In this document: positions 1 through 64,000 of the stretch, piece by piece
Layout of the letters: every line of letters begins with the position of its first letter
How positions within the stretch are numbered: the stretch's first letter is position 1
Source of the DNA: a virus
Length of the DNA stretch: 64,000 nucleotides
Reading direction: 5' to 3' (one strand)
Virus record (IMG/VR): IMGVR_UViG_3300008110_000023
Location: 1 to 64,000 of that record
Position numbers and translations under genes: made by a program
The notes under the pieces: generated by a model
What the model was told of the DNA's origin: nothing
The model's input: the letters and a program-made list of their open reading frames with translations, nothing else
Database searches by the model: none

Positions 1-9
1 CCTTTAGAA

Positions 10-1470
10 ATGAAAACAGGTATGGGAACATCTACTACAACAGGTTATTTAAGTCCTGTTTTAACTCATACAACTCTTTATTCTAAATATAGATTAAATG
101 TTACAGCAGGTAGTTCAGTTGGTTTCCCTATTTCTGTTTCACAATTTGAAATGGGAGAGTCTGTGGGTACTATTTATGGTACAGGAACAGGTGGCTCTTT
201 TACAGTACCTTCATCATTAGTAGGAACAAGGAATATTTCATTTTCTGGTGCAGGTATTATGGCTAATACAGCTGCTGCATCAACAGTAATTCAAACTTTT
301 CATAATAATGGTAATATAGTTAATTTTAACAAAACAGGTAGTGGTTATATTGTAGGACCAAATTGGTATTCAACAGCAGCTACTTATTATGCTATTGGAC
401 ATTATGGAACTGCAGGTGGAGTAATTAATTATAATGGAGATTTATGGGGAGGAACAGTTGCTTTGGCTAATCCAGGAGCTGCTTTAGCAGTATGGTCTTC
501 AGCAGGTGCAACTACAGTTACTATAACTGGTAGAATATATGGAGCAAGAGGAGGTACAGGTACAAACACATTATATTTACTAAATTCTGGATCTACTTTA
601 AATGTAACTGGAGATATAGTTCCTAATAATATAATAGCCTCTCCTGCTATTACAAATAATGGTACTAATACTATTAATATAACAGGCAGTTTAATTTCAG
701 ATATAGGTTCTTGTATAAGTTCTGCATCATACACTTGTTATTTAACAATAGTAGGAAATATTGGATATACTAATGCAAGTAGTACAAAAGCTATTACATT
801 AGGAGGTAGTTCTTCTTTAACTGTAACAGGAACTATTACTGCATCACCAAATGAAAATGCAATAGTAACTAGTGGTACAGGCGCAATTAATGTAACTGGT
901 GCAATAACTGGAAATACAAATGGAGCTGGTATAGCAAGTACAGGAACAGGAGCAATAAATGTTCCTACAGGAATAATAACAGCAGGAACAAATGCTTGTG
1001 GAATAACTGCAACAACTTCTTCTTTAGTAACAGTAGGTAATAGTCCAATAAATAATACTAATGGAATAATGGCTGTTTATGCACCAAGAATAAGATTTTA
1101 TACAGCAGCACAAATAGAATGGAAATTTCAAACATCTGATGGTGGTGTTAAAATTTTAAGAAATGCAGATAGTATTATAGGAATGCCTTCTTTTGTAGAT
1201 GTTAAAATTGGGCAAACATATGGACCTAATGATGATATTATAGGAGCATGTGTTATTCCACCTGCAAGTGCTGTAGGAGTTGGAATACCTGTATCAGCTA
1301 TAACTCCTGTGGATACGGCAGTTCCTATTATTGTAGGTACTTTACAATTAACAGGAGAAGATTTACTTAATGCAATCTCTACAAGTAGTAATGATGTTGC
1401 ACAAAGAATTAAAAATTTAGCTACAGTAGAAACTACTGGAGATCAATTAGCAGCTTTTAATAGAATATAA
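10..1470 (+). CDS. Tail fibre/spike-like protein (probably 5'-truncated by the window edge); paralog of 1482..3230
   Basis: G/T/S/N-rich beta-solenoid-like repeats (TGxIT, NVTG). Shares YRLNVT, PRIxFY, WxFQ, TYGP and the C-terminal L(L/D)AISTS...R(I/L)KNL.T..T.GDQL..F with the next ORF. Confidence 0.6.
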   Translation: MKTGMGTSTTTGYLSPVLTHTTLYSKYRLNVTAGSSVGFPISVSQFEMGESVGTIYGTGTGGSFTVPSSLVGTRNISFSGAGIMANTAAASTVIQTFHNNGNIVNFNKTGSGYIVGPNWYSTAATYYAIGHYGTAGGVINYNGDLWGGTVALANPGAALAVWSSAGATTVTITGRIYGARGGTGTNTLYLLNSGSTLNVTGDIVPNNIIASPAITNNGTNTINITGSLISDIGSCISSASYTCYLTIVGNIGYTNASSTKAITLGGSSSLTVTGTITASPNENAIVTSGTGAINVTGAITGNTNGAGIASTGTGAINVPTGIITAGTNACGITATTSSLVTVGNSPINNTNGIMAVYAPRIRFYTAAQIEWKFQTSDGGVKILRNADSIIGMPSFVDVKIGQTYGPNDDIIGACVIPPASAVGVGIPVSAITPVDTAVPIIVGTLQLTGEDLLNAISTSSNDVAQRIKNLATVETTGDQLAAFNRI

Positions 1471-1481
1471 AAATATAAAAT

Positions 1482-3230
1482 ATGGCAAATTATTTTGCAA
1501 TAGCAAACGGCAACTGGAGTGCTAACTCTACATGGGATTCTAATATTATTCCAACAAGTGCTGATGTGGTGTATACTAATGGTTATACAGTTACAATTGA
1601 CACTGATGTTGATGTAGACAGATTAATAAATGGAAGTAATGCAGGTCAACTTCCAAATATGTGTGTTCCTGCAATGACAAGTAATACTGCACCAAGCGGT
1701 GTTGCAAGTGCTTCATCAAATAATTCATTAGCATATTTAGCTTTTGATGGAAATCCAAATACATATTATGATGCTGGAGGAAGTACTGTATCTCCTGGAA
1801 CACCATTTACCTTAACTTATCAATTTGCTACACCAAAGATTATTAAAAGATTTAGAATAGTATCTGCTTATAATTCTACTCCAAATGCATTTACTATTCA
1901 AGCAAGTGATGATCCTACATTTGCAACATTTGCAACATTAGTAACTGGTAATATGCCTAATACAGGCTACAATATTTTTATTAGTGCTTCCTTAACTAAT
2001 ACAACAGCATATACCTATTATAGACTTAATGTTACTACATCTCTTCTTAATGTCTCAACACCCAAAGTATATGCTTTTGATATGACAGAAAGTTCAAGTG
2101 TTATTACAAATGGTTCTGGAACATCAGCTAATACATTAATACAAACAGGAGGATATTATAATATTGCTACTTTACCTACATTACCTGCTGAAAGAACAGT
2201 TGTTGTTAGAAATACAGTATCAGGAATAGTAAATCAAAGTTCTCAAGTTGTAATAAATGCTACTGCTCCTACAGGAATTTTAAATATTAATCATTTTACA
2301 AATGGAAATTTAATAGGAGGAGATAATGCTGGTTGGCAACCTTCATATTCATTTATACAATTAACTTCTGCTTTTACAGCAACTTTAAATGTAAGAGGAA
2401 ATATTATTGGACAAACAGCTGGCTGGAGCAATAGAGATAATGCAGGAATTTCAATTGCTGGAAGTTGTACATGTAATTATATAGGAAATATTACAGCTGG
2501 TTATGGAGATATAAATGCTATTGGTAATGTTGGTATTTTATTAACATCAACTGCTACATTAGCAATAGTTAATATTACAGGAAATTTATTAGGACAGCAA
2601 GTTCTTTTAAGTACAAATCCTGGTGGAGCTGCTATATGGAGTAACTCAACTGGTCTTTCAACTATTAATGTTACAGGAAATATAACAGGTTATTTATATC
2701 CTGCTATTCAAGTTGCTAGTACTAGTAATACTAGTGTAAATGTAATTACTGGAACAGTAACAGCTTCAAATACTAATGTTGGATTAAGAAATTTAGGTGG
2801 TGGTACAGTAACATTACTTTCCCCGGTTATGAATAGTAATAATGTTGTAGGAGTTTTATCTCCAAGAATAAAATTTTATCCTACAGGAATATCTCAATGG
2901 AGATTTCAAAATCAAACAGGAGCTAATGTAACTATATATAGCGGTGCTGGTGCTGGAGATGGTTATCCTGCTGAAGACACTGTAAGATATGGATCTCCTA
3001 CTTATGGTCCTACTAACAGTGAATATAATGGAACAATGAGAATTCCTGATGTAACCAATGTTAATAAAGGAGTAGAATATGGTTATGGTTTAGTAGGTAC
3101 TGGACAATTAACAGCAGAAGCATTTTTAGATGCTATAAGTACTTCTACAAACCCTATGGCTATTAGACTTAAAAATCTATCTACTACTCAAACAATGGGA
3201 GATCAATTATCTGGATTTAGCAATGCTTAA
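1482..3230 (+). CDS. Tail fibre/spike-like protein with N-terminal discoidin (F5/8 type C)-like domain and beta-helix repeats
   Basis: N-terminal GNWS...TW motif, a discoidin-like pattern (PAMTSNTAPSG..ASASS..AYLAFDGN...FTIQASDD...YYRLNV), then G/N/I-rich solenoid repeats. Confidence 0.65.
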   Translation: MANYFAIANGNWSANSTWDSNIIPTSADVVYTNGYTVTIDTDVDVDRLINGSNAGQLPNMCVPAMTSNTAPSGVASASSNNSLAYLAFDGNPNTYYDAGGSTVSPGTPFTLTYQFATPKIIKRFRIVSAYNSTPNAFTIQASDDPTFATFATLVTGNMPNTGYNIFISASLTNTTAYTYYRLNVTTSLLNVSTPKVYAFDMTESSSVITNGSGTSANTLIQTGGYYNIATLPTLPAERTVVVRNTVSGIVNQSSQVVINATAPTGILNINHFTNGNLIGGDNAGWQPSYSFIQLTSAFTATLNVRGNIIGQTAGWSNRDNAGISIAGSCTCNYIGNITAGYGDINAIGNVGILLTSTATLAIVNITGNLLGQQVLLSTNPGGAAIWSNSTGLSTINVTGNITGYLYPAIQVASTSNTSVNVITGTVTASNTNVGLRNLGGGTVTLLSPVMNSNNVVGVLSPRIKFYPTGISQWRFQNQTGANVTIYSGAGAGDGYPAEDTVRYGSPTYGPTNSEYNGTMRIPDVTNVNKGVEYGYGLVGTGQLTAEAFLDAISTSTNPMAIRLKNLSTTQTMGDQLSGFSNA

Positions 3231-3243
3231 TAAAATATAACTA

Positions 3244-5493
3244 ATGAGTTCTATAATAAGAAAAAAGTTATTTTCACAAAATGCAGGTACTGGTGGGGGT
3301 GGTTTTACTCCCACTACTCAAATTATTAGATATAATGTACTTAATTATTCTGCATTATCTACGCTAACTCCTAATACAGGTGAGTTTGCTTATGTACAAA
3401 ATGAACAAGGTACTAAATGGTTACCTGGAACTATAGGTGGAACTTACTATGCATCTGGTTTATATTACTACACAGGAACTACTTGGATAAATGACTTAAC
3501 TAGTATTGCTGCACAATTAGCTTTAAATGATACTGCAATATTAGATTTACAAACAAATAAAGTACCTTATACTGGAGCTACTACAGATCTTAACTTAGGT
3601 ACTTATAATTTAACAGCAGATCATATATCTTTAAATACAAATCCATCTGGTGCAGGTTTTGTTGAAGGTACTATGCAATGGAACAACACTGATGGTACTT
3701 CAGAGACTCTATTAAAAGGAGGATCAGTTATATTAAAAAATGGTGTAGACTTAGTTGCTAGAGTAGTTAATAAAGTAGTACCAAATACAGTTCTTACTAA
3801 AGCTCAATATCAAGTTGTTAAAGTTAGTGGAGCACAAGGTCAAAGACTTGCTATAGATTTAGCTCAAGGTGATGTTGATAATAATAGTGCGGATACTCTT
3901 GGTGTAGTTATTGAAACAATTACTACTAATCAAGAGGGTTTTATAATGACAGTTGGTCAATTAGAAGATGTTAATACATCAGGTTCTTTGCAAGGTGAAA
4001 CCTGGGCAGATGGTGATGTATTATATCTTTCTCCCACAGTTAGAGGGGCTATTACTAAAGTAAAACCAACTGGATTAACAGGACATATAGTAGTTATAGG
4101 TTATGTAGAATATGCACATCCTACTCAAGGTAAGATCTATGTAAAAATAATGAACGGTTGGGAACTTGATGAACTCCATAATGTTTATATAGATAATGGT
4201 ACTTTAGCAAATAATAACATACTAACTTACAACAGTGCAGACTCTCTTTGGAAAAATAAAACAGTTGCTACAGCTTTAGGTTATACTCCAGTAGGAGGTA
4301 GTGGTACTACTAATTATATTAGTAAATTTACTGCTTCTGGTACTATAGGTAATTCACTTATACAAGATGATAATGTTGGTATAGGAATTAACTCTGCTCC
4401 TAATTCTGGTTCTACTTTATATTCATTAACTGCAGTAGGACAATCTATTTCTGGTCATTTTATATCTACTGATACTAGTGGAAATTCTTATGGTACATAT
4501 GCATCTACAGTAGGTGCTAATAGTAATGTTAATGTTGGTACTTATGGAAGTGCAACTAACTCTACTTTAATGAATATAGGAGGTATGGGAGTTGCAATGT
4601 CTCCAACAGTTGGTGTTAATATTGGAGGTTCTTTTACCGCAACAAATGGAGCTAGTAACTATGCACTTAGATTAACAGATGGAACACAGGCAATAGGGAA
4701 ATACCTTAAATGTGTAGGCGCTAATGGAGAAGCCAATTGGGATACTTACTCTCCTTTTATACCAGAATTAAAACCACAAGAAATATATAGAGGTGTTATT
4801 ATTAATAATAATAGTACATCTATTGTTTCTGACGGAGGTATTACAGCTTTTCCTACAGGATCTACATTAGCACAATCAGTAGCTTCTACTAATTTTTCAA
4901 CTAAACAAATTAGATTAAGATATTATAATACTACTGTTTCTGCTGGAAGATATACTGGGCTAAGAGGAAGTGCATTACTTTGGTTTATACATGGTGGATT
5001 TAGATATATTTGTGATTTTAATATTTCAGATACAGCTTATTCTGCAGGATGTCAACAATTTTATGGATTAGCTTCTCAAACAGCAGATTTAAATTATGGA
5101 GGTGCTGGTGGTATATTAGTTAGTACTTTAATTAATATAATAGGAATAGGTTCTGAAACTGGAGATACTAACTTACAAGTTTTTCATAATGACGCTACTG
5201 GAACAGCAACAAAAATAGATTTAGGAGTAGATTTTCCAGCTAATAGAACTGCTGGTGCAATATCTACAACAGTTTATTCTGTTACATTATATAATGCTCC
5301 TACATCTACTGATGTATTATATAGAGTTGTTAACAATGAAACAGGTGCTATAGCTGAAGGAACTGTATCTACAAATTTACCAGCTACTTCATTAGGATTA
5401 AACTTTTTTGCAAGTAGATGCATGTCTGTTACTTCAGTTACTGGTACAGGACAATTTGATTTGTCTAAATTAGGGGTTTTCTCTTTATTATAA
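3244..5493 (+). CDS. Tail fibre / receptor-binding protein
   Basis: Mosaic of fibre-type modules (VPYTGATTDLNLG; WADGDVLYLSP...GKIYV; ELDELHNVYI; GSGTTNYISKFT) and a beta-rich C-terminal head, located in the tail cluster. Confidence 0.65.
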   Translation: MSSIIRKKLFSQNAGTGGGGFTPTTQIIRYNVLNYSALSTLTPNTGEFAYVQNEQGTKWLPGTIGGTYYASGLYYYTGTTWINDLTSIAAQLALNDTAILDLQTNKVPYTGATTDLNLGTYNLTADHISLNTNPSGAGFVEGTMQWNNTDGTSETLLKGGSVILKNGVDLVARVVNKVVPNTVLTKAQYQVVKVSGAQGQRLAIDLAQGDVDNNSADTLGVVIETITTNQEGFIMTVGQLEDVNTSGSLQGETWADGDVLYLSPTVRGAITKVKPTGLTGHIVVIGYVEYAHPTQGKIYVKIMNGWELDELHNVYIDNGTLANNNILTYNSADSLWKNKTVATALGYTPVGGSGTTNYISKFTASGTIGNSLIQDDNVGIGINSAPNSGSTLYSLTAVGQSISGHFISTDTSGNSYGTYASTVGANSNVNVGTYGSATNSTLMNIGGMGVAMSPTVGVNIGGSFTATNGASNYALRLTDGTQAIGKYLKCVGANGEANWDTYSPFIPELKPQEIYRGVIINNNSTSIVSDGGITAFPTGSTLAQSVASTNFSTKQIRLRYYNTTVSAGRYTGLRGSALLWFIHGGFRYICDFNISDTAYSAGCQQFYGLASQTADLNYGGAGGILVSTLINIIGIGSETGDTNLQVFHNDATGTATKIDLGVDFPANRTAGAISTTVYSVTLYNAPTSTDVLYRVVNNETGAIAEGTVSTNLPATSLGLNFFASRCMSVTSVTGTGQFDLSKLGVFSLL

Positions 5494-5496
5494 TTT

Positions 5497-5739
5497 ATGG
5501 AAAAGTTTACATTAATAGCAACAAAAATATTACTTGATGATTTTGAAATTCAAGTTAATTTGAAACCTTCAAGTGAGATTATTAAAAATTATATAGCAAC
5601 TGGTAGGTCTTATTTACATACAGAAGCTACAGATATTGCTATAAATGATTTTATTTTAGAGATGACTCCTTTACTATTTAATGATTTTCAGAATGCAGAA
5701 AATATACCTATAGAAATAAGACAACAGTTTGAATTATAA
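5497..5739 (+). CDS. Small protein after tail fibre (possible fibre chaperone)
   Basis: 80-aa ORF starting 4 nt after the fibre stop; function inferred from position only. Confidence 0.35.
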   Translation: MEKFTLIATKILLDDFEIQVNLKPSSEIIKNYIATGRSYLHTEATDIAINDFILEMTPLLFNDFQNAENIPIEIRQQFEL

Positions 5740-5744
5740 CCCTA

Positions 5745-5775
5745 TTGTTTAATTAAAATATATATAGTATATTTG
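5745..5775 (+). promoter_or_regulatory. Bacteroidota sigma-A-type promoter (TTG-N20-TATATTTG) upstream of the lysis/tail operon
   Basis: TTG at 5745-5747 and TATATTTG at 5768-5775, matching the -33 TTG / -7 TAnnTTTG consensus. Confidence 0.75.
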
Positions 5776-5812
5776 TACTATTTACCTTACTCAAAATAAA
5801 TAACATAACAAA

Positions 5813-5998
5813 ATGAAGAAAGTTACATTAGTATTAAATGAGCAGGAAGCAGACACCTTAGTAAAATTATTAGACATTACTCTTAAATCATCAGGATATG
5901 CAGCTAAAGATGCTGTATATTTTATTGATAAGATTATTGCAGATTTTAATAAGAAGGAAGAAGTTATAGAAGAAGTTGAACATATTAATGGACTTTAA
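5813..5998 (+). CDS. Hypothetical protein
   Basis: 61-aa ORF downstream of the promoter with an A-rich start context. Confidence 0.6.
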   Translation: MKKVTLVLNEQEADTLVKLLDITLKSSGYAAKDAVYFIDKIIADFNKKEEVIEEVEHINGL

Positions 5999-6017
5999 TC
6001 TATAATCTTTATACTTA

Positions 6018-6239
6018 ATGGATCCAATGCAAGAACAACTTAATAACATAGAACACAAAGTAAATCAAATTTGTGATGCTTTACTAGGTACTGATTTTAC
6101 TAATCATCAAGGACTTATAGATAAAGTAGAGAAGCATAATAAGTATATTGAAAGTGATAAAAAATTCAAATGGACTATTGCTGGGATTCTTATGGTATTA
6201 GCATTAGTTAGAGAAAAAATATTATCTTTAATATTCTAA
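6018..6239 (+). CDS. Small membrane protein, holin/antiholin-like
   Basis: N-terminal coiled coil plus one C-terminal TM segment (WTIAGILMVLALV); overlaps the endolysin start (TAATG). Confidence 0.5.
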   Translation: MDPMQEQLNNIEHKVNQICDALLGTDFTNHQGLIDKVEKHNKYIESDKKFKWTIAGILMVLALVREKILSLIF

Positions 6240-6736
6240 TGAAAACTGGACCACTAGGAATACAACTTATTAAGGTTTATGAAAGCCTGCATGATAATAA
6301 TCTAAAAAAGATTGGATTACAACCTAAAATGTGCCCTGCTGGTATCTGGACATCTGGATATGGCAGGGCTATTATAGATCCAAGAACAGGTAAATTCTTA
6401 AAAGGAATTGCAAATAAAGAATATGCAGAAGCTAACTTTACAGTTGCTGATGAAAAGACTGCAATGAATAATTTACTAGAAGATCTAGTAAAATATGAAA
6501 ATATAGTAAAGTCTAAAATAAAAATACAATTAACACAAAACCAATTTGATGCTTTAGTATCTCACACTTATAACACTGGTGGTTCAGATACATTATTTAA
6601 ATTAATAAATGATAAAGCAACTGATCAAGTAATATACAATTGGTTTACTACTAAATACACTACAGCTAATGGAGTAGTACTAAGAGGTTTAGTTAGTAGA
6701 AGAAAGTCTGAAGCAGACTTATACTTTAAAAAATAA
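6239..6736 (+). CDS. Endolysin, GH24 phage lysozyme
   Basis: IKxYE...CPAGIWTSGYG, QNQFDALVSHTYNTG and LRGLVSRRKSEADLY motifs. Confidence 0.93.
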   Translation: MKTGPLGIQLIKVYESLHDNNLKKIGLQPKMCPAGIWTSGYGRAIIDPRTGKFLKGIANKEYAEANFTVADEKTAMNNLLEDLVKYENIVKSKIKIQLTQNQFDALVSHTYNTGGSDTLFKLINDKATDQVIYNWFTTKYTTANGVVLRGLVSRRKSEADLYFKK

Positions 6737-6740
6737 ACAT

Positions 6741-6986
6741 ATGAATTTAGTACAATTAATAAGACAGGTAACTAATGATACCATGAAGAAAGAAGGTAAA
6801 TGGAGTAGAACTTCACTTACTATGTTTTCTTCTTTTTGGATTGGAGTATTATACTCAGGTTATGGTATATATAAATATGGATTTGATCCTATTGTATTTG
6901 CAACTTATATGGCAGTTGCTACAGGTCTTAAAGTGATAGATGTAATAGATAAACATAAAAATAATACACCAAATGACCAAGTTTAA
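6741..6986 (+). CDS. Putative holin
   Basis: 81 aa, two hydrophobic segments, charged C-terminus, adjacent to the lysozyme. Confidence 0.6.
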   Translation: MNLVQLIRQVTNDTMKKEGKWSRTSLTMFSSFWIGVLYSGYGIYKYGFDPIVFATYMAVATGLKVIDVIDKHKNNTPNDQV

Positions 6987-7545
6987 AGCAGTGATGAGTA
7001 TTATAGGTATTACTTTTATAATAAGTATGTTTGCTAATATGTGCAATAAACCTATAGAACAAGAAGGGCCAGGAAGAATAGATACTGTAGTAGAATATAA
7101 AACACACATAGATACTGTATTCTTTGATAGAACTGTTACTAAAACTGTAGCTAAAATTATTAATACTAGAGACACTATTTACTTAGATAGTATTACACAG
7201 ACACCACATAGATTTAATGTTGTAGACACCCATATATGTGACTCTCTTATTGAGGGTACTATATCTACTGTAATGGATGGTACTATAGTAGCACAAGAAT
7301 TTACATATAAAGCATTGTTTCCTAAGTATATTATTAAATCAGATTCAGTAATTACTACTATATCTACAGAAGCTAAACTAAGAAATAGTTTGTATTTAGG
7401 TATGATGTTAGGTGGTAATAAAAAACAAATGGAATTAGGACCTACAATAGTATTAACTACAAAGAAACATTTATTAGTAGGATATAATTACGGTATAATA
7501 AACCGTACACATAATGTAAGTATAGGATATAAACTTTTTAAATAA
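6973..7545 (+). CDS. Putative spanin-like/outer-membrane lysis accessory protein
   Basis: N-terminal TM/signal, DT/DS-rich linker and C-terminal amphipathic beta-strands ending VSIGYKLFK; last gene of the lysis cassette. Confidence 0.45.
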   Translation: MTKFKAVMSIIGITFIISMFANMCNKPIEQEGPGRIDTVVEYKTHIDTVFFDRTVTKTVAKIINTRDTIYLDSITQTPHRFNVVDTHICDSLIEGTISTVMDGTIVAQEFTYKALFPKYIIKSDSVITTISTEAKLRNSLYLGMMLGGNKKQMELGPTIVLTTKKHLLVGYNYGIINRTHNVSIGYKLFK

Positions 7546-7551
7546 AATAAT

Positions 7552-7851
7552 ATGCACGGAGAAGATAAAGAAAGATATAGTATATCTAAAGAAGAAAATG
7601 GTAATACTAAGAAAGTAACTGTTAAAGAAATTGAAAATGGTTACTTAGTTTGTATTACAGAATGTGGATACAAAGGAGAGGGAGATAAAAAAGAATGGTA
7701 TTCTGAAGAAAAAGAATTCTACTCTAAAACTAATCCTTTAATGGAAGGTAAAGAAGAAGAGAAAGAAGAAGAAAAAGCAGAATCTGTACTTTCTAAATTA
7801 CCAGATTTCATGAATTCTTTAGCATCTAGCTTAGGTAAACTTAATATATAA
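7552..7851 (+). CDS. Hypothetical acidic protein
   Basis: 99-aa ORF with VKEIENGYLV motif and Glu-rich tract. Confidence 0.6.
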   Translation: MHGEDKERYSISKEENGNTKKVTVKEIENGYLVCITECGYKGEGDKKEWYSEEKEFYSKTNPLMEGKEEEKEEEKAESVLSKLPDFMNSLASSLGKLNI

Positions 7852-7859
7852 TAATTACA

Positions 7860-8567
7860 ATGGGTATTACTCTTAATGAAATAGCATATGACTTACTTAA
7901 TCTTATTAGAGCAGGACGTTCTGTAACTGGTGAGACTATAAGTATAGATCAAATTAAATTTTGGGTTGTTAATACAAGAGCCCAGTTAATAAGAAATGAA
8001 GCTAATAAACAAAGAACTATAGATCCTGAATTAATACAGGATTTAGGTTGTTTAGAAGTAGAAGCAGTTGATGCTGCATTATGTTGTAATGTATCTGTAG
8101 ATTGTAATGTAGTTAGAACTAAAAAGAAAATACCTGGCTTTATTGAAATAAATCAAAAGCCTCTTATTACTAGAGTAGGTCCTATTAATAGAACTCTGCC
8201 ACAGTATGATTTTATTCCTATTGAAAGATTGCCTTTTGAGTTTCAAAATAAGTTTACAAAAAATCAAATAAAATCTTATATTCACGGAGATTATATTTAT
8301 CTTGCAGGCCATAAAGATAACCAAGATTTATTTGGATTAGCTTATGTAAATGTAGCAGGAGTATTTGAAGATCCAAGGTCTATTGCAGATTTTGAATGTG
8401 ATAATGAAGCTTGTTATTCAGATGATGGAAGTTTTAAAATAAAAAGATGGATGATTGAATTAATGAAAGCTCAAATATTACAATTAGACCTACAAACTAT
8501 TGCTGGATCTATGACAGATAAAACTTCAGATTCTAAACTGGGTCTTCAAAACCAATCACAACCATAA
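7860..8567 (+). CDS. crAss-like tail ring/adaptor structural protein
   Basis: TLNEIAYDLL...QIKFWV..RAQLI, IQDLGCLEV and GVFEDP motifs; position in the crAss-type tail gene order. Confidence 0.65.
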   Translation: MGITLNEIAYDLLNLIRAGRSVTGETISIDQIKFWVVNTRAQLIRNEANKQRTIDPELIQDLGCLEVEAVDAALCCNVSVDCNVVRTKKKIPGFIEINQKPLITRVGPINRTLPQYDFIPIERLPFEFQNKFTKNQIKSYIHGDYIYLAGHKDNQDLFGLAYVNVAGVFEDPRSIADFECDNEACYSDDGSFKIKRWMIELMKAQILQLDLQTIAGSMTDKTSDSKLGLQNQSQP

Positions 8568-8570
8568 TAA

Positions 8571-9119
8571 ATGAAAAGAGGGGAAGGAAAAATAAAATCT
8601 GATTATACATTAAAAGATGCCTACAAAGTTTTCTGTTCTAAATTAGTTAAGTCAGAAAACTTAGATGGCTCTTTCACTGATATAAAAACTAAGTACAATT
8701 TAAACAAGACTTTATATAATCAAATATGTAAAGACTTTAATAACTTAGTAGTTACAGAGATTATTGAGAAGGCATATGAATTTAAAATACCTGCTAGATT
8801 AGGTACCTTTAGAGTTAGAGTAAGAAAAGAAAAACTTAAACTAACACCAGAAGGTAAAATAGATACAAGAAAACTGGTAGTAGACTGGAAGAGAACTAAA
8901 GAAGTTTGGAATGAAAGTCCTGAACTAAGAGAAAAAAAGAAAGTTGTTTTTGTAGAAAACAGTCACTCAGATAATTATAGAGCTTGGTGGTATTGGAGTA
9001 AGAACTATTGTAATGTACCAAACAAAACTGTATATCAGTTTATACCATCAAGAACTAATAAAAGGACTCTAGCAGCAGCTATTAAAAGAGAAGAAAATAA
9101 GCCAATATACCATTTATAA
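8571..9119 (+). CDS. crAss-like IHF/HU-like basic protein
   Basis: FKIPARLGTFRVR resembles the IHF/HU beta-arm; VDWKRTKE and FIPSRTNKR; syntenic with crAss IHF-like genes. Confidence 0.6.
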   Translation: MKRGEGKIKSDYTLKDAYKVFCSKLVKSENLDGSFTDIKTKYNLNKTLYNQICKDFNNLVVTEIIEKAYEFKIPARLGTFRVRVRKEKLKLTPEGKIDTRKLVVDWKRTKEVWNESPELREKKKVVFVENSHSDNYRAWWYWSKNYCNVPNKTVYQFIPSRTNKRTLAAAIKREENKPIYHL

Positions 9120-9134
9120 TTAACCCCACATATA

Positions 9135-9944
9135 ATGCTTAATTCAAAATTAGTAAGTACTAAAGAACTTGTAGCAACTGTTTATAGAGACGGAGGATAT
9201 ACTACTGAAGTTAGTTATTCTGACTGTATAGAATGGACTGCAGAATGCTTAGATTTAATAGCAGCTCCACAAGGTTATGTAAGAAAAGTAACAGATGTAA
9301 ACAATCCTGTTATTATTGAAAATTATAGAGGTAAATTACCAGCTGATTTAGTACAAATAATACAAACAGCTAAGTTAGATAACTCTTATCCACAAACTAG
9401 TATGGTTGGTACTGTACTTGATTTTACACAAGGACATGTAATAAGTGCTCCTCAATATTCTATTGGTTGTAAAATTATACCAATGAGATATGCAACAGAT
9501 ACGTTTAATCTAGGATTACACTGCAATGACTGTATAGACACTCTTGTTGATTCTGATTATACCTATGAACTAAATAATGATTATATATTTGCCAACTTTA
9601 AAACAGGAAAAGTACTTTTTAGTTATTTGGGTTATCCAATAGACTGTGATGGTTTTCCTATGATACCTGATAATATTAAATTTAAACAAGCAGTAAAAGC
9701 TTATTTAATGGAAAGAATAGATTATAAACTATGGAGAAAAGGAGAAATCAATACCCAAGTATATAATAAATCAGAACAAGAAAGAATGTGGTATATTGGA
9801 GCAGCACAAACACAAGCACAAATACCAAGTATTGATCAAGCAGAAAGTTGGAAAAATAGAATGGTTAAATTGCTTCCTGAGTTTAATGCTCAAAGTAATT
9901 TCTTTAGAAGAGGTAGTAATCAAGAACAATTAAGAAATATATAA
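9135..9944 (+). CDS. crAss-like tail tubular/ring protein (P22 gp4-like)
   Basis: IEWTAECL, ENYRGKLPADL, SYLGYPIDCDGFPMIPD and WYIGAA; directly upstream of the muzzle gene. Confidence 0.7.
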   Translation: MLNSKLVSTKELVATVYRDGGYTTEVSYSDCIEWTAECLDLIAAPQGYVRKVTDVNNPVIIENYRGKLPADLVQIIQTAKLDNSYPQTSMVGTVLDFTQGHVISAPQYSIGCKIIPMRYATDTFNLGLHCNDCIDTLVDSDYTYELNNDYIFANFKTGKVLFSYLGYPIDCDGFPMIPDNIKFKQAVKAYLMERIDYKLWRKGEINTQVYNKSEQERMWYIGAAQTQAQIPSIDQAESWKNRMVKLLPEFNAQSNFFRRGSNQEQLRNI

Positions 9945-12900
9945 TGGCTGAAGAGTTAATTCATGGTTTTACTGGTGGTTTAAACAAAGATTTAGCTACT
10001 AGTTTAGTACAAGCAGATAGTTATATAGATGCCAATAACATAAGGATTGTTACCCAAGAGGGACAATCCTCTGGCATTTTAATGAACATACTAGGAAATG
10101 CATTTAGTTTTAGTATTCCCAATGTAAAAGGAGGTTTTAGAACTACTTCTCCAGATGGTGAAGGTTATGGCAGATATGATCTTACTATTGGTACTACAGT
10201 AGTTTCTTTTGTTGTTGAGTATAATAATCCAATTAGACCTCAAATACAAAGTATATTAGAACCTTATATTACTTCTGGCCAAATATTTGTTTATGTAAAT
10301 GGATCTGAATTAATAATATTAGAAGGTACTAGTACAATAAATTTAACTTTATTTTCTGGAGTAGATATTGTTATATTTCCAGTAAGTCCTATTACTGATT
10401 TACAGATAATAGGATGGACAACTATAAGAGATACTATTGTTTTATTTACTTGCCCTGAAACAGCTAATGGTACTGGACAAATATGGACAGTAAATTACAA
10501 CAGTGTTACACAAACTACCACAGGCCCTGTATTAAAATATACACAAGCACTTAATTTTGATAGTAAACATCCTATACAAGCTATAGGCAGATATGAAACT
10601 ACAGATATACAAAGAGTATACTGGACTGATAATTATAATGCTCCTAGAAGTTTTAATATAACTGCTTTATATGCAGAAGATACTGATATAGACTTAATTA
10701 ATTTAAGTAGTTCTACTACTTTAAATATTCCTATTTTAGCTCAAATAACTACAGGAGGTAGTTTATTAGCAGGAAGTTACCAATATACTTATAGACTTAA
10801 AAAGACTAATGGTGCTTATTCTACTATAGCTCCTTTAAGTAACTTAGTTAATATAGTATCATCTGATGAGAATACTACTGCTTTTCAAAACTATGAAGGA
10901 AGTAGTATTAATACAGTTACTAGTAAATCAGTTACTTATAACATAAATAACTTAGATAACTCTTATAGTACTATTGAACATATCTTTTTATTTAAAGATA
11001 CTTTTAATACAATACCTAAAATATATATATTTAAAGAAGAAACTGCAGTAACAGGAAACATTGAAGTAGTGCATAGTAAAAATACAGATACTACTTTTAT
11101 TCCTCTTACTTTAGAAGAGTTACTAATATCATCACAAAATGAATTTTTAAAAGCAAAGACTATTGCTACTAAGGATAATATGTTATTCTTTGGTAATACT
11201 AAGTCTCAATCTTTTAAAGTAGATTATGACTCAAGAGCTTACAGGTTTGATAATACTAGAATAGCTAAGATAAAAGATAACTCTAGACAATTTACTCCTT
11301 ATGGAGATATTTATATTGATGGTACTGCTCCTGATTATACAGTAGTGCCAAAAGATCATGATGCTATAAATGTATTTAATGATTCTGATGCTATCTCAAC
11401 TGCATCTAAATATTATAAATATCAAGCAGATGGTGTAACTGTGGGAGGCCAAGGTGCTAATATTAAATACAGTTTTACATATATTGATGGTATAGTAGAT
11501 AATGATACTAATACTTTAAAAAGTGCGTCTCCTTTTTATACCAGTGATAGAACTGGAGATGTTAGTTATTATTTAGATGTACCTGGACAAACTTATCCAC
11601 AAAATAATTTCTTTAACAACATTAAATCTCCTTATTATTCTAGTATTTATACAGGATATGCAAGAGGAGAAATATATAGATTTGGTATTGTATTCTATGA
11701 TAAATCAGGAAGACAATCTTATGCTAATTGGATAGGAGATATTAGATTTCCAGAACATGGTGAAATTCCTATGGGAGGAGTACAAAGTCCTTTTGCTAAA
11801 TCATATGCATTACAATTAGGTATACAATTTGTTGTTACTATTCCAACAAGTCTTAGAAATACATGTTCTGGTTATAGTATTGTAAGAGTAGAAAGAAAAG
11901 AAGAAGATAAAACAAAATTAGGTACTGGTGTATTAGGAACAGTAGTAGAATCTAGAATAACTGATAATACTAATACATATTGGAATGCTACTAGGTATAC
12001 AGATTCTAATGATGAAACTTATCCTTTAGATAGAGTACACACTTTAGATGGCCCTGCATTTCATTTTAATACTTTTACTTATAAACCAAATGATTATTTA
12101 TATGTAATTGGACAAGGAGATACTACTAATATTGCTCTTTGGAAAGATTATGGTCAGTACCAATCTTATACAAAAGCATATAAAACTACAGCAAGTACTA
12201 TTTTAGCAGGTCCTTATAATATTAATAAATATGCACAAATACAACCTGCTGGTACTATAAGTGCTGATCCTAGTAATGGATTAAATAAAAAATATATTAA
12301 CATGGGAGACAGAGGAATAACAGATCCTTTGTTTAGTGGTCCTTACCATAATGATAATTATTCAGCAGCAGGTGGACTAACTTCTTTAGTAACTTTAGGA
12401 GGTTCTATTAGTACAAGTGACTCTTATGGTGGTAATGATTATAATCAAATGACTTTTGTTTCTTATAATAGAAATTTAAGTAATCAATATGGAGGTAATA
12501 CTTATAGTTCTAGAAGTGCTAATACTTATATAAACTGTAGTCATTTCTTTCCAATAAGTTCATCAAGTTCTTTAGGATATGATGTATTTACTGTTTTTGG
12601 TGGAGATACTTATGTAAACTACTATGATCATACTAAGTATGATAAAAACTATCCAGATCAAACAGGGTATGCATTAAATGATAGTGATGAAGTACCTAGA
12701 GAAAGAAGTAGATTTGCTAGAGTATATTTAGCAGAATCTCCTGTAAATACTGATTTAAGACAAGGAAATCATTTTAATAAAAATCAAGATAATACTCCTA
12801 CTTGGTTATACGGAGACTTTAAATATAATCAAGTATACTCTCAACAAAATAATACTAGAGTATATATACCAGAACCATTTATAGATACTACACAAGAAGA

Positions 12901-14002
12901 ATTTGATAGTAGAATATGGTATAGTAAAACTAAGATTAATGGAGAACAAACAGATAACTGGACTTTTATAGACGGTTATAAAGATATAGAGTCTGTATAT
13001 GGTCCTATTAATAGATTAGAAGTACTTAATGATAACTTATTTGCATTTCAAGATAGAGCATTAGCTAATATTTTAGTTAATCCATTAAGTGTTATACAAG
13101 ATAATAATGCATCTAACTTAGTATTAGGTAAAGCAACTGGTGTAATACAAAAACATATATACTTATCTACAGAGATAGGTTGTAAACATCAATGGTCTGT
13201 AGTTAAATCTGATCAAGGTATATACTGGTTTGATATACTAGGTAAAAGACTATGTAAATTAGAAGGCCCTCAAACATTAGAATTATCTGATGCAAAAGGA
13301 TTGTTTAGTTATTTCCAAGAGAATTTAAAAGGAGCTATTAACAATGTAACACATAATGACAATTATTTAGTAGGTGATAGTCCTACTTACCAGTATGGTA
13401 TTACTGCAGGTTATGATTATAGAAATAAAGAAGTAGTATTTACTTTTTTAGATAGTAATAAACAATTTACACTTGCTTTTAGTGAAGTATTAGGTAAGTT
13501 TACTAGTTTTTATAGTTTTAAACCAAACTTATATATTTATACTAAAGACAAGTTTATTAGTCCAGACCCTGACAATTTAAATCAATTATACTTACATAAT
13601 ATAGATAATACTTATGGTACATTCTATACTAATAACTATGATAGTGATTTTAGCGTAATAACTAATAAGTTTCCAGCTAATACTAAAGTATATGATAACT
13701 TAGAGTTGTTTAGTGAAGTTACTATTAATAATGTAGATCAAGGTTCTTCATTTAATAAAGTACAATGTAATACTAAATATCAAGACAGTGGTTTACTTAA
13801 TTTAACTCCTGGAGTATCTATTAAACGTAGAGAAAGAAGCTGGAGATTGTTTGTACCAAGAGATACAGGTACTACAGGATCTTCTTTCCAAGCTAGGTTA
13901 AGAGATAAGTATTTAACAACTAAATTAGTATTTACTAACACAGGAGATAAGAAGTTATTATTACACTGGTTAAAAGTATTGTTCAGAGCGTCAATATCTT
14001 AG
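9944..14002 (+). CDS. crAss-like tail stabilisation/muzzle protein (P22 gp10-like)
   Basis: 1352 aa; FTGGLNKD, DANNIRI, RVYWTDNYN.PR, GYARGEIYRFGIVFYD..G..S...WIGDIRFP and RLRDKY motifs. Confidence 0.8.
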   Translation: MAEELIHGFTGGLNKDLATSLVQADSYIDANNIRIVTQEGQSSGILMNILGNAFSFSIPNVKGGFRTTSPDGEGYGRYDLTIGTTVVSFVVEYNNPIRPQIQSILEPYITSGQIFVYVNGSELIILEGTSTINLTLFSGVDIVIFPVSPITDLQIIGWTTIRDTIVLFTCPETANGTGQIWTVNYNSVTQTTTGPVLKYTQALNFDSKHPIQAIGRYETTDIQRVYWTDNYNAPRSFNITALYAEDTDIDLINLSSSTTLNIPILAQITTGGSLLAGSYQYTYRLKKTNGAYSTIAPLSNLVNIVSSDENTTAFQNYEGSSINTVTSKSVTYNINNLDNSYSTIEHIFLFKDTFNTIPKIYIFKEETAVTGNIEVVHSKNTDTTFIPLTLEELLISSQNEFLKAKTIATKDNMLFFGNTKSQSFKVDYDSRAYRFDNTRIAKIKDNSRQFTPYGDIYIDGTAPDYTVVPKDHDAINVFNDSDAISTASKYYKYQADGVTVGGQGANIKYSFTYIDGIVDNDTNTLKSASPFYTSDRTGDVSYYLDVPGQTYPQNNFFNNIKSPYYSSIYTGYARGEIYRFGIVFYDKSGRQSYANWIGDIRFPEHGEIPMGGVQSPFAKSYALQLGIQFVVTIPTSLRNTCSGYSIVRVERKEEDKTKLGTGVLGTVVESRITDNTNTYWNATRYTDSNDETYPLDRVHTLDGPAFHFNTFTYKPNDYLYVIGQGDTTNIALWKDYGQYQSYTKAYKTTASTILAGPYNINKYAQIQPAGTISADPSNGLNKKYINMGDRGITDPLFSGPYHNDNYSAAGGLTSLVTLGGSISTSDSYGGNDYNQMTFVSYNRNLSNQYGGNTYSSRSANTYINCSHFFPISSSSSLGYDVFTVFGGDTYVNYYDHTKYDKNYPDQTGYALNDSDEVPRERSRFARVYLAESPVNTDLRQGNHFNKNQDNTPTWLYGDFKYNQVYSQQNNTRVYIPEPFIDTTQEEFDSRIWYSKTKINGEQTDNWTFIDGYKDIESVYGPINRLEVLNDNLFAFQDRALANILVNPLSVIQDNNASNLVLGKATGVIQKHIYLSTEIGCKHQWSVVKSDQGIYWFDILGKRLCKLEGPQTLELSDAKGLFSYFQENLKGAINNVTHNDNYLVGDSPTYQYGITAGYDYRNKEVVFTFLDSNKQFTLAFSEVLGKFTSFYSFKPNLYIYTKDKFISPDPDNLNQLYLHNIDNTYGTFYTNNYDSDFSVITNKFPANTKVYDNLELFSEVTINNVDQGSSFNKVQCNTKYQDSGLLNLTPGVSIKRRERSWRLFVPRDTGTTGSSFQARLRDKYLTTKLVFTNTGDKKLLLHWLKVLFRASIS

Positions 14003-14005
14003 CTA

Positions 14006-14036
14006 TTGTTTTAGTACTCATAATTCATTATATTTG
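14006..14036 (+). promoter_or_regulatory. Bacteroidota sigma-A-type promoter (TTG-N20-TATATTTG) for the cargo/RNAP operon
   Basis: TTG at 14006-14008 and TATATTTG at 14029-14036; ATG at 14043; the CTATTGTTT context is shared with the 5745 promoter. Confidence 0.75.
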
Positions 14037-14042
14037 TAGATT

Positions 14043-16940
14043 ATGGCAAAGAAATACCAAAAAGATATAAAAGTAGTATTACCTAAATCAGATCCATTTA
14101 GAGACATTGCTGTCTATGGAGCTGGTGAAGAAATGATTAAAGCACTAGGAGGACAATTAGCTGATAAAGGTAAACAACCTGATATAGTACCTACTAAAAA
14201 TAACCCACATTTTATGAAAAAATCAAATAAAAAAGGACAAAGTCCTAGAAGTATATTATCCCCAGAACAAAAAATGGCTATGGAATTTGGGTGGGGAGGA
14301 GCACTTGGTAGTGTATTAGGTGCTGCAGCTGGTTCTTTTATCCCAGTTGTTGGTACTGGTTTAGGTGCTAGTATTGGAGGTGCTTTAGGTAGTGCTGTAG
14401 AAGGTACTATAGAAAACAAAAAAGCAAATCAAAATATAAATCCACAATATCCACAACAACAAATGGCACCTTTACCACAAATGCAATTTGCTAAAGGAGG
14501 TATGTTAAATAAAAGAGGTATTCCACATAGAGGTACTTCAGAACAAATGCCTTATCAAACACAAATGCAATCTTATCCAGATTTAGAATTTGGTAATGGA
14601 GAACAAATGCTTGCTGCTGGAGGAATGATTAAAAGAGCTGATGGTAGTTATTCTCAAAGAGGTCTTTGGGATAATATCCGTGATAACAAAGGTTCTGGTA
14701 AAAAACCAACTAAAGAAATGCTTGAACAAGAAGCTAAAATAAAAGCTGAATATGCTAATGGAGGTAAACTACCTAAAGAAATATTAAAAGCTAGAGTAGA
14801 AGCACATATGTCCCCAGAAAAAGCAGATTCTTATATAGAACAATATGCTAAAGGTGGAATACATATTAAACCTTCTAAGAGAGGTACTTTTACTGCAGCT
14901 GCTACTAAACATGGTAAATCAGTACAAGCATTTGCTAGTCAAGTATTAGCTAATAAAGAAAACTATTCTCCTGCAATGGTTAAGAAAGCTAACTTTGCAC
15001 GTAATGCTGCTAAGTGGAAACATGTTGATGGTGGTTTCTTACAAGAACCTGCAGAAGGAGTTATAGAAAGAAGAAATAAAAATAGAAGTAGAGAACCTCA
15101 AGAGTATGCTACTTTTGAAGAAAACTTTAAACATATGTATGCACAAGGTGGACGTATGGGAGCAATGGGACCTATGGATGTAGGTAATATATACTATGCA
15201 GATGGTGGTAGATTAATACCAGATGTAAGAGTACTAGGTAAATATAAAAATCAAACATCTGAAAAAGATGGTAAAACAAAAGAATTTACTGAAGATTTTG
15301 GAAGACAAATGGGATCACAAGATAATACTTATAACTACCAAAGAGAAGGTACTGATAAACCTTATTTAGGTTATTTTTCTTATAATGACGTTGATGGAAA
15401 AGGAGAGCAACTTCAAACTGGACGTGAGACTTATATTCATAAAGTAGATCCATTTGTATCTAGATACTTAAGAACTAAAATAGACTCACAAACTAATAAT
15501 TTAAATAACCCAATGAATTATGCTAATGGTGGTATTAATGTTTTAGGTAAAACTAAAAGTAATATAATTAATGACAATCAAAGTTTTGAAAGTTATGGAA
15601 AAACTATTGGTAATAATAATGATACATACAGCTACAAAAGATTAAGTGATAATAAACCTGAATTAGATTACTTTTCAGGAAAATCAGGAGAAGAATTTCA
15701 AATAGATGGTGTTATCCATGATAAAGTAGATCCTTTTATGTCTAGATACTTAAAAACAAAAATTAATGCAGAGACTAATAATGTATATGCAAATGGTGGT
15801 ATGCTAAATGAGTACAATGGAGAAAAACATGAAAATGGTGGTATTCCAATGGGGCCAAATGCAGAAGTAGAAGGTGGAGAAACTAGTATGAAAATGGGTA
15901 TGGGTGGAGAACAAGATTCTACTTATATTTATTCAGATAGATTAAAAGTTCCAGGAAAAAACCATACATTTGCAGAAGCTTCTAAAAGAATAGATAACAA
16001 ATACAATAGAAGAACTAATGATAAGTTATCTAATGAATCTAAAAGAAGAGAACTTAACAAGTTAATGGAAAGTCAAGAACAAGAAAGAGCAGGATTAGTT
16101 AATAGTGCTTATGAAACTATTGCAGCTTATGGAGGTCCTATACATAGATATACTGATGGTGGAATAAGAAAACCAGGAGATAATTGGAATAACCCACCAA
16201 TAGATAATTCAGGAATAGAAACTGGAAGACTTGCAGAGGAAATGTGGGCAGCAGGAAGAAACCCAAGAGCAATGCGTTCTTTGCCATTAGAAGATAATAG
16301 TTATAAAAGTCCTGATAAATTAGCAAATATACCAGCATATGATTTTAATGAACAACCTAAAGGTTTTAATTTAGGTACAGGAGAACAATGGGCTACAGGA
16401 TTAGGTTATGGCTTACAAGGCGCTAGTTTATTAGCTAGACAATTACAGTTAAGTAAAGCTAAACTACCTAATATTACTCCTTATACTATGCAAAGACAAG
16501 TATTAAATGCAGAACCTCAATTAAGAGAAGCAGATATACAAGGTGGTATTACTAGAAGAAATATAAGAGACTTAGGTGCTAGTACTTCTTCTGGAGGAGC
16601 AATGCAAGGTTACTTAGCTTCACAAGCTGCTACTACTAGAAGTAAAGCAGATATTATGTCTGATTTACAAAATAGACAAGCTATGGCAGACATGAATATA
16701 GATCAATTTAATGCTGCTGCAAGAGAAAGAGCTGCAGGTTATGAAGCACAAAGAAGAGCTGCACAACAAACTGAACAAGCACAATTATTTGCTGATTTAG
16801 GTAATTTAGGGGCTGGTATTACTAGGGATTATTTAACTGGTCAAACACAAGAAGGAATATTAGGCACTATGGAAACTTCTGATTACGGTTATAAAAAAGT
16901 AAAAGGAAGAAATAGAGCTACAAAATATTATAAATCATAA
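14043..16940 (+). CDS. Internal virion/ejection cargo protein 1 with repeated (F/Y)AxGG motifs
   Basis: Gly-zipper (GALGSVLGAAAG...GASIGGALG), about 14 xAxGG-type motifs, HENGG...EVEGGE module, Q/A-rich helical C-terminus; first gene after the muzzle. Confidence 0.7.
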   Translation: MAKKYQKDIKVVLPKSDPFRDIAVYGAGEEMIKALGGQLADKGKQPDIVPTKNNPHFMKKSNKKGQSPRSILSPEQKMAMEFGWGGALGSVLGAAAGSFIPVVGTGLGASIGGALGSAVEGTIENKKANQNINPQYPQQQMAPLPQMQFAKGGMLNKRGIPHRGTSEQMPYQTQMQSYPDLEFGNGEQMLAAGGMIKRADGSYSQRGLWDNIRDNKGSGKKPTKEMLEQEAKIKAEYANGGKLPKEILKARVEAHMSPEKADSYIEQYAKGGIHIKPSKRGTFTAAATKHGKSVQAFASQVLANKENYSPAMVKKANFARNAAKWKHVDGGFLQEPAEGVIERRNKNRSREPQEYATFEENFKHMYAQGGRMGAMGPMDVGNIYYADGGRLIPDVRVLGKYKNQTSEKDGKTKEFTEDFGRQMGSQDNTYNYQREGTDKPYLGYFSYNDVDGKGEQLQTGRETYIHKVDPFVSRYLRTKIDSQTNNLNNPMNYANGGINVLGKTKSNIINDNQSFESYGKTIGNNNDTYSYKRLSDNKPELDYFSGKSGEEFQIDGVIHDKVDPFMSRYLKTKINAETNNVYANGGMLNEYNGEKHENGGIPMGPNAEVEGGETSMKMGMGGEQDSTYIYSDRLKVPGKNHTFAEASKRIDNKYNRRTNDKLSNESKRRELNKLMESQEQERAGLVNSAYETIAAYGGPIHRYTDGGIRKPGDNWNNPPIDNSGIETGRLAEEMWAAGRNPRAMRSLPLEDNSYKSPDKLANIPAYDFNEQPKGFNLGTGEQWATGLGYGLQGASLLARQLQLSKAKLPNITPYTMQRQVLNAEPQLREADIQGGITRRNIRDLGASTSSGGAMQGYLASQAATTRSKADIMSDLQNRQAMADMNIDQFNAAARERAAGYEAQRRAAQQTEQAQLFADLGNLGAGITRDYLTGQTQEGILGTMETSDYGYKKVKGRNRATKYYKS
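15195..15800 (+). repeat. Tandem duplication of a ~90-105-aa module inside cargo protein 1
   Basis: VLGK...YxYxR...KP.L.YFS...KVDPF(V/M)SRYL(R/K)TKI...TNN occurs twice, each bounded by YAxGG (15195, 15519, 15786). DNA similarity is visible (AAAGTAGATCC...TCTAGATACTTAA). Confidence 0.85.
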
Positions 16941-16958
16941 TATATAGAATAAGAAGTT

Positions 16959-18785
16959 ATGGCAGTAGAAAGAGGTTTTCAAGGACCAAAGTTTGAATTT
17001 CAAAGTCAATTTGTACCCCTACCACTTGACTTTATGCAAAAGCAATTAGAAAGTGCACAGAAAAGACAAGATGAGGGAAGAGCTTTACAAATAGACCTAT
17101 TAGGCAAAAAGATACCAGTAAATGAATTAGATGTTCAGGGTATTGAGTATGCTAAACAATTAAAATCAGGAGTAGATAATACTTTAAATGAATTATCTAA
17201 TGTTGATTTTAATGTTCCAGGTAATGTACAAAAACTATTAAAAGCTAGGCAAGATGTTGCTGCTATACATGGACAATTTGGACCTGCAGAACATTTAGCA
17301 CAAAGAGATGCTACAATAAACGCAGGTTTAAAATCATTAGAAGATAAAGATTTAGCATTACCTTCTTATGTTAAAGAACGTAAAAGAAATTTAATTAAAG
17401 AAGCAGCTGGTACTACTCCAGTAGGACAAAATATAGGAACTCCTGGAGTTACTAGACATTTAGATGCTAATAAAACAGTAGATGATTATGTTAAAGCAAC
17501 TGCTGCAGAAATGTATAATTCTCAAACTGGTTTAAAAGTAGATCCTAATGATCCAGAACTTTGGCAAACAGTTACTACTAAAACAAAAGGAATTACTGCA
17601 GATAAAATACTAAAAGCAGCTTGGAATAAATTACAAGCAGATCATGAATTTCAAGCTTCTATATTACAAGAGTCTGATGCTTTATCAAGAGGAGATAAAG
17701 AATCTTTTGATAAATATGCTGGTAATCCTTTAATATTTGATGATGCAGGTAATATAAAAGGAGTAACTAGTTCTATATTAGGAAATGCATTTTCAGGTGT
17801 ACTTAATAGAGCTTATAAAGATATAGATATTTCTAAAGATTGGAAAGTTAGTGATGCTACAAGAAGAGCTGCTAAAAGAGATGAAGAAGATAGAAATGCT
17901 GGTTTAATTCCATTAGAGGCTACTCCAACAGAAATACTTAGACAAAAAAATGCTTCTTTGGCAAAGAAAATGGAAAAACAAACTATTACTACTGGTACTA
18001 CTGCTTTTGCAAGTCCAACTGGATTAACTAGTAGAGTAGGTGAAACTAAATATGATTACCCTGAATTAACTCCTGAAGAACAAATAACTTATAATTCTAT
18101 TGCTAAGAATTTTCCAGGAATAACTAATAAAGATGAGCTAAACAAAAAAGTTAAAACAGTTATTGAAGGAATTTCAAATGTACCTGTAAGTTCTTATACA
18201 ACTGGTTATAATGAAAAACAAAAAGATGCTGCTACTAATTATTTATTTGGAGGCAATACAGTAGGAGCAGATGGTACTGGACTTACTGGTAATTATCTTA
18301 ATAGATATATTTATGATCCAGAAACAGGAAAACCTATACAAGGTAAAGATTTCCAAGCAATATTAGCAGAACAGCCTAAAGGAACTAAAGTACAAGTTGT
18401 GGGTAACTTTAATAGTAAAAATCCGTATACATTATTAGCTGACAATGATGCTTTTGCAACAGGGGAACAAGTAACTGTAGGAAATAAAATTTATGTTATT
18501 TCTGGACCAGCTCAAATGATAGACCCAAAAACAGGATTTGATGTAAGTATTACAAATAAAAGTGTTAATAAAATAAATAAAAGTTATTATGGTCCAAATG
18601 TAACACATCAAATAACTTTACCTGGAATGCAATCTGGAGACTATGCTGATATTACTTATAGTAATGGTGCCTATAGTTTAAAAGTTCCTGAATATGGAAT
18701 TACAGAAATAAAAGAATCTACTCCAGAAAAAGTTTATGACAGTTATATTACTGCAATAAAAAAATTAAATCAGACTAAACCTTAA
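16959..18785 (+). CDS. Ejection cargo protein 2
   Basis: 608 aa with N-terminal SQFVPLPLDFMQ motif and helical composition; lies between cargo 1 and the RNAP. Confidence 0.6.
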   Translation: MAVERGFQGPKFEFQSQFVPLPLDFMQKQLESAQKRQDEGRALQIDLLGKKIPVNELDVQGIEYAKQLKSGVDNTLNELSNVDFNVPGNVQKLLKARQDVAAIHGQFGPAEHLAQRDATINAGLKSLEDKDLALPSYVKERKRNLIKEAAGTTPVGQNIGTPGVTRHLDANKTVDDYVKATAAEMYNSQTGLKVDPNDPELWQTVTTKTKGITADKILKAAWNKLQADHEFQASILQESDALSRGDKESFDKYAGNPLIFDDAGNIKGVTSSILGNAFSGVLNRAYKDIDISKDWKVSDATRRAAKRDEEDRNAGLIPLEATPTEILRQKNASLAKKMEKQTITTGTTAFASPTGLTSRVGETKYDYPELTPEEQITYNSIAKNFPGITNKDELNKKVKTVIEGISNVPVSSYTTGYNEKQKDAATNYLFGGNTVGADGTGLTGNYLNRYIYDPETGKPIQGKDFQAILAEQPKGTKVQVVGNFNSKNPYTLLADNDAFATGEQVTVGNKIYVISGPAQMIDPKTGFDVSITNKSVNKINKSYYGPNVTHQITLPGMQSGDYADITYSNGAYSLKVPEYGITEIKESTPEKVYDSYITAIKKLNQTKP

Positions 18786-18791
18786 AATATT

Positions 18792-21700
18792 ATGCCAGAA
18801 AAAAAGTTTAATTTAGAAGATAGTTCTTTACAATCTGCTTTTGCTATTCAACAAACTCAAGGTACTCCAATAGAGGCAGAACAAACACAAATATTACCTG
18901 GAGAAGGAGTTGATTTAGAACAAGGTTATTTACCAATACAAACAGATTTTTTAGGAGAACAATATAGAAATATTAATATCTATAAAGGAAAACAACAATC
19001 TTGGGCATCACAAGCAGCTAATGCAGTAGGAAGAGTGGCATTAAATACTATTCCTACTGTAATAGGAAATACTGCTAGTATTTTAGATTTTGAAGATTAT
19101 TTAAATCAAGATAAAGAAGTTGGTAACTCTATTACCAATGCAATGGAAGAATTAAAAGCTTCTGTTAATAAAACATTGCCTATATATAGAACTTCTGATG
19201 AACATTTAGATTTAGGAGACAGTGGTTGGTGGTTTGAAAATGGATCTAGTTTAGCAGAATCTATAGGAGCTTTTGCAATAACAGGTGCAGGTTTAGGAAG
19301 TACTATGTCTTGGTTAACTAGTCTTGCTAAAGTAGGTAAAGCTGGACAAGCCGCTGCAACTGGTTTAACTGCTTTAGGATTAAACCAAGCAGAAGCTATT
19401 ACTACTGCAGGTCAAGTATACAAAGATACTTATGATTTTCATTTAGCTAAAGGATTAAATGAGGATGAAGCACAACAAAAAGCTGCAGATGCTGCTTCTT
19501 ATTCTATTAACTTAAATAGAGCAAATATAGCACTTAACTTAACTAGTGCTAATATGTTTGTAAGAGCTCCTAAATTAACTAGACAAATAATTAAAAATAC
19601 TTCTAAAGCTAATACTTTAAGACAAGGTGGTTTAGAAGCATTACAAGAAATTGGTGAAGAAGAAATAAACTTAGTTGCTGAGAAAGCAGGTAAAGCAAAA
19701 GGTGAAGGAAGAGACTATAGTATATCTCAAGCAATTGATAATGTATTAAGTGCAGAAGGTGTAGAAACTGGTTTACTTGGAGCACTTGGTGGTTTTGGAC
19801 AAACAGTTGGTACTGCTGCTATTAATCAATTAACTGGCAAAACAAAAGAACAACAAGAAAGATTTAAAACACAACAAGATGCTATTAAAGAAATAGAAAC
19901 TATTAGCAAAGCTAATAAAGTAAATGATGCTGCTAGTACCTTTAAAACAGCAAATGAATTAGGAAAATTATACAAACAAATACAAATAATAGATAATATT
20001 GAAAATCCTTCTAAAGAACTATTAGCAGAAAGAAAAAAACTAACAGATTCTATATTAGAAGTACAATCTTATAATGCTTTTAACAATGGTGTTACTGATA
20101 ATTTAGTAGATGAATATACTAAAATAAAAAGTATGCCAAAAGAAGAAGCTATTAAAAAAGGATTATATGATGGTAAAATGGATTTAAGTAATCCAGACCA
20201 TTATATTAATAAAGCTAATAAAGCTATTGAAAAAATAAATGAATTAGAAAATATTTATATAAAATCACAAAAGTATATAAATTCACAACAAGTTTATTTT
20301 AACAGAGCTGATGATATTGCTTTAAAAGAAAATAGAACCCAAAGACTTGCTATTTTAAATAATAATAAATTAAAAGCAGAGGCTGATATTTTAGGTAAAA
20401 TACAATCAGGACAAATAAGTCTTAGTAAAGGAGACAACACTGTATTTTATAATTTAGATAATTTAGATGAAAATCCTTTTACTACTCCAGCAGAAAAACA
20501 ATTGTATGAAGAAGTAAAAGAAAAAATAAGACAAATACCTTCTGTACAAGAATTTGAAGAAAGTAAAAAAGACTATGATTTTATAGAAGCAGAAATTAAC
20601 AAGAATGATAATGCCTATACAAAAGCAACTTCTGAAGAAACACAAAAGAAAGCAAAACAAGCATCAGAAGAGACTTTAAATGCTGTTAAAAAAGCACAAG
20701 AAGAAGCTGTTAAAAAAGAAGCAAAAGCAAAAGCTGATGCAGAAAGAGCAACAGAACAAGAAAGAATTAAACAAGAACAACTTAAAAAACAACAAACTGC
20801 TGCAGATGCCAAAGTAGCTGCAGAAGAAAAAGCAAAACAAGAAGCAGAAGCCAAGAAAAATGCAGAAGAAACTACTAAGGTAGAAACTCCTCCTACTTCT
20901 GTACAAAAACCTGTTGTAACTCCAACAACTACAGAACCTACATTAAGTGCAACACATCCTTTTGTTGTAGAAGGTTATTTAGATGCTATTATAGAAGACA
21001 GTAAAGGAAAAGATAAAAAATACTTTATTCAATCATTATCAGCGCTTAATTCAGCAGCTGAAGAAAACTTAGAAGGAGATGAGTTAATTGAATGGAATAA
21101 CTATTATAATAGTATTACATCAGGAACTACTACTGAAGAAACAACTACTCCAAGTTCAGAAGATACTGCAACAAAAACTTTAAAAGATAACTTTAAAGCT
21201 GCTTTTGAAGAGTTTGATATTAATGTACAACAACAAACTCCTAAAGTTGAAAGAACTGATGATGAAAAATTAAGTGATAGAATACAAGCAGTTCTTGATT
21301 TACTTAAAGCTACTAAATTAAATACAGCTACAGTTACTTTAGGACAAATAGTAGAAGAAGTAAACAAATTATTTGATAATGATATTGAGTATACTAAAAA
21401 GATATTCAATGACTTAAAGGATATTGTAACTTTACTACAAAAAATGAGAAATAATCCTGAGTATACTTTAACTCCTAATTATACTTTATCTGATGCTGGT
21501 ATTGTTGAAACAGGTATTACAATAGAACCTACTATACTCTCTGAAAAAACAAGTAGAGAAGCTAACGTAGAATTAATGTCTAGAGTAAGAGAAAATGATC
21601 CTACTCTTAACTTTATTATAGACGGTAAAAAAATTGAAAGTATAGCATCTGTAGCCTCTAAAGCAATATCAGATGAAGGTACTGAAGTAGATGAAACCTT

Positions 21701-24700
21701 AGGAGTTTTTAGAACTATTTATAATGAAGCTGGTGAATTAATATTTAATCCAAACCAGGACGCTATAGTAGATTCTAATTTTATTACTGAAGGAACTGTT
21801 ATTACTATTAAAGTAGAAAAAGCTACAGGTAATATAGAAGAAGATGTTGATACTGCTGAAATAGCAATGTATGTTACTACTCCAGAAGGAGAAAGAAAAA
21901 TAGGATATATACATTTACCTAGTTATGCAGGTGTACAAACATTAGCACAAGGAGAGTTATTACCATCTATACAAGAACAACTTACACTTATACAACAACT
22001 TAGAAGACAAGTATTAGAAAACCAAGATTCTATTCTTACAACTACTGTAACTAAAAGAGGTTTTGGTAATGTAAATAAAAAAGGAAAAGATGCTAATGGT
22101 AATATACCAACATCTATCTTAAGTAATGCTTTTGCTGGTGACACAAGAGTACATTTAGGTGTAGTAGGGCTTGTTGGTGAAAACAAGAAGATAAATAGAA
22201 ATGATGAAAGTATTCCTTTATATCAAGCAACTGATTTAAAAGCAGGGGCATTAGTTATACTTTTACCACATCCAAGTGGAACTGTAGTACCTTACTATGC
22301 AATAAGCAATCCAATAGGAGCAGATACTGGAGTTACTACTAAAGTAGTAAATACTTTAAAAGACTTCTTAGCACGTAAAATAGATAGAAAACAAACTACT
22401 ATGGCTATTGAAAGATATGTCTATACAGTTCCTGAAGGTAACATAGGCCGTAAAGGTATTGTTATAAAAGAACAAGATGGACAAAGATCTATTATAGTAG
22501 ATGGTAAAGAAGTTAAAAATGATAAGAACTTTGCAGAGGTTATAGGTAGTGTATACTTTAACATGAATAAAAGTATCTTAAACTCTAAAGATGGACCTGC
22601 TTATGAGAAAGAGATAATGAATTCTAACTTAGTGCGTACAGATGTACAAGCTAATCCTGTAACTTATACTAATGAAAGTGGTGAACAAGTAACTGAGAAC
22701 TCTTATTTCCATCAAGTAACTACAGAGTTTAGTACTAACTTAAATAAAAGTGCTAAACCAAAAGTACAAACAGAAAGTACTGTATCTGATATAGAAAGAA
22801 GAAGACAAGGATTAAAAACTATAAACGGCACTTTAAGAGTTGATTTAGGTGGATTTAGTATAGATAATGTATCTAAAGAATTTTATGACAATATACTTCA
22901 TGCCACAGCAGATCCTTTTTATATAAATTTAAAAAAATGGATTAATGAATTTAGAAAAACACAAAAACCATTTGCTGTTATAGATAGTTCTGAAATTATT
23001 AATAAATATAATGCAGAATTAGTTGCATTAGAAGGTAAACCAGAAGAAACTGGTACTACTACTAAAGAAGAAGCAGAAAGACTTAAAGCTATAGAAGATG
23101 CTAAAGCATTTGGTTTTGAAGTAGATGATGAATTAGAAGCAGATATTCCTACTATATTTGATACTCAGAATGATTTATCTGCAGAGCAAATAAGTATGAT
23201 GAAGAATAATCCTACTACTCTATTAGTACATCCTGAGTTAAATGCAAGTACACAAAATGAAGCTGTATTAAGTATAGCTTATAAAGCATTAACTATAGAA
23301 CCAGAGACTGAAGAAGTAGAAGGAAAAGAAGTATTAAAATCTACTAATAAAGAACTAGTTAAAGCTAACTTTATAGAAGGAGCAAGAGTACTTAACAACC
23401 TAGCAAAAACTAATCCTACTAATGCTACTTATGCTAAAGCAGCTAAGACTATGTCTATAGTAGCAGGAGATGAAGTATTTGAAAAACTCTATGCAAAAGC
23501 AACTGAATTTATTAAAGAGATAGGATTCTCTACTGAAGAAAGTGGTTTCTATAACCAAATGGAAGCTTTAGATGAAGTAGATGGAGAAGAAGAAAAGATA
23601 AATCAATTTATAGATGAAGCAGCTTCCTATGAAGATAGAAAGACTGGTGCATCTAAAAGATTTAAAAAATTCTTAGCTTTTATTCCAGCAATGGAACTAA
23701 TAAAAGGAAAAGCAAAGGTATCTAGAAACTCTTTATTAATGCCTACTTTTAATAACTATGATAGTACTTTTACTATGATAGCTAATATACTTAGTGAGTA
23801 TAACTACCCTAGTACTGCAGATGGTTTACAAATGATGATAAACAGACTGACTGCTACAGATATAAAGAATCCAGTTATAAAAGAAGTTGCTGCTAAGTTA
23901 GAAAAAGCCCCTCAAAAGATTAAAGTAGAGTTCTTTAACATCTTTAATCAACAACATGCTAAGTTTAAAACATTAAGACTATACTGGCAAAAAGCTAGAA
24001 CTTTTAAATATTTCCACCAAGGAATAGGAGGAGAAGTAAAAACTAAATACGCTGAAAGATTAAAACCTACTTTAATTAACTCTGATAGAAATAAAGCACA
24101 AGAATTAGTAAGAGAAGAAATGCTTACTAATTTTAAACAAAAAGGAGTTATTTTAAAAGCTGTTACTAATAAACTAGATAGAAAAACTAATAATACTACT
24201 TTAGAAGTTAACACTGAACACAATAAAGCTATTTATGATGCATTTGTTACTGCACTAAAAGATGATAGTAACTACCAAGTAGATAGTAGAGGTAAAGTAA
24301 ATACATTATTTTTTACTGAGACTGGTTTTAAAACTATGTATGACTTACTTAGTAATACAGGTATTAGTATTTCAGAAAATGCATTTGAAGACTTTTTAAA
24401 TAATCATATAACACAAGATGGTACAAGAGGTCATAAAGCTATTGCAGGTGAAGTTTTAGGAGTTATCCTAAAAAGTCTTGCTGGAGAAGGTACAGTTATT
24501 GATAGTGAAACTGTAGAAAATCCTTTTGAACTTAATAATCCTTTTTATACAGAAGGAAGTAGTATTAATATCTTAGCTAAGTATGAATACAATACAAGAA
24601 CAGATGTATTTAGTTCTTCATTTAGACATGCTGGTAAAAGTTTCTATACTTTTGTAAGACATACTCCTTTATCTGAATTAGTACTAAAGCTTAAAAATCC

Positions 24701-27700
24701 TTGGAGAGCTAATAAAAAAGAAAACAGTTTTATTAGAGGACTTATAACTAGAGATCCATTGTCTAAACATAGTCTGTGGTTAAACAAAATGGTTAATCCT
24801 ACTAAAAAAGGAGATTCTGTTTTTGCAGATACATTTAATTTGTTCTATGAAAAAGGATATAGAGATAGTTCTGAAAAAGGATCTACTCCAAAAGACCTTA
24901 AGGATTCTATTGAAAAAGAACATGAATTAAACAAAATAATTTCTTTCCAAGCACAAGGAAAAGACACTGTTGTATTCCATGCAGATACCCACTCAGATAA
25001 AACTACTAAAGCTTTTATACAAGCTATTAAACAATCTGTTGATGGTTATACAGGAAATATAGAAGAAGGTATTCAATTATCTGATGATAGTTTAACTGAT
25101 TTATATAGTTATTTCTTAGCAGAATATGATAGGATATTACAAGTAAATGAACAAAATGAAGATCCTAATTTTCCTGCACATAAGAAATTAAAAGGATATC
25201 ACGGTACTAAAGCAAAACCAGGTTTAGGAAGTGTATTTAATATGTACCATTTCTTAAACTATGCTGTATTAAAAGACACTAATGCAGATTTAGCAACAAT
25301 GTTATTTGACTCTGAAGGTAATTTAAGAAATATACCTAAAGAAGATATGGCAGTAGTCTCTGGAATGGTTAAAGAAGAAATTAACAATAACTTTAATAGA
25401 CTATTTAAAAAAGTAAAAGAAGACTGGAGTACTTTAGGTATATTCTTTACAGAAACTAACAAATTAGGGTATACTAGATTGAATATTAACTCCTACATGG
25501 ATGCTAAATATTATGATAAAGTAGTAAACACACTTGGTATAGAAAATAAAGCTGTTAAGAAAGTAACAGAGAATTTTAATCAACCAGCAATAGATGCAGA
25601 AGTAGCAAAAATACTTGACTATGCTATAGTTGATTATGTAGTTAACTACGCTATAGCTACTAATGAAATGCTTATTATAACAGGAGACCCTGCATTACAT
25701 GGTAAACCTTCTAAAGATAAAGGTAGTATTAGTAGTAAAAATTGGGTATTAAAGTCTATTGCAGATACATTTATTAACGTAGGTAAACGTAATGCAAGAT
25801 TACTGGCTTCTGGTAACAAAGGTATGTTTAGTAAACAAAAGTATAATGTTGCTTTTGTAAATGACATTGAAGAAGTTTCTGAACATGTAAGTGATTATGT
25901 ATCATGGTTAAAAGAATTTGAACCTGATTATATTAAAAAGAAATTTACTTCTAATATGACAGATGCCCAAGAGTTAACTACTGTTGAAGAGCATTTAGAA
26001 GTTATGCGTGCTTTTGGTAAAATAACTGATAATCAATTTAAAACATTACTAGGTTTATATGATCCAGCTGCTTACAGAGATTTATACAAAGAAGAAGCTC
26101 CTGCATATACACAAAAGGAAGTATTAGAGAATTTAAAAACTGTAATGCAACCTATGAAACCTGTACAAGTACAAAGTGTATTGGACACTGATATTAAAGC
26201 TAATGTACAGTATTATATTAAAACATCTTCATTCCCTATTATTCCTGCTTTAGTAAAAGGAAAACCTATGGAGTCTGTATTAAAACAAATGAAAGAAGCT
26301 AAAGTAGATAGACTTTCATTTGTATCTGCAGTTAAATTAGGAGAACATGGAGCTAAAAACTTATTTATAGAAGATAAACTTAATACAGAGTTATTTAAAG
26401 ACAATGTAATTGAATTAGATAGAGATGGTTTTAGTATACAGTTAGAAGTACCTTACAAAGAAAACAAAAAAGAAGTAAGAGAAGGTACCCAAAATATGAA
26501 ACTATTGTTTATGGATTTACCTGATTCTTTAGAATTAGAATTATCTGAAGGAAACAAAACAGTAGAAGAAGCTAAAAGAGAATATAATAGAATTCATAAA
26601 GAAATCATAGATAGCGCTTTAACTAAGTTATTAGGAGACATAGGAGCAACTGTTACTGAAGATGAAGCAGGATTTAAATCTTATAAAATAAATGATTTTA
26701 CTAATTTAAGTAAGATACTTAAAGAAGAAGGAGAATCTAGAGGATATTCAATTAACTCATTACTTGGTCTTGATTTAAATAAAGATGGTCAGTTTAAAAT
26801 ACCATTGACTTTTAACCCAAACTCTGCACAAATAGAACCTGTTATTACTGCATTATTAAGTAATAGATTAGTTAAACTTAAAATGCCAGGTAAATCCTAT
26901 GTATTAGGATCTGAAGTTTTAACCTTAGAACCTTCAATAAATAAAGAAGGAAAACAGACTCAAGCAGATATTAATGTTATTAAAGATATTATATGGGTAT
27001 CTGATAAATATAAAACACAAGGTAAACTTAAATACTACAGAGAAGAAAACGGTAAACCAGCAATGGCACAAATTATCATGCCTGCTTATTTCTTAGATAA
27101 AGAAGGAAAGCAAATAGACATGACTAAGTTTGTAAAAAATGGTTTTTTAGATACTAGTAAAATAGATAAAGAACTATTACAAATAATGGGCTTTAGGATT
27201 CCTACACAAGGACATAACTCCATGATGATGTTTGAAGTAGTAGGATTCTTACCTAAAACTAGTGGTGATTTAGTTATAGTTCCTGCAGAAATTGCTGCTC
27301 AAATGGGATCTGACTATGACGTAGATAAATTATATACTTATCATTATAACTATTATGTAGGTTCAAAATCTGGTAAACTAAAAAAATACAGTAAACCAGG
27401 AAATATTAAAACAAAACAAAATAGATTGCTTGAAATTCAATCAGCTATTATAATGAATAAAGAAGTAGCGCCTTATATTATGAATCCATTATCTATGGAT
27501 GATTTAGCAGACGCTATTGTAGAATTAAATAAAGATAAAAAAGAAGAATGGATAGGTAACTATTCTACTTTATACCAAAGAAATACTTACTTTGATAATG
27601 CTGCTGGTAAAATTGGTGTAGGTATATCTGCAAATGCTAATACTAATCACGCTGCTTTTCAACAGGCAGGTGTTTATGTTAAAGGAGGAGGCGTTGTATT

Positions 27701-30700
27701 CTTAAAACCTGACGGTACTCCATATAGTGATATTGAAAATAATGCTTATGAAAGTAATAGTGTTAGTAAATATAAAGAAGATAAATATACTTATCCTGAT
27801 CCTTTTAGTGATGATATAATAGACAATAAAAAAGATAACAATACTGCTTGGAGATTAGATAAAATATTTACTTTTGATGGTAAACGTATTTCTGATATTA
27901 TATCTCAATGGCTAGGAGCTTCTGTGGATAATGCCAAAGAAAAACTACTAGGAGAAGGAGGTATTAATAAGTATAACTTTAATGTGTCTTTGTTAATAGC
28001 TAGAACTGGATTTGGTAATAATTGGATTATACCTTTTATCAACCAACCTATCTTAAAAGAATATTATGCTATACTACAAAAACTAGAGGATAGTACTGAA
28101 AAGTCTTTTGAGGCAGGTAAAAAAGAAAAAGCAATAGAACAATTATTTAAAAAGTATACAGATTTATATAAAGTTGCAAATCCTAATGAAACTCCTGGAA
28201 TACAAGGAGTAACATTACTTGAATTAAAAAGTTCTCTGAATAAGGAAATAAATGCAGATAATGCAGCAGCACAGTTAAATATATTAAAAGCTTTCTTACA
28301 TTATGAAACTATTAGCTTAGAAGTAGGTACTGTACAAAAAGCATTAAATACTGATGTTAAGGGATTACCTAAAAATATAGCAGAAACTGCAGAAAAAAGA
28401 GATTTTATTAGTGAGCATGGGTATAACTCTTCTGTATTAGGAAATGTAGGTAAAATAAGAGAAAAAGTAATATCAGGTGCTTTTATGGAAATACCTAGAA
28501 TTGCTAGTCAATTATTTAATAGAAAAACAGACGGTTCTTATGTATATGCTTATGATAGTTCTGCCTACAAATGGGTTAAAACAGGATTAGCACAAATAGC
28601 TAATAAAGAATTTAATACTGAACAAATTAATTTAATACATAATAGTTTACAACAGTTTATTTATACTCACCCAGAATTAGGTTTATATGGGGATAATTAT
28701 GAGGCAGAAAAACAAAGGTTATTATACAATGAAAACCTAGCTGATAGATTATTGCAATTACAAGAGAAATACCCAAAAAACTATTTCTTAAGTAAAATAA
28801 GTGCTGTAATTGATACTAATGTTAATAATCCTAAAAAGATTAAGATAATAAATACTACTGCAGAACAAAAGATCTTTATAGAGAGAATGCAACAAGAATG
28901 GGAATCTGCTTTTTATGCAGAACCAGAACTTGCCAGATTTGCAGAAGATATGGCTAAGTACACAATGATGTTTAATGCTAATCAATTTGGAGCTTCTAAC
29001 TTAATAAAATACTTACCTTTTAACTATCTTAACATTATAGGTGCAGGTAAAGTATTAAATGGTTTAGAATTAGAAGATTCTTTAAGTCTTATAAACTTTA
29101 TACCACAATTCTTACAGCACAATCCAGAGTTTGCTCCTTTTGCTAAAGAAAGTAATTTCCTTGAAAATAGCGCAGTTTATAAAAAAGATGCTGATGGTAA
29201 AGATACTGATATTATAGAAGGATTTAAATTACCTAGTTTAGCTTTAGAATTTGATAAAAATGATGCACGTAATTTAATACAAATTATTAAAGTAGAAGGA
29301 GAAGAAATACCTGTATATCCAAGTTTCTTATCTGTATATGGAGGAGCTGAATTAGGAAGATTACTTTTTATAAAAGTAAATGAAGATTTTTATAGAAGAG
29401 TAGACACATTAGGAAATACTGATTTTACTGAATATAACTTTAGTAAAAATGGTTTAGCTTCTACAATACTAGAAGAGCAAAAAGGTGTTGTAGATATTAA
29501 CAAAAAAACAAATACTATAGAATCTACTACAACTGATTTAGATCAACTTTATTTTACAACTTCAAGTGTTCATTCTTTACTAGAAAATATTGTTATTAGA
29601 AATACTTTTGCTACAGATCCTTTAGCAGAAGCTTATGGTGCCTTAGCAGAAAAACTACTAGAACAACCAGAAAATGGATATAGAGTAGTAGTTGATAATA
29701 GTATACCAGCAGTAGGAGCTCATAATAGAGTAGAAAAATTAATTAAACTAAATAAAGAAGCTTTATTAAAAAATAATGAATTAGAAATACAACGTGTTAT
29801 ATTACATGAACTTATACACAAAGAAACTGTAGCTAAATTAGTAGATAATAAATTCTTAGAAACAAAAGAAGGTCAAGCTATTACTAAAGTATTTAATAGT
29901 TTTAAAGAACAACTACAAAATAAAGCATTATCTGATACTGAAAAAACTAGGGGTATTCCAAATGAATTCCTAGAAGCAGAAGTATTTAAGTTATTAACTG
30001 AGGCTAGTTTTGGAGAAAATAAAAAAGATTTAAATATACTATCTTTAAATAGAATTACTAATAGTGATATAAATAGTCCTGCTTTTAAAGAACTTATGAA
30101 GTCTTTATCTACTAATCTTGCTAAAGTAGATAAATTTAAAGCTAGTAGTAAATTAGAACCAGGTACTGAAAGATATGAAGCAGTTGCTAATTATATTAAA
30201 GATACTTTTACAGCAAATAATATTAAGGAATTAAAACCTAAATATTACATGTACACTAGTATTTTAGAGTTTGCTACTGAAGCTTTAACTAATACAAAGA
30301 CTCAAGAGTATTTAAAAACATTTACTACTATTAATCAAAAAGGAGAAAAAGTAAGTTTATGGAAACAGTTTATAGATGCTTTAACTACTTTACTTAAGTT
30401 TAATAATGTAAATAGAACATTAGCAGAAGATGCTATTGAAAGTATTATAGATGTAATTGATTATGGTAAACCAGCTGAGATAATTACTCCACCATCTATT
30501 AGTGTTAAAACTTTTGATAAAAAAAATCTATTTAAAGTAACACCTATACAAACTGCTGACAAAAAAGCAACTATCAAAGCCAGTATAGCTACTCAATATA
30601 TTGGTTTTGGTGAAGGCATTGCAGGAAGTTCTACAGAACTATATAGACAACAAGCTGGAGCTTTAGCTAATACAGGTAACTATTCTGTTAATGATGTAAT

Positions 30701-33089
30701 ATTTGTATCTGTTCCTGGTAGAAGAGGTACTGAAATACAACAAAAAACACAACAAGATAAAACTATTAAAGAAGCTATTAAAGCTGTAGAAGCTGGAGCT
30801 ACAATCCTTACAGATAATAAAGCTTATATTGATTCTAATTCTTATAACACAGGAGAAAAAAGACTTTATAATGCTATGAAAGAACAAGGTTATGACTATT
30901 CTGAAATTATAATTGACGGTCAACTTATTGGTACTTGGAGTAAACCTACTCAACCAGTTACTGAAGTAGTAGAAACTAAAGAAGTTATAAATAAAATATC
31001 AACTCCTATATTAAGTAAAAAATTAGTATATACTGTATATAATCCTATTAGTGGAAAAAATCAAACTAAAAATGGTTATAAATTAACTATTCCTGAATTT
31101 CCAAATTTTGAAGGTTATATTACACAAGAAGAAATAACACAAGAAAGTAAAGAAGGAAAACCAGAACTTAATAAAAAAACAAAAGAATGGACTATAGAAA
31201 TAGTACATCCAACTAAAGGAGTACTGAATTTTCCTGTAGGCTGGGCAAAAACTAAAAAAGAAGTTATAGATACTTTTGTTAATGATATTAATGAAAAACA
31301 TTCTAAATCAGAAGAAGGTAAAAAAATATTGCAAGAAATTGGTATTGATTTTATTGGCATACAACCACAAGTTGAAGTAAAAACAACAGAAGTTATATTA
31401 AAATACTATGGTGCTTATTACAAATACAATATTGATAAAGATGGTAACCAAGTAGGAGCTTCTTTATATTCTCAAAATGGAGTAGATTATATAAGTACTT
31501 CTAGAGATTATGCTTCTATAATAGCAAGTAATAACTACACTAATGCAACTACTGGTGAAGTATTTGGTAAACCAAAAGAACCTGTAATAATACCTGAAGA
31601 AGAAGGAGATAATGCTAAATATGAATTGTTTCCTGGAGTATTTGCCAATGAAGGACAGAAAGAAGCTTTAGATAAACTAGATTCTTTTATGGCATCTACA
31701 GGTAAAGATAATGAAGCCTTTGTATTAGTTGGAAGAGGAGGTACTGGTAAGACTACTATTATTAAAAAGATGATAGGTAAATTTCCAAATTTAAGAATAG
31801 GAGGAGCAACTGTATCACATGCAGCTAAAGATATCTTAGGAAATTCTATTGGAAAAGGAAATGCATTTACTTTAGCTAGTTTATTAGGAATAAAATTAGA
31901 TGAAACTACAGGTAAATTTGAAATTGATGGTTTTAGTAGAAGAACAAAAGGAATTCCTATTGAAAAATTAGACATTATTATAATTGATGAATGTTCTATG
32001 GTTTCTGATTTATTGTTTGAAGAATTATTTAAATATAAAAAACCTAGTGCTAAAATTATCTTTATGGGAGATAATGTCCAATTAGCTCCTGTAGAACAAG
32101 AAACAGATTCTATTACTTTTAAAGCTAATAAAAACCCAAATAATTTTGCTAAGTTAACAGAACCTATGAGATTTAGTGCTGAAAATCCTATTTTTGCATT
32201 GTCTTATATAGTAGCAGATAACGTAGAAGCTCCTGAAAGTAAAGTATATACTATCCCACAATCAAGTAGAGTAACTACTTTAAAAGAAGATACTGGTATT
32301 ATATTTACTAATAGTGAAGAAACTGCTTTATCTATGTTGGTAGAAGACATTAAACAAGAACTTGAAAAAGAAGTTCCTAATACAAAAGCAGTAAAAGCAG
32401 TTACTTTTAATAATGAATTAAATAATGCTACACAATCTGTTAAAAATCTTAATCTTAAAATAAGACAAAAATTATGGGGAGAAGAAGCTAAAAATCAATT
32501 TAATATAAATGAACTTTTAACTGCTTATTCTACTTTTGGAGGAGAAAATCCTGCCTTTTATAACTCAGAAAACCTTATAGTAAAAGAAGTGTCTGAAGTA
32601 AAAGATGTTGAATACAACATAGGTGTGTTTGATTTTAAATTTAAAACTGTTTATTTAACTTTACAAAAAAGTGATGGTACAATAGTAAGTAATATACCAA
32701 CAGTTGCCAAAGAAGATTTAGAAAGATACAATAAAGAAGTAAAGGCTTTAAAATCAAATCCTGATGGAAGAATAAAATCAATAGGTTTTAAATTATCTGA
32801 AGAATTAGCTAATTTACAATATGGCTATGCTGTTACTTCTCATAAAGCACAAGGTAGTACTTATACTAATGTATATGTTTTTGAAGACAATATCTTAGGC
32901 AATAGTAATTTAAGTGCCCCAAAAGATAAAAACAGAGCTTTATATACAGCTATTACTAGAGCTAGTAAAAAACTAGTATTAATGGGTAAGTTTAATATAA
33001 ACAATGAGATGAATAATCTTAATGATATTGATATTTTCAGTACCTTTGATGATGAAACACTTGATAAACAAATAAAAGCTTGTGAATAA
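18792..33089 (+). CDS. Giant virion-packaged two-barrel RNA polymerase fused to zincin peptidase and C-terminal SF1 (Dda/RecD-like) helicase
   Basis: GFRIPTQ (RIPTQ at 27195) and catalytic GSDYDVDKL (DYDVD at 27312-27326); also TDAQ and SVDNAKE. HELIH at 29805 with downstream EFATE. Helicase motifs GRGGTGKT (31731), IIIDECSM, GDNVQL, YAVTSHKAQGSTY and LYTAITRASK. Confidence 0.9.
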   Translation: MPEKKFNLEDSSLQSAFAIQQTQGTPIEAEQTQILPGEGVDLEQGYLPIQTDFLGEQYRNINIYKGKQQSWASQAANAVGRVALNTIPTVIGNTASILDFEDYLNQDKEVGNSITNAMEELKASVNKTLPIYRTSDEHLDLGDSGWWFENGSSLAESIGAFAITGAGLGSTMSWLTSLAKVGKAGQAAATGLTALGLNQAEAITTAGQVYKDTYDFHLAKGLNEDEAQQKAADAASYSINLNRANIALNLTSANMFVRAPKLTRQIIKNTSKANTLRQGGLEALQEIGEEEINLVAEKAGKAKGEGRDYSISQAIDNVLSAEGVETGLLGALGGFGQTVGTAAINQLTGKTKEQQERFKTQQDAIKEIETISKANKVNDAASTFKTANELGKLYKQIQIIDNIENPSKELLAERKKLTDSILEVQSYNAFNNGVTDNLVDEYTKIKSMPKEEAIKKGLYDGKMDLSNPDHYINKANKAIEKINELENIYIKSQKYINSQQVYFNRADDIALKENRTQRLAILNNNKLKAEADILGKIQSGQISLSKGDNTVFYNLDNLDENPFTTPAEKQLYEEVKEKIRQIPSVQEFEESKKDYDFIEAEINKNDNAYTKATSEETQKKAKQASEETLNAVKKAQEEAVKKEAKAKADAERATEQERIKQEQLKKQQTAADAKVAAEEKAKQEAEAKKNAEETTKVETPPTSVQKPVVTPTTTEPTLSATHPFVVEGYLDAIIEDSKGKDKKYFIQSLSALNSAAEENLEGDELIEWNNYYNSITSGTTTEETTTPSSEDTATKTLKDNFKAAFEEFDINVQQQTPKVERTDDEKLSDRIQAVLDLLKATKLNTATVTLGQIVEEVNKLFDNDIEYTKKIFNDLKDIVTLLQKMRNNPEYTLTPNYTLSDAGIVETGITIEPTILSEKTSREANVELMSRVRENDPTLNFIIDGKKIESIASVASKAISDEGTEVDETLGVFRTIYNEAGELIFNPNQDAIVDSNFITEGTVITIKVEKATGNIEEDVDTAEIAMYVTTPEGERKIGYIHLPSYAGVQTLAQGELLPSIQEQLTLIQQLRRQVLENQDSILTTTVTKRGFGNVNKKGKDANGNIPTSILSNAFAGDTRVHLGVVGLVGENKKINRNDESIPLYQATDLKAGALVILLPHPSGTVVPYYAISNPIGADTGVTTKVVNTLKDFLARKIDRKQTTMAIERYVYTVPEGNIGRKGIVIKEQDGQRSIIVDGKEVKNDKNFAEVIGSVYFNMNKSILNSKDGPAYEKEIMNSNLVRTDVQANPVTYTNESGEQVTENSYFHQVTTEFSTNLNKSAKPKVQTESTVSDIERRRQGLKTINGTLRVDLGGFSIDNVSKEFYDNILHATADPFYINLKKWINEFRKTQKPFAVIDSSEIINKYNAELVALEGKPEETGTTTKEEAERLKAIEDAKAFGFEVDDELEADIPTIFDTQNDLSAEQISMMKNNPTTLLVHPELNASTQNEAVLSIAYKALTIEPETEEVEGKEVLKSTNKELVKANFIEGARVLNNLAKTNPTNATYAKAAKTMSIVAGDEVFEKLYAKATEFIKEIGFSTEESGFYNQMEALDEVDGEEEKINQFIDEAASYEDRKTGASKRFKKFLAFIPAMELIKGKAKVSRNSLLMPTFNNYDSTFTMIANILSEYNYPSTADGLQMMINRLTATDIKNPVIKEVAAKLEKAPQKIKVEFFNIFNQQHAKFKTLRLYWQKARTFKYFHQGIGGEVKTKYAERLKPTLINSDRNKAQELVREEMLTNFKQKGVILKAVTNKLDRKTNNTTLEVNTEHNKAIYDAFVTALKDDSNYQVDSRGKVNTLFFTETGFKTMYDLLSNTGISISENAFEDFLNNHITQDGTRGHKAIAGEVLGVILKSLAGEGTVIDSETVENPFELNNPFYTEGSSINILAKYEYNTRTDVFSSSFRHAGKSFYTFVRHTPLSELVLKLKNPWRANKKENSFIRGLITRDPLSKHSLWLNKMVNPTKKGDSVFADTFNLFYEKGYRDSSEKGSTPKDLKDSIEKEHELNKIISFQAQGKDTVVFHADTHSDKTTKAFIQAIKQSVDGYTGNIEEGIQLSDDSLTDLYSYFLAEYDRILQVNEQNEDPNFPAHKKLKGYHGTKAKPGLGSVFNMYHFLNYAVLKDTNADLATMLFDSEGNLRNIPKEDMAVVSGMVKEEINNNFNRLFKKVKEDWSTLGIFFTETNKLGYTRLNINSYMDAKYYDKVVNTLGIENKAVKKVTENFNQPAIDAEVAKILDYAIVDYVVNYAIATNEMLIITGDPALHGKPSKDKGSISSKNWVLKSIADTFINVGKRNARLLASGNKGMFSKQKYNVAFVNDIEEVSEHVSDYVSWLKEFEPDYIKKKFTSNMTDAQELTTVEEHLEVMRAFGKITDNQFKTLLGLYDPAAYRDLYKEEAPAYTQKEVLENLKTVMQPMKPVQVQSVLDTDIKANVQYYIKTSSFPIIPALVKGKPMESVLKQMKEAKVDRLSFVSAVKLGEHGAKNLFIEDKLNTELFKDNVIELDRDGFSIQLEVPYKENKKEVREGTQNMKLLFMDLPDSLELELSEGNKTVEEAKREYNRIHKEIIDSALTKLLGDIGATVTEDEAGFKSYKINDFTNLSKILKEEGESRGYSINSLLGLDLNKDGQFKIPLTFNPNSAQIEPVITALLSNRLVKLKMPGKSYVLGSEVLTLEPSINKEGKQTQADINVIKDIIWVSDKYKTQGKLKYYREENGKPAMAQIIMPAYFLDKEGKQIDMTKFVKNGFLDTSKIDKELLQIMGFRIPTQGHNSMMMFEVVGFLPKTSGDLVIVPAEIAAQMGSDYDVDKLYTYHYNYYVGSKSGKLKKYSKPGNIKTKQNRLLEIQSAIIMNKEVAPYIMNPLSMDDLADAIVELNKDKKEEWIGNYSTLYQRNTYFDNAAGKIGVGISANANTNHAAFQQAGVYVKGGGVVFLKPDGTPYSDIENNAYESNSVSKYKEDKYTYPDPFSDDIIDNKKDNNTAWRLDKIFTFDGKRISDIISQWLGASVDNAKEKLLGEGGINKYNFNVSLLIARTGFGNNWIIPFINQPILKEYYAILQKLEDSTEKSFEAGKKEKAIEQLFKKYTDLYKVANPNETPGIQGVTLLELKSSLNKEINADNAAAQLNILKAFLHYETISLEVGTVQKALNTDVKGLPKNIAETAEKRDFISEHGYNSSVLGNVGKIREKVISGAFMEIPRIASQLFNRKTDGSYVYAYDSSAYKWVKTGLAQIANKEFNTEQINLIHNSLQQFIYTHPELGLYGDNYEAEKQRLLYNENLADRLLQLQEKYPKNYFLSKISAVIDTNVNNPKKIKIINTTAEQKIFIERMQQEWESAFYAEPELARFAEDMAKYTMMFNANQFGASNLIKYLPFNYLNIIGAGKVLNGLELEDSLSLINFIPQFLQHNPEFAPFAKESNFLENSAVYKKDADGKDTDIIEGFKLPSLALEFDKNDARNLIQIIKVEGEEIPVYPSFLSVYGGAELGRLLFIKVNEDFYRRVDTLGNTDFTEYNFSKNGLASTILEEQKGVVDINKKTNTIESTTTDLDQLYFTTSSVHSLLENIVIRNTFATDPLAEAYGALAEKLLEQPENGYRVVVDNSIPAVGAHNRVEKLIKLNKEALLKNNELEIQRVILHELIHKETVAKLVDNKFLETKEGQAITKVFNSFKEQLQNKALSDTEKTRGIPNEFLEAEVFKLLTEASFGENKKDLNILSLNRITNSDINSPAFKELMKSLSTNLAKVDKFKASSKLEPGTERYEAVANYIKDTFTANNIKELKPKYYMYTSILEFATEALTNTKTQEYLKTFTTINQKGEKVSLWKQFIDALTTLLKFNNVNRTLAEDAIESIIDVIDYGKPAEIITPPSISVKTFDKKNLFKVTPIQTADKKATIKASIATQYIGFGEGIAGSSTELYRQQAGALANTGNYSVNDVIFVSVPGRRGTEIQQKTQQDKTIKEAIKAVEAGATILTDNKAYIDSNSYNTGEKRLYNAMKEQGYDYSEIIIDGQLIGTWSKPTQPVTEVVETKEVINKISTPILSKKLVYTVYNPISGKNQTKNGYKLTIPEFPNFEGYITQEEITQESKEGKPELNKKTKEWTIEIVHPTKGVLNFPVGWAKTKKEVIDTFVNDINEKHSKSEEGKKILQEIGIDFIGIQPQVEVKTTEVILKYYGAYYKYNIDKDGNQVGASLYSQNGVDYISTSRDYASIIASNNYTNATTGEVFGKPKEPVIIPEEEGDNAKYELFPGVFANEGQKEALDKLDSFMASTGKDNEAFVLVGRGGTGKTTIIKKMIGKFPNLRIGGATVSHAAKDILGNSIGKGNAFTLASLLGIKLDETTGKFEIDGFSRRTKGIPIEKLDIIIIDECSMVSDLLFEELFKYKKPSAKIIFMGDNVQLAPVEQETDSITFKANKNPNNFAKLTEPMRFSAENPIFALSYIVADNVEAPESKVYTIPQSSRVTTLKEDTGIIFTNSEETALSMLVEDIKQELEKEVPNTKAVKAVTFNNELNNATQSVKNLNLKIRQKLWGEEAKNQFNINELLTAYSTFGGENPAFYNSENLIVKEVSEVKDVEYNIGVFDFKFKTVYLTLQKSDGTIVSNIPTVAKEDLERYNKEVKALKSNPDGRIKSIGFKLSEELANLQYGYAVTSHKAQGSTYTNVYVFEDNILGNSNLSAPKDKNRALYTAITRASKKLVLMGKFNINNEMNNLNDIDIFSTFDDETLDKQIKACE

Positions 33090-33090
33090 T

Positions 33091-36000
33091 ATGGATTGTC
33101 CCAATTTAAATTTAAAATTCTATAAGAAGTTAACTTCTCAGTTTGGTAAGAAAACTGCCTATCAATGGCATAATATTATAAAAACTGAGAGGTTTATAAC
33201 CTGGTTTGGTTTTGGCAAAGTAGATAGTGAAGGTATGCCTAATATTGACAGGTTTGGTAACATTACTAATGGTAAAAGCCAAACTTATAGGGTATTAGGT
33301 AAAAGTAACTTTAACAGTGTTAAGGACTTAACTAACTTCTTATCTAGTAATTATACTGAAGGTATTAGATTATATAAAGGTAGTTACTACTTAGCTAAAA
33401 CTATGGATAGTAGAGAGTATGGTAGAGCTACTTTAGAAAGTCTAAATAAGCATTATCCAGGACTAATAACTCAATTACCAGTAAGTGATAATGTTTTAAA
33501 AGCAGATTATACACACAGACTAGAGATCAATAAAAACTATTTTAATAAGCCTAACTTAGAAGAACAATTTGATATAGATGTAGATGCATTACCAGACATG
33601 CCAATGCAACTTACTAATATACCTAGATTAGAATCTGGAGAAAAAACTATAAGTATAAGACCTACTAATTATAGAACAGGTATATATAAGTATGGAGATA
33701 AAGCTTATAAAATAAGTAATAAAGATACATGGAACGTTGATGAATACCTTGATTTTCATAATATTACTTTAGAAGAACTTATAGAAAGATTTTCAGGAGA
33801 TGATCAAATTAAATATGAACATATACAAGATTGGTTACAAGGTAAAGGACCTAAAATGTATGTATATGAAATTAATAGGAATATTGATGAAAATGATGTT
33901 AATACATTTACTGATGATCCAAGATACACATCTGAGATTAAAAGATTAGAATTATTAGTAATTAAATTAGAAAGAAGAAAAAAACTATCTACTTTATCAG
34001 CTAATGAAAAAGAGTCTTTAAGACTACAAATTAAAGATTTAAAAGACACAATTAAAGAACTTAAAGATGATGCTAGTAGGAGTTTATCTTTAATAATAAG
34101 TAATGCAGAAACACATATAGCACAAGTAAGAAATATATTAGCTAAAGAAGTTAACTATCATAATGTAACAAGTTCTTTAGAGTTAGTAATGCCCTATATA
34201 CAACTATTTAATGAATTTACTGAATTAACAGCAGTAGAACAAAAAAAGGTAGATGCTCTTATTGCTGCTATTAGTAAATTAGAAGCAGAAGCTAAGAAAG
34301 CAATGGCTATAAAAGCTAATAGTGTAGTAAGAAATGTAGTAGGAAAAGAAATTCTAATTAATGGAGTTGCTATTCCAGTTAAAGATGATAATACTATATC
34401 AGCATATTCTTTAGGATCTTCTAATTCTACTAATGCTATAGCTCAGACTATAACTAAAAAGATAAAAGATGTAGAAAATACAGTTGATTCTGAAAACAGA
34501 TTCTTTTTAGAAGAACATGAAAGACTTGTACAAGAATTAAAAGAATACCAAAAAGCAAAAGGTATTAAAGAAGAAGACATGTATAGATATATGATACAAG
34601 AAGATCATGAAGGAAATCCAAATGGTCTTTTTGTAGGAGCTTTAAACTCTGGATACTATGAAGCACAAAAAGAAGCTAAAAGTAAAAGTCTTGTTGATTT
34701 CTTAAAATTCTTAGGTAAAGAACACACTCTTTCTGTAAATGAAGAAAAGTTTGATGCTTATAAAGAAAGTATAAAAAAATGGGCAGATGATCAAACATGG
34801 ATAGCATCTCCTAAATCAGGAAAAACTAATGAAGAATATAAACAAAGTGTAATAACTAAGAAAATAAACCAAGCTAATCCTCAGACTTTAATAAATATTG
34901 TTAACAAATTACAAGAGGGAAAAACTATTACTTATGGAGAAACAAAGTTTGTAGATCAGTTTTTGAAAAACAATAACATGCGTCTATTAAACAAACAAGC
35001 TCATAGTAAATGGAAAGATGGTAAGTATGATACTATTATGGAGTTAGATGAAGACAATCCTCTTAAAAAGTTTTATACGCATTTTACTACTAATATAAAC
35101 AAAGGTAGAAGAGAACTTGGTGAGTTCTTTGATGAAAGGTATTTACATTACAATTATATTCCAGAAGTAAGTAAAAATAGCAGTTTCTTTAGAGAGATTG
35201 GTAATAAACTTAAGAATTCATTCACAGAGTTTCCTAACCATAGTAGTGTTACTGATACTGATATTATAACAGGAAGAGCAATGCATCAAATACCTGTATG
35301 GTCTTTATCTGGTAAAATGGATGCCTCTCAAAAATCATATGATTTAGGTAATGTACTAAAAGTATTTACAGCTCAGAAGTTTAATAAGATATACAAAGAA
35401 CAAATACAAGATGATGTTAATTTACTACTTACAGTATTAAATGAACAAGAAATGTATGAAACTGATAGTAAAGGTAATATTATTGAACAAATAGTTGGAG
35501 GTAAAAAAGTACCTGTAATTAAAAAGAATCCTAATAGTAATACTTATAAAGCTGCTCAATATTTAGTAGATTCTAATATCTATGAACAAAGACAGAATAA
35601 AGATGGTGTATTAATGACTATCTATGATAAGGATACTAAAGAAAGATTAGCAGAGTATGTTAAAATACAAAAAGAAAGAGGTTATTCAGATGCTGATATA
35701 AATAAAAACAAATATGTTGGTTTAAAAGAAACTGAAATTAATGAGTATCAAATAATAGAAAAACAATATAAAGAAGTTACTGGTAAAAAGATAGCTAATA
35801 ACCTTATATATTTAACTACTTTAAAAGGATTAGCTTTAAATCCATTCTCAGGTATATCAGAGTTTATTCAAGGGTTAACATCTGTATTTACTGAAGCAGC
35901 TGGTAATGAATTTTATAGTGATGCTAATGCTAAAAGAGCTTTAGGTTTAATACTTCATTCTACTAATCCTAAAATCAATAGAAAGAAAATACAACAACTA

Positions 36001-37035
36001 TTAGGAGTATTTGGCTTAGATGAAGCTGTGCATACAGAAGTAGAAACAGACTCTTTATTAGATAAATCTTTTTACTTTTTAAAAGAAGCCAACTACAGAA
36101 CAAGGGGTTTGAATTTATTAGCTATGCTAGACGCTGAAATAGTTAAAGATAAAAATGGAGTGGAACATAAACTACTAGATGTAATAGATGTAGAAAAAGG
36201 ACATGTTGTTTTAAACAGTAATTTTGATGAATTGTTTACTACATTTGACGCTGATGGTAAACCTAAGTTAACTGCAGAGTTTAATAAACTACAACAAAAG
36301 ATAGCTTTTATGACTAAGTCTTTATTATCTAGAGATAGTAGTAAAGACCCTATTTTAACAAATAAAAGTGCTATTGGTAGACTACTAGGACAGTTTAGAC
36401 AGTCTTGGATGTTTGAAGGTATTAACAGAAGATTTGGTAAAGAAAAAGATATACCATTATTAGGTAGAAAAACTAAAGGTTACTATGTAAGTGTACTTAT
36501 TAACAAAGATGGTAAAGTAGACTTTGGTAGAGCTTTAAGATTACTATGGAGTTATAAGTTTGATAAAGATACTTTAGCCAAAGAAAATCTATCAGATTTA
36601 GATGAAGCCAATATTAGAAAAGTACTAAGAGAGGCCAGTATAGTTGCTTCTACATTAGCTGCTTATGCAATAGCTACTTTAGCATTAATGGGAGATGATG
36701 ATGATGAAGAAGAGGAAGGTATATTATACAGATCAGTATTTACTTATATACTAAACCAATCTTATAGAGTAAATAGAGATTTAACTTTCTACTTAAACCC
36801 TGACTCTGCTGCAGAGCTTACTAAAAATATAATGCCTGCATTAAAAACAGTTACAGATCTTAAGGATATCTTTGATGCATTTACAAGAACTCTTTTATTT
36901 GATCCTTATATATATGAAGGTACTAAAAAAGAAAGACTAAGATTACTTAAAGAGTTTGAAGAGGCATTTCCTTTTATTAATCAACCAAGGAGAATGTATA
37001 AAAAAATATCAGAATCTGATAAGTTTTTACAATAA
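33091..37035 (+). CDS. Ejection cargo protein 3 (large helical virion protein)
   Basis: Likely start is ATG 33091 (MDCPN) rather than GTG 33082. Coiled coils, GRLLGQFRQSW, C-terminal hydrophobic helix followed by DDDDEEEE; last gene of the crAss cargo block. Confidence 0.7.
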   Translation: MDCPNLNLKFYKKLTSQFGKKTAYQWHNIIKTERFITWFGFGKVDSEGMPNIDRFGNITNGKSQTYRVLGKSNFNSVKDLTNFLSSNYTEGIRLYKGSYYLAKTMDSREYGRATLESLNKHYPGLITQLPVSDNVLKADYTHRLEINKNYFNKPNLEEQFDIDVDALPDMPMQLTNIPRLESGEKTISIRPTNYRTGIYKYGDKAYKISNKDTWNVDEYLDFHNITLEELIERFSGDDQIKYEHIQDWLQGKGPKMYVYEINRNIDENDVNTFTDDPRYTSEIKRLELLVIKLERRKKLSTLSANEKESLRLQIKDLKDTIKELKDDASRSLSLIISNAETHIAQVRNILAKEVNYHNVTSSLELVMPYIQLFNEFTELTAVEQKKVDALIAAISKLEAEAKKAMAIKANSVVRNVVGKEILINGVAIPVKDDNTISAYSLGSSNSTNAIAQTITKKIKDVENTVDSENRFFLEEHERLVQELKEYQKAKGIKEEDMYRYMIQEDHEGNPNGLFVGALNSGYYEAQKEAKSKSLVDFLKFLGKEHTLSVNEEKFDAYKESIKKWADDQTWIASPKSGKTNEEYKQSVITKKINQANPQTLINIVNKLQEGKTITYGETKFVDQFLKNNNMRLLNKQAHSKWKDGKYDTIMELDEDNPLKKFYTHFTTNINKGRRELGEFFDERYLHYNYIPEVSKNSSFFREIGNKLKNSFTEFPNHSSVTDTDIITGRAMHQIPVWSLSGKMDASQKSYDLGNVLKVFTAQKFNKIYKEQIQDDVNLLLTVLNEQEMYETDSKGNIIEQIVGGKKVPVIKKNPNSNTYKAAQYLVDSNIYEQRQNKDGVLMTIYDKDTKERLAEYVKIQKERGYSDADINKNKYVGLKETEINEYQIIEKQYKEVTGKKIANNLIYLTTLKGLALNPFSGISEFIQGLTSVFTEAAGNEFYSDANAKRALGLILHSTNPKINRKKIQQLLGVFGLDEAVHTEVETDSLLDKSFYFLKEANYRTRGLNLLAMLDAEIVKDKNGVEHKLLDVIDVEKGHVVLNSNFDELFTTFDADGKPKLTAEFNKLQQKIAFMTKSLLSRDSSKDPILTNKSAIGRLLGQFRQSWMFEGINRRFGKEKDIPLLGRKTKGYYVSVLINKDGKVDFGRALRLLWSYKFDKDTLAKENLSDLDEANIRKVLREASIVASTLAAYAIATLALMGDDDDEEEEGILYRSVFTYILNQSYRVNRDLTFYLNPDSAAELTKNIMPALKTVTDLKDIFDAFTRTLLFDPYIYEGTKKERLRLLKEFEEAFPFINQPRRMYKKISESDKFLQ

Positions 37036-37048
37036 TTGAAGGCGTAGT

Positions 37049-37090
37049 AAAAAAAATCCCCTTAGGAAAACCTAGGGGGATTATTTTATT
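37049..37090. terminator. Bidirectional intrinsic terminator at the convergence of the two genome arms
   Basis: A-tract, AATCCCCTTAGG-AAAA-CCTAGGGGGATT hairpin, then a T-rich tract; lies between convergent stops. Confidence 0.85.
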
Positions 37091-37346
37091 TGTTTGTAAT
37101 TTCATTAAAATACAGTTTTCTTATACTATCATAAGATTCTTCATTGAAATTGTCTATTATTTTACCTTCCTTATCTTGTTTAATAAGTCCTAGTACAAAT
37201 AATGCTTGACAAAATCTAAGATCCTTATTTTTCTCATCTTCAAAAAACTGTCTTAATTTATTGCAAATTTGGACATTAGCTGCTTGTCTTGACATTTCTT
37301 CTATATTTAAGTTCATCTCTAAATACTTCATCATAAAAAGGTACAT
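37086..37346 (-). CDS. Hypothetical protein (start probably 37295)
   Basis: ORF with DLRFCQAL...DNFNEES motif. Confidence 0.55.
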   Translation of the reverse strand: MYLFMMKYLEMNLNIEEMSRQAANVQICNKLRQFFEDEKNKDLRFCQALFVLGLIKQDKEGKIIDNFNEESYDSIRKLYFNEITNK

Positions 37347-37728
37347 GTCTTACATAATTACCTTCTATGATATTTTCTATATGGTCAGTATCTAGGTCTT
37401 TAATATGTTTCCATATAGTACCTTCTTCTATCCATTTACCTTCTTTGGTATAATTAATTCCCCAGAATAAACATTCTCTTCTAGTCTCATGATTTTCATC
37501 ATCCATTACAGATAAATCTTCATAGTCAAAAACATCTGCTGTTCTTCTTAAGTAATTAAGACCTCCATCTACACAATATCTTCTACCATTAGCATCTATA
37601 TGGCATACATAATCATGCCTATATTTACTTACAATAACAGTACCATCTGGAGTTCTAATTGCATTATATAAAATTCTAACTTTATTAGATTCTATTTTTA
37701 CTTCATAATTTTTTTCACTAGCATCCAT
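37276..37728 (-). CDS. Phage hypothetical protein (HDY...VDGG motif)
   Basis: NAIRTPDG...SKYRHDYVCH...VDGGLNYLRR and DLDTDHIENI. Confidence 0.6.
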   Translation of the reverse strand: MDASEKNYEVKIESNKVRILYNAIRTPDGTVIVSKYRHDYVCHIDANGRRYCVDGGLNYLRRTADVFDYEDLSVMDDENHETRRECLFWGINYTKEGKWIEEGTIWKHIKDLDTDHIENIIEGNYVRHVPFYDEVFRDELKYRRNVKTSS

Positions 37729-38185
37729 GTTCAGGTATATTATTTATTCCAGTACTACCAAAGCCACCATTACCTCTAATAGTGTTATCTAGATCATCTA
37801 CTTCTTTAAGTACACAACCACTTAATTTATTAAAAACTCCTTGTGCTATCCTATCTCCATGGTTTACTACAAATTTGTATTGTCCATGGTTAATTAAGAT
37901 AATACCAATAGGTCCTCTATAATCACAATCTATAGTACCTGGACTATTAAGTACAGTTACTTGATTATTTAATGCTAAACCACTTCTTGGTCTTATTTGT
38001 AATTCAGTACCTATTGGTAATTGCATAGCTAATCCAGTTGGTATTAACATACTATGGCCAGGTTCTAATACTACAAAGTCTTTTTCTGCATCTAAGCATG
38101 CATATAAGTCAAACCCAGCTGCGCCAGGAGTGGCATATTCTGGGATTTGTGCAAACTTACTTAACTTCTTTACTTTTATTCTCAT
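37718..38185 (-). CDS. dut: dUTPase (trimeric)
   Basis: AAGFDL, RPRSGLA, GTIDCDYRG, GDRIAQ and RGNGGFGSTG motifs I-V. Confidence 0.97.
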   Translation of the reverse strand: MRIKVKKLSKFAQIPEYATPGAAGFDLYACLDAEKDFVVLEPGHSMLIPTGLAMQLPIGTELQIRPRSGLALNNQVTVLNSPGTIDCDYRGPIGIILINHGQYKFVVNHGDRIAQGVFNKLSGCVLKEVDDLDNTIRGNGGFGSTGINNIPEHGC

Positions 38186-38203
38186 GTGTTTTAGTTTTAA
38201 ATG

Positions 38204-39283
38204 TTATTTATCTAGCCTTATACCTACCATTACTGGAAATCTTGGTAATCCATCATCTGTATACTCAAAGAATCTTATCTCTGCAGTTTTACCAATATAG
38301 TCTTGTTTATTAATTAATAGATCTTTTCTTTCATCATGTGACAACTTAGTTCCTGCTCTAAATGTACCTTGAGGTATATTTAATACAGGAATACCCCATT
38401 CTGGTCTAGCTTCTGCAGGTATAATATCTATAACTTCAGCTGTAATATCTTGAAAGTCTTTGTACTTTAATAAATTACTAGATCTAGCATCTACTTTATA
38501 GTTTGTATTACCATGTCTAAGAATAGTACCTTCATAACCTTCTTTAATAAACTGCATATGATATTGCTTTAATTCTTTCTCTGAGTTAATCTTGTAAGTT
38601 GTTACCAATAACAAAGAATTACTATTAATAGTCTCTACTATCTTGTTTAACTTAGACAATCTTTCTATGTATGGTAGTTGTTCAACTAAGTCATACACAT
38701 GTAGAACAACTGTCTCACTTTTGGCGGGATTATACTTTTTAATGAGACTCATGTTCTCCTGGAAAGTATTACCATGTGCGTATAACTCACCGTCTAAGAT
38801 AACATCATCTGCTAAGTTACTTAAGATAGCTTTAATATGATCCATGTTCTTTATCTGCTCTCCTTGTCTAGAAATAAGCTGTACTTCTCCATTAACTTTA
38901 TAAGCAAGACATCTCATACCATCTAACTTAGGTTGTACACAAACAAATGCATTCCAATCTACTTTTTTAGCCTCTTTATTATAATCTTTAGCTAACATAG
39001 GTAAGATAACCTCTTTAGTTTGTGCTTCTTGTTCTGTGTAGAAATAACCCTCTGTTAATTTTTCAGCTAACTTAGAACTCATTTCTAACAGTGCTTGTTC
39101 TTGTGGTGTAGTAACATTACTTTTACCTACATTCTTACTTGTACAAACTTTCCTATGGAAAATGGGATTTTCTGTATTTACAACACCAGATTCTTGTATA
39201 AAACAATCTCCTTCAGCGCTAAGTACTACATATCTTATTTTACCTTTAGTATCTTTCTTATAAAGTGTTACTGTTGATTCCAT
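38204..39283 (-). CDS. lig: ATP-dependent DNA ligase
   Basis: QPKLDGMR (KxDG), LDGELY, EGTILR, LLKYK and GLPRFP. Confidence 0.95.
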   Translation of the reverse strand: MESTVTLYKKDTKGKIRYVVLSAEGDCFIQESGVVNTENPIFHRKVCTSKNVGKSNVTTPQEQALLEMSSKLAEKLTEGYFYTEQEAQTKEVILPMLAKDYNKEAKKVDWNAFVCVQPKLDGMRCLAYKVNGEVQLISRQGEQIKNMDHIKAILSNLADDVILDGELYAHGNTFQENMSLIKKYNPAKSETVVLHVYDLVEQLPYIERLSKLNKIVETINSNSLLLVTTYKINSEKELKQYHMQFIKEGYEGTILRHGNTNYKVDARSSNLLKYKDFQDITAEVIDIIPAEARPEWGIPVLNIPQGTFRAGTKLSHDERKDLLINKQDYIGKTAEIRFFEYTDDGLPRFPVMVGIRLDK

Positions 39284-39455
39284 CTTTAATAATTTTAATT
39301 AAATTTATATCTAAAAAATAATCACAATGATTAATAGCATAATCAAATGGTTGATTATTAAAGAATAATTTTTTTTCTAAGTTTTCAACATCAGTGTACC
39401 TAAGACATTTTAACTTCTTAGGACACTCATGATCATTGCATAATGTATACTTCAT
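39258..39455 (-). CDS. Small Cys-rich protein
   Basis: MKYTLCNDHECPKKLKCLRY...CDYF; start taken at 39455 to avoid overlap with the sigma gene. Confidence 0.55.
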   Translation of the reverse strand: MKYTLCNDHECPKKLKCLRYTDVENLEKKLFFNNQPFDYAINHCDYFLDINLIKIIKDGINSNTL

Positions 39456-39456
39456 A

Positions 39457-40221
39457 TTAAATATGTTTCCATAAATCTTTTCTAACAATCTTATGTACAT
39501 GGCCTTTAGTTATTCCATACTTAGCTACTAACTCAGGAATTGTATATCCTTGTTCTCTAAGTTTTCTTAATTCAAGTACTTGTTCTTCATTGATTTTAGA
39601 AAATCTGTTTTTACTGCCTGTTAATTGTGCTCTCTTTTGAACTATCCTATTTATTACAACAGCCTTTCTATCTTCTTCAAAGTCTTTTCTAATATCTTTT
39701 CTAATTCTTGTTAGCCATTCTCTGATAGTCTTTTCTTTACCACTTGTTATTTCAACAACTTCAAGAGTATTATAACCTTGTATATACAATTTCAAAATTG
39801 TAGATTGATTTTTATTTTTATGGTTATCAATATACTCTGTTAAGTCTTTTGCAAATAATCTACTTTCTGGAGTATCCAATGAAGGTATTTGGTAAAAGAT
39901 ATTATTAACTTCAGTATCATCATTCTCATGTTCTTCTGTAATAAAATCAGAAAATGGTAATTCTACTCCTCTTATTCTTGCTATGGAAGCCACTCTATGT
40001 TTTAATCTAAAAGCTCTATGTTTAGCTATTTTAACTAAAAAGGCTTTTAGTGCTTGTACGGATAAAAATTCATTAGTTGTGTTCTTAACATACTTATGAA
40101 ATTCAATATAAGCTTCTTGAATGGCATCTTCACATAAATTAAATTCATATTTACTATTAAGTAGACAAGTCATTAAATATGTCCTGTACTTATTAAAATC
40201 ATAAATGTTAGCTTCTATCAT
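39457..40221 (-). CDS. ECF-type sigma-70-like factor with extra C-terminal HTH
   Basis: Region 2 (EDAIQEAYIEF...KAFLVKIAKH), region 4 (LYIQGYNTLEV..ITSGKEKTIREWLTRIR), then GSKNRFSKINEEQV...YGITKGHVHKIV..WKHI. Confidence 0.7.
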   Translation of the reverse strand: MIEANIYDFNKYRTYLMTCLLNSKYEFNLCEDAIQEAYIEFHKYVKNTTNEFLSVQALKAFLVKIAKHRAFRLKHRVASIARIRGVELPFSDFITEEHENDDTEVNNIFYQIPSLDTPESRLFAKDLTEYIDNHKNKNQSTILKLYIQGYNTLEVVEITSGKEKTIREWLTRIRKDIRKDFEEDRKAVVINRIVQKRAQLTGSKNRFSKINEEQVLELRKLREQGYTIPELVAKYGITKGHVHKIVRKDLWKHI

Positions 40222-40222
40222 A

Positions 40223-40468
40223 TTATTGCATTATTTCATCAATGTTAATATTATTTTCATCATATAAATTCATTATCTTTTGAAATACAATATCTAATAC
40301 TTCATATGGATTAGTTATAGTAGATGTTTCTATTTCACTTTCAAGAGTTCTTTTAAGGTTATATTGTACTTGAAATAGTACACAAGCCATATCTAATGCT
40401 TTTAAGCATCTTAAATGTTCCATTCTCTCTTCTGGTTCATTTAAATCAAATTCTATTTTTGCTATCAT
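40223..40468 (-). CDS. Hypothetical protein
   Basis: 81-aa ORF tightly packed in the operon. Confidence 0.6.
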   Translation of the reverse strand: MIAKIEFDLNEPEERMEHLRCLKALDMACVLFQVQYNLKRTLESEIETSTITNPYEVLDIVFQKIMNLYDENNINIDEIMQ

Positions 40469-40773
40469 TTGTCTAGTTCTTTATAAATTAATCTTAAAAT
40501 ATCTTTAGCTAAATCACCTGCAGATTTGCCACCATGTTCTTGGTTATGCATTATATACTTAGCTACCTGATCATCTAAAGACATTATCTTTATTAAATTA
40601 GGTAACTTAATATATGATACATTTAAATCACCTAACCAATAAGGTATACTAGTTCCTCTTTCACCATGAGGTACTTTTTGTGTGTACCATAAGCCATAAG
40701 GGATATCTTTGGGCACACTTGTTCCAACGGCTATATACCTACCGTTTGGTTTTCTTCTGTATAAAGTTTCCAT
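40465..40773 (-). CDS. Hypothetical protein
   Basis: 102-aa ORF, ATGA-coupled. Confidence 0.6.
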   Translation of the reverse strand: METLYRRKPNGRYIAVGTSVPKDIPYGLWYTQKVPHGERGTSIPYWLGDLNVSYIKLPNLIKIMSLDDQVAKYIMHNQEHGGKSAGDLAKDILRLIYKELDK

Positions 40774-40980
40774 TTACTGAGTTATGTAGTGATTAATAAC
40801 TATATCCAAAGCCATGTTGTAGAGTTGTAGTCTTAATAAATCTTGTATAGTATGATTAAGATGTACTTCTACATCTTTTTGTTCTTTAATATACTGAGCT
40901 ATAAGACCACAACCTACAGGTATTGGAATATCCATTACCCCATCTTTAGTATAACTTTCAATGATTTCTTTAGGAGTCAT
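40774..40980 (-). CDS. Hypothetical protein
   Basis: 68-aa ORF abutting its neighbours. Confidence 0.55.
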   Translation of the reverse strand: MTPKEIIESYTKDGVMDIPIPVGCGLIAQYIKEQKDVEVHLNHTIQDLLRLQLYNMALDIVINHYITQ

Positions 40981-41239
40981 GTTTTAAATGTAAATTATTA
41001 AACCTTTCTAAAGCTCTATCATAATCCATTATACACCATGCATATTTACCAAATGCAGTACTTTTAGGATAAGACTCACAATCATATCTTTTATTGATTT
41101 TCTTTTTAAATACTTCATAGTGAGTTATTCCTTCATGTTCTACTTTGTAAATAAAACCATGTTCATTCTTGTCTAATTGTGTAAAGAGAAAGCCTTTAAC
41201 TTCCCCTCTACCAACAAACTCTTTCTCTAATAGTTTCAT
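40970..41239 (-). CDS. Hypothetical protein
   Basis: FVGRGEVKGF.F and HYEVF...YPKSTAFGKYAW motifs. Confidence 0.65.
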   Translation of the reverse strand: MKLLEKEFVGRGEVKGFLFTQLDKNEHGFIYKVEHEGITHYEVFKKKINKRYDCESYPKSTAFGKYAWCIMDYDRALERFNNLHLKHDS

Positions 41240-41991
41240 TGTCTACTTTTTTTATACGCAGTTACACTTACACTGAAATATTTAGTACAATCAAGACATT
41301 TCATTTTCTTCTTAATAGTACCTAATGCAGCTACTATATTACCATTAGAAATTGTATTATCTGATGCACAATAAGGACAACTACAAGCATCTTTACCTTT
41401 TAATACACCAACATGAGTTTTAGGTTTACCATAACCTTGTAGTTTTTGAAATACTTGTTCAAGTAGTAATACATCTTGTTTACAGTAAGTAACCATTTTA
41501 TGCATTGCTTCTGCATTATTAAAGATACAAATATCTTTCCATAAGCCAAAGCCACCAGTCTCTAATTTTTGTCCAAGTCCTAAGAATTTACCAATGTAGT
41601 CAAGTTTATTAGAGTTAAATCTAAATCCTTTTCTTGCCAGTTTTAGAGTATCTATTGATTTTATATCTGGTAAGCTAGGAACCCCATGAAATAGGGCCCT
41701 AGTCTTAAACCATTTAATATCATAGTTATCTCCATTATGACCAATAACTTCATCAGCTTTTAATATAACTTTTAAAAACTTAGTAATAAGAGATTTATCA
41801 TCACCTCTTTTCCACTCTAATGAGTGTACTGTATCTTCACCTTCCCACTTATAACATATACAAATAACAGCTCTTTCTTTTAAGATGTTGTCATGTCCTA
41901 TTTGTAATTTATACCCAACATTCCATGAAAATACTATGTTTGGAGATGTTTCTATATCAAAAAATAATCTCTTAATTTTTACTGGTTTCAT
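41236..41991 (-). CDS. DnaQ/RNase H-like 3'-5' exonuclease with C-terminal Zn ribbon
   Basis: FFDIETSP, GHNGDNYD and YCKQDV; CPYC...CLDC. Confidence 0.85.
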   Translation of the reverse strand: MKPVKIKRLFFDIETSPNIVFSWNVGYKLQIGHDNILKERAVICICYKWEGEDTVHSLEWKRGDDKSLITKFLKVILKADEVIGHNGDNYDIKWFKTRALFHGVPSLPDIKSIDTLKLARKGFRFNSNKLDYIGKFLGLGQKLETGGFGLWKDICIFNNAEAMHKMVTYCKQDVLLLEQVFQKLQGYGKPKTHVGVLKGKDACSCPYCASDNTISNGNIVAALGTIKKKMKCLDCTKYFSVSVTAYKKSRQ

Positions 41992-41993
41992 AA

Positions 41994-42569
41994 CTAAAAT
42001 TCTTCACTTGGTTTTATAGCTTCTTTCTTTACTTCTTTGAAAGATTCCTGATATGTTTCTAATGCCATATCTGGAGGTGAACTCACCTCTGCTTTTCTGT
42101 CTATTTTAACATTCAATTCCTTTTCCCAATATTGATATCTCTCTTCTGCTCTTGTTAAAGTTTGCATTACAGGATGATTTTCACCAATACTATGAAATCT
42201 CATTAAATGTAATTTATATTCATTGTTAAATTTACTATACCTACCCATCTTATAGTTATCAAAATCTACTTTATGTTCCATAGGAATACTAAATACAAAC
42301 ATTGTATGCATGTAATCAGGTTCATAGGACTCTATAAAATATGGATTTAGTTTTAATCTTTCCTCAAACATCAAAAAAGTAGTGTCTGCAGAAAATTCAT
42401 ATAACAAAAACAAATGTTCTGTAAATTCTGGTTTATCAGAAGATGCAATATATGCATTTCTAAATTGCTTTGGCCCACCTGATTTACCCATAAATTCTGT
42501 TATATGATTACCAATCATTGGTAATATATAAGAAGTAGATTTATTAAATTTCTTTGGTCTTTCCATCAC
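41994..42569 (-). CDS. Hypothetical protein of the replication module
   Basis: 191-aa ORF (STSYILPM...MFVFSIP...GRYSKF). Confidence 0.6.
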   Translation of the reverse strand: MMERPKKFNKSTSYILPMIGNHITEFMGKSGGPKQFRNAYIASSDKPEFTEHLFLLYEFSADTTFLMFEERLKLNPYFIESYEPDYMHTMFVFSIPMEHKVDFDNYKMGRYSKFNNEYKLHLMRFHSIGENHPVMQTLTRAEERYQYWEKELNVKIDRKAEVSSPPDMALETYQESFKEVKKEAIKPSEEF

Positions 42570-43293
42570 TTATCTCCCCTACTAAGTTTAATATTGGATA
42601 TTCAAATCCAAATTCTAATTCATCAATCAATTTAACTAGCCTATAATTAAGACAGAATTCTATAATACCTTTATGTACACCTAGAGTTTCTACATATGCA
42701 TTAAATACTATATCATATAACTTACTATCTTCAGTTATATTCTCAAATAGTCCTTCTACATATTTAGGTCCTTTACGTGGAATACCTTTGATATTATCAG
42801 TACTATCACCAGTAATTACTTGTTTCCACAATAACAAATCAGCTTCAGATTTTGTAACATCTTTAACTTGTTTTGTTTTTGGATTAAAATGTAATCCTGG
42901 TATTTGCTGTAAATCTTTATCCATACTGCAAATCATTGCTTCTGGATGTTTGCGTGCAATAATACTAATAATATCATCAGCTTCCAAGCCAGGATGATGT
43001 ACAAAAAGCCATTTATTTATAAGATAATCCCTTAATTCATTAAAGAATGCAGGTTTCTCTAGTCCTTTTCTATTAGCTTTATAAGCAGGATATATATCAT
43101 ATCTAAAACATTTTCCTATAGTAAGTGCTCCTATATAAGATTGAGCTCCTGTACTATCTAAAATGTCTAAAATCATATTATCTGCAAATTCACATACTTC
43201 TTCAAAAGTTTTTATTTCTTCATCTTTCTTGTTGTGTGTGGCTACAAATAATAGAAAATCTGCATCTATTAATGTTATGTTATTTTGTTCCAT
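42544..43293 (-). CDS. 5'-3' exonuclease / flap endonuclease
   Basis: LIDADF, YKANR, LEADD, SMDKDL.QIPG and GDSTDNIKGIP..GPK. Confidence 0.92.
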   Translation of the reverse strand: MEQNNITLIDADFLLFVATHNKKDEEIKTFEEVCEFADNMILDILDSTGAQSYIGALTIGKCFRYDIYPAYKANRKGLEKPAFFNELRDYLINKWLFVHHPGLEADDIISIIARKHPEAMICSMDKDLQQIPGLHFNPKTKQVKDVTKSEADLLLWKQVITGDSTDNIKGIPRKGPKYVEGLFENITEDSKLYDIVFNAYVETLGVHKGIIEFCLNYRLVKLIDELEFGFEYPILNLVGEISDGKTKEI

Positions 43294-43702
43294 GTAGTAA
43301 TTTTATAAATTCATAAAAAGTATCTTTTGTCATAATTACCAATTCACCTTCTCCCTTCTTTTTATGAAATATAACATTAGGAAATGGCAATCTTTCTGGC
43401 ATATTCTTTCCTAATAATTCTACCATACTGTCAAAGATCTCTTTATACTTTACACCTGATTGTACATTCTTTGCTTGTACATTATAAGGAATACCATATA
43501 AATCTACTTTACAGTCATCTAATAATTTACTAGCTTGCCTACTTGTTTTGCAATAAGGATAGCCTAAGTCTCTGAACTCTTTTGCTAGTTGTCTCTCATA
43601 ATTTTGACCAGCAGTTCTATTCCTTTTTCCAGTATTTTTATACTTAGGCTTTGCAGCAGGTAATTCATTTTTATTCTTCACAGATCTTCCCCTCTTTCTC
43701 AC
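43280..43702 (-). CDS. PD-(D/E)xK nuclease, Holliday junction resolvase-like
   Basis: G..YERQLA...TSR...D...VD...NVQAK. Confidence 0.75.
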   Translation of the reverse strand: MRKRGRSVKNKNELPAAKPKYKNTGKRNRTAGQNYERQLAKEFRDLGYPYCKTSRQASKLLDDCKVDLYGIPYNVQAKNVQSGVKYKEIFDSMVELLGKNMPERLPFPNVIFHKKKGEGELVIMTKDTFYEFIKLLHGTK

Positions 43703-43710
43703 TATTTATG

Positions 43711-43932
43711 TTATTTTACAAGTGTAAATGCTTCTGCTGGCCACCAGGCTGACTTATCATTTTCTTGTGTAATCTTTACAGTATAATCTGCATCATTAAT
43801 ATCTTCTACATAATAGAATTTATCTTTAACTAACTCATTTCTAAGAGTTTGGCCAATAAATTTAATTTTACTATCTAGATTAAATGGTACAAATTCTACT
43901 TTTGTTTTAGATTTTCTTACTGTCTTATTCAT
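43711..43932 (-). CDS. Hypothetical protein (SH3-like beta pattern)
   Basis: ATG 43932 lies just downstream of a promoter; WWPAEAF. Confidence 0.5.
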   Translation of the reverse strand: MNKTVRKSKTKVEFVPFNLDSKIKFIGQTLRNELVKDKFYYVEDINDADYTVKITQENDKSAWWPAEAFTLVK

Positions 43933-43953
43933 AAAATAGTTTTTTTGGTTATG

Positions 43954-43984
43954 CAAATATATAAAAAAGAGAGGAATTTTTCAA
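43954..43984 (-). promoter_or_regulatory. Sigma-A-type promoter TTG-N20-TATATTTG embedded in a terminator
   Basis: On +: CAAATATA at 43954-43961 and CAA at 43982-43984, 20-nt spacer. Confidence 0.75.
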
Positions 43985-43993
43985 CCCCTCTCT
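43963..43993 (-). terminator. Intrinsic terminator (AGAGAGG/CCTCTCT stem + U-tract)
   Basis: Minus strand AGAGAGGGGTTGAAAAATTCCTCTCTTTTTT, downstream of 44005..44277. Confidence 0.7.
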
Positions 43994-44004
43994 AATTTAT
44001 GTTA

Positions 44005-44277
44005 TTATGCGTTAAATGTATAATCATTTTCTGGCCTTACTTCAGGAGTTTCCTCTACAGAAGGTACTGTATTAATCTCAGCAACGTCATCCATTAATCT
44101 GATAGTATACTTTGCAGTACTTGCGCCATTTCTTTTCTTGATTAAACCAAAAGTTTCTAAAGCTTCAATAGCTTCTTTCTTACTAATGTTATACTTTAAG
44201 GCAATATCTTCATTTGATTTACCTAAACCATATTTCATAGTCAACAATTCACTTTTTTTAATTACAATCTCATTCAT
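44005..44277 (-). CDS. Small HTH-like protein
   Basis: GKSNEDIALKYNISKKEAIEAL resembles an HTH. Confidence 0.5.
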   Translation of the reverse strand: MNEIVIKKSELLTMKYGLGKSNEDIALKYNISKKEAIEALETFGLIKKRNGASTAKYTIRLMDDVAEINTVPSVEETPEVRPENDYTFNA

Positions 44278-44308
44278 AGTTTTAAATTTTTAAGGTTAGT
44301 TATTATTA

Positions 44309-45343
44309 TTAAGAATTAATTATTTCTTCTGTTTCTTCTTTTTGTTCAACAATTTGTGGTTTTCTTATAATCTGATCTTCATTAATATTTAATTTAAACT
44401 TAAAATCAGTTAACACATAACCATCTTTTCCCATTGTAAAAGTAGATTTGATTTCTTCAGATACTAAAGCATTAATATAATTAAAATCATCTTCTAATAT
44501 TAAAGCTTTTGGATTAGTTAAAAACTCACTTACAATAGCATTTACACCATGATTTTGAAAATTCTCAAAATAATTATGAGTAATTTGTCTAAATTTATCC
44601 CTAAAAGATTTAAAATTAGTAGAAGACCAATAGTTATTAAATCTCATATTATTTGCACAATCATTTGCAATCAATAGAAGATGTAATAAACTTGCTTCTA
44701 AATCATAATTAGTAATCATTTCCATACCTAACTTAACAGTTTCCTGATCATTAGACTTAAGCAATGGAGTTAATTGTTGTACTATATCAGCAGTTAATGG
44801 ACCATTTTGATTGTTAATTACACTATTTAAATCAAATACATTAATTATCTTAGTTCCTGCAAACTCATTATAAGCTTGTACTATAGTTTCTAAAATAGTT
44901 TTAGTATTACCATAACAGTGAACATAAACATATCTATTTAAATTAGGCGCAGAATTTAAATCAGTTTCATTTGAAAACTGTATATATTCATTCTTTTCAT
45001 CTACAGTAACACCAATATGTTGTAAAACTCTAGTATGAAGTCTTCCATTTAAAAAACTTATCCATTCTTTTACATCAATTACTACTGCATCTGCATAAGC
45101 TGTTGTTCTAGTAGTTTGTACAATATTATTATTGTTTCTACCATAATCAGTAAACTTATATCTAGGAAAAGTAACATCTTTCATAAAGAATACTTTGCCT
45201 GCAAAGCCATTAAAAGAAGTTTGATTACTTTCTAACCATTTAATAATAGTATTTTTTTCAGCCTCTGTTATACCAGAATATATTTGAGTACTATCTCCCC
45301 AATTATTTTTTGTTTTTACCTGAAATTCTTGTATCTGTATCAT
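44309..45343 (-). CDS. MoxR/VWA-associated protein (possible BRCT-like N-terminus, HEAT-like helix pair)
   Basis: KVFFMKDVTFPRYK...TRTTAYADAVVI and LLKSNDQETVKLGMEMI; TAATG-coupled to the ATPase. Confidence 0.5.
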   Translation of the reverse strand: MIQIQEFQVKTKNNWGDSTQIYSGITEAEKNTIIKWLESNQTSFNGFAGKVFFMKDVTFPRYKFTDYGRNNNNIVQTTRTTAYADAVVIDVKEWISFLNGRLHTRVLQHIGVTVDEKNEYIQFSNETDLNSAPNLNRYVYVHCYGNTKTILETIVQAYNEFAGTKIINVFDLNSVINNQNGPLTADIVQQLTPLLKSNDQETVKLGMEMITNYDLEASLLHLLLIANDCANNMRFNNYWSSTNFKSFRDKFRQITHNYFENFQNHGVNAIVSEFLTNPKALILEDDFNYINALVSEEIKSTFTMGKDGYVLTDFKFKLNINEDQIIRKPQIVEQKEETEEIINS

Positions 45344-46527
45344 TATGCTATAATGTATTTAGTTAAAGTTTGTCTTAATGTTAACATTTTAAATTTTTGA
45401 CCACATGCAAATAGTGATTTAACCATATGATAGTTAAGATCTGCTCCAAAATAATCTTCCATAATAAGCATTTCTATTCTATCTAAATAGTCTTTCTCTA
45501 TTTTGTTTTTCTCTGAGAAAGTTACAGAGTAGTTTATTGCTCTAGTACATAATACAGATGCAATATCTGCTCTATAAGTACCTAGATTAGTACTACCTAC
45601 TAATTCTCTTAGTTTAGTTCTTAAAGTATCCTCTGCTGCAGAAAACATTTCTTTTGGTGTGATTAGTTTATCTAATCTATTATTGATAAAACTAACAAAC
45701 ATACCAGAAGTTGCACTTCCAACACAGCCTTCACCTATCATTTGTATAAGAGGTAAATTGTTTTCAAAGTCTTTAATAGAACTAATTGCATTAAAGAAAG
45801 TAACTATACTTCTAGGATTTACTTTGCTATTTACAACTTCAGGATTAAGTAGTAAGAAGTTAATACATCTACCATCAATACCTTCTGCCTCAGCCCATTT
45901 AGCCCACTCTTGTACATCAAAAGTTAACTCTACACTGATATACCTAGTTTGAACTGCCTCATCTATTTCAGTAACAGTATATTTACCGTTAGCAGGATTA
46001 GCACTTAGTACTATATGCCAGTTCTTAGGTAGTTTCCAAGAGATATATTCTTGTCTATCTATTAATTCCATACATGCTTGGATAAAACGCTGATCTGCTC
46101 TAGTCCAGTCATCTAATAATAGAATACCTCCTTCAGTCTTATCTGCAATCCATTCTGGTGCTGCATAAGACATTCTTTTCTTACCTGTTAGTCTATATCC
46201 TTCTTTCTCATAAGAAGCAATAGCTACTTCATCTACCCAGTTAACTTCAGGTATAACATCTTCTGTTACTTTAGCCATTTGGAATTGCTTAACTGGAAAA
46301 CCAACTAAGTCACCTAATTCCTCTATTTGTGCTAAGTTTAATTTAACAAAGTCAAGTTGTAGTTCTTTAGCTAATTGTTGTATACTACTAGTTTTACCTA
46401 AACCAGCTTCACCAATAACTTCTACAGCTACTGTTTTCTTACCTTCTTTTTGAAGGTCTTGGTTATTGCTTATAATATGTTTTAAGAAATCTTTTACTTC
46501 AGTTGATTTTAACTTAATATGACTCAT
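45343..46527 (-). CDS. MoxR-type AAA+ ATPase
   Basis: GEAGLGKT Walker A, LAQIEELGDLVGFP, LLLDDWTRA Walker B, LSANP and NPRS. Confidence 0.88.
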   Translation of the reverse strand: MSHIKLKSTEVKDFLKHIISNNQDLQKEGKKTVAVEVIGEAGLGKTSSIQQLAKELQLDFVKLNLAQIEELGDLVGFPVKQFQMAKVTEDVIPEVNWVDEVAIASYEKEGYRLTGKKRMSYAAPEWIADKTEGGILLLDDWTRADQRFIQACMELIDRQEYISWKLPKNWHIVLSANPANGKYTVTEIDEAVQTRYISVELTFDVQEWAKWAEAEGIDGRCINFLLLNPEVVNSKVNPRSIVTFFNAISSIKDFENNLPLIQMIGEGCVGSATSGMFVSFINNRLDKLITPKEMFSAAEDTLRTKLRELVGSTNLGTYRADIASVLCTRAINYSVTFSEKNKIEKDYLDRIEMLIMEDYFGADLNYHMVKSLFACGQKFKMLTLRQTLTKYIIA

Positions 46528-46548
46528 TGTTAAGGTTTTTTAAATGTT

Positions 46549-47694
46549 TTAGTTTAATTGAATTTTATAACCAGGAAGACTTTCATTTATAGGTGAAACT
46601 GTACTGTGTACCCAAAGCATTTTACCTCTAGGTTGTATACTACAATTACATTCACCATCTGTTAAATAAATAAGACTGCAATACTTGCCATAGTTATCAT
46701 TATAATACTCTATAACAGGATCAAATTCAGTCCCACCTCTTCCTTTTATTTCTATTTGAGGATTTCCCTTGTATTCCTCTACCCCACGTATTTTGGCATC
46801 ACATTGAATGATTGTAACTTTTGTATCTGTTTTATAAATATGATGAATTTCATTCATAAATTCACTTAATTCACCATCACTTACAGATCCACTAGTATCT
46901 ATTGCTACTAAGATATGCCGTTTACTTTTAATCTTTAGCGCAGGATTGCCTGGATATCTCCTAGAATCTTTTTTACGTGTTTTGATAGTATATATCTTAT
47001 TACTACCACCTGCAAATCTTCTAAGATAACTTCTCCAATTAAACTTAGCTGGTTCTGGATTTAATAGTCTATCTAAAAATCCTTTTAATTCTCCTGGTAC
47101 ATTACCTTTGTTTTTAACAGCTTCATAAGTAGCTTTCATTTGATATTCTACTTGTCTATCTATTAATTGTCTTTCTGCATCACTTAATTTACTAAACTGG
47201 TCCCAAGTTGCATGTTCTTTTGCAAACTCTGGATCTGCTAGCATATTCTTAAGTGTTTCACTCTTGTCTTTATCCTTCAATAATTTCTTATAGTAATAAT
47301 CTGTATCCTTTAAAGGCTCTAGAACTATTTCAGGAAAACTTTGTATATGCAAAAAGTCAGAGGTTTTATACTTAGGATCTATTAACTGATTGATTGCAAT
47401 ATCTGCAGCTATATTAAACAATAGTTTATCACTATACTTATCTCTCAATGTTAAATGAAAGAAACATATATGCAATAACTCATGCTTAAGAACTCCATAC
47501 TTTGTATTCTCAGTTAAACCTTCCCAAAATGTAGGATTAACTACTAATTCTGTATTAATACCTTGCTTTCCTACTCCAGCAGTTGGTACTCTAGGATCTA
47601 CTTTTTTATTTAAGGTGCTCATAAATACACCATAAAAAGGCTCATTAATCATTAATGCCCTACTTATCTTGCTTACGCTCTGTAATACATCCAT
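46549..47694 (-). CDS. Metallopeptidase (HExxH) + von Willebrand A domain protein
   Basis: KHELLHI...NIAADIAIN; MIDAS DTSGS, GRGGTEF and YLTDG. Confidence 0.88.
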   Translation of the reverse strand: MDVLQSVSKISRALMINEPFYGVFMSTLNKKVDPRVPTAGVGKQGINTELVVNPTFWEGLTENTKYGVLKHELLHICFFHLTLRDKYSDKLLFNIAADIAINQLIDPKYKTSDFLHIQSFPEIVLEPLKDTDYYYKKLLKDKDKSETLKNMLADPEFAKEHATWDQFSKLSDAERQLIDRQVEYQMKATYEAVKNKGNVPGELKGFLDRLLNPEPAKFNWRSYLRRFAGGSNKIYTIKTRKKDSRRYPGNPALKIKSKRHILVAIDTSGSVSDGELSEFMNEIHHIYKTDTKVTIIQCDAKIRGVEEYKGNPQIEIKGRGGTEFDPVIEYYNDNYGKYCSLIYLTDGECNCSIQPRGKMLWVHSTVSPINESLPGYKIQLN

Positions 47695-47929
47695 TTGTTT
47701 TTAATATTTCATAAGCTAATTGTCTGTCTATTATATTATCACTATACATCATATGTAAAATAGTATCTTTATTCTCTAATAAGTCTAAATCTACATAATG
47801 TAGAGTAGTTATATTTGTATAAAATACATACTCTCTTTTTATACTATCTTTATAAAAATAACGTAATTCATTATCATCAACAGAAGTTTTTGCATAGTGA
47901 TATATTGCATATTTATCTTCTACATACAT
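47660..47929 (-). CDS. Small protein with HEAT-like motif upstream of the VWA gene
   Basis: MMYSDNIIDRQLAYEIL; overlaps both the primase and the VWA gene. Confidence 0.5.
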   Translation of the reverse strand: MYVEDKYAIYHYAKTSVDDNELRYFYKDSIKREYVFYTNITTLHYVDLDLLENKDTILHMMYSDNIIDRQLAYEILKTNGCITERKQDK

Positions 47930-48885
47930 TGTATCAATTTATTAATAGTGTTTATTACTACTTCTCTTCCTTGATTTTTATACAAATCACTTGGATCTTT
48001 ATCTTTAAAACAAATAGGATGATAGATATAAGGTAGTTGATATTGTTCACTTGCTACTTTAGCTAAATTTAAACCTGGATTATCATTGTCATAGTATATA
48101 TAGATCTTTTCAAATCTTATCTTTAACTCTTTAATAATCTTATCTGGTATTAATGTAGATTCTGAGGCAGGAGCAACAGCTAGATAACCTAACTCTTTAA
48201 GAGTCATTACATCTTTTAAACTTGATGTTATAAATAATAATTCACCATCAAAAGGCAATTGTTTATATCCTTGTACTACATCTGCTTTGATATTACCAAT
48301 CCATTTCCACTCTGTGTTATATGGTTGATATATCTTATACAAATAGTTACCATAAGAATAAGCATAAACATATTCATCTTTAACATGAAATCTATTTCCT
48401 TCTACCCAATAGTATTCTAATGACTTAACATTATATAAGTCTAATGTGGCTTTTGTAATACCAAACTTATTCCAGAATGCTATGTCTTTAGTAGTATGTT
48501 CTTTAGATTTAACTTTGATGTCTACATTCTTCTTTCTTATTCTTTTGATTACATTATCAGGATCTAATAACTTACCTTTCTTGTCTGTACTAAAGTCAAG
48601 ATTAAAGTCAGAAGCTACTTTATTTAAACATTCTCCAAAGTTGTATGAATACTTTTTCATTACATACTGAAAACAACCATAGAATTCTCCTGTAGCAAAA
48701 TCTTTATAATAAACACCTCTGTCTAGTTCTGTAACTCTACAAGTTGGTTTTTCATCATTTCTTAATTCACTACAAAAAGCTTCATCTAAGTTCTTTAAAC
48801 TTGGAATATAATATCTAAATATGTCTTCTTCTGACACTCTTAATAGAATGTCTTCTATTGTTATTACCCGTCTTACCTCAATCAT
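47920..48885 (-). CDS. dnaG: DNA primase (DnaG-like, Toprim)
   Basis: SELRNDEKPTC...YKDF Zn-domain variant; ITSSLKDVM and YYDNDNPG Toprim motifs. Confidence 0.85.
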   Translation of the reverse strand: MIEVRRVITIEDILLRVSEEDIFRYYIPSLKNLDEAFCSELRNDEKPTCRVTELDRGVYYKDFATGEFYGCFQYVMKKYSYNFGECLNKVASDFNLDFSTDKKGKLLDPDNVIKRIRKKNVDIKVKSKEHTTKDIAFWNKFGITKATLDLYNVKSLEYYWVEGNRFHVKDEYVYAYSYGNYLYKIYQPYNTEWKWIGNIKADVVQGYKQLPFDGELLFITSSLKDVMTLKELGYLAVAPASESTLIPDKIIKELKIRFEKIYIYYDNDNPGLNLAKVASEQYQLPYIYHPICFKDKDPSDLYKNQGREVVINTINKLIQCM

Positions 48886-48911
48886 ACTACACTTTATTAA
48901 GAGTTAAAGCT

Positions 48912-48946
48912 AAAAAAAGTGGATAAAGATTAACTCTATCCACTTA
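48912..48946 (-). terminator. Intrinsic terminator after SSB
   Basis: AAGTGGATA...TATCCACTT stem with T7 tail on the minus strand. Confidence 0.75.
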
Positions 48947-48971
48947 TTAGCTTGGCCTATACTACTAAATA

Positions 48972-49751
48972 CTAACCAAAGATAGCAGTTATAGGATCAA
49001 CACCACCAATAGCATCTTTCTCAGGTGCTACAATAGTTCCAGTATATTCAGCTAAATCCAAATCAGAATTAAACTCAGATTTAAATTGACCATACTCATC
49101 ATTTAATGCTTTGATAAATGCATTATTAGATTTCTGATAAGTTCTCTCAATATGTCTAGTATAAACATCTTGATATTTACCATCTTTAACACCTAATAAA
49201 ACTCTTACTCCATTGTGTGGAATAGCTTTTAAGATGTTTTTAAGCTCAGAGAAATCTCCTTTAAAGAACTTAGCAGTATCAGGCAATATAGTAGAATACT
49301 TTTTAGCAGCAGTATTATACTCTGCATTTACCCAGTTACGGATAAAAGTATCAACTATACCTTCCTCACCATCATAAGCTTTTCTAGTACCTTCATTAAC
49401 ATAATACTCATTAGCATCTAATGCTTCTGCATCAACAGCCCAAGCAGTTTTACCATATTTGTTAATATACTGAGTTTTACCAGATTTAGAAACTCTTTGT
49501 TTATCTTTTAACCAATAAACAATTTTAGTGTTAATATTCTTCTCTGGGTTTCTTAAATGGAATTCAATCCTTGCAGATGTAGTTCCATCTTGTTCAGTTA
49601 CATAAATAGGTTCTTGTTGCATTCTTATACCTAATCCTGCAGCTTCTTCCATAGTTGGATTAACTGCTACTACTAGCATATTAGTAATACCTGAATACAA
49701 TTTTTTAACTGCAATTACTTCTTTCTCACTTGTGTTAAATTCAATAGCCAT
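48972..49751 (-). CDS. Putative single-stranded DNA-binding protein (crAss-type)
   Basis: VVAVNPT and QYINKYG.TAW; short acidic/hydrophobic C-tail; lies between the Sak4-like ATPase and primase. Confidence 0.55.
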   Translation of the reverse strand: MAIEFNTSEKEVIAVKKLYSGITNMLVVAVNPTMEEAAGLGIRMQQEPIYVTEQDGTTSARIEFHLRNPEKNINTKIVYWLKDKQRVSKSGKTQYINKYGKTAWAVDAEALDANEYYVNEGTRKAYDGEEGIVDTFIRNWVNAEYNTAAKKYSTILPDTAKFFKGDFSELKNILKAIPHNGVRVLLGVKDGKYQDVYTRHIERTYQKSNNAFIKALNDEYGQFKSEFNSDLDLAEYTGTIVAPEKDAIGGVDPITAIFG

Positions 49752-49793
49752 AATTTGTTTTTTTTTAAGTTGTTTTTAATGTTGTTTTATTAA

Positions 49794-50486
49794 TTAATCA
49801 ATATAAATTTTTTCCCATGCAAACTCAAATGTTTGACCTTTTAAGTGCTCACATCTAGAGCCACATGTAATCTCTTCTTTAGACTCAAAAGTAATTTTCA
49901 TACCTTCTGCTTCTCTATAAAGATAGCCAATTGCATCTGCATTTTGACAGATAATATTTTTAATTTTACCTGTAAAATCTAAATCCTTAGCACTTACTTC
50001 TTTACCTTTTAGTTCAGTAAATTTATCTTTAAGATGTGCTACAAGAATAATGTTATCAGCAAGAGTATAGATTTTATCAATCCAATCTTTCATTGCCAAT
50101 CTTAAATGCAGATAACCAGCACCATTAGGTAATTCTAGTACAGAGTTACCTTGAAAGTTTTTACCAATTGCACTTGCTTTATACTTAACAGTTGCTTCTG
50201 CTTCTGCCCATTCCTCTAATTTAGTAGCAGTATCTATTGCTACATATTTATAAGGTCTTTTAGCAGCATGAATAGCTTTACCAATTTCTGTTAACTCAGC
50301 AAGATTATTAGCTTTAACTTTTAATGCATCTAAATACTTACTACCATCTTCTAAATCAATAATTAAACAATTATCTAATTTAGATAATAATGTAGTCTTC
50401 CCAGTTTTGGGAAGAGAATACATTATAAACACTTTAGGACTTAGTCTCTCTGCAGCCACTTTAGCAGTAGGTAGTGTAATTGCCAT
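49794..50486 (-). CDS. AAA_24/Sak4-like P-loop ATPase (recombinase)
   Basis: YSLPKTGKTT, IIDLEDG, VAIDTAT, LVAH and ADAIGY. Confidence 0.8.
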   Translation of the reverse strand: MAITLPTAKVAAERLSPKVFIMYSLPKTGKTTLLSKLDNCLIIDLEDGSKYLDALKVKANNLAELTEIGKAIHAAKRPYKYVAIDTATKLEEWAEAEATVKYKASAIGKNFQGNSVLELPNGAGYLHLRLAMKDWIDKIYTLADNIILVAHLKDKFTELKGKEVSAKDLDFTGKIKNIICQNADAIGYLYREAEGMKITFESKEEITCGSRCEHLKGQTFEFAWEKIYID

Positions 50487-50488
50487 AA

Positions 50489-50758
50489 TTAAGCTAATGT
50501 TTGAATGTACTTTTTAGAAATCTCTTTTATTGCTCCTAGTTCTTCTTGACTAAATAAACTTAGTTCAGTAGAACCAATAATATAAGGTTGTTTACTTCCA
50601 TGATTCTGAGACCATTTAGGTAATGTAAACTTACTATTAGCAATATTAGCCAATGCAGTTAATGCAGCAATTGCTTCTGCTCTTTCTTCTACAGAATAAA
50701 TTCTAGTAACCTCTTCCGTCTGTCCAATTTGTTCCTGGTTGTTCTCTTCTTTCTTCAT
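50489..50758 (-). CDS. Hypothetical protein
   Basis: 89-aa ORF in the operon. Confidence 0.55.
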   Translation of the reverse strand: MKKEENNQEQIGQTEEVTRIYSVEERAEAIAALTALANIANSKFTLPKWSQNHGSKQPYIIGSTELSLFSQEELGAIKEISKKYIQTLA

Positions 50759-51191
50759 CTTTTTGTTTGTTTAATTGTTGTTTAAAATAAAAATCTGATT
50801 GTATTCCTTCCTTTTGTTCATTTAACATGCATAATTGAGCGCCAAATATGATAGCTGATAAATGGTCTTCTGATCTATCTCCTTCCATAAATGCAGCTAG
50901 ATGTCTATCTAAAGACTCTAATGCTACTTCTGTTGGAATTCCTTTTAAGAAGTTACCATCACCGTATTTTGCACTGCCTAAGTTAGTATGATAACCATAT
51001 CTCTGTCTAGTGTATCCTTTTAAGTTATGGATAAATGGTTTATTACTATTACTATCTCTCTTAGCACCAGTTTCAAATACACGTGATATACTTTCATCAC
51101 TACATAATTGTTCTAATTTATCTGCATAAGTTACATTTGTATTAGAAGGATTAATTATAATCACATTGTCTAATTCTTTTCTCTTTACCAT
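50703..51191 (-). CDS. dATP/dGTP diphosphohydrolase-like (DUF5664-type) protein
   Basis: FETGAKRD...KP, AKYGDGNFLKGIP, SLDRHL and EDHLSA. Confidence 0.7.
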   Translation of the reverse strand: MVKRKELDNVIIINPSNTNVTYADKLEQLCSDESISRVFETGAKRDSNSNKPFIHNLKGYTRQRYGYHTNLGSAKYGDGNFLKGIPTEVALESLDRHLAAFMEGDRSEDHLSAIIFGAQLCMLNEQKEGIQSDFYFKQQLNKQKDEERREQPGTNWTDGRGY

Positions 51192-51192
51192 A

Positions 51193-52269
51193 CTATTTAC
51201 CTAATTTAATTAAACCATCATAATGTAAGTCTGTCATTTGATCTGCTCTTGGTAATTCTTTAAATACACCTGATTCACCTAAATAACCTAAGCCTACTCT
51301 TGTACCTATACCACCATCTCTGCCTTTAAGTATTTCTAATGATCTAAACCTATCTTTCAATTTCTCTACATTATAACCTGCAAAGTTTTGAATATCAAAA
51401 GTCATAGGACTAAATAAACTTAATACATAATTGGCATCTCTAGTAGTATACTTAGAATCACCAAAATCAGATAACATAGGAGTTAATCTGTTAGTTTTAG
51501 CTCTCATAGGATCATTGATATCATAGTTTAACTGCTGAACAACTACTGGTATAATGTTAAAGTTATTTCTTAGTAGTACAAGATATTGAGACATCTTATC
51601 TATTAATTGCTTTGTATTATATCCACGTTCTTCTGGTAATAAACTAATATGGTCAATGATTACTATATGATACCTATTTTTATCAAAAGGCTCATACCTA
51701 TCAAATACATCAAACTTTACAGTATGTCCATTCTCATCTAATTTCTCTACTTGTTTTCTATATACTTTACCAAACTTCTCAGCTTTACGGTATAAGTATT
51801 TATTAATACCTGTAGGATTTTCTGGCATATCAAAGACTGTAAGACTGCTTTCTAATTTCTCAAAGTAATCTCTACATTCCATTACTTTGTCATAGATTTC
51901 TTGACTTACTCTATGTTCACCTCTTGATAAAATATAATTAACATCAGCTACTATTTTATATTTATTAAATAGTTGTCTACTAACACCCTTAGTTATCTTA
52001 GTTATCTTATCAATCTCAAATGAGAAATAATCTATATCTAAAGTAAACTCACAATCAGGTGTGTTATTTATATACTCAAAAGGTTCATACATAAACATTT
52101 GATCTACTAAAGTTGTTTTACCACAACCAGTAGATGCGCCTACAAGATAATAAGTTTTTTGTTGTACGTTAGGTAAAAATTGGGAGAGCTTTGTTAGTCC
52201 ATGAGGCAATCCTTTGTTTAATCCCTCTTGACCTCTTTTGATTTCTTCTAATACATTGTCAAATATCAT
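51193..52269 (-). CDS. dnaB: Replicative DnaB-like helicase
   Basis: GASTGCGKTT, FSFE, IIDH, VQQLN, D.GDS...RDA and ILKGRDG. Confidence 0.88.
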   Translation of the reverse strand: MIFDNVLEEIKRGQEGLNKGLPHGLTKLSQFLPNVQQKTYYLVGASTGCGKTTLVDQMFMYEPFEYINNTPDCEFTLDIDYFSFEIDKITKITKGVSRQLFNKYKIVADVNYILSRGEHRVSQEIYDKVMECRDYFEKLESSLTVFDMPENPTGINKYLYRKAEKFGKVYRKQVEKLDENGHTVKFDVFDRYEPFDKNRYHIVIIDHISLLPEERGYNTKQLIDKMSQYLVLLRNNFNIIPVVVQQLNYDINDPMRAKTNRLTPMLSDFGDSKYTTRDANYVLSLFSPMTFDIQNFAGYNVEKLKDRFRSLEILKGRDGGIGTRVGLGYLGESGVFKELPRADQMTDLHYDGLIKLGK

Positions 52270-52816
52270 TGCTAAAACCTTCCATCTCTACGTCTCTTAC
52301 TCCTATGTATTTCTCCCAAGTTGCTTGGTTTAAAAATACTTCCACACCCTGAAGGTATTGCATTTTTGATCTATACTCTGTTAAATAACTATTCAAACCT
52401 TCTATAATTTGTTTATGTTTACCAGGTTTTTTAATTATTCTTAGATACTTTTCTTTTACTTTTTCTGCTGATTGAGAATTAGGATCCTTAGCTCTTAATA
52501 TTCTATATCCACCTGCTCCATTAGGAACTTTCATTGGATATGTACTCCAGAATTCATAAAATAGTTTATGTTCTGGTGTTTCTTTGAATAAATTATTAGC
52601 TGGTTCTCTTAATACAAAATCAAGTAAAGAACCATTAGTAATCTTAATAAGCCCAAGACCTTCTAATTTAATTAGATCATTCTTATTAATATTAAGTGCT
52701 GTTACTAATGTGTGATCAAGTATATTACTGTTGTGATACTTTAAATATAAAAGAAGATATTGAGTAGGATTTATTTTCAAACCCAATATCTCTTCTAAAT
52801 TTATTTTAATTTCCAT
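52259..52816 (-). CDS. Putative replication initiator/helicase loader (winged helix + FWSTYP domain)
   Basis: LIKLEGLGLIK wHTH and FYEFWSTYP...FLNQATWE; directly upstream of DnaB. Confidence 0.55.
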   Translation of the reverse strand: MEIKINLEEILGLKINPTQYLLLYLKYHNSNILDHTLVTALNINKNDLIKLEGLGLIKITNGSLLDFVLREPANNLFKETPEHKLFYEFWSTYPMKVPNGAGGYRILRAKDPNSQSAEKVKEKYLRIIKKPGKHKQIIEGLNSYLTEYRSKMQYLQGVEVFLNQATWEKYIGVRDVEMEGFSNDI

Positions 52817-52827
52817 ATGTTTTATTA

Positions 52828-53010
52828 TTAGGTAAACAAGTTATTACTATCTTCAAACTCTTCATCTTCTATAACTATCAGATTTCCATGTCCATCACAT
52901 TCAGGGCACTTAATGTAATCTGCTTTGTTTTCATCCTCACCTTCAAAAATATAACCACTACCTAAACAAGTAAAACATTCTACTTCCTTAAAACTAAAAT
53001 TCTTTTTCAT
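52828..53010 (-). CDS. Small DnaJ-type zinc-finger protein
   Basis: CFTCLGSG...CPECDGHG. Confidence 0.65.
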   Translation of the reverse strand: MKKNFSFKEVECFTCLGSGYIFEGEDENKADYIKCPECDGHGNLIVIEDEEFEDSNNLFT

Positions 53011-53219
53011 AAAATATGTTTGTAAATCAATCTATAATCTTCTTCATCCATAGATAATTCTCTAGTATACTGTATGATATCTTTTAATTCTAATTCCCAC
53101 TCATATTCTGAGTTTAAAATATCCAATAACATACTAGGATCTGTAAATATTACAGAATCATATGCTATTCTAGTTAAATTGATAGCCAATTCTATCTCTT
53201 GTTTTGAAGGCTTGTTCAT
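53007..53219 (-). CDS. Hypothetical protein
   Basis: 70-aa ORF, ATGA-coupled. Confidence 0.55.
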   Translation of the reverse strand: MNKPSKQEIELAINLTRIAYDSVIFTDPSMLLDILNSEYEWELELKDIIQYTRELSMDEEDYRLIYKHIL

Positions 53220-53223
53220 AAGT

Positions 53224-54474
53224 TTAGGATTTTTTAATTAATGATATACAATCTTGTACACTATAACAATGTTTAACAGTACTTAAATCCATACCAGACA
53301 TCATGTCTAAATACCATTTCTCTTCTTGTGTACCTTGAGTACAAAAGATAATGATATTACCTACAAAATTTTCCCTAAACCTTAATCTTCCTGTTCTTTG
53401 TACAATATCTTTTTCTTTAGAATAATAAGACATTAATACAACACAATCAAGATCAGGTAAATTAGCACCTTGTTTTAACTTTTTAAAAGAACCTACAGTA
53501 TTTATCTTACCAGTTGTAAAGTTATTCTTGATAACTTCATTGTCTACGTCTGTTTGTGCACTGCCAGTATCATCTTTACTAGCTACTACATTAGAAGTAA
53601 CTTGATGTAATGCATTTAGACTGTTTCCAAAGATAATATTACGTAAATTTAATGCTTCTAATTCTCTTATCAAAGTTTTTGTACTATTTATTTTACTAGG
53701 TAATTCATAGAGTAATTTAGCTCTACTGGCACTAGCTGCTCTGATTTTAATCTCTCTTAATTTGAGATCTCTTACAAACATTGCTTGCTGAAATAACTTA
53801 CTTTTATAAGCATATGCAGCTGCTTCTGTTTGCATAAATGGTTTAAGTTTACTACCTGCTTTAATAGTAGCATTTGAACTATCTAGTTTATTATGTATAA
53901 CATAGATATTAACTGGTGGTAATACTCCTTCTGTTCTTGCTTGTTCAGCTGTATAAGTAAAACATACAGGAAAATGTTGATTTAATAAATCTCCTTTAAG
54001 TACACTACCGTCTTCATTTACTTTAGCTTTTATGTCTACTGTAGCACTTAATCCTACTATGTAGTCATAAGTATTGTTTTCATAGAAAGTACTGTATTTA
54101 AGACTTAAGGAATCATGTACTTCATCAGCACCTACTATTTTCCAATTCTTGTTTTGCCATTTATAAGCTGATTGATAACAAGCAAATTCAAAGTTAAAAT
54201 CTGATAAAACATCTAACTTAAATAACTGTTTAAACTTAGCAGCATCATCCCTAATAGTTTGTTCTCTGTCTGTTACTTCAGCTAAGAACAATACACTATC
54301 TTTTTTCTTAATCCATTTCTTCTCTTTTGCTTTGTACAAACACTTAAAGAATGTCATTGTTTTACCAGTACCAGTTGCTAATTCTAATGTACCTCTACCA
54401 CCAGAATTAATCCAGGCAGTAGAAGCATCATCTTGCATTTTATTGAGCTTTACTGCTCTGGTTAAATCTGTCAT
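53224..54474 (-). CDS. Superfamily 2 helicase (UvsW/ResIII-like)
   Basis: LATGTGKT, ADEVH, GLSAT, GANLPD and QRTGRL. Confidence 0.88.
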   Translation of the reverse strand: MTDLTRAVKLNKMQDDASTAWINSGGRGTLELATGTGKTMTFFKCLYKAKEKKWIKKKDSVLFLAEVTDREQTIRDDAAKFKQLFKLDVLSDFNFEFACYQSAYKWQNKNWKIVGADEVHDSLSLKYSTFYENNTYDYIVGLSATVDIKAKVNEDGSVLKGDLLNQHFPVCFTYTAEQARTEGVLPPVNIYVIHNKLDSSNATIKAGSKLKPFMQTEAAAYAYKSKLFQQAMFVRDLKLREIKIRAASASRAKLLYELPSKINSTKTLIRELEALNLRNIIFGNSLNALHQVTSNVVASKDDTGSAQTDVDNEVIKNNFTTGKINTVGSFKKLKQGANLPDLDCVVLMSYYSKEKDIVQRTGRLRFRENFVGNIIIFCTQGTQEEKWYLDMMSGMDLSTVKHCYSVQDCISLIKKS

Positions 54475-54476
54475 AA

Positions 54477-54641
54477 TTACTTAATAGAATCAATGATTAC
54501 TGTATCTTTAACTATACTATCTACTACTGTAGAATCATTAGATACTGCTTTTTCTTCATGTGATACATTACCACAACTAGACAATACTGCTAGTGTAAAT
54601 AAAATTGATGCTCCTAAGAATACTGTTACTTTTGTTTTCAT
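54477..54641 (-). CDS. 54-aa lipoprotein (not in the ORF track)
   Basis: Manual translation MKTKVTVFLGASILFTLAVLSSCGNVSHEEKAVSNDSTVVDSIVKDTVIIDSIK*: signal peptide plus LSSC lipobox; fills the polA-helicase gap. Confidence 0.75.
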   Translation of the reverse strand: MKTKVTVFLGASILFTLAVLSSCGNVSHEEKAVSNDSTVVDSIVKDTVIIDSIK

Positions 54642-54664
54642 TTGTTTTTGTTTTTAGTTATTAA

Positions 54665-56638
54665 TTATTTGGACCAATTGTTGGCTATTACGGGCTCTGC
54701 AATCATAGGAACAGTACTACAAAATAGTTTACCTGCTTCTACCATTAGTTCAGAACATTTCTTAGCAACTTCTTCAGCAACAGATTCCTCTGCCACTATA
54801 TTTACCTCATCATGCACACAATTAACTAGTTGTGCATCTACTTTACTATCAATAAAATACTGTCTAATAAGACATAAAGCTTTCTTAGTCATTAATGCTG
54901 CAGTACCTTGAATAGGGTAATTCTGTGCATTTCTACTAATACTACCTTTAGCTTTATAATAGACTCTTCTTTCCTCTGCAGAAGCACTTTCATAATCAAA
55001 GTCTTTCATAATATCATAATCATTAATAAAAGTCTTAGATCTTAATACAGGATCTATTAGTATATAACCTGTGTTTAAGCTCTCTTTAATCTTTTGTTGA
55101 AAGTATTGTTCTTTCTTAGGAAATCTTTCTTTAATAGCATCTATAAATGCTTGTGCTTCTTCTTGTGATACACCTAAATCATCTTTAACTGTGAATGCTG
55201 TTTTACCATAATCTAAGCCTAGATTTATCATTTTACCTACATCTCTATAAGTCATTTTAAATCTGTCAGAATATGGATTATTCTTCTTAGTTACTACTAT
55301 CTCTTTACCTTCTATTTTAGAAAAGATTGCAGACGCAATTAAACTATGAGAATCACCATCACCATTAAGTACAAAGTCCATTAACTTAGGATCTTGACAA
55401 TAATGTGCTGTTAATCTTGGCTCTTGTTGAGAATAATCTAGTGTAATATACTTATAACCTTTTGGCGCTACAAAATACTTACGTAGATCTTGTGGTATAT
55501 TCTGAGTATTAGGATAACCTTGTTTGGTATCACCACTACTAACTCTACCTGTGTCTCTTATTTGCCAGAAACTAGTTCTTACTTTACCATCTGCTTGTTG
55601 ATATTGGTCTATAAAACCTTTACCATAAGTAGATATAGCCTTAGCTAGTTCTCTATGTTCAATTAATAATGTAACTAATTTAGGTTTGTTCTTTACTTTC
55701 AATAGATAATTAGAATTAGTAGTTTCTTTACCTTCTTTATCTACTACAACTAGATTTAATACTTCTTTGAATATCTTTTTAACTTGTGTGTCACTAGTCC
55801 ATAGTACATTGGTAAGTCTTTCTGGTTCCTTATCTGGCTCAAATAAATCATAATTGAAGCTCACTAATTTAGTTTTCCCTTTACTTTGGATAGTAGAACA
55901 ATTATACTTATAACTCTTATCCAAATTAAGTAACTCATTATCAAGACTCTTTTCTAGTTCATTAAGTTTATCTTCATTCTCAAAAGTATTCTTAACCCAA
56001 CCTTTTGCATCTACTAGCATACCATTATACTCTATATCAGCTAATGGTTTTATTGCCTCAAACTCAAATACAATATATTCTACTAAACCTTTTGCTATAG
56101 CATCTTTGTATTGCAATTCTGCTATTTGATGAAGGTATGCAACATCTAATGCTGCGTATTCTATTTGATCATCTGTAAATGGTTGTGAATCTAGTTTAAA
56201 GAATTCTCCTCTTGTTGTTTTGTTTAAATCTACATTAAGATATCTTTTAGCAATATCAAGTAAACCATAACCATGATGTTCATAACCTCTATATAGACAA
56301 CATTCTGCTATCATAGTATCCCAGACCTTTTCTATATTAATACCTGCATGTTTAAAGAATTTATAATCAAATTTAAAGTTCTGAAATAAACATACTTTAG
56401 ATTCTAATAAGTTCTTAAACAACTTAATATTAATACATCTGACATCTATTACATATTGTCTGTCTTTATCTCCTATTTGGATACATATAATAGGTTTATC
56501 ATGAGGATCTCTACCTTTAGTTTCTGTATCTACTGCTATAGATTTGTGTGCTTTAAAATATTCTAAGCATTCTTCTACTGTACTGTATTGAAATAGCGTA
56601 CTATCAATCAGTCTCTTCTCCCCAATAAAATAAATCAT
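54665..56638 (-). CDS. polA: DNA polymerase family A with 3'-5' exonuclease
   Basis: AVDTET, YAALDV, TGRVSS, DYSQQEPR (motif A), GKMINLGLDYG (motif B), NYPIQGTAA and VHDE (motif C). Confidence 0.96.
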   Translation of the reverse strand: MIYFIGEKRLIDSTLFQYSTVEECLEYFKAHKSIAVDTETKGRDPHDKPIICIQIGDKDRQYVIDVRCINIKLFKNLLESKVCLFQNFKFDYKFFKHAGINIEKVWDTMIAECCLYRGYEHHGYGLLDIAKRYLNVDLNKTTRGEFFKLDSQPFTDDQIEYAALDVAYLHQIAELQYKDAIAKGLVEYIVFEFEAIKPLADIEYNGMLVDAKGWVKNTFENEDKLNELEKSLDNELLNLDKSYKYNCSTIQSKGKTKLVSFNYDLFEPDKEPERLTNVLWTSDTQVKKIFKEVLNLVVVDKEGKETTNSNYLLKVKNKPKLVTLLIEHRELAKAISTYGKGFIDQYQQADGKVRTSFWQIRDTGRVSSGDTKQGYPNTQNIPQDLRKYFVAPKGYKYITLDYSQQEPRLTAHYCQDPKLMDFVLNGDGDSHSLIASAIFSKIEGKEIVVTKKNNPYSDRFKMTYRDVGKMINLGLDYGKTAFTVKDDLGVSQEEAQAFIDAIKERFPKKEQYFQQKIKESLNTGYILIDPVLRSKTFINDYDIMKDFDYESASAEERRVYYKAKGSISRNAQNYPIQGTAALMTKKALCLIRQYFIDSKVDAQLVNCVHDEVNIVAEESVAEEVAKKCSELMVEAGKLFCSTVPMIAEPVIANNWSK

Positions 56639-56743
56639 CTGTGTCTATTGTTAAGTCTGGAGTCTTTATAAACTCTTGGAATTCTCTGCTAGATTGTATT
56701 AGTTTGTCTAAATACACATCTAATTCTGTGGCTACATTAATCA

Positions 56744-56774
56744 CAAATATACAAATTTAAAGTTAATAAATCAA
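56744..56774 (-). promoter_or_regulatory. Sigma-A-type promoter TTG-N20-TATATTTG for the replication operon
   Basis: On +: CAAATATA at 56744-56751 and CAA at 56772-56774. Confidence 0.75.
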
Positions 56775-56778
56775 TGAT

Positions 56779-56815
56779 AAAAATAAAGAGAGGGCTTCCC
56801 AGTTCCCTCTCTTAT
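56779..56815 (-). terminator. Intrinsic terminator
   Basis: Minus strand AAGAGAGGGAACTGGGAAGCCCTCTCTTTATTTTT. Confidence 0.75.
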
Positions 56816-56899
56816 AACCTTGCCTTGTCTTATTTTTTGTTGAATATCAGTAAATTAAACTAAGTTTTTTACTACTTTGTTATTAAATTTGGTTAATAA

Positions 56900-57127
56900 T
56901 TAGTTTAATGTTACTCCATTTTTACCAATTTTTACAGTATACTTACCGTATTTAATGGTAGTTGGTTTGTCTAATACAAGAACATTACTTCTTGATTTAA
57001 CTTTAGCTACTGATTTATCAGTTACTTTAGTTGCTACAACTTTCTTTTTAGTAGAATTAGACTTAGTTGTAGGCTTTACTGCAGTCTTTGCTGCTCTCTT
57101 AATCATTTTTTGAAATTGGTTTTTCAT
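56900..57127 (-). CDS. Small Lys/Thr-rich basic (histone-like) protein
   Basis: 75 aa, very basic, flanked by its own terminators. Confidence 0.6.
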   Translation of the reverse strand: MKNQFQKMIKRAAKTAVKPTTKSNSTKKKVVATKVTDKSVAKVKSRSNVLVLDKPTTIKYGKYTVKIGKNGVTLN

Positions 57128-57174
57128 TTTTATTTATTTATTTAATTGGTTACAAATTATTGTTATGTGTATAT

Positions 57175-57209
57175 AAAAAATAAAGGCAGGCTATGAACCC
57201 TGCCCTTAT
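57175..57209 (-). terminator. Intrinsic terminator
   Basis: Minus strand AAGGGCAGGGTTCATAGCCTGCCTTTATTTTTT. Confidence 0.7.
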
Positions 57210-57418
57210 AAAACACACAAATCTCTGTTATTAGCCCCACAGAGAAGGGTAATTTCTTAATTATTTTCTTCTATTTCATCAGCTTCCCTGAACATCTTGT
57301 TCATTGAATGTCCCATGTATAGAACTACTATTATCAGTATTACTATTATTGTCAAAATCATCATCTGGATTATTAAATAAGTAAATAAATTTAGTTAATT
57401 CATACATACTAGGTGCTC

Positions 57419-57622
57419 CTATATCTTCCATTTTCTTATTAGTTTTAATATGTTATCCATTATAAGACCAACAAGATAAGATATCCACATAGGAGAGAAT
57501 ACTTTTATCCAAGACCATTGACCAATAATTCCTGTATCTGTCATTTTAAGTACAAAGAATATTAATGTTATTGCTACTGGTAAACTTACTTTGTATGGTC
57601 TGCTTTCATAATCTGGTTCCAT
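57419..57622 (-). CDS. Small membrane protein
   Basis: ITLIFFVLK...WSWIKVFSPMWI. Confidence 0.6.
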   Translation of the reverse strand: MEPDYESRPYKVSLPVAITLIFFVLKMTDTGIIGQWSWIKVFSPMWISYLVGLIMDNILKLIRKWKI

Positions 57623-57625
57623 ATA

Positions 57626-57847
57626 CTATTGATTAAATGTGTGACCACATGAAGGACATACTAAATATTGTTCTTCATCTTCTTCTAATATACTATAATA
57701 GTCTTCTGTAGTACAATTACCACAATTTTGACATACTATTTGGTCATCTTCATATTCATTATCATCATAATCTAATGAATCCAAATATTTATCTAATTCT
57801 TTTTCCCAGTATTGATCCATTGGGTCATTGCCATATATACCTGCCAT
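57626..57847 (-). CDS. Acidic Zn-ribbon protein
   Basis: CQNCG...CPSCG; start MAGIYG at 57847. Confidence 0.6.
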   Translation of the reverse strand: MAGIYGNDPMDQYWEKELDKYLDSLDYDDNEYEDDQIVCQNCGNCTTEDYYSILEEDEEQYLVCPSCGHTFNQ

Positions 57848-57858
57848 AGTTTTAAGTT

Positions 57859-58041
57859 TTATGAACCACAATTAAGACAGCCTTCATCATTATCTTCTTC
57901 AGGATGCTCTGCAATTCTAGGGTTAAGTATTTTCTTTAATTCATATATCTCTTGTTGGATTTCTCCATCTTGAAATAAATTACCTGTCAATTGAGATTTT
58001 AAATCTCCAATCTTTTTTCTTATTTGATCTTCTAAATCCAT
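57859..58041 (-). CDS. Hypothetical protein ending in CLNCGS
   Basis: Coiled coil plus terminal CxxC. Confidence 0.6.
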   Translation of the reverse strand: MDLEDQIRKKIGDLKSQLTGNLFQDGEIQQEIYELKKILNPRIAEHPEEDNDEGCLNCGS

Positions 58042-58042
58042 G

Positions 58043-58393
58043 TTATTTGTTTTTAATAAGTTCTATTAGTTTATTTATACAAGCAGATTCTGCTTCTTCA
58101 TAAGTTGTGAACATACCACTAAGTTCACAATCTCCACTTTCCTCTGAATCACATATATGAGTCCCACCTCTTTCTTTATTATAGTGTAATTCCCAAATGT
58201 AACCACTTGCATTTGAGTATACAGTATGCACTATATTGTGCCCATCTCTAAACCATCTAAATGCTTGTTGGAATAGTGGTATTTGTATAAGACTTTCTCC
58301 ATTGTTCATATCTCTAGAAGACATACAAGGTTCATCAAACCCTAATTTTTTAAGAGCTAAAGCTTGTTGGTATGTTACAAACTCTTTTTCCAT
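58043..58393 (-). CDS. Phage hypothetical protein
   Basis: EFVTYQQALALKKLGFDEPC...QAFRWFR...TYEEAE. Confidence 0.65.
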   Translation of the reverse strand: MEKEFVTYQQALALKKLGFDEPCMSSRDMNNGESLIQIPLFQQAFRWFRDGHNIVHTVYSNASGYIWELHYNKERGGTHICDSEESGDCELSGMFTTYEEAESACINKLIELIKNK

Positions 58394-58394
58394 T

Positions 58395-58565
58395 TTAATG
58401 TATTGTTAGTTTAAGTTCATCTATTACCATATAAGTACAAGAGTTAGGATTATGTCCTTTAGATTTAATAAAGTTTTCCATTTCCTTTTCTCTTAAATAA
58501 AATTTATAGATATGTACTTCTTCAGTAAGCATATCTAATACTGCTACATATCCTTTTTCTATCAT
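58395..58565 (-). CDS. 56-aa hypothetical protein (not in the ORF track)
   Basis: Manual translation MIEKGYVAVLDMLTEEVHIY...DELKLTIH*; fills the gap between neighbours. Confidence 0.5.
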   Translation of the reverse strand: MIEKGYVAVLDMLTEEVHIYKFYLREKEMENFIKSKGHNPNSCTYMVIDELKLTIH

Positions 58566-58574
58566 AATTTTGTA

Positions 58575-59432
58575 TTAAAAAATGTATCTTATTGTATTCC
58601 ATGGAATGATTTCATCATGCAATTTAGTAAAAGAATTAATAAAATCATTCTTTAAATTGTATTTATATCTTATATTCTTACCACCATACTGAGATATTTT
58701 AGCCTCTTGTATTGTAGGAACCCATAGATATTCTTGTTCTCCTGGAATATTATTGTCTAAATTATACTTGTGTTTATTTTCATTGTGAGTTAAGAATATA
58801 ACTTCTGCTTTTACCACATCTTTATAATCTACATAATCATTAACCATTTGAAATAGATATTTATAGTCTTTTAACCAGTCTCCATAAACTAATACTGGAC
58901 TGAAATTAATATGTACATCATATCCTGCATCTATAAATGCATCAATAGCTTTTATCCTATCTATTATCTTAGATGTATTAGGCTCTAATTTATCAGATAC
59001 ATTCTGTGGCATTAGACTAAATCTTATTCTTATTTTACCTTCAGGATCATAGTTTATTAGATTTACATTAACATATTTAGTTGCAAAACTACCCATAGCT
59101 ATAGGATGTTGTTTAAAGAAATCAAATATCTTTTCCCACTGATGGTATTTAGCATGAAGTGCAAAGTCTTCATTACAAGATATATCATAAGTAATATATT
59201 CTTTATGTGTCTGATTTGGTTTATCTACATGAGTAAAGAATACATGGTTATTAATTGCAGTTAAGATATCTCCTGTATTAACAGCAATATCTAAACCTTC
59301 TGGTTTATGTCTTTTCATATAACAATAACCACAATTATATAAACAGCCATGACCAAAACTAGGACTAATAAAGTCTGTAGATCTTCCACTTGGTCTAATG
59401 ACCATTGATTTTCTATTTACTTTTTCTATCAT
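58575..59432 (-). CDS. splB: Spore photoproduct lyase-like radical SAM enzyme
   Basis: GCLYNCGYCY (CxxxCxxC), YDISCNED, SFATK, RIRFSL, VHINFSPV and C-terminal IRYIF; start MIEK at 59432 follows the phage start motif. Confidence 0.85.
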   Translation of the reverse strand: MIEKVNRKSMVIRPSGRSTDFISPSFGHGCLYNCGYCYMKRHKPEGLDIAVNTGDILTAINNHVFFTHVDKPNQTHKEYITYDISCNEDFALHAKYHQWEKIFDFFKQHPIAMGSFATKYVNVNLINYDPEGKIRIRFSLMPQNVSDKLEPNTSKIIDRIKAIDAFIDAGYDVHINFSPVLVYGDWLKDYKYLFQMVNDYVDYKDVVKAEVIFLTHNENKHKYNLDNNIPGEQEYLWVPTIQEAKISQYGGKNIRYKYNLKNDFINSFTKLHDEIIPWNTIRYIF

Positions 59433-59484
59433 AATGTGTTTTAAAAGTATCAAAAATGCATGTTTTTGTACATTATATGACAAG

Positions 59485-59679
59485 TTATTTAACTATATCA
59501 AAAGTACCATTTTCATGTATTTTTATTTGATCAGTCCTGTAATGTCTTACTATACCTGTATTACAATGAACAATACACCATATATCATTTTCAAAAGTAC
59601 CACTATTTGAAACATATATGGCGTATCCTTCTTTGTTTTCTTCTACAATAACTGGTATTGGAGTCTTAAATTGCATCAT
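59485..59679 (-). CDS. Hypothetical protein
   Basis: GYAIYV..SG.FENDIW motif. Confidence 0.6.
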   Translation of the reverse strand: MMQFKTPIPVIVEENKEGYAIYVSNSGTFENDIWCIVHCNTGIVRHYRTDQIKIHENGTFDIVK

Positions 59680-59909
59680 AGATTATCCAATTCTTGTTTA
59701 ACATCTTCATAATACTTCTTTAAAGTAAGTATGTTGTTATCTGTATGTAATAACATGATAGTTTCTATACTATCTAAAATATCATTAACAGATATCAATG
59801 CACATTCCTTTGCTGTAGGATACTCTATTACAGAGTAATCAGATAACTTAAGTACCTTAATATGTAAATACTTATTAATGAATTGTTTTGCTTTGTCTTT
59901 TGCTGTCAT
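59676..59909 (-). CDS. Hypothetical protein
   Basis: MTAKDKAK...AKECALISV...YYEDVKQEL. Confidence 0.6.
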   Translation of the reverse strand: MTAKDKAKQFINKYLHIKVLKLSDYSVIEYPTAKECALISVNDILDSIETIMLLHTDNNILTLKKYYEDVKQELDNL

Positions 59910-60069
59910 AGTTTCTATTTTATTATGTTTGCGATTAAACTTATAATTGATATTATTAAAGAAAAATATGCTATTATTAAAGCATGTGTACTTCTTTTAC
60001 TATACATTCTCATATTATTTCTTTTTAAATTTGACATTGTATTAACACTGTATTGACACTGTATTTTAG

Positions 60070-60145
60070 CAGTCAGGGCAGGATTTGAACCTGCATATTA
60101 GAGCGACCTGTTAAGGCAACTTGTATTCCAATCTACCACCTGACT
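60070..60145 (-). tRNA. tRNA-like element with degenerate anticodon arm
   Basis: Perfect acceptor AGTCAGG/CCTGACT, perfect T-arm GCAGG-TTCAAAT-CCTGC and D-arm GTA-GATTGGAA-TAC. The anticodon stem pairs poorly (GTTGCC TTAACA GGTCGC) and no CCA is encoded. Confidence 0.6.
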
Positions 60146-60152
60146 ATTGTTA

Positions 60153-60335
60153 TTAAATAAAGAATATCCAGAATATACCTTTAACTTCAGATATAATAGG
60201 TCCAAATATTGCTATTTGTAACATACTATCTGTTTCTTTAGCATATTCAATCCAGAATTTTATAGTCATTATTTGACTTACTATGAAGTATATTAGTAAT
60301 ATCCAATATAATACTCCTTTAGAACTTGTTTCCAT
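60153..60335 (-). CDS. Small membrane protein
   Basis: Two hydrophobic segments. Confidence 0.55.
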   Translation of the reverse strand: METSSKGVLYWILLIYFIVSQIMTIKFWIEYAKETDSMLQIAIFGPIISEVKGIFWIFFI

Positions 60336-60337
60336 AA

Positions 60338-60565
60338 TTAATCTTGTTTGTTTAGTGAGTTAAATTCTTTTACCCAATCAATACCACTATTAATTGGTCT
60401 ATGGTTATTTCTTAATTGATAACCATATTCAATGGCTTTTTTTAAATCTTCTTCACTATACATTCTTTCAGCTTGCCAGTTAGCACCTTCAATAAATGCT
60501 AATTTTTCTCTTCTATCCCAATCATCTGGATATAATTTTAATGCAGCTTCTTCTATTGTTTTCAT
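60338..60565 (-). CDS. Phage hypothetical protein
   Basis: TIEEAA...AFIEGANWQAERMYSEED. Confidence 0.65.
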   Translation of the reverse strand: MKTIEEAALKLYPDDWDRREKLAFIEGANWQAERMYSEEDLKKAIEYGYQLRNNHRPINSGIDWVKEFNSLNKQD

Positions 60566-61045
60566 ATTAATCTTTTTTAAATGGATGAATAATAAATGAC
60601 AATATTATTACAGGTACACACAATAACACTAATATAACTGCTATTGTATGTACCCATATATTTCTTAATAATTGTTTAATCATTTTAATTAACATAATAA
60701 GTGAATGTATTACCAGTCTCTGAATTAAATATTACAGCTGCAAATCTAAATTCAGGATTTAATTTCCCATATTCAAAGAAATCAAACTCTAAGAAACAAC
60801 CTATCATAATCTAGCTCCTTTAATGAATAAATTAAACGGGCCCCATTCTATTATTAATCTATTCATAAACATATCTATTTTAACATTAGGCAAAAAAGCA
60901 AATGTTCTTAAGTTAGTTTCTAGATTAAACATAATATATATTGTTTTAGATGTTTTCATAATGTGTGTTTTTAAGTTATTATTTGTTTTTAATTAGTCTA
61001 ACTTGTTCTTTGATATATTGTTGCCAAGATACAAAATTTAATGGC

Positions 61046-61234
61046 TTAGATGGAGTTACTGTTTTTAGTGTAGCTTTCATAGTCTTTAATTATTGCGTTT
61101 AATTCATCATTATATCTTTGTAATTCATCTGTATATTCTAACAGTTGATTTACTAAATTAATATACTTATACCTAGCATTGTCCATATCACATTCTAGAT
61201 CATCTAGATTAAATCTTATTGAGTCTATATCCAT
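61046..61234 (-). CDS. Coiled-coil hypothetical protein
   Basis: 62-aa ORF. Confidence 0.55.
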   Translation of the reverse strand: MDIDSIRFNLDDLECDMDNARYKYINLVNQLLEYTDELQRYNDELNAIIKDYESYTKNSNSI

Positions 61235-61235
61235 C

Positions 61236-61430
61236 TTATTTGTTTTTTAAGATTAATGTATTGTTTTGTTGTATTAAGATATACTTAGTTGTATCATATA
61301 CAATATGAAAGTTATTATCTTTTGTTGTAGTAATAAAACAAACAAAGTTATGTTTGTCATATACCTTGTCTGTATTAACTGGAGCCTTACTACAACTAAG
61401 TAATAAGACTCCTATTATTAACCATTTCAT
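61236..61430 (-). CDS. Small lipoprotein
   Basis: MKWLIIGVLLLSC lipobox. Confidence 0.65.
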   Translation of the reverse strand: MKWLIIGVLLLSCSKAPVNTDKVYDKHNFVCFITTTKDNNFHIVYDTTKYILIQQNNTLILKNK

Positions 61431-61633
61431 TACTCAAAGTATTCAATAGTTCCTGGTTTACCAGTAATCTTCTTGTATGCTATTTGTTTAGCAAAGATAT
61501 TAGTAATTGCTGACGCACCTTTGATACAAAGATTTACCTCTGTCTTATCAGCTTTCTTGTTCTTTAAATCTACTAATGTTTGAGCTAGCATATCTGCCAC
61601 TCCTGAACATGTTTTTAAGTCTTGTTTTTTCAT
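61430..61633 (-). CDS. Small helical protein coupled to the upstream Zn-finger gene
   Basis: ATGA overlap with 61630..62328. Confidence 0.6.
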   Translation of the reverse strand: MKKQDLKTCSGVADMLAQTLVDLKNKKADKTEVNLCIKGASAITNIFAKQIAYKKITGKPGTIEYFE

Positions 61634-62328
61634 AATTTATTAAGTTTAGGATAAAGTTCTCTTTTTAATTTAACTTGTTCTCTTTTTAATTGTATTAATT
61701 CTTGTGGTAAATGTACTTCTCTAGATTTTAATTTATGACTTTTACTAAACAAAAATTTAATATACCCATCTGTTAAATAATCACATTTAAATTTATCTTT
61801 TTCATAAAGACGTTGTTTATTTTTATCTGCATAATCTAAACTATATTGTCTTCTATACTTTACAAAATTAGGATCTGTGATGTTTTTAGTATAATGTAAT
61901 TTAGATGTTATAATTCTTAACATTTTTTTTGAAAGAGCTTGTAATTCAGAAGATTCATAATTATAATTACAAGAATTAGAATTACTATGACAAGCTTTAC
62001 ATTTAGATAAAATATATGCTATTTTATCTTTAAAATAATTTAACACCCAATTTTTATTACATATTATAACACCACATTGTACACAAGGCCTTCCTTCTAA
62101 TCTTGCTTTTCTTTTTCCTCTTCCAGTTTTTTTAAAATTTCTTAATCTAGTATTTATATTACGTGACATTCTATTTGCAAATAGATTTAATTCTAAAGAA
62201 TTATAATTATAATCACAAGATTTTGTTTTTGTTGAACAAGATTTACATTTTTTTACTATATATTTTCCACATATAAACCAATTCTTTTCACATAATATTA
62301 CTCCACATTGTATACAAGTTTTTTCCAT
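61630..62328 (-). CDS. Basic protein with two tandem Cys-rich (Zn-binding) repeats
   Basis: CxQCGVI(L/I)CxKNW...CKxC...SCxYNY.S.EL occurs twice; C-terminal LTDGYIK...PQELIQLKR. Confidence 0.7.
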   Translation of the reverse strand: MEKTCIQCGVILCEKNWFICGKYIVKKCKSCSTKTKSCDYNYNSLELNLFANRMSRNINTRLRNFKKTGRGKRKARLEGRPCVQCGVIICNKNWVLNYFKDKIAYILSKCKACHSNSNSCNYNYESSELQALSKKMLRIITSKLHYTKNITDPNFVKYRRQYSLDYADKNKQRLYEKDKFKCDYLTDGYIKFLFSKSHKLKSREVHLPQELIQLKREQVKLKRELYPKLNKL

Positions 62329-62340
62329 AAGAATAGTATT

Positions 62341-62364
62341 AAAAGAGAGTATTTCTACTCTCTT
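62341..62364 (-). terminator. AGAGAG hairpin containing a TAG stop
   Basis: Minus strand AAGAGAGTA-GAAA-TACTCTCTTTT. Confidence 0.65.
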
Positions 62365-62567
62365 AAATTGTTTCTATAATTATCTAACCAAGTTGCATCT
62401 TCCTCATGCTTGAATGTAAGCTGAGGTTTCTTGATTTCTTCTTTAATACCTAATTCTGTTTTGATTAAATTAAGTCTGGCATTAATAGACTTAACATAAA
62501 TTGGTAAACTATTGTGTTTATTAATCATAGGTTTACCACTCTTAGTTGTTTTTTGAAATGAGTTCAT
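62355..62567 (-). CDS. Hypothetical protein
   Basis: 70-aa ORF with the conserved ACACAAAACTATG start context. Confidence 0.6.
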   Translation of the reverse strand: MNSFQKTTKSGKPMINKHNSLPIYVKSINARLNLIKTELGIKEEIKKPQLTFKHEEDATWLDNYRNNLRE

Positions 62568-62588
62568 AGTTTTGTGTGTTTTTAATTA

Positions 62589-62930
62589 TTAATGATAAAT
62601 ATGTGGATTAGACATTTCTAAGATAAAAGAATACTTCTTATCTAATTTATCCATAGCAACTTCTCTTAATACTCTATAGATATTAAGTGCTTCTTGTGTA
62701 AAGAAACTATAATCTGTAGATAAAAGATTGATTTCTAAATAATTTTGAACTATTTTGTTTTCAGTATGTTTATATTTTTTTAAAGCTGTTACTTTAATAG
62801 GATTTAAATCATACTTATTACATATATTTAAATTAGTTTCATTATCCAATACTCTAACTCTAAAGTAATGAATATGGATACCATTAAAAACAATAGTACC
62901 TCTTCCAAATTTGCTTATTACACTTTGCAT
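62589..62930 (-). CDS. Hypothetical protein
   Basis: 113-aa ORF with the conserved start context. Confidence 0.6.
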   Translation of the reverse strand: MQSVISKFGRGTIVFNGIHIHYFRVRVLDNETNLNICNKYDLNPIKVTALKKYKHTENKIVQNYLEINLLSTDYSFFTQEALNIYRVLREVAMDKLDKKYSFILEMSNPHIYH

Positions 62931-63075
62931 AGTTGTGTGTTTAATTGTTTATAATATGTTATACAATGTAGAAGCAAGTAATACACTAGCTCCTACTACT
63001 AAAAATGCTATTGTTGCAATAGCTGCAATGTTAAATATCTTTTCCATAGTTTTATGTGTGTTTAATTAGTTAAAT

Positions 63076-63103
63076 AAAAAGAGAGTGCTAGTGCATCTCT
63101 CTT
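63076..63103 (-). terminator. AGAGAG hairpin containing a TAG stop
   Basis: Minus strand AAGAGAGATGCACTAGCACTCTCTTTTT. Confidence 0.6.
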
Positions 63104-63264
63104 AATTCATTAGCTCTTGACATATGAGCAAGTTTAATTTCTGTCAAGATTTTATTCATTGCTATACCAAGTACAGCATAAGACTCTTCTATGTTTTCAA
63201 CATTATCATTGTTGTCAACAATAGCGTTAGCTAATTGTATAGCTAGCATTTCTATTTTTCCCAT
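63088..63264 (-). CDS. 58-aa hypothetical protein (not in the ORF track)
   Basis: Manual translation MGKIEMLAIQLANAIVD...ANELREMH*; conserved start context. Confidence 0.55.
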   Translation of the reverse strand: MGKIEMLAIQLANAIVDNNDNVENIEESYAVLGIAMNKILTEIKLAHMSRANELREMH

Positions 63265-63302
63265 AGTTTTATGTGTTTTAAGTTAGTTATTAATTATCAC
63301 TC

Positions 63303-63447
63303 TGCATTCAGTTGTAATAAAAAAGCTACTTCAAACAGGTCCTTACATGAATACTATCAAAGCCTATTATTATGCCTACTTTTATTTTTTTTTGTTACCT
63401 ATTCAGGTATTACAACTGCTAGTCCTTGTGAAACTAGATTGATGCAT
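63303..63447. ncRNA. Candidate structured intergenic element
   Basis: Perfect 11-bp inverted repeat CAGTTGTAATA (63309-63319) / TATTACAACTG (63408-63418), outer TGCAT/ATGCA and a CTAGT..ACTAG hairpin. Confidence 0.35.
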
Positions 63448-63451
63448 TAAT

Positions 63452-63483
63452 AAAAAAAGAGAGTACTATTGTTCCTCTCTTTT
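63452..63483 (-). terminator. AGAGAG hairpin containing a TAG stop
   Basis: Minus strand AAAAGAGAGGAACAATAGTACTCTCTTTTTTT. Confidence 0.6.
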
Positions 63484-63672
63484 AAAGTAGGTTATCTCCA
63501 CAAGAAGTCTTGCAACTCTTGCATGTCCCATAGCAAAGGCTAACTTTGCATGAGGATGCATTTGTTTAAGTAACTTCTCAAATGGACCAACTCTTTTGAA
63601 TCCCATATATTCTGCTATTGTACAGAATCTTATGGAAAACCTCTCATTGGTAATCTTTTTGTGCGTATACAT
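63466..63672 (-). CDS. Hypothetical protein
   Basis: 68-aa ORF with ACAAACTATG start context. Confidence 0.55.
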   Translation of the reverse strand: MYTHKKITNERFSIRFCTIAEYMGFKRVGPFEKLLKQMHPHAKLAFAMGHARVARLLVEITYFKREEQ

Positions 63673-63706
63673 AGTTTGTATTTTAATTAATTAATAATAA
63701 GAAAAA

Positions 63707-63819
63707 ATAACAAGCAGGTGTATGTCCATCCAATACATACACTCTCTACAACCCGTTGGCATTCAAGGTAATTACTCCTCAAACGTAGATTAGTTAGTAC
63801 AATGTACTCTGCTTGTTAT
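63707..63819 (-). ncRNA. Candidate multi-branch structured RNA
   Basis: 11-bp closing stem ATAACAAGCAG/CTGCTTGTTAT enclosing GTGTATGT/ACATACAC, TCTAC/GTAGA and AGTAC/GTACT stems; U-tract after it on the minus strand. Confidence 0.45.
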
Positions 63820-64000
63820 AATAAGATAATAATTTAAAAAGAATGGAAAGGGTAGAACATTTCTGATACATCAGACAATATGAATGTTGACTATTATTCC
63901 CTAACTCACCCTAGTGTACTCTTACAAGGTTGCAACCCTTGATTTCCCTATTGGAAGATGAATAATACATCAATCTTCTGGTGTTAATACCTGCTTGGAT

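Follow-up and report, generated by a model that had tools for sequence, protein, structure and literature searches.

The giant gene described here, from an uncultured freshwater crAss-like phage, is a single open frame of 4,765 codons on the plus strand (18792-33089, seen in the ORF list and its translation) that joins a crAss-type RNA polymerase to a complete Dda/RecD-like SF1B helicase. The fusion is real and not an artefact, and it represents a variant of an already existing type, as an SF1B helicase is found in about one third of the giant polymerase genes related to it. We put the odds at about even (a probability of roughly 0.5) that the product is a giant protein with several enzymes that is ejected into the cell, and that its helicase unwinds the entering DNA for a polymerase with a preference for single strands and serves as an optional enhancer of early transcription. 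All positions refer to the window, the first 64,000 nucleotides of IMG/VR record IMGVR_UViG_3300008110_000023, in which the giant gene (P0001) and its neighbours comprise the following features.

14043-16940, plus strand: upstream cargo protein (965 aa) in which a glycine zipper accompanies a crassvirus cargo protein 1 domain (PF25725, crAss_CARG1).
16959-18785, plus strand: upstream ORF of 608 aa in the place of cargo protein 2, named by its position only.
18792-33089, plus strand: giant ORF P0001, predicted virion RNA polymerase polyprotein with C-terminal helicase, from an ATG start to a TAA stop at 33087-33089.
18792-23063, plus strand: N-terminal region, aa 1-1424, with a gp67-like beginning (aa 62-337, nt 18975-19802).
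23064-28691, plus strand: RNA polymerase module, aa 1425-3300, homologous to phi14:2 gp66; PHROG 16227.
27195-27326, plus strand: catalytic double-psi beta-barrel signature FRIPTQGHNS...GSDYDVDKLY, aligning to GYRIPNQGQSS...GSDFDIDKMY of gp66.
28692-30470, plus strand: zincin-like region, aa 3301-3893, resembling the N-terminal part of phi14:2 gp65.
30486-31079, plus strand: mobile alpha/beta cassette, aa 3899-4096, with an AF2 core of pLDDT >90.
31080-31625, plus strand: linker with small units, aa 4097-4278, without a family match.
31626-33086, plus strand: Dda/RecD2-like SF1B helicase, aa 4279-4765, with Walker A GTGKT at nt 31740-31754.
33091-37035, plus strand: next gene, with a product of about 1,314 aa if started at the ATG at 33091, like the C-terminal part of phi14:2 gp65 (gp65-C-like).

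The frame is open over its entire length, as the initial annotation had stated. At a GC content of 29%, where stops make up about 8% of random codons, a chance origin of 4,765 open codons is excluded, and GC along the gene is even. The 85-kb genome, which has a terminal repeat of 114 bp, is probably that of a complete crAss-like phage; CheckV gives a completeness of 47%. Megablast of the giant gene against the INPHARED phages returned no match, and no RNA sequencing runs holding the stretch are listed. The gene occupies the position of cargo and ejection genes: the crAss_CARG1 protein lies upstream (29.6 bits, cut-off 27), gp67- and gp65-like parts form the flanks, and the structural arm ends at a strand switch at about 37 kb. 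A family search with the 608-aa ORF found no match. For the next gene, the mechanical ORF call begins at a GTG at 33082, while the ATG at 33091 was read off the sequence; its product matches phi14:2 g065 at residues 1278-1406 (BLASTP, E 9e-6) and in a second collinear piece, and showed no clear match to FpV4 gp33.

The polymerase module is recognized by several lines of comparison. Residues 1425-3197 match gp66 48-1788 (phmmer against PDB 6VR4), and a profile of alignment A1, which comprises 12 giant proteins, matches g066 over residues 112-2116 (E 6.6e-80). The RIPTQ (aa 2802) and DYDVD (aa 2841-2845, nt 27312-27326) motifs, from which the initial annotation had read a polymerase core, both align to gp66 around the catalytic DFDID. 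In A1 the double-psi beta-barrel signature is invariant, D2841, D2843 and D2845 included, and these three residues form the metal-binding triad. The bridge-helix and trigger-loop region is present at the sequence level, with aligned stretches covering gp66 1489-1572 and 1605-1770; in gp66 itself, the bridge helix spans residues 1529-1559 and the trigger loop 1598-1636 (Drobysheva et al., 2020/2021). Judged by its sequence, the module is a single-chain crAss-type virion RNA polymerase of the gp66 family, for which presence in the virion and early transcription are predicted.

From the N to the C terminus, the chain is built in the order gp67-like part, gp66-type polymerase, zincin-like region, cassette, linker and SF1B helicase. 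The gp67-like start was found by comparing A1 with phi14:2 g067 (hhalign, probability 96%, E 2e-9), and the N1 region is common to many giant proteins. Gly/Ala-rich segments at aa ~155-200 and 320-345 and a Lys/Glu/Ala-rich stretch at aa 601-700 are followed by a Thr/Pro-rich linker. The initial annotation had described hydrophobic Gly/Ala helices at this end of the protein. The segments exist and are homologous to gp67, but they lack the hydrophobicity of membrane helices, as no 19-residue window of the region reaches a Kyte-Doolittle value of 1.1; they are glycine-zipper-like rather than classical membrane helices. Within the zincin-like region, HELIH occupies aa 3672-3676 (nt 29805-29819); A1 shows no variation at H3672, E3673, H3676 or E3826. 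It scores 14.6-18 bits with the Pfam SprT-like family, under the cut-off of 25.6, and aligns over 71 columns to g065 residues 287-357 (hhalign, probability 82%, E 1e-5); g065 carries HEIMH at residue 245. When searched as a plain HMM against the phi14:2 proteins, the A1 profile matched g066 only and neither gp65 nor gp67, and the links of the giant chain to these two come from profile-profile comparison and BLASTP only.

The cassette is absent from P0002 and P0003, the closest relatives, and is replaced there, in P0002 by an AlkB-like domain (PF13532, an oxygenase). Distant giant proteins contain copies with 49-64% identity at different places in the chain. Nothing in the cassette exceeded a Pfam cut-off, the ESM Atlas gave no usable match, and Foldseek gave none at E 0.001 or better. 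A SLOG-like fold is a candidate reading. VIA-align had its best Z, 5.6, with Rossmann-like methyltransferases, a value within the noise range. The final ~90 residues of the linker also occur in P0002 and P0003. The gp67-like N terminus, the zincin-like region and the mobile cassette had all escaped the initial annotation.

The SF1B motifs, placed initially at 31620-32990, are all there. Motifs I, Ia, II, III, V and VI are intact (GRGGTGKT, SHAAK, DECSM, GDNVQLAPV, TSHKAQGS and YTAITRA; GTGKT at aa 4317, DECSM at 4399, GDNVQL at 4426, HKAQGS at 4684 and TAITRA at 4719) and align to Dda, RecD2, RecD and DSH9. Matches to Pfam AAA_30, AAA_19 and UvrD_C_2 and to PHROG 325 (Dda-like helicase, E 9e-66) span aa 4285-4736, i.e., nt 31644-32999. 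An AF2 model of the domain (pLDDT 92.7, pTM 0.89) has T4 Dda (3UPU) as its best Foldseek match, with E 1.6e-27, a TM-score of 0.77 by target and 484 columns, followed by DSH9 and RecD2. The model suggests two RecA-like domains with accessory 1B/2B domains and an overall SF1B fold. Dda moves with 5'-3' polarity and displaces proteins. The domain opens with YELFPG.FANE.Q, as free-standing homologues do, and no Met precedes it; the helicase is thus made only as part of the chain. It looks like a whole helicase gene that was inserted in frame, whereby the start was lost and the stop kept.

Such a join might be suspected to be an assembly chimera, a gene-calling artefact or the decaying remnant of a helicase. 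What speaks for this is that the Logan contigs break at 31713, adjoining the Walker A codons, and that none of them spans the whole 2-kb junction stretch. These contigs, which come from metagenomes of lakes and other fresh water, tile the junction without differences, and one over 31305-31712, from the linker into the first helicase residues, matches exactly. The initial annotation had named an assembly artefact as one outcome that would overturn the fusion, and the data speak otherwise: P0002 and P0003, which are independent assemblies, encode collinear proteins with 79-84% identity, dozens of records in IMG/VR, ENA, Logan and RefSeq have the same architecture, and the even GC, the intact catalytic motifs and the confident fold model argue in the same direction. 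For practical purposes this explanation is refuted. The initial claim of a single-chain virion RNA polymerase fused to a Dda/RecD-like helicase is borne out by homology, by intact motifs and by the occurrence of the join in many independent assemblies.

A survey of domain architectures, as had been proposed, revealed how widespread the join is. A helicase was detected in 40 of 120 relatives selected by their polymerase core (Pfam or helicase-family profile) and in 75 of the 163 retrieved proteins with the core (phmmer with the window's own helicase), and it lies downstream of the core in 74 of these 75. Among 80 IMG/VR loci chosen by polymerase motifs alone, core and helicase share one frame at 24; a 25th locus, L012, carries the fused helicase as well, while its core was missed by the weaker single-sequence search. 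We found no paper in the literature that describes a fusion of a crAss-type polymerase with a Dda-type helicase.

As a module the helicase is optional and exchangeable, and it occupies one fixed slot, flanked by the zincin region on one side and by the gp65-C-like module on the other. The latter is fused at the C terminus in P0124, P0090, P0095, P0346 and P0350, and in the last four of these proteins the helicase lies inside the chain, between polymerase and gp65-C-like module. About two thirds of the related giant polymerase genes lack a helicase, and the nearest polymerase relatives carry another helicase lineage or none; a helicase is thus not a built-in requirement of the polymerase family. 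The slot is filled by at least two helicase lineages, a pattern consistent with repeated selection for such an enzyme at this place. Among free-standing helicases, the closest (P0237 and others) are 45-48% identical. A pattern scan with P0237 found nothing, a profile scan identified L091 and L092 as its nearest IMG/VR relatives, and these are themselves fused. Some proteins listed as free-standing helicases may be fragments of giant genes.

This mobility suggests a different view of the domain, namely that it is an interchangeable payload of a polyvalent virion protein, which would work independently of the polymerase. Its task would be to shield the entering genome from host defences or to process it against them, e.g., by driving off nucleases or DNA-binding proteins or through the remodelling of DNA ends. 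The helicases of the nearest polymerase relatives are only 25-29% identical, helicases with 42-47% identity ride on polymerases with 24-30% identity, and at least 25 changes between the giant and the free-standing state are needed on the helicase tree. The distribution is patchy, NADAR, ART-PolyVal and PF08902 domains occur in other giant chains, NADAR and ART-PolyVal away from the slot, in addition to the AlkB-like domain of P0002, and helicases, including a UvrD-like SF1 enzyme, have been described in polyvalent proteins (Iyer et al., 2017). A slot that holds unrelated accessory domains fits such a payload logic untied from transcription and counts against our preferred reading. However, the helicase is by far the commonest addition, as any other domain is found in fewer than 10 of the 120 relatives, and together with its nearly constant place downstream of the core this suggests a link to the polymerase chain and not a random payload. 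Moreover, Dda-type helicases have been assigned no known anti-defence activity. We consider an independent payload unlikely, though by no means far-fetched.

Alternatively, the fused domain could be a relocated accessory helicase of replication or recombination with a Dda-like role at forks and origins, either arriving in finished form or being set free from protein that has just been made. The genome encodes a DnaB-like helicase (51193-52269) and an SF2-type helicase (53224-54474), which the initial annotation had rightly listed as separate, and the fused domain is its only SF1B helicase. Among 36 related records of at least 78 kb, the helicase is fused in 8 and free-standing in the replication arm in 7, and none has both. 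A free-standing SF1 helicase is also listed in the replication block of crAss-like phages (Yutin et al., 2021), and p-crAssphage gp14 is one such protein. However, about 1.6 records with both would be expected by chance, and their absence is not significant. No SF1B helicase exceeds the family cut-off in 21 of the 36 records, four of which have a completeness rating of 100%; the polymerase family works without one, and it is not a required replication gene. Furthermore, the free-standing helicases of related phages are distant (E 1e-10 to 1e-24, compared with 1e-93 to 1e-116 for other fused ones), and the domain lacks its own start and lies within a late structural operon. A relocated replication helicase thus appears improbable.

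Our preferred reading, that the helicase opens incoming DNA for the polymerase within an ejected chain, builds on what is known of phi14:2. Its gp65, gp66 and gp67 were found in virions by mass spectrometry, and in vitro gp66 transcribes single-stranded or denatured DNA, but double-stranded DNA barely. From homologues in the virions of phi14:2 and crAss001, we infer that the chain is delivered with the DNA; packaging and activity of the fusion are predicted from its sequence. The roles suggested initially, in melting early promoters, clearing host proteins or pulling in the genome, are likewise candidate functions of the helicase. The chain would be a late product that is packed into the capsid and enters the cell before the DNA or together with it, either intact or after cleavage. 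Driven by ATP, the helicase would move 5'-3' along one strand of the incoming genome, expose a single-stranded template and strip bound proteins for the polymerase. If it tracked along the non-template strand, helicase and polymerase would move the same way, the latter reading its template 3'-5'. The helicase sits in the fixed slot described above, and the gp65-C-like module has here become a separate downstream gene. Loading onto entering duplex DNA counts against this scheme, since a Dda-type helicase needs a single-stranded 5' tail. In addition, cleavage of the chain, if it occurs, could separate the helicase from the polymerase.

A stricter version, in which both enzymes act in cis, is tentative and in our view rather unlikely: the helicase would open the duplex on the non-template strand, allow early transcription free of host factors and perhaps draw the genome in. 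If true, the repeated capture of diverse SF1B helicases in a single slot would mark a general need for a single-stranded template, which helicase-less crAss-like phages would meet via host proteins.

For the question of how the phi14:2 virion polymerase gains access to its template in the cell, the natural and recurrent Dda-type fusion offers a concrete candidate for the DNA-opening activity. The giant crAss cargo proteins also have a defined slot for swapped enzymatic modules, which ties crAss transcription proteins to the theme of polyvalent proteins. Annotation would gain as well, as reference genomes name such genes "exonuclease V" or "DNA helicase" and overlook the polymerase.

Compared with known systems, P0001 is similar in plan to gp67-gp66-gp65 of phi14:2 (gp66, PDB 6VR4). 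It shares homology over nearly the whole of gp66 including the DxDxD signature, a gp67-like N terminus, a gp65-like HExxH region and downstream gene, the gene order and the location where the structural arm ends, ahead of the strand switch. In contrast to phi14:2, the gp67-like part, gp66 and the first gp65-like part are joined in one chain, and cassette and complete SF1B helicase split the gp65 equivalent, while gp66 of phi14:2 is without a helicase. Fusions of gp67-gp66-gp65 in some phages were already noted by Drobysheva et al., who proposed that such polyproteins are cleaved after synthesis. By analogy, the P0001 chain may be cleaved as well.

The polymerase core-helicase join is also present in RefSeq, in gp14 (4,946 aa) of crAssphage cr118_1 (Besingivirus coli, Suoliviridae), in which the SF1B helicase is likewise C-terminal and which is followed by a gene of ~1,670 aa and then a strand switch. 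It differs in sequence (~26% identity in the core, 29% in the helicase) and in habitat, the human gut as opposed to fresh water. The protein is annotated as "exonuclease V" from its helicase alone, and we found no discussion of it in the literature. Neither this protein nor the possible cleavage had been mentioned in the initial annotation.

With polyvalent proteins (Iyer, Burroughs, Anand, de Souza, and Aravind, 2017), P0001 shares many shuffled enzymatic domains and their predicted transport with invading DNA; helicase, zincin, NADAR, ART and AlkB-like modules are found in the wider family. Polymerase, zincin-like motif and helicase reside within one ORF, and domain content is shuffled among close relatives, where the cassette is replaced and helicase lineages are exchanged. 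However, SF2 (methylase-linked) helicases and a UvrD-like SF1 helicase were described there, and a join of a Dda-type SF1B helicase with a two-barrel polymerase is absent (Iyer et al., 2017). T4 Dda (3UPU) and Deinococcus RecD2 (3GPL) match the helicase in all motifs and in overall fold, but are free-standing proteins or subunits of ~440-740 aa, whereas the P0001 helicase is a C-terminal domain without a start. Finally, Neurospora QDE-1, which is related to gp66, is a two-barrel single-chain polymerase as well, favours single-stranded DNA and is helicase-dependent, requiring QDE-3 and RPA. QDE-3, however, is a separate, unfused RecQ-type (SF2) enzyme and acts in eukaryotic RNA silencing, whereas in P0001 polymerase and helicase form one chain.

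The giant protein is the product of a single reading frame, which runs uninterrupted over its whole length as the initial annotation had stated. A chance origin of this frame is excluded, since about 1 in 12 random codons would be a stop at the 29% G+C of the window DNA. The gene, its inserted cassette and further genes of note are:

14043-16940: upstream gene for a 965-aa protein; crassvirus cargo protein 1 domain (PF25725), glycine zipper at aa 85-120
18792-33089, plus strand: giant ORF, single open frame of 4,765 codons
30486-31079: cassette, aa 3899-4096 of the giant protein, alpha/beta, about 200 residues
45343-47694, minus strand: adjacent genes for a MoxR-type ATPase (phrog_1297) and an HNH endonuclease family protein (phrog_1314), in the replication arm

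An IMG/VR virus record of 85,026 bp supplies the window, which is its first 64 kb. The record encodes large terminase, portal and major head proteins that belong to phage families. PolA, a primase, a ligase, a DnaB-like and an SF2-type helicase are encoded on the minus-strand arm, so the separate DnaB and SF2 helicases noted before are indeed present. Despite a CheckV completeness estimate of 47%, the genome looks complete because a 114-bp repeat occurs at both ends and the structural and replication arms are full. For so divergent a phage group, 47% is probably an underestimate.

The polymerase of the giant protein is related to a solved enzyme. Residues 1425-3197 match residues 48-1788 of gp66, the virion RNA polymerase of Cellulophaga phage phi14:2 (PDB 6VR4), and a profile from twelve giant relatives matched g066 with E 6.6e-80. 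The stretch GFRIPTQGHNS...GSDYDVDKLY pairs residue by residue with GYRIPNQGQSS...GSDFDIDKMY around the catalytic DFDID site of gp66; RIPTQ and DYDVD had thus been read correctly as parts of an RNA polymerase core. D2841, D2843 and D2845 are unchanged in the alignment of the twelve relatives, and the alignment to gp66 also spans its bridge-helix and trigger-loop regions. In eight related phages (loci L044, L064, L065, L069, L072, L079, L082 and L091) the core is divided over two open frames, which are about 470-500 nt apart (for example 2153-13090 and 13559-20671 in L064). The break comes at one common point, immediately ahead of the catalytic barrel. This pattern suggests that an intron or some other insertion interrupts the polymerase gene there, as has been reported for some crAss-like phages.

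The C-terminal part is predicted to be an intact helicase of the Dda/RecD-like SF1 type, as proposed. Pfam AAA_30, AAA_19, PIF1 and UvrD_C_2 cover aa 4285-4736, as does PHROG 325 (Dda-like helicase, E 9e-66), and motifs I, Ia, II, III, V and VI are all intact and alignable to Dda, RecD2, RecD and DSH9. An AlphaFold model from 47 homologues (mean pLDDT 92.7) gave T4 Dda as top structural match (3UPU, E 1.6e-27, TM 0.77 by target), followed by DSH9 and RecD2. The domain opens with YELFPG.FANE.Q, the start of its free-standing homologues without the Met, and terminates at its own stop codon; it looks as though a complete helicase gene was inserted in frame.

An artefact as the source of the fusion is refuted. 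The closest relatives, P0002 and P0003, stem from independent assemblies and are collinear and 79-84% identical. Among 120 relatives picked by the polymerase core alone, 40 carry a helicase (Pfam or helicase-family profile). With the window's own helicase as phmmer query, it was found in 75 of 163 fetched core-bearing proteins, downstream of the core in 74 of these 75. Core and helicase share one frame in 24 of 80 IMG/VR loci picked by polymerase motifs alone; in a 25th (L012) the giant frame holds the helicase, and a weaker single-sequence search missed the core. RefSeq likewise contains the combination in crAssphage cr118_1 gp14 (4,946 aa, annotated as 'exonuclease V'), with the same gene order as here. 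Contigs from public freshwater/lake metagenomes of two studies cover the junction piecewise and match it exactly, but they break at 31713, and no single one spans it whole. Another contig in two lake/freshwater runs matches only 31736-31771 and 31884-31918, both helicase motifs, with 118 other letters between them; judged by these matches, a related helicase gene of another phage is probably present in the same waters.

Relatives confirm, at the level of sequence, a fixed slot for the helicase. In P0124 the zincin-like region (in the phage studied here, the HELIH-bearing part after the polymerase) leads straight to the part resembling the gp65 C-terminus, in one chain and without helicase; in P0090, P0095, P0346 and P0350 the helicase is internal and followed by that part. 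P0002 and P0003 lack the cassette and have other inserts, and distant giant proteins that are otherwise only about 25-30% identical contain copies of it (49-64% identical) at quite other places in the chain. Judged by this distribution, it is therefore a mobile protein module. Structure and family comparisons gave no confident match for its fold. P0002 apparently has an AlkB-like domain at the cassette site. Other giant proteins contain AlkB-like 2OG-Fe(II) oxygenase (PF13532), NADAR (PF08719), ART-PolyVal (PF18760), PF08902 and PF25176 domains, as well as intein/homing-endonuclease domains (PF05203, PF05204, PF14528).

By the same kind of comparison, the helicase is an optional and exchangeable module. 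In Flavobacterium phage FpV4, the closest relative in culture, gp32 (4,287 aa) has core and zincin-like region but no helicase. Where the polymerase is nearest in sequence (41-49% identical), the accompanying helicases are only 25-29% identical to the one studied here, whereas helicases 42-47% identical to it ride on polymerases 24-30% identical. The helicase tree requires at least 25 state changes between giant and free-standing forms, some of the short forms possibly being giant-gene fragments. Among 36 related records of at least 78 kb, the helicase is fused in 8, free-standing on the other arm in 7 and missing above the family cut-off in 21; none has both forms, an absence that is not significant. 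The fused copy is the only SF1B helicase of the 85-kb genome. That it is a replication helicase which merely moved appears improbable to us.

Neither giant fused crAss polymerases nor polyvalent proteins are new, and the helicase-bearing form is already in databases; our literature search did not find it described in searchable papers. As in polyvalent proteins, the helicase might be an independent counter-defence payload, which we consider unlikely. Gp66 efficiently transcribes single-stranded or denatured DNA, but barely double-stranded DNA, and its structural relative QDE-1 depends on a helicase and RPA. Furthermore, fusions of gp65-gp67 were previously noted as likely polyproteins, and in crAss001 polymerase-associated cargo is kept in the capsid for ejection. 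These observations lead us to give a probability of roughly 0.5 to an ejected multi-enzyme cargo protein whose helicase opens DNA for the polymerase. As such cargo, the giant protein would be packed in the particle and ejected, and its chain may be cleaved. The helicase would open the incoming DNA and could strip bound proteins for the polymerase; moving 5'-3' on the non-template strand, it would travel in the same direction as the polymerase.

The remaining parts of the chain allow a comparison with phi14:2, where the products of g067, g066 and g065 were all detected in virions by MS. Residues 62-337 are homologous to the gp67 N-terminus (hhalign probability 96%). The Gly/Ala-rich N-terminal segments of the initial annotation exist, but their hydrophobicity is too low for membrane helices. 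HELIH (3672-3676) and E3826 are invariant in the twelve giant relatives, and their region aligns weakly with gp65 directly after its own HEIMH. Cassette, linker and helicase follow in this order. The ATG of the next gene (33091) lies in the +1 frame, one base past the stop of the giant gene (TAA 33087-33089), and this gene matches the C-terminal part of gp65. Thus, compared to phi14:2, the gp67-like part, gp66 and the first part of the gp65-like protein form a single chain here, and cassette and helicase are inserted within the gp65 equivalent.

Follow-up and report, generated by a model that had tools for sequence, protein, structure and literature searches.

A MoxR/midasin-type ATPase and zincin-vWA gene pair with an apparently new third partner in the replication arm of an uncultured crAss-like phage

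Gene layout and transcription unit

The window analysed here is a stretch of 64,000 nucleotides from an uncultured freshwater crAss-like phage (positions 1 to 64,000 of IMG/VR record IMGVR_UViG_3300008110_000023). Its replication arm carries a block of genes situated between the primase gene on one side and the RusA and FEN genes on the other. The four tightly packed genes described in an earlier note on this DNA correspond to minus-strand ORFs lying exactly at 44309-47929:

47660..47929, minus strand: p89, ORF of 89 aa, beta-rich in its N-terminal half and with a HEAT-like hairpin towards the C-terminus
46549..47694, minus strand: p381, in which a zincin metallopeptidase domain (DUF2201_N) precedes a vWA-like domain (DUF2201), assigned from Pfam and phrog_1314
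45343..46527, minus strand: p394, MoxR/midasin-type AAA+ ATPase, assigned from phrog_1297, Pfam AAA and profile matches to the PDB
44309..45343, minus strand: p344, beginning with a beta-hairpin and a helix, followed by a BRCT-like domain, a helical half resembling HEAT/ARM repeats and an acidic tail
48917..48945, minus strand: terminator-like hairpin located 5' of the primase gene, where the transcription unit probably has its 5' limit
43968..43993, minus strand: terminator-like hairpin after p90 (AGAGAG...CTCTCT stem), the likely 3' boundary

The p89 ORF runs into both of its neighbours: it has 10 nt in common with the end of the primase gene and 35 nt with the start of p381, the latter overlap suggesting translational coupling of the small gene and the vWA gene. 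The p394 stop and the p344 start have one base in common. Judged from these sequence features, the primase, p89, vWA, AAA, p344 and p90 genes likely form one transcription unit bounded by the two terminator-like hairpins. The block belongs to the replication/early strand, and the structural arm lies far away on the opposite strand. The description of these genes as inserted after the primase is imprecise, since in the relatives the block is fixed in the replication arm and the primase gene is not always adjacent.

The core pair: AAA+ ATPase and zincin-vWA protein

The p394 protein matches phrog_1297 (E 5e-35) and, above the cut-off, Pfam AAA (22 bits); AAA_5 falls just below its threshold (20.5 bits vs cut-off 22) and AAA_3 gives no match to the window protein. 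For the 58% identical homologue from relative L005, AAA_5 is above the cut-off (23.4 bits) and AAA_3 below it (20.5 bits vs 27). In profile comparisons with the PDB the midasin AAA_5 modules score best (E 1.7e-22), and the MoxR structure 2r44 is matched with E 3.4e-5. These PDB profile and PHROG matches bear out the earlier identification of a MoxR ATPase and place the protein in the midasin/MoxR branch of AAA+ proteins. Its nucleotide-binding motifs are the following:

46387..46413, minus strand: Walker A of p394, GEAGLGKTS, residues 39-47, with G42, G44 and K45 invariant in the alignment
46108..46125, minus strand: Walker B of p394, ILLLDD, residues 135-140, followed by WTRA, invariant in the alignment

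N177-P178 and R195 are also invariant. The ILLLDD-WTRA region is the counterpart of the MoxR-style "DExNRA" region. As a side observation, Walker B reads DD and not DE, and we have counted this against the explanation preferred below.

Relatives of p394 are encoded by more than 500 viral contigs (510 in IMG/VR). Among the 80 best of these 510 contigs the identity of the ATPase is about 53-59%, and in all 80 related loci the ATPase gene comes after the vWA gene.

In p381, two Pfam domains score above their gathering thresholds, DUF2201_N (53.2 bits, cut-off 23.2, E 4e-14) followed by DUF2201 (61.5 bits, cut-off 26.4, E 1e-16), and the protein matches phrog_1314. Each domain retains its characteristic site:

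47455..47484, minus strand: zinc site predicted in p381, made up of HExxH and a further His downstream (H71, E72, H75, H80)
46885..46899, minus strand: MIDAS DxSxS motif of p381, DTSGS, residues 266-270, which GGT (320-322) and D346 complete

All four residues of the predicted zinc site are invariant in an alignment with homologues from crAss-like, N4-like, Thermus and Moorella phages, and the MIDAS residues D266, S268, S270, T322 and D346 are likewise invariant across distant phages. Compared with the PDB, the profile of the zinc-site region finds the minimal zincin MJ1213 (4qhf, E 0.003). Within the clade p381 is 47-52% identical and its architecture is constant, with the peptidase N-terminal and the vWA domain C-terminal. 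The zincin site is thus predicted to be catalytically intact, and the HExxH plus VWA protein reported earlier stands, with both sites preserved.

The pair as such is already known in phages, as PHROG 1297/1314 and from N4-like phages (Iyer et al. 2021, PMC7824862). Homologues of p381 occur in 283 records of cultured phages, and the pair ranks among the most widespread phage gene pairs without known function. N4-like Schitoviridae, Thermus phage phiFa, Moorella phage MTATph1 and group 2.2 jumbo phages possess the same two core proteins with the same architectures, the same conserved HExxH and MIDAS residues and, as in the window block, a setting among replication genes. The window proteins nevertheless share only 20-30% identity with those of cultured phages, the gene order differs (vWA then ATPase here, ATPase then vWA in cultured phages), and in the cultured-phage loci we found neither a p344-type gene nor HEAT-hairpin proteins.

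For the group 2.2 jumbo phages a role of the pair in virion assembly has been proposed, and for a MoxR-vWA system such a role has been demonstrated in the case of the Acidianus two-tailed virus tail (ATV p618/p892; Iyer et al. 2021, PMC7824862). By analogy, the block could be a virion-assembly chaperone and protease, in which the MoxR-vWA pair folds structural proteins and the zincin processes them, as the intact peptidase site would allow. We regard this as improbable, because the block lies with the primase gene between the terminator-like hairpins, on the strand opposite to the distant structural arm; because the pair of N4-like, Thermus and Moorella phages has helicase, polymerase or RNase H genes as neighbours; and because the linked partner p344 contains a BRCT-like domain typical of DNA-transaction proteins.

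The third partner

A gene of the p344 superfamily is found directly 3' of the ATPase gene in every one of the 68 related viral contigs that have 1.1 kb or more of sequence beyond it, and 42 of these contigs carry two p344-type paralogues in tandem. The family comprises about 270 clusters and has no match in Pfam or PHROG; p344 itself also has none in PADLOC. Its structure was modelled with pLDDT 90 and pTM 0.83, and three regions can be distinguished C-terminally to the beta-hairpin and helix:

44816..45211, minus strand: BRCT-like domain of p344, residues 45-176, from a wide VIA-align search with the N-domain model
44384..44809, minus strand: HEAT/ARM-like helical half of p344, residues 179-320, from structural matches and homology to small upstream ORFs
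44312..44371, minus strand: acidic C-terminal tail of p344, modelled with low confidence (pLDDT 48-64)

When the model of the N-domain was compared with 48,161 PDB chains by VIA-align, BRCT domains made up most of the 50 best matches, with low Z-scores of 3.1-5.1. Residues 45-176 are predicted to resemble in fold the BRCT domains of proteins of replication and repair (NAD+-dependent ligase, XRCC1, Dbf4, TopBP1, Rev1), which have a parallel four-stranded sheet with helices on its sides. The domain contains an invariant FPRYK motif (residues 59-63), of which P60 and R61 are invariant in 56 diverse family members, and it shares with BRCT domains a conserved basic residue at the start of helix 1 and a replication setting. 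It differs from them in an insertion of some 35 residues (103-136), which is poorly modelled, and in the absence of sequence-level membership: Pfam BRCT (PF00533 and relatives) does not match p344 at E up to 10. At the structural level, Foldseek returned no significant match. The closest approach to the Pfam family is a sub-threshold match of Pfam BRCT to the tandem paralogue of p344 from L017 (14.9 bits vs cut-off 21.3, E 0.032). The possible BRCT-like N-terminal segment of the earlier note is retained as a tentative similarity of fold but not as a member of the Pfam family.

In structural comparisons, residues 179-264 reach Z 5.3-6.6, over 66-85 residues, with designed armadillo proteins, TOG domains, beta-catenin and importin-beta, a tentative assignment because helical repeats commonly give HEAT/ARM matches at Z about 6. 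The acidic tail recurs in the family, the last 20 residues having a net charge of -3 or lower in 34 of 56 members. Altogether, p344 appears to be a new, previously undescribed protein joined to the known ATPase/protease pair, for which we infer the role of an adaptor.

A HEAT-like hairpin on both flanks of the pair

The two genes that flank the core pair, p89 and p344, encode a common element:

47678..47776, minus strand: HEAT-like hairpin of p89, residues 52-84, matching the profile of small-protein C-terminal hairpins with P = 1.3e-12
44699..44797, minus strand: HEAT-like hairpin of p344, residues 183-215 (helix, turn SND, helix VKLGMEMITN)

For p89 we found eight homologues, in which the C-terminal LAYEILKTNGC is invariant, and no match in Pfam, PHROG, NCBIfam or PADLOC. 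The motif is the most conserved stretch in the p89 family and in the p344 family alike. With shallow alignments the similarity of the two families is undetectable; with richer ones, hhalign matches the small-protein hairpin profile to residues 183-215 of the p344 family with a probability of 88% and P = 3.4e-6, which becomes P = 2.5e-6 when the p89 of the window itself is left out, vs P = 0.03-0.44 for the controls (ATPase, vWA protein and p344 N-domain). The signature that the earlier note had read as common to both flanking proteins is, on this comparison of profiles, real, and it corresponds to a HEAT-type helical hairpin. The best PDB matches of the hairpin profile are designed HEAT-like alphaRep repeats (E 0.005); Pfam HEAT, HEAT_2, HEAT_PBS and Arm give no match at E up to 10, and one small protein shows sub-threshold matches to the HEAT/ARM families Nipped-B_C and V-ATPase_H_C. 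The hairpin has the helix-turn-helix form of HEAT-like repeats of the PBS-lyase/alphaRep type, with the pattern L..ML.S.D...R..A..IL, but in place of a long solenoid there is one hairpin in p89 and about two repeats in p344.

The Ser and Asp of the "SxD" motif had been put forward as a docking determinant. They vary outside close relatives and, in the p344 model, form the turn between the two hairpin helices (residues 185-195 and 200-210), at the position of the "DED" turn of alphaRep; hence they look structural, and the docking proposal finds no support.

A survey of related contigs links the HEAT-like module to the MoxR/vWA locus. Among 76 such contigs there are 53 in which the ORF abutting or overlapping the start of the vWA gene encodes a stand-alone homologue of the p344 helical half. 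Such upstream ORFs match p344 residues 179-320 with P = 9.9e-6 (122 columns) and 8.7e-6, vs 0.03-0.75 for controls, and in the reciprocal hmmsearch the upstream-ORF profile retrieves p344 proteins as top hits over the same region. The small gene thus carries only the hairpin in the window but the whole helical half in most relatives. Together with the invariable p344-type gene after the ATPase (68/68), this gives the linkage that the earlier note had asked a survey of motif and synteny to reveal.

The p89-type proteins show a more erratic distribution. Some relatives possess arrays of 8 and 7 small proteins ending in the hairpin, which are divergent and have only this C-terminal element in common, often also an N-terminal GD[IV] segment. 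In L008 and L012 the hairpin proteins are scattered over the early arm and not fixed beside the block, and just 1 of 80 further contigs surveyed contains one. In the closest relatives of the window's block, L006, L007 and L009, no HEAT-like small gene is detectable within 10 kb upstream, and in L005 one occurs only two genes upstream, so that the small partner is either not obligatory or diverged beyond detection. With arrays in some relatives and such proteins rare in the survey, the earlier view of them as interchangeable substrate adaptors is not supported.

The machine might also be real and the hairpin devoid of any coupling role, being a generic HEAT-type signature or a relic of duplication, with p89 an unrelated small early neighbour. 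The generic designed repeats at the top of the hairpin profile's PDB matches are compatible with this, as are the scatter of p89-type proteins, their rarity and the three relatives without an upstream gene. We nevertheless consider it rather unlikely, given the p344-like ORF at the vWA start in over two-thirds of the contigs (53/76) and the suggested translational coupling of the small gene to the vWA gene.

Proposed function

Our preferred reading, to which we assign a probability of roughly 0.45, is that the block encodes a phage three-component ("ternary") MoxR system of the replication arm with p344 as its targeting adaptor. The ATPase ring would act through its vWA partner, as in RavA-ViaA, CbbQ-CbbO, NorQ-NorD and CobS-CobT. 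The BRCT-like domain of p344, with its invariant basic FPRYK patch, may bind a ligand that carries phosphate, which might be DNA or else a phosphoprotein at the replisome, and the HEAT-like half may connect p344 with the machine or with clients. The small HEAT-like protein encoded on its own could pair with the p344 helical half or compete for its site, as a regulator or second adaptor, and in the early/replication phase the zincin would cut, or the ATPase remodel, a DNA-associated client. Consistent with such a role, the MoxR/vWA pair of unrelated phages lies in replication modules beside helicase or polymerase genes. Homing endonucleases have invaded and split the vWA and AAA genes in L012 and L004, which is what one would expect of essential genes that are conserved. 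Among the aligned relatives the core genes share 47-59% identity. Strong conservation, location in the replication arm and invasion by homing endonucleases together form a pattern typical of conserved housekeeping genes.

Close parallels are the MoxR-vWA ternary conflict systems of bacteria, in which the third component is a VMAP or iSTAND protein and effector-associated domains (EADs) are present (Kaur et al. 2020, PMC7159879). Like these systems, the phage block has three conserved components around MoxR and vWA, the third of them rich in helices and with an adaptor domain, and, as with the EADs, one small module recurs on a core component as well as on small proteins encoded nearby or dispersed. 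The differences are substantial. p344 has no match in Pfam, and the peptidase is N-terminal to the vWA domain instead of being a C-terminal effector. The ternary systems are diversifying islands of bacterial immunity, whereas the block is highly conserved and belongs to the replication arm of a lytic phage; their hallmark of variable C-terminal effectors on the vWA protein and locus diversification is absent, p381 being constant and 47-52% identical.

Along the lines of the earlier note, the block could be a protease for host takeover or anti-defence, to which hairpin-tagged small proteins deliver host defence proteins as interchangeable adaptors. The position in the early arm, the arrays of 8 and 7 divergent proteins and a layout reminiscent of the EAD logic of conflict systems would fit. 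We find it very improbable: conservation of the core is strong (ATPase identity of 53-59% among the 80 best of 510 contigs), small proteins of this kind number one in the window phage and are undetectable in most relatives, and a PADLOC search with the four proteins gave only weak P-loop matches on the ATPase (BrxF, IetA; E 3e-4 to 0.01) and none on the other three. No evidence supports the suggestion that the machine is aimed at host defence proteins; its core genes are conserved like housekeeping genes, placed in the replication arm and invaded by homing endonucleases. From the earlier interpretation as a whole, the MoxR ATPase, the intact zincin-vWA protein, the shared signature, the BRCT-like domain and the linkage of the locus remain, and the SxD docking, the interchangeable adaptors and the defence target are left without support.

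What appears to be new is the p344 family as third partner, the real hairpin shared by the two flanking proteins and, in most relatives, the presence of one and the same domain on both flanks. The clade adds to the pair a strictly linked partner with recognizable BRCT-like and HEAT-like interaction domains and, on the other side, a second, stand-alone HEAT-like copy; this combination suggests that the block serves replication rather than virion assembly. It also yields concrete hypotheses concerning the binding partners, the ligand of the BRCT-like domain (DNA or phosphoproteins) and the substrate of the zincin.

An extension that we consider improbable, drawn by analogy with the EADs as a precedent for coupling adaptors that share a domain between core component and neighbours (PMC7159879), is that the HEAT-like module might serve as a homotypic coupling device, plugging the BRCT-bearing adaptor and changeable small proteins into a replisome-associated AAA+/zincin machine. 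If true, the block could carry out targeted removal of proteins on DNA, possibly clearing DNA-bound host proteins or the injected proteins of the phage itself. In eukaryotes, DNA-protein crosslinks are proteolysed by SPRTN/Wss1 with Cdc48/p97, i.e. a zincin and an AAA+ unfoldase recruited by adaptors to DNA or the replisome. The likeness to SPRTN/Wss1-Cdc48 would be a functional analogy only, and the AAA+ clade is different.

Organization of the block and its genomic context

The block comprises four genes encoding a small protein (p89), a zincin-vWA protein (p381), a MoxR/midasin-type AAA+ ATPase (p394) and a third partner (p344). The ORFs, all on the minus strand, match exactly the coordinates in the earlier note, which had described four tightly packed genes: p89 overlaps the stop of the primase gene by 10 nt and the start of p381 by 35 nt, while the stop of p394 and the start of p344 have one base in common.

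Genes of the block and terminator-like hairpins bounding a plausible transcription unit
48945-48917, minus strand, terminator-like hairpin bounding the unit at one end
47929..47660, minus strand, ORF of p89
47694..46549, minus strand, ORF of p381
46527..45343, minus strand, ORF of p394
45343..44309, minus strand, ORF of p344
43993-43968, minus strand, terminator-like hairpin with an AGAGAG...CTCTCT stem, bounding the unit at the other end

Judged from sequence, a transcription unit consisting of the primase, p89, p381, p394, p344 and a 90-aa protein, bracketed by both hairpins, is plausible. The 90-aa protein (window 44005-44277, minus strand) is encoded directly downstream of p344 and weakly matches phrog_36, a PHROG of transcriptional regulators (E 6e-4); it does not belong to the conserved block, since its homolog in the related viral locus L009 sits elsewhere. 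The block belongs to a large clade of uncultured phages, in which it is located in the replication arm; its neighbors are replication and recombination genes (DnaB, primase, RusA-like resolvase, FEN-like nuclease). The window makes up most of a virus record of 85 kb, and a search of sequencing runs found its DNA in metagenomes from several studies of freshwater and lakes and listed no RNA run containing it.

The peptidase-vWA protein and the ATPase

p381 matches two Pfam families well above threshold, DUF2201_N (putative metallopeptidase) and DUF2201 (vWA-like), and also phrog_1314. In an alignment that includes homologs from N4-like, Thermus and Moorella phages, the invariant residues are H71, E72 and H75 of the HExxH motif, H80, and the MIDAS residues (DTSGS 266-270, GGT 320-322, D346); because they are invariant in such distant phage homologs, both the zinc site and the MIDAS site look functional. 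p394 matches phrog_1297 and possesses a Walker A motif (GEAGLGKT) and a Walker B motif (ILLLDD). In profile searches against known structures its best matches are midasin AAA modules (E 1.7e-22), with the MoxR structure 2r44 at E 3.4e-5, and it falls just under the Pfam threshold for AAA_5, a 58%-identical homolog falling just over it.

MoxR/DUF2201 modules are common. Homologs of the peptidase-vWA protein were found in 283 cultured-phage records, mostly of N4-like phages, in which the gene and that of a MoxR-like ATPase adjoin genes for helicase, polymerase or RNase H. The core pair is not new, since Iyer et al. 2021 had described the phage MoxR and peptidase-vWA proteins as a "chaperone-cochaperone pair" with a proposed role in virion assembly (PMC7824862). 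Among the papers searched, none links crAss-like phages to MoxR or VWA, and none links Schitoviridae to MoxR. The block itself gave no blastn match among 50,697 records of cultured or deposited phages, and its proteins gave no informative match in NCBIfam.

p344, a new third partner strictly linked to the pair

Relatives of the ATPase within the clade were found on 510 IMG/VR contigs; gene order was surveyed in the best 80 of these and in 12 loci found via p344. The vWA gene precedes the ATPase gene in 80/80 loci (the best 80 of 510), and wherever at least 1.1 kb of downstream sequence is available (68 loci) the ATPase gene is followed directly by a member of the p344 superfamily. This is p344 itself in 19 of the 68, whereas in 42 a paralog of about 345 aa comes first and p344 second; the remaining 7 have the paralog alone, or end too near to decide. 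Profile comparison relates the paralog to the p344 family with a probability of 94% (P = 1.7e-7, 283 columns). The loci of the core pair in cultured phages lack both p344 and the hairpin proteins described below. In contig L017 two very divergent p344-type paralogs are found in tandem after the ATPase gene (L017:10117-11157 and L017:11150-12316), the first of which has a sub-threshold Pfam BRCT match; this tandem arrangement is seen in 42 of the 80 loci.

p344 has no match in Pfam, PHROGs, NCBIfam or PADLOC, nor by tblastn in the 50,697 phage records. Its profile detects 270 clusters (at 50% identity), and among 56 diverse members none matches Pfam convincingly and none matches any PHROG. A pattern scan of limited sensitivity found no relatives in 185,579 bacterial and archaeal genomes.

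A structural model of p344 based on the 56 sequences is confident (pLDDT 90, pTM 0.83), and its sole significant structural neighbors are uncharacterized proteins of crAss-like and other podoviruses; Foldseek searches of the PDB with the whole model and with the N-terminal domain gave no significant match. Residues 179-264 superpose on ARM/HEAT/TOG repeats (Z 5.3-6.6). The N-terminal domain, modeled alone with pLDDT 76, finds mostly BRCT domains among its top 50 structures, including those of MCPH1, Brc1, XRCC1, PTIP, MDC1, Dbf4, BARD1, REV1 and TopBP1, with Z-scores of only 3.1-5.1. The sub-threshold BRCT match of the tandem paralog falls at the corresponding position. Pfam searches of p89, p344 and the small proteins at E-values up to 10 retrieved neither a HEAT nor a BRCT model, and a search of the ESM Atlas with the N-terminal domain gave no usable match, the Atlas's own model of the protein being poor. 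The sole invariant residues among the 56 members are P60 and R61 of an FPRYK motif, located where the first BRCT-like helix begins. In most members the final 20 residues are acidic; these tails (in the window at 44312-44371, minus strand) often finish in a few hydrophobic residues and are reminiscent of the acidic tails of SSB and T7 gp2.5.

A HEAT-like hairpin common to p344 and the small proteins

The signature common to p89 and p344 is the most conserved stretch in both families. Neither BLASTP nor the first hhalign comparison, with 8 close sequences per family, detected similarity between them; richer alignments reversed the latter result. A profile of 17 hairpins matches the p89 family with P = 1.3e-12 and residues 183-215 of the p344 family with a probability of 88% and P = 3.4e-6 (P = 2.5e-6 without the p89 of the window), while the controls (ATPase, vWA protein and p344 N-terminal domain) gave P = 0.03-0.44. 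The top PDB matches of this profile come from designed alphaRep repeats, which are HEAT-like and show the pattern LIKALKDEDxxVR, and in the p344 model the motif forms a helix (185-195), a turn and a second helix (200-210); for both reasons the description of the signature as HEAT-like was right. The "SxD" motif of the earlier note corresponds to a real hairpin, of which the SxD residues form the turn in the model.

Many small ORFs on related contigs carry the p89 hairpin at their C-terminal end: the contig to which L005 and L008 belong has 8 copies, L012 has at least 7, and L004 and L027 have a single copy each. In most of them the similarity is confined to this hairpin and a GD[IV] segment at the N-terminus. 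In L008:1830-15877 and L012:2549-16904 they form expanded families, of 8 and at least 7 copies respectively, with lengths of about 80-165 aa and scattered on either side of the module. No hairpin was found in the full records from which L006, L007 and L009 derive, which are only 10-20% complete. In the window, the C-terminus (NMALDIVINHY) of a 68-aa ORF at 40774-40980, minus strand, weakly matches the second helix (E 0.004); this ORF may be a degenerate member of the family or a chance match.

Upstream of the vWA gene, the ORF abutting or overlapping its start belongs, in 53 of the 76 loci surveyed, to one of three clusters of proteins of 96-146 aa, with the hairpin located N-terminally. The largest cluster (49 loci) matches p344 residues 179-320 (probability 82.5%, P = 9.9e-6, 122 columns) and the hairpin profile (P = 1.8e-5); the second gave P = 8.7e-6 and the third, weaker, P = 0.007, with controls at 0.3-0.75. 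With the upstream-ORF profile as query, hmmsearch likewise returns p344 proteins as top matches, at their HEAT-like region. Across the clade, the block appears to carry HEAT-like modules on both flanks. In the nearest relatives (L005, L006, L007 and L009) the ORF directly upstream is not detectably HEAT-like. p89 occupies the same position but retains the hairpin alone; we rejected its orthology with the common upstream gene, as its hairpin is C-terminal rather than N-terminal and direct comparison gave P = 0.003.

Functional implications

By its predicted features, the block unites an ATPase of the MoxR type with an intact zincin-vWA protein and a protein that has BRCT-like and HEAT-like parts, giving defined partners to the widespread MoxR/peptidase-vWA pair. 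The ATPase would act via its vWA partner, like other MoxR-vWA couples, p344 would be the targeting adaptor, and the stand-alone HEAT-like proteins would pair or compete with its helical half. Conceptually, the nearest precedent comes from bacterial MoxR-vWA ternary systems, where one copy of the effector-associated domain is found on the core third component and others on neighboring proteins (PMC7159879).

The earlier note had proposed a remodelling and proteolysis machine with docking through SxD, possibly aimed at host defence proteins. Its parts are borne out (the MoxR ATPase, the intact zincin-vWA, the HEAT-like flanks and the BRCT-like p344), while the docking and the defence target stay conjectural; a PADLOC search did not assign the block proteins to any defence family. 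The replication context, the BRCT-like domain and the invasion by homing endonucleases count against both an anti-defence role and one in virion assembly (PMC7824862), and because of them we favor a housekeeping role at DNA. As to the invasion, a GIY-YIG endonuclease gene splits the ATPase gene in L004 and L012; the vWA gene of L012 is interrupted as well, by a gene for a LAGLIDADG endonuclease. Homing elements usually reside in conserved, indispensable genes. The interrupting genes are located at L012:6435-7334, L012:8183-8896 and L004:986-1729, and probably represent introns or free-standing homing elements; the GIY-YIG/NUMOD genes split the ATPase gene at apparently the same place in the two contigs.
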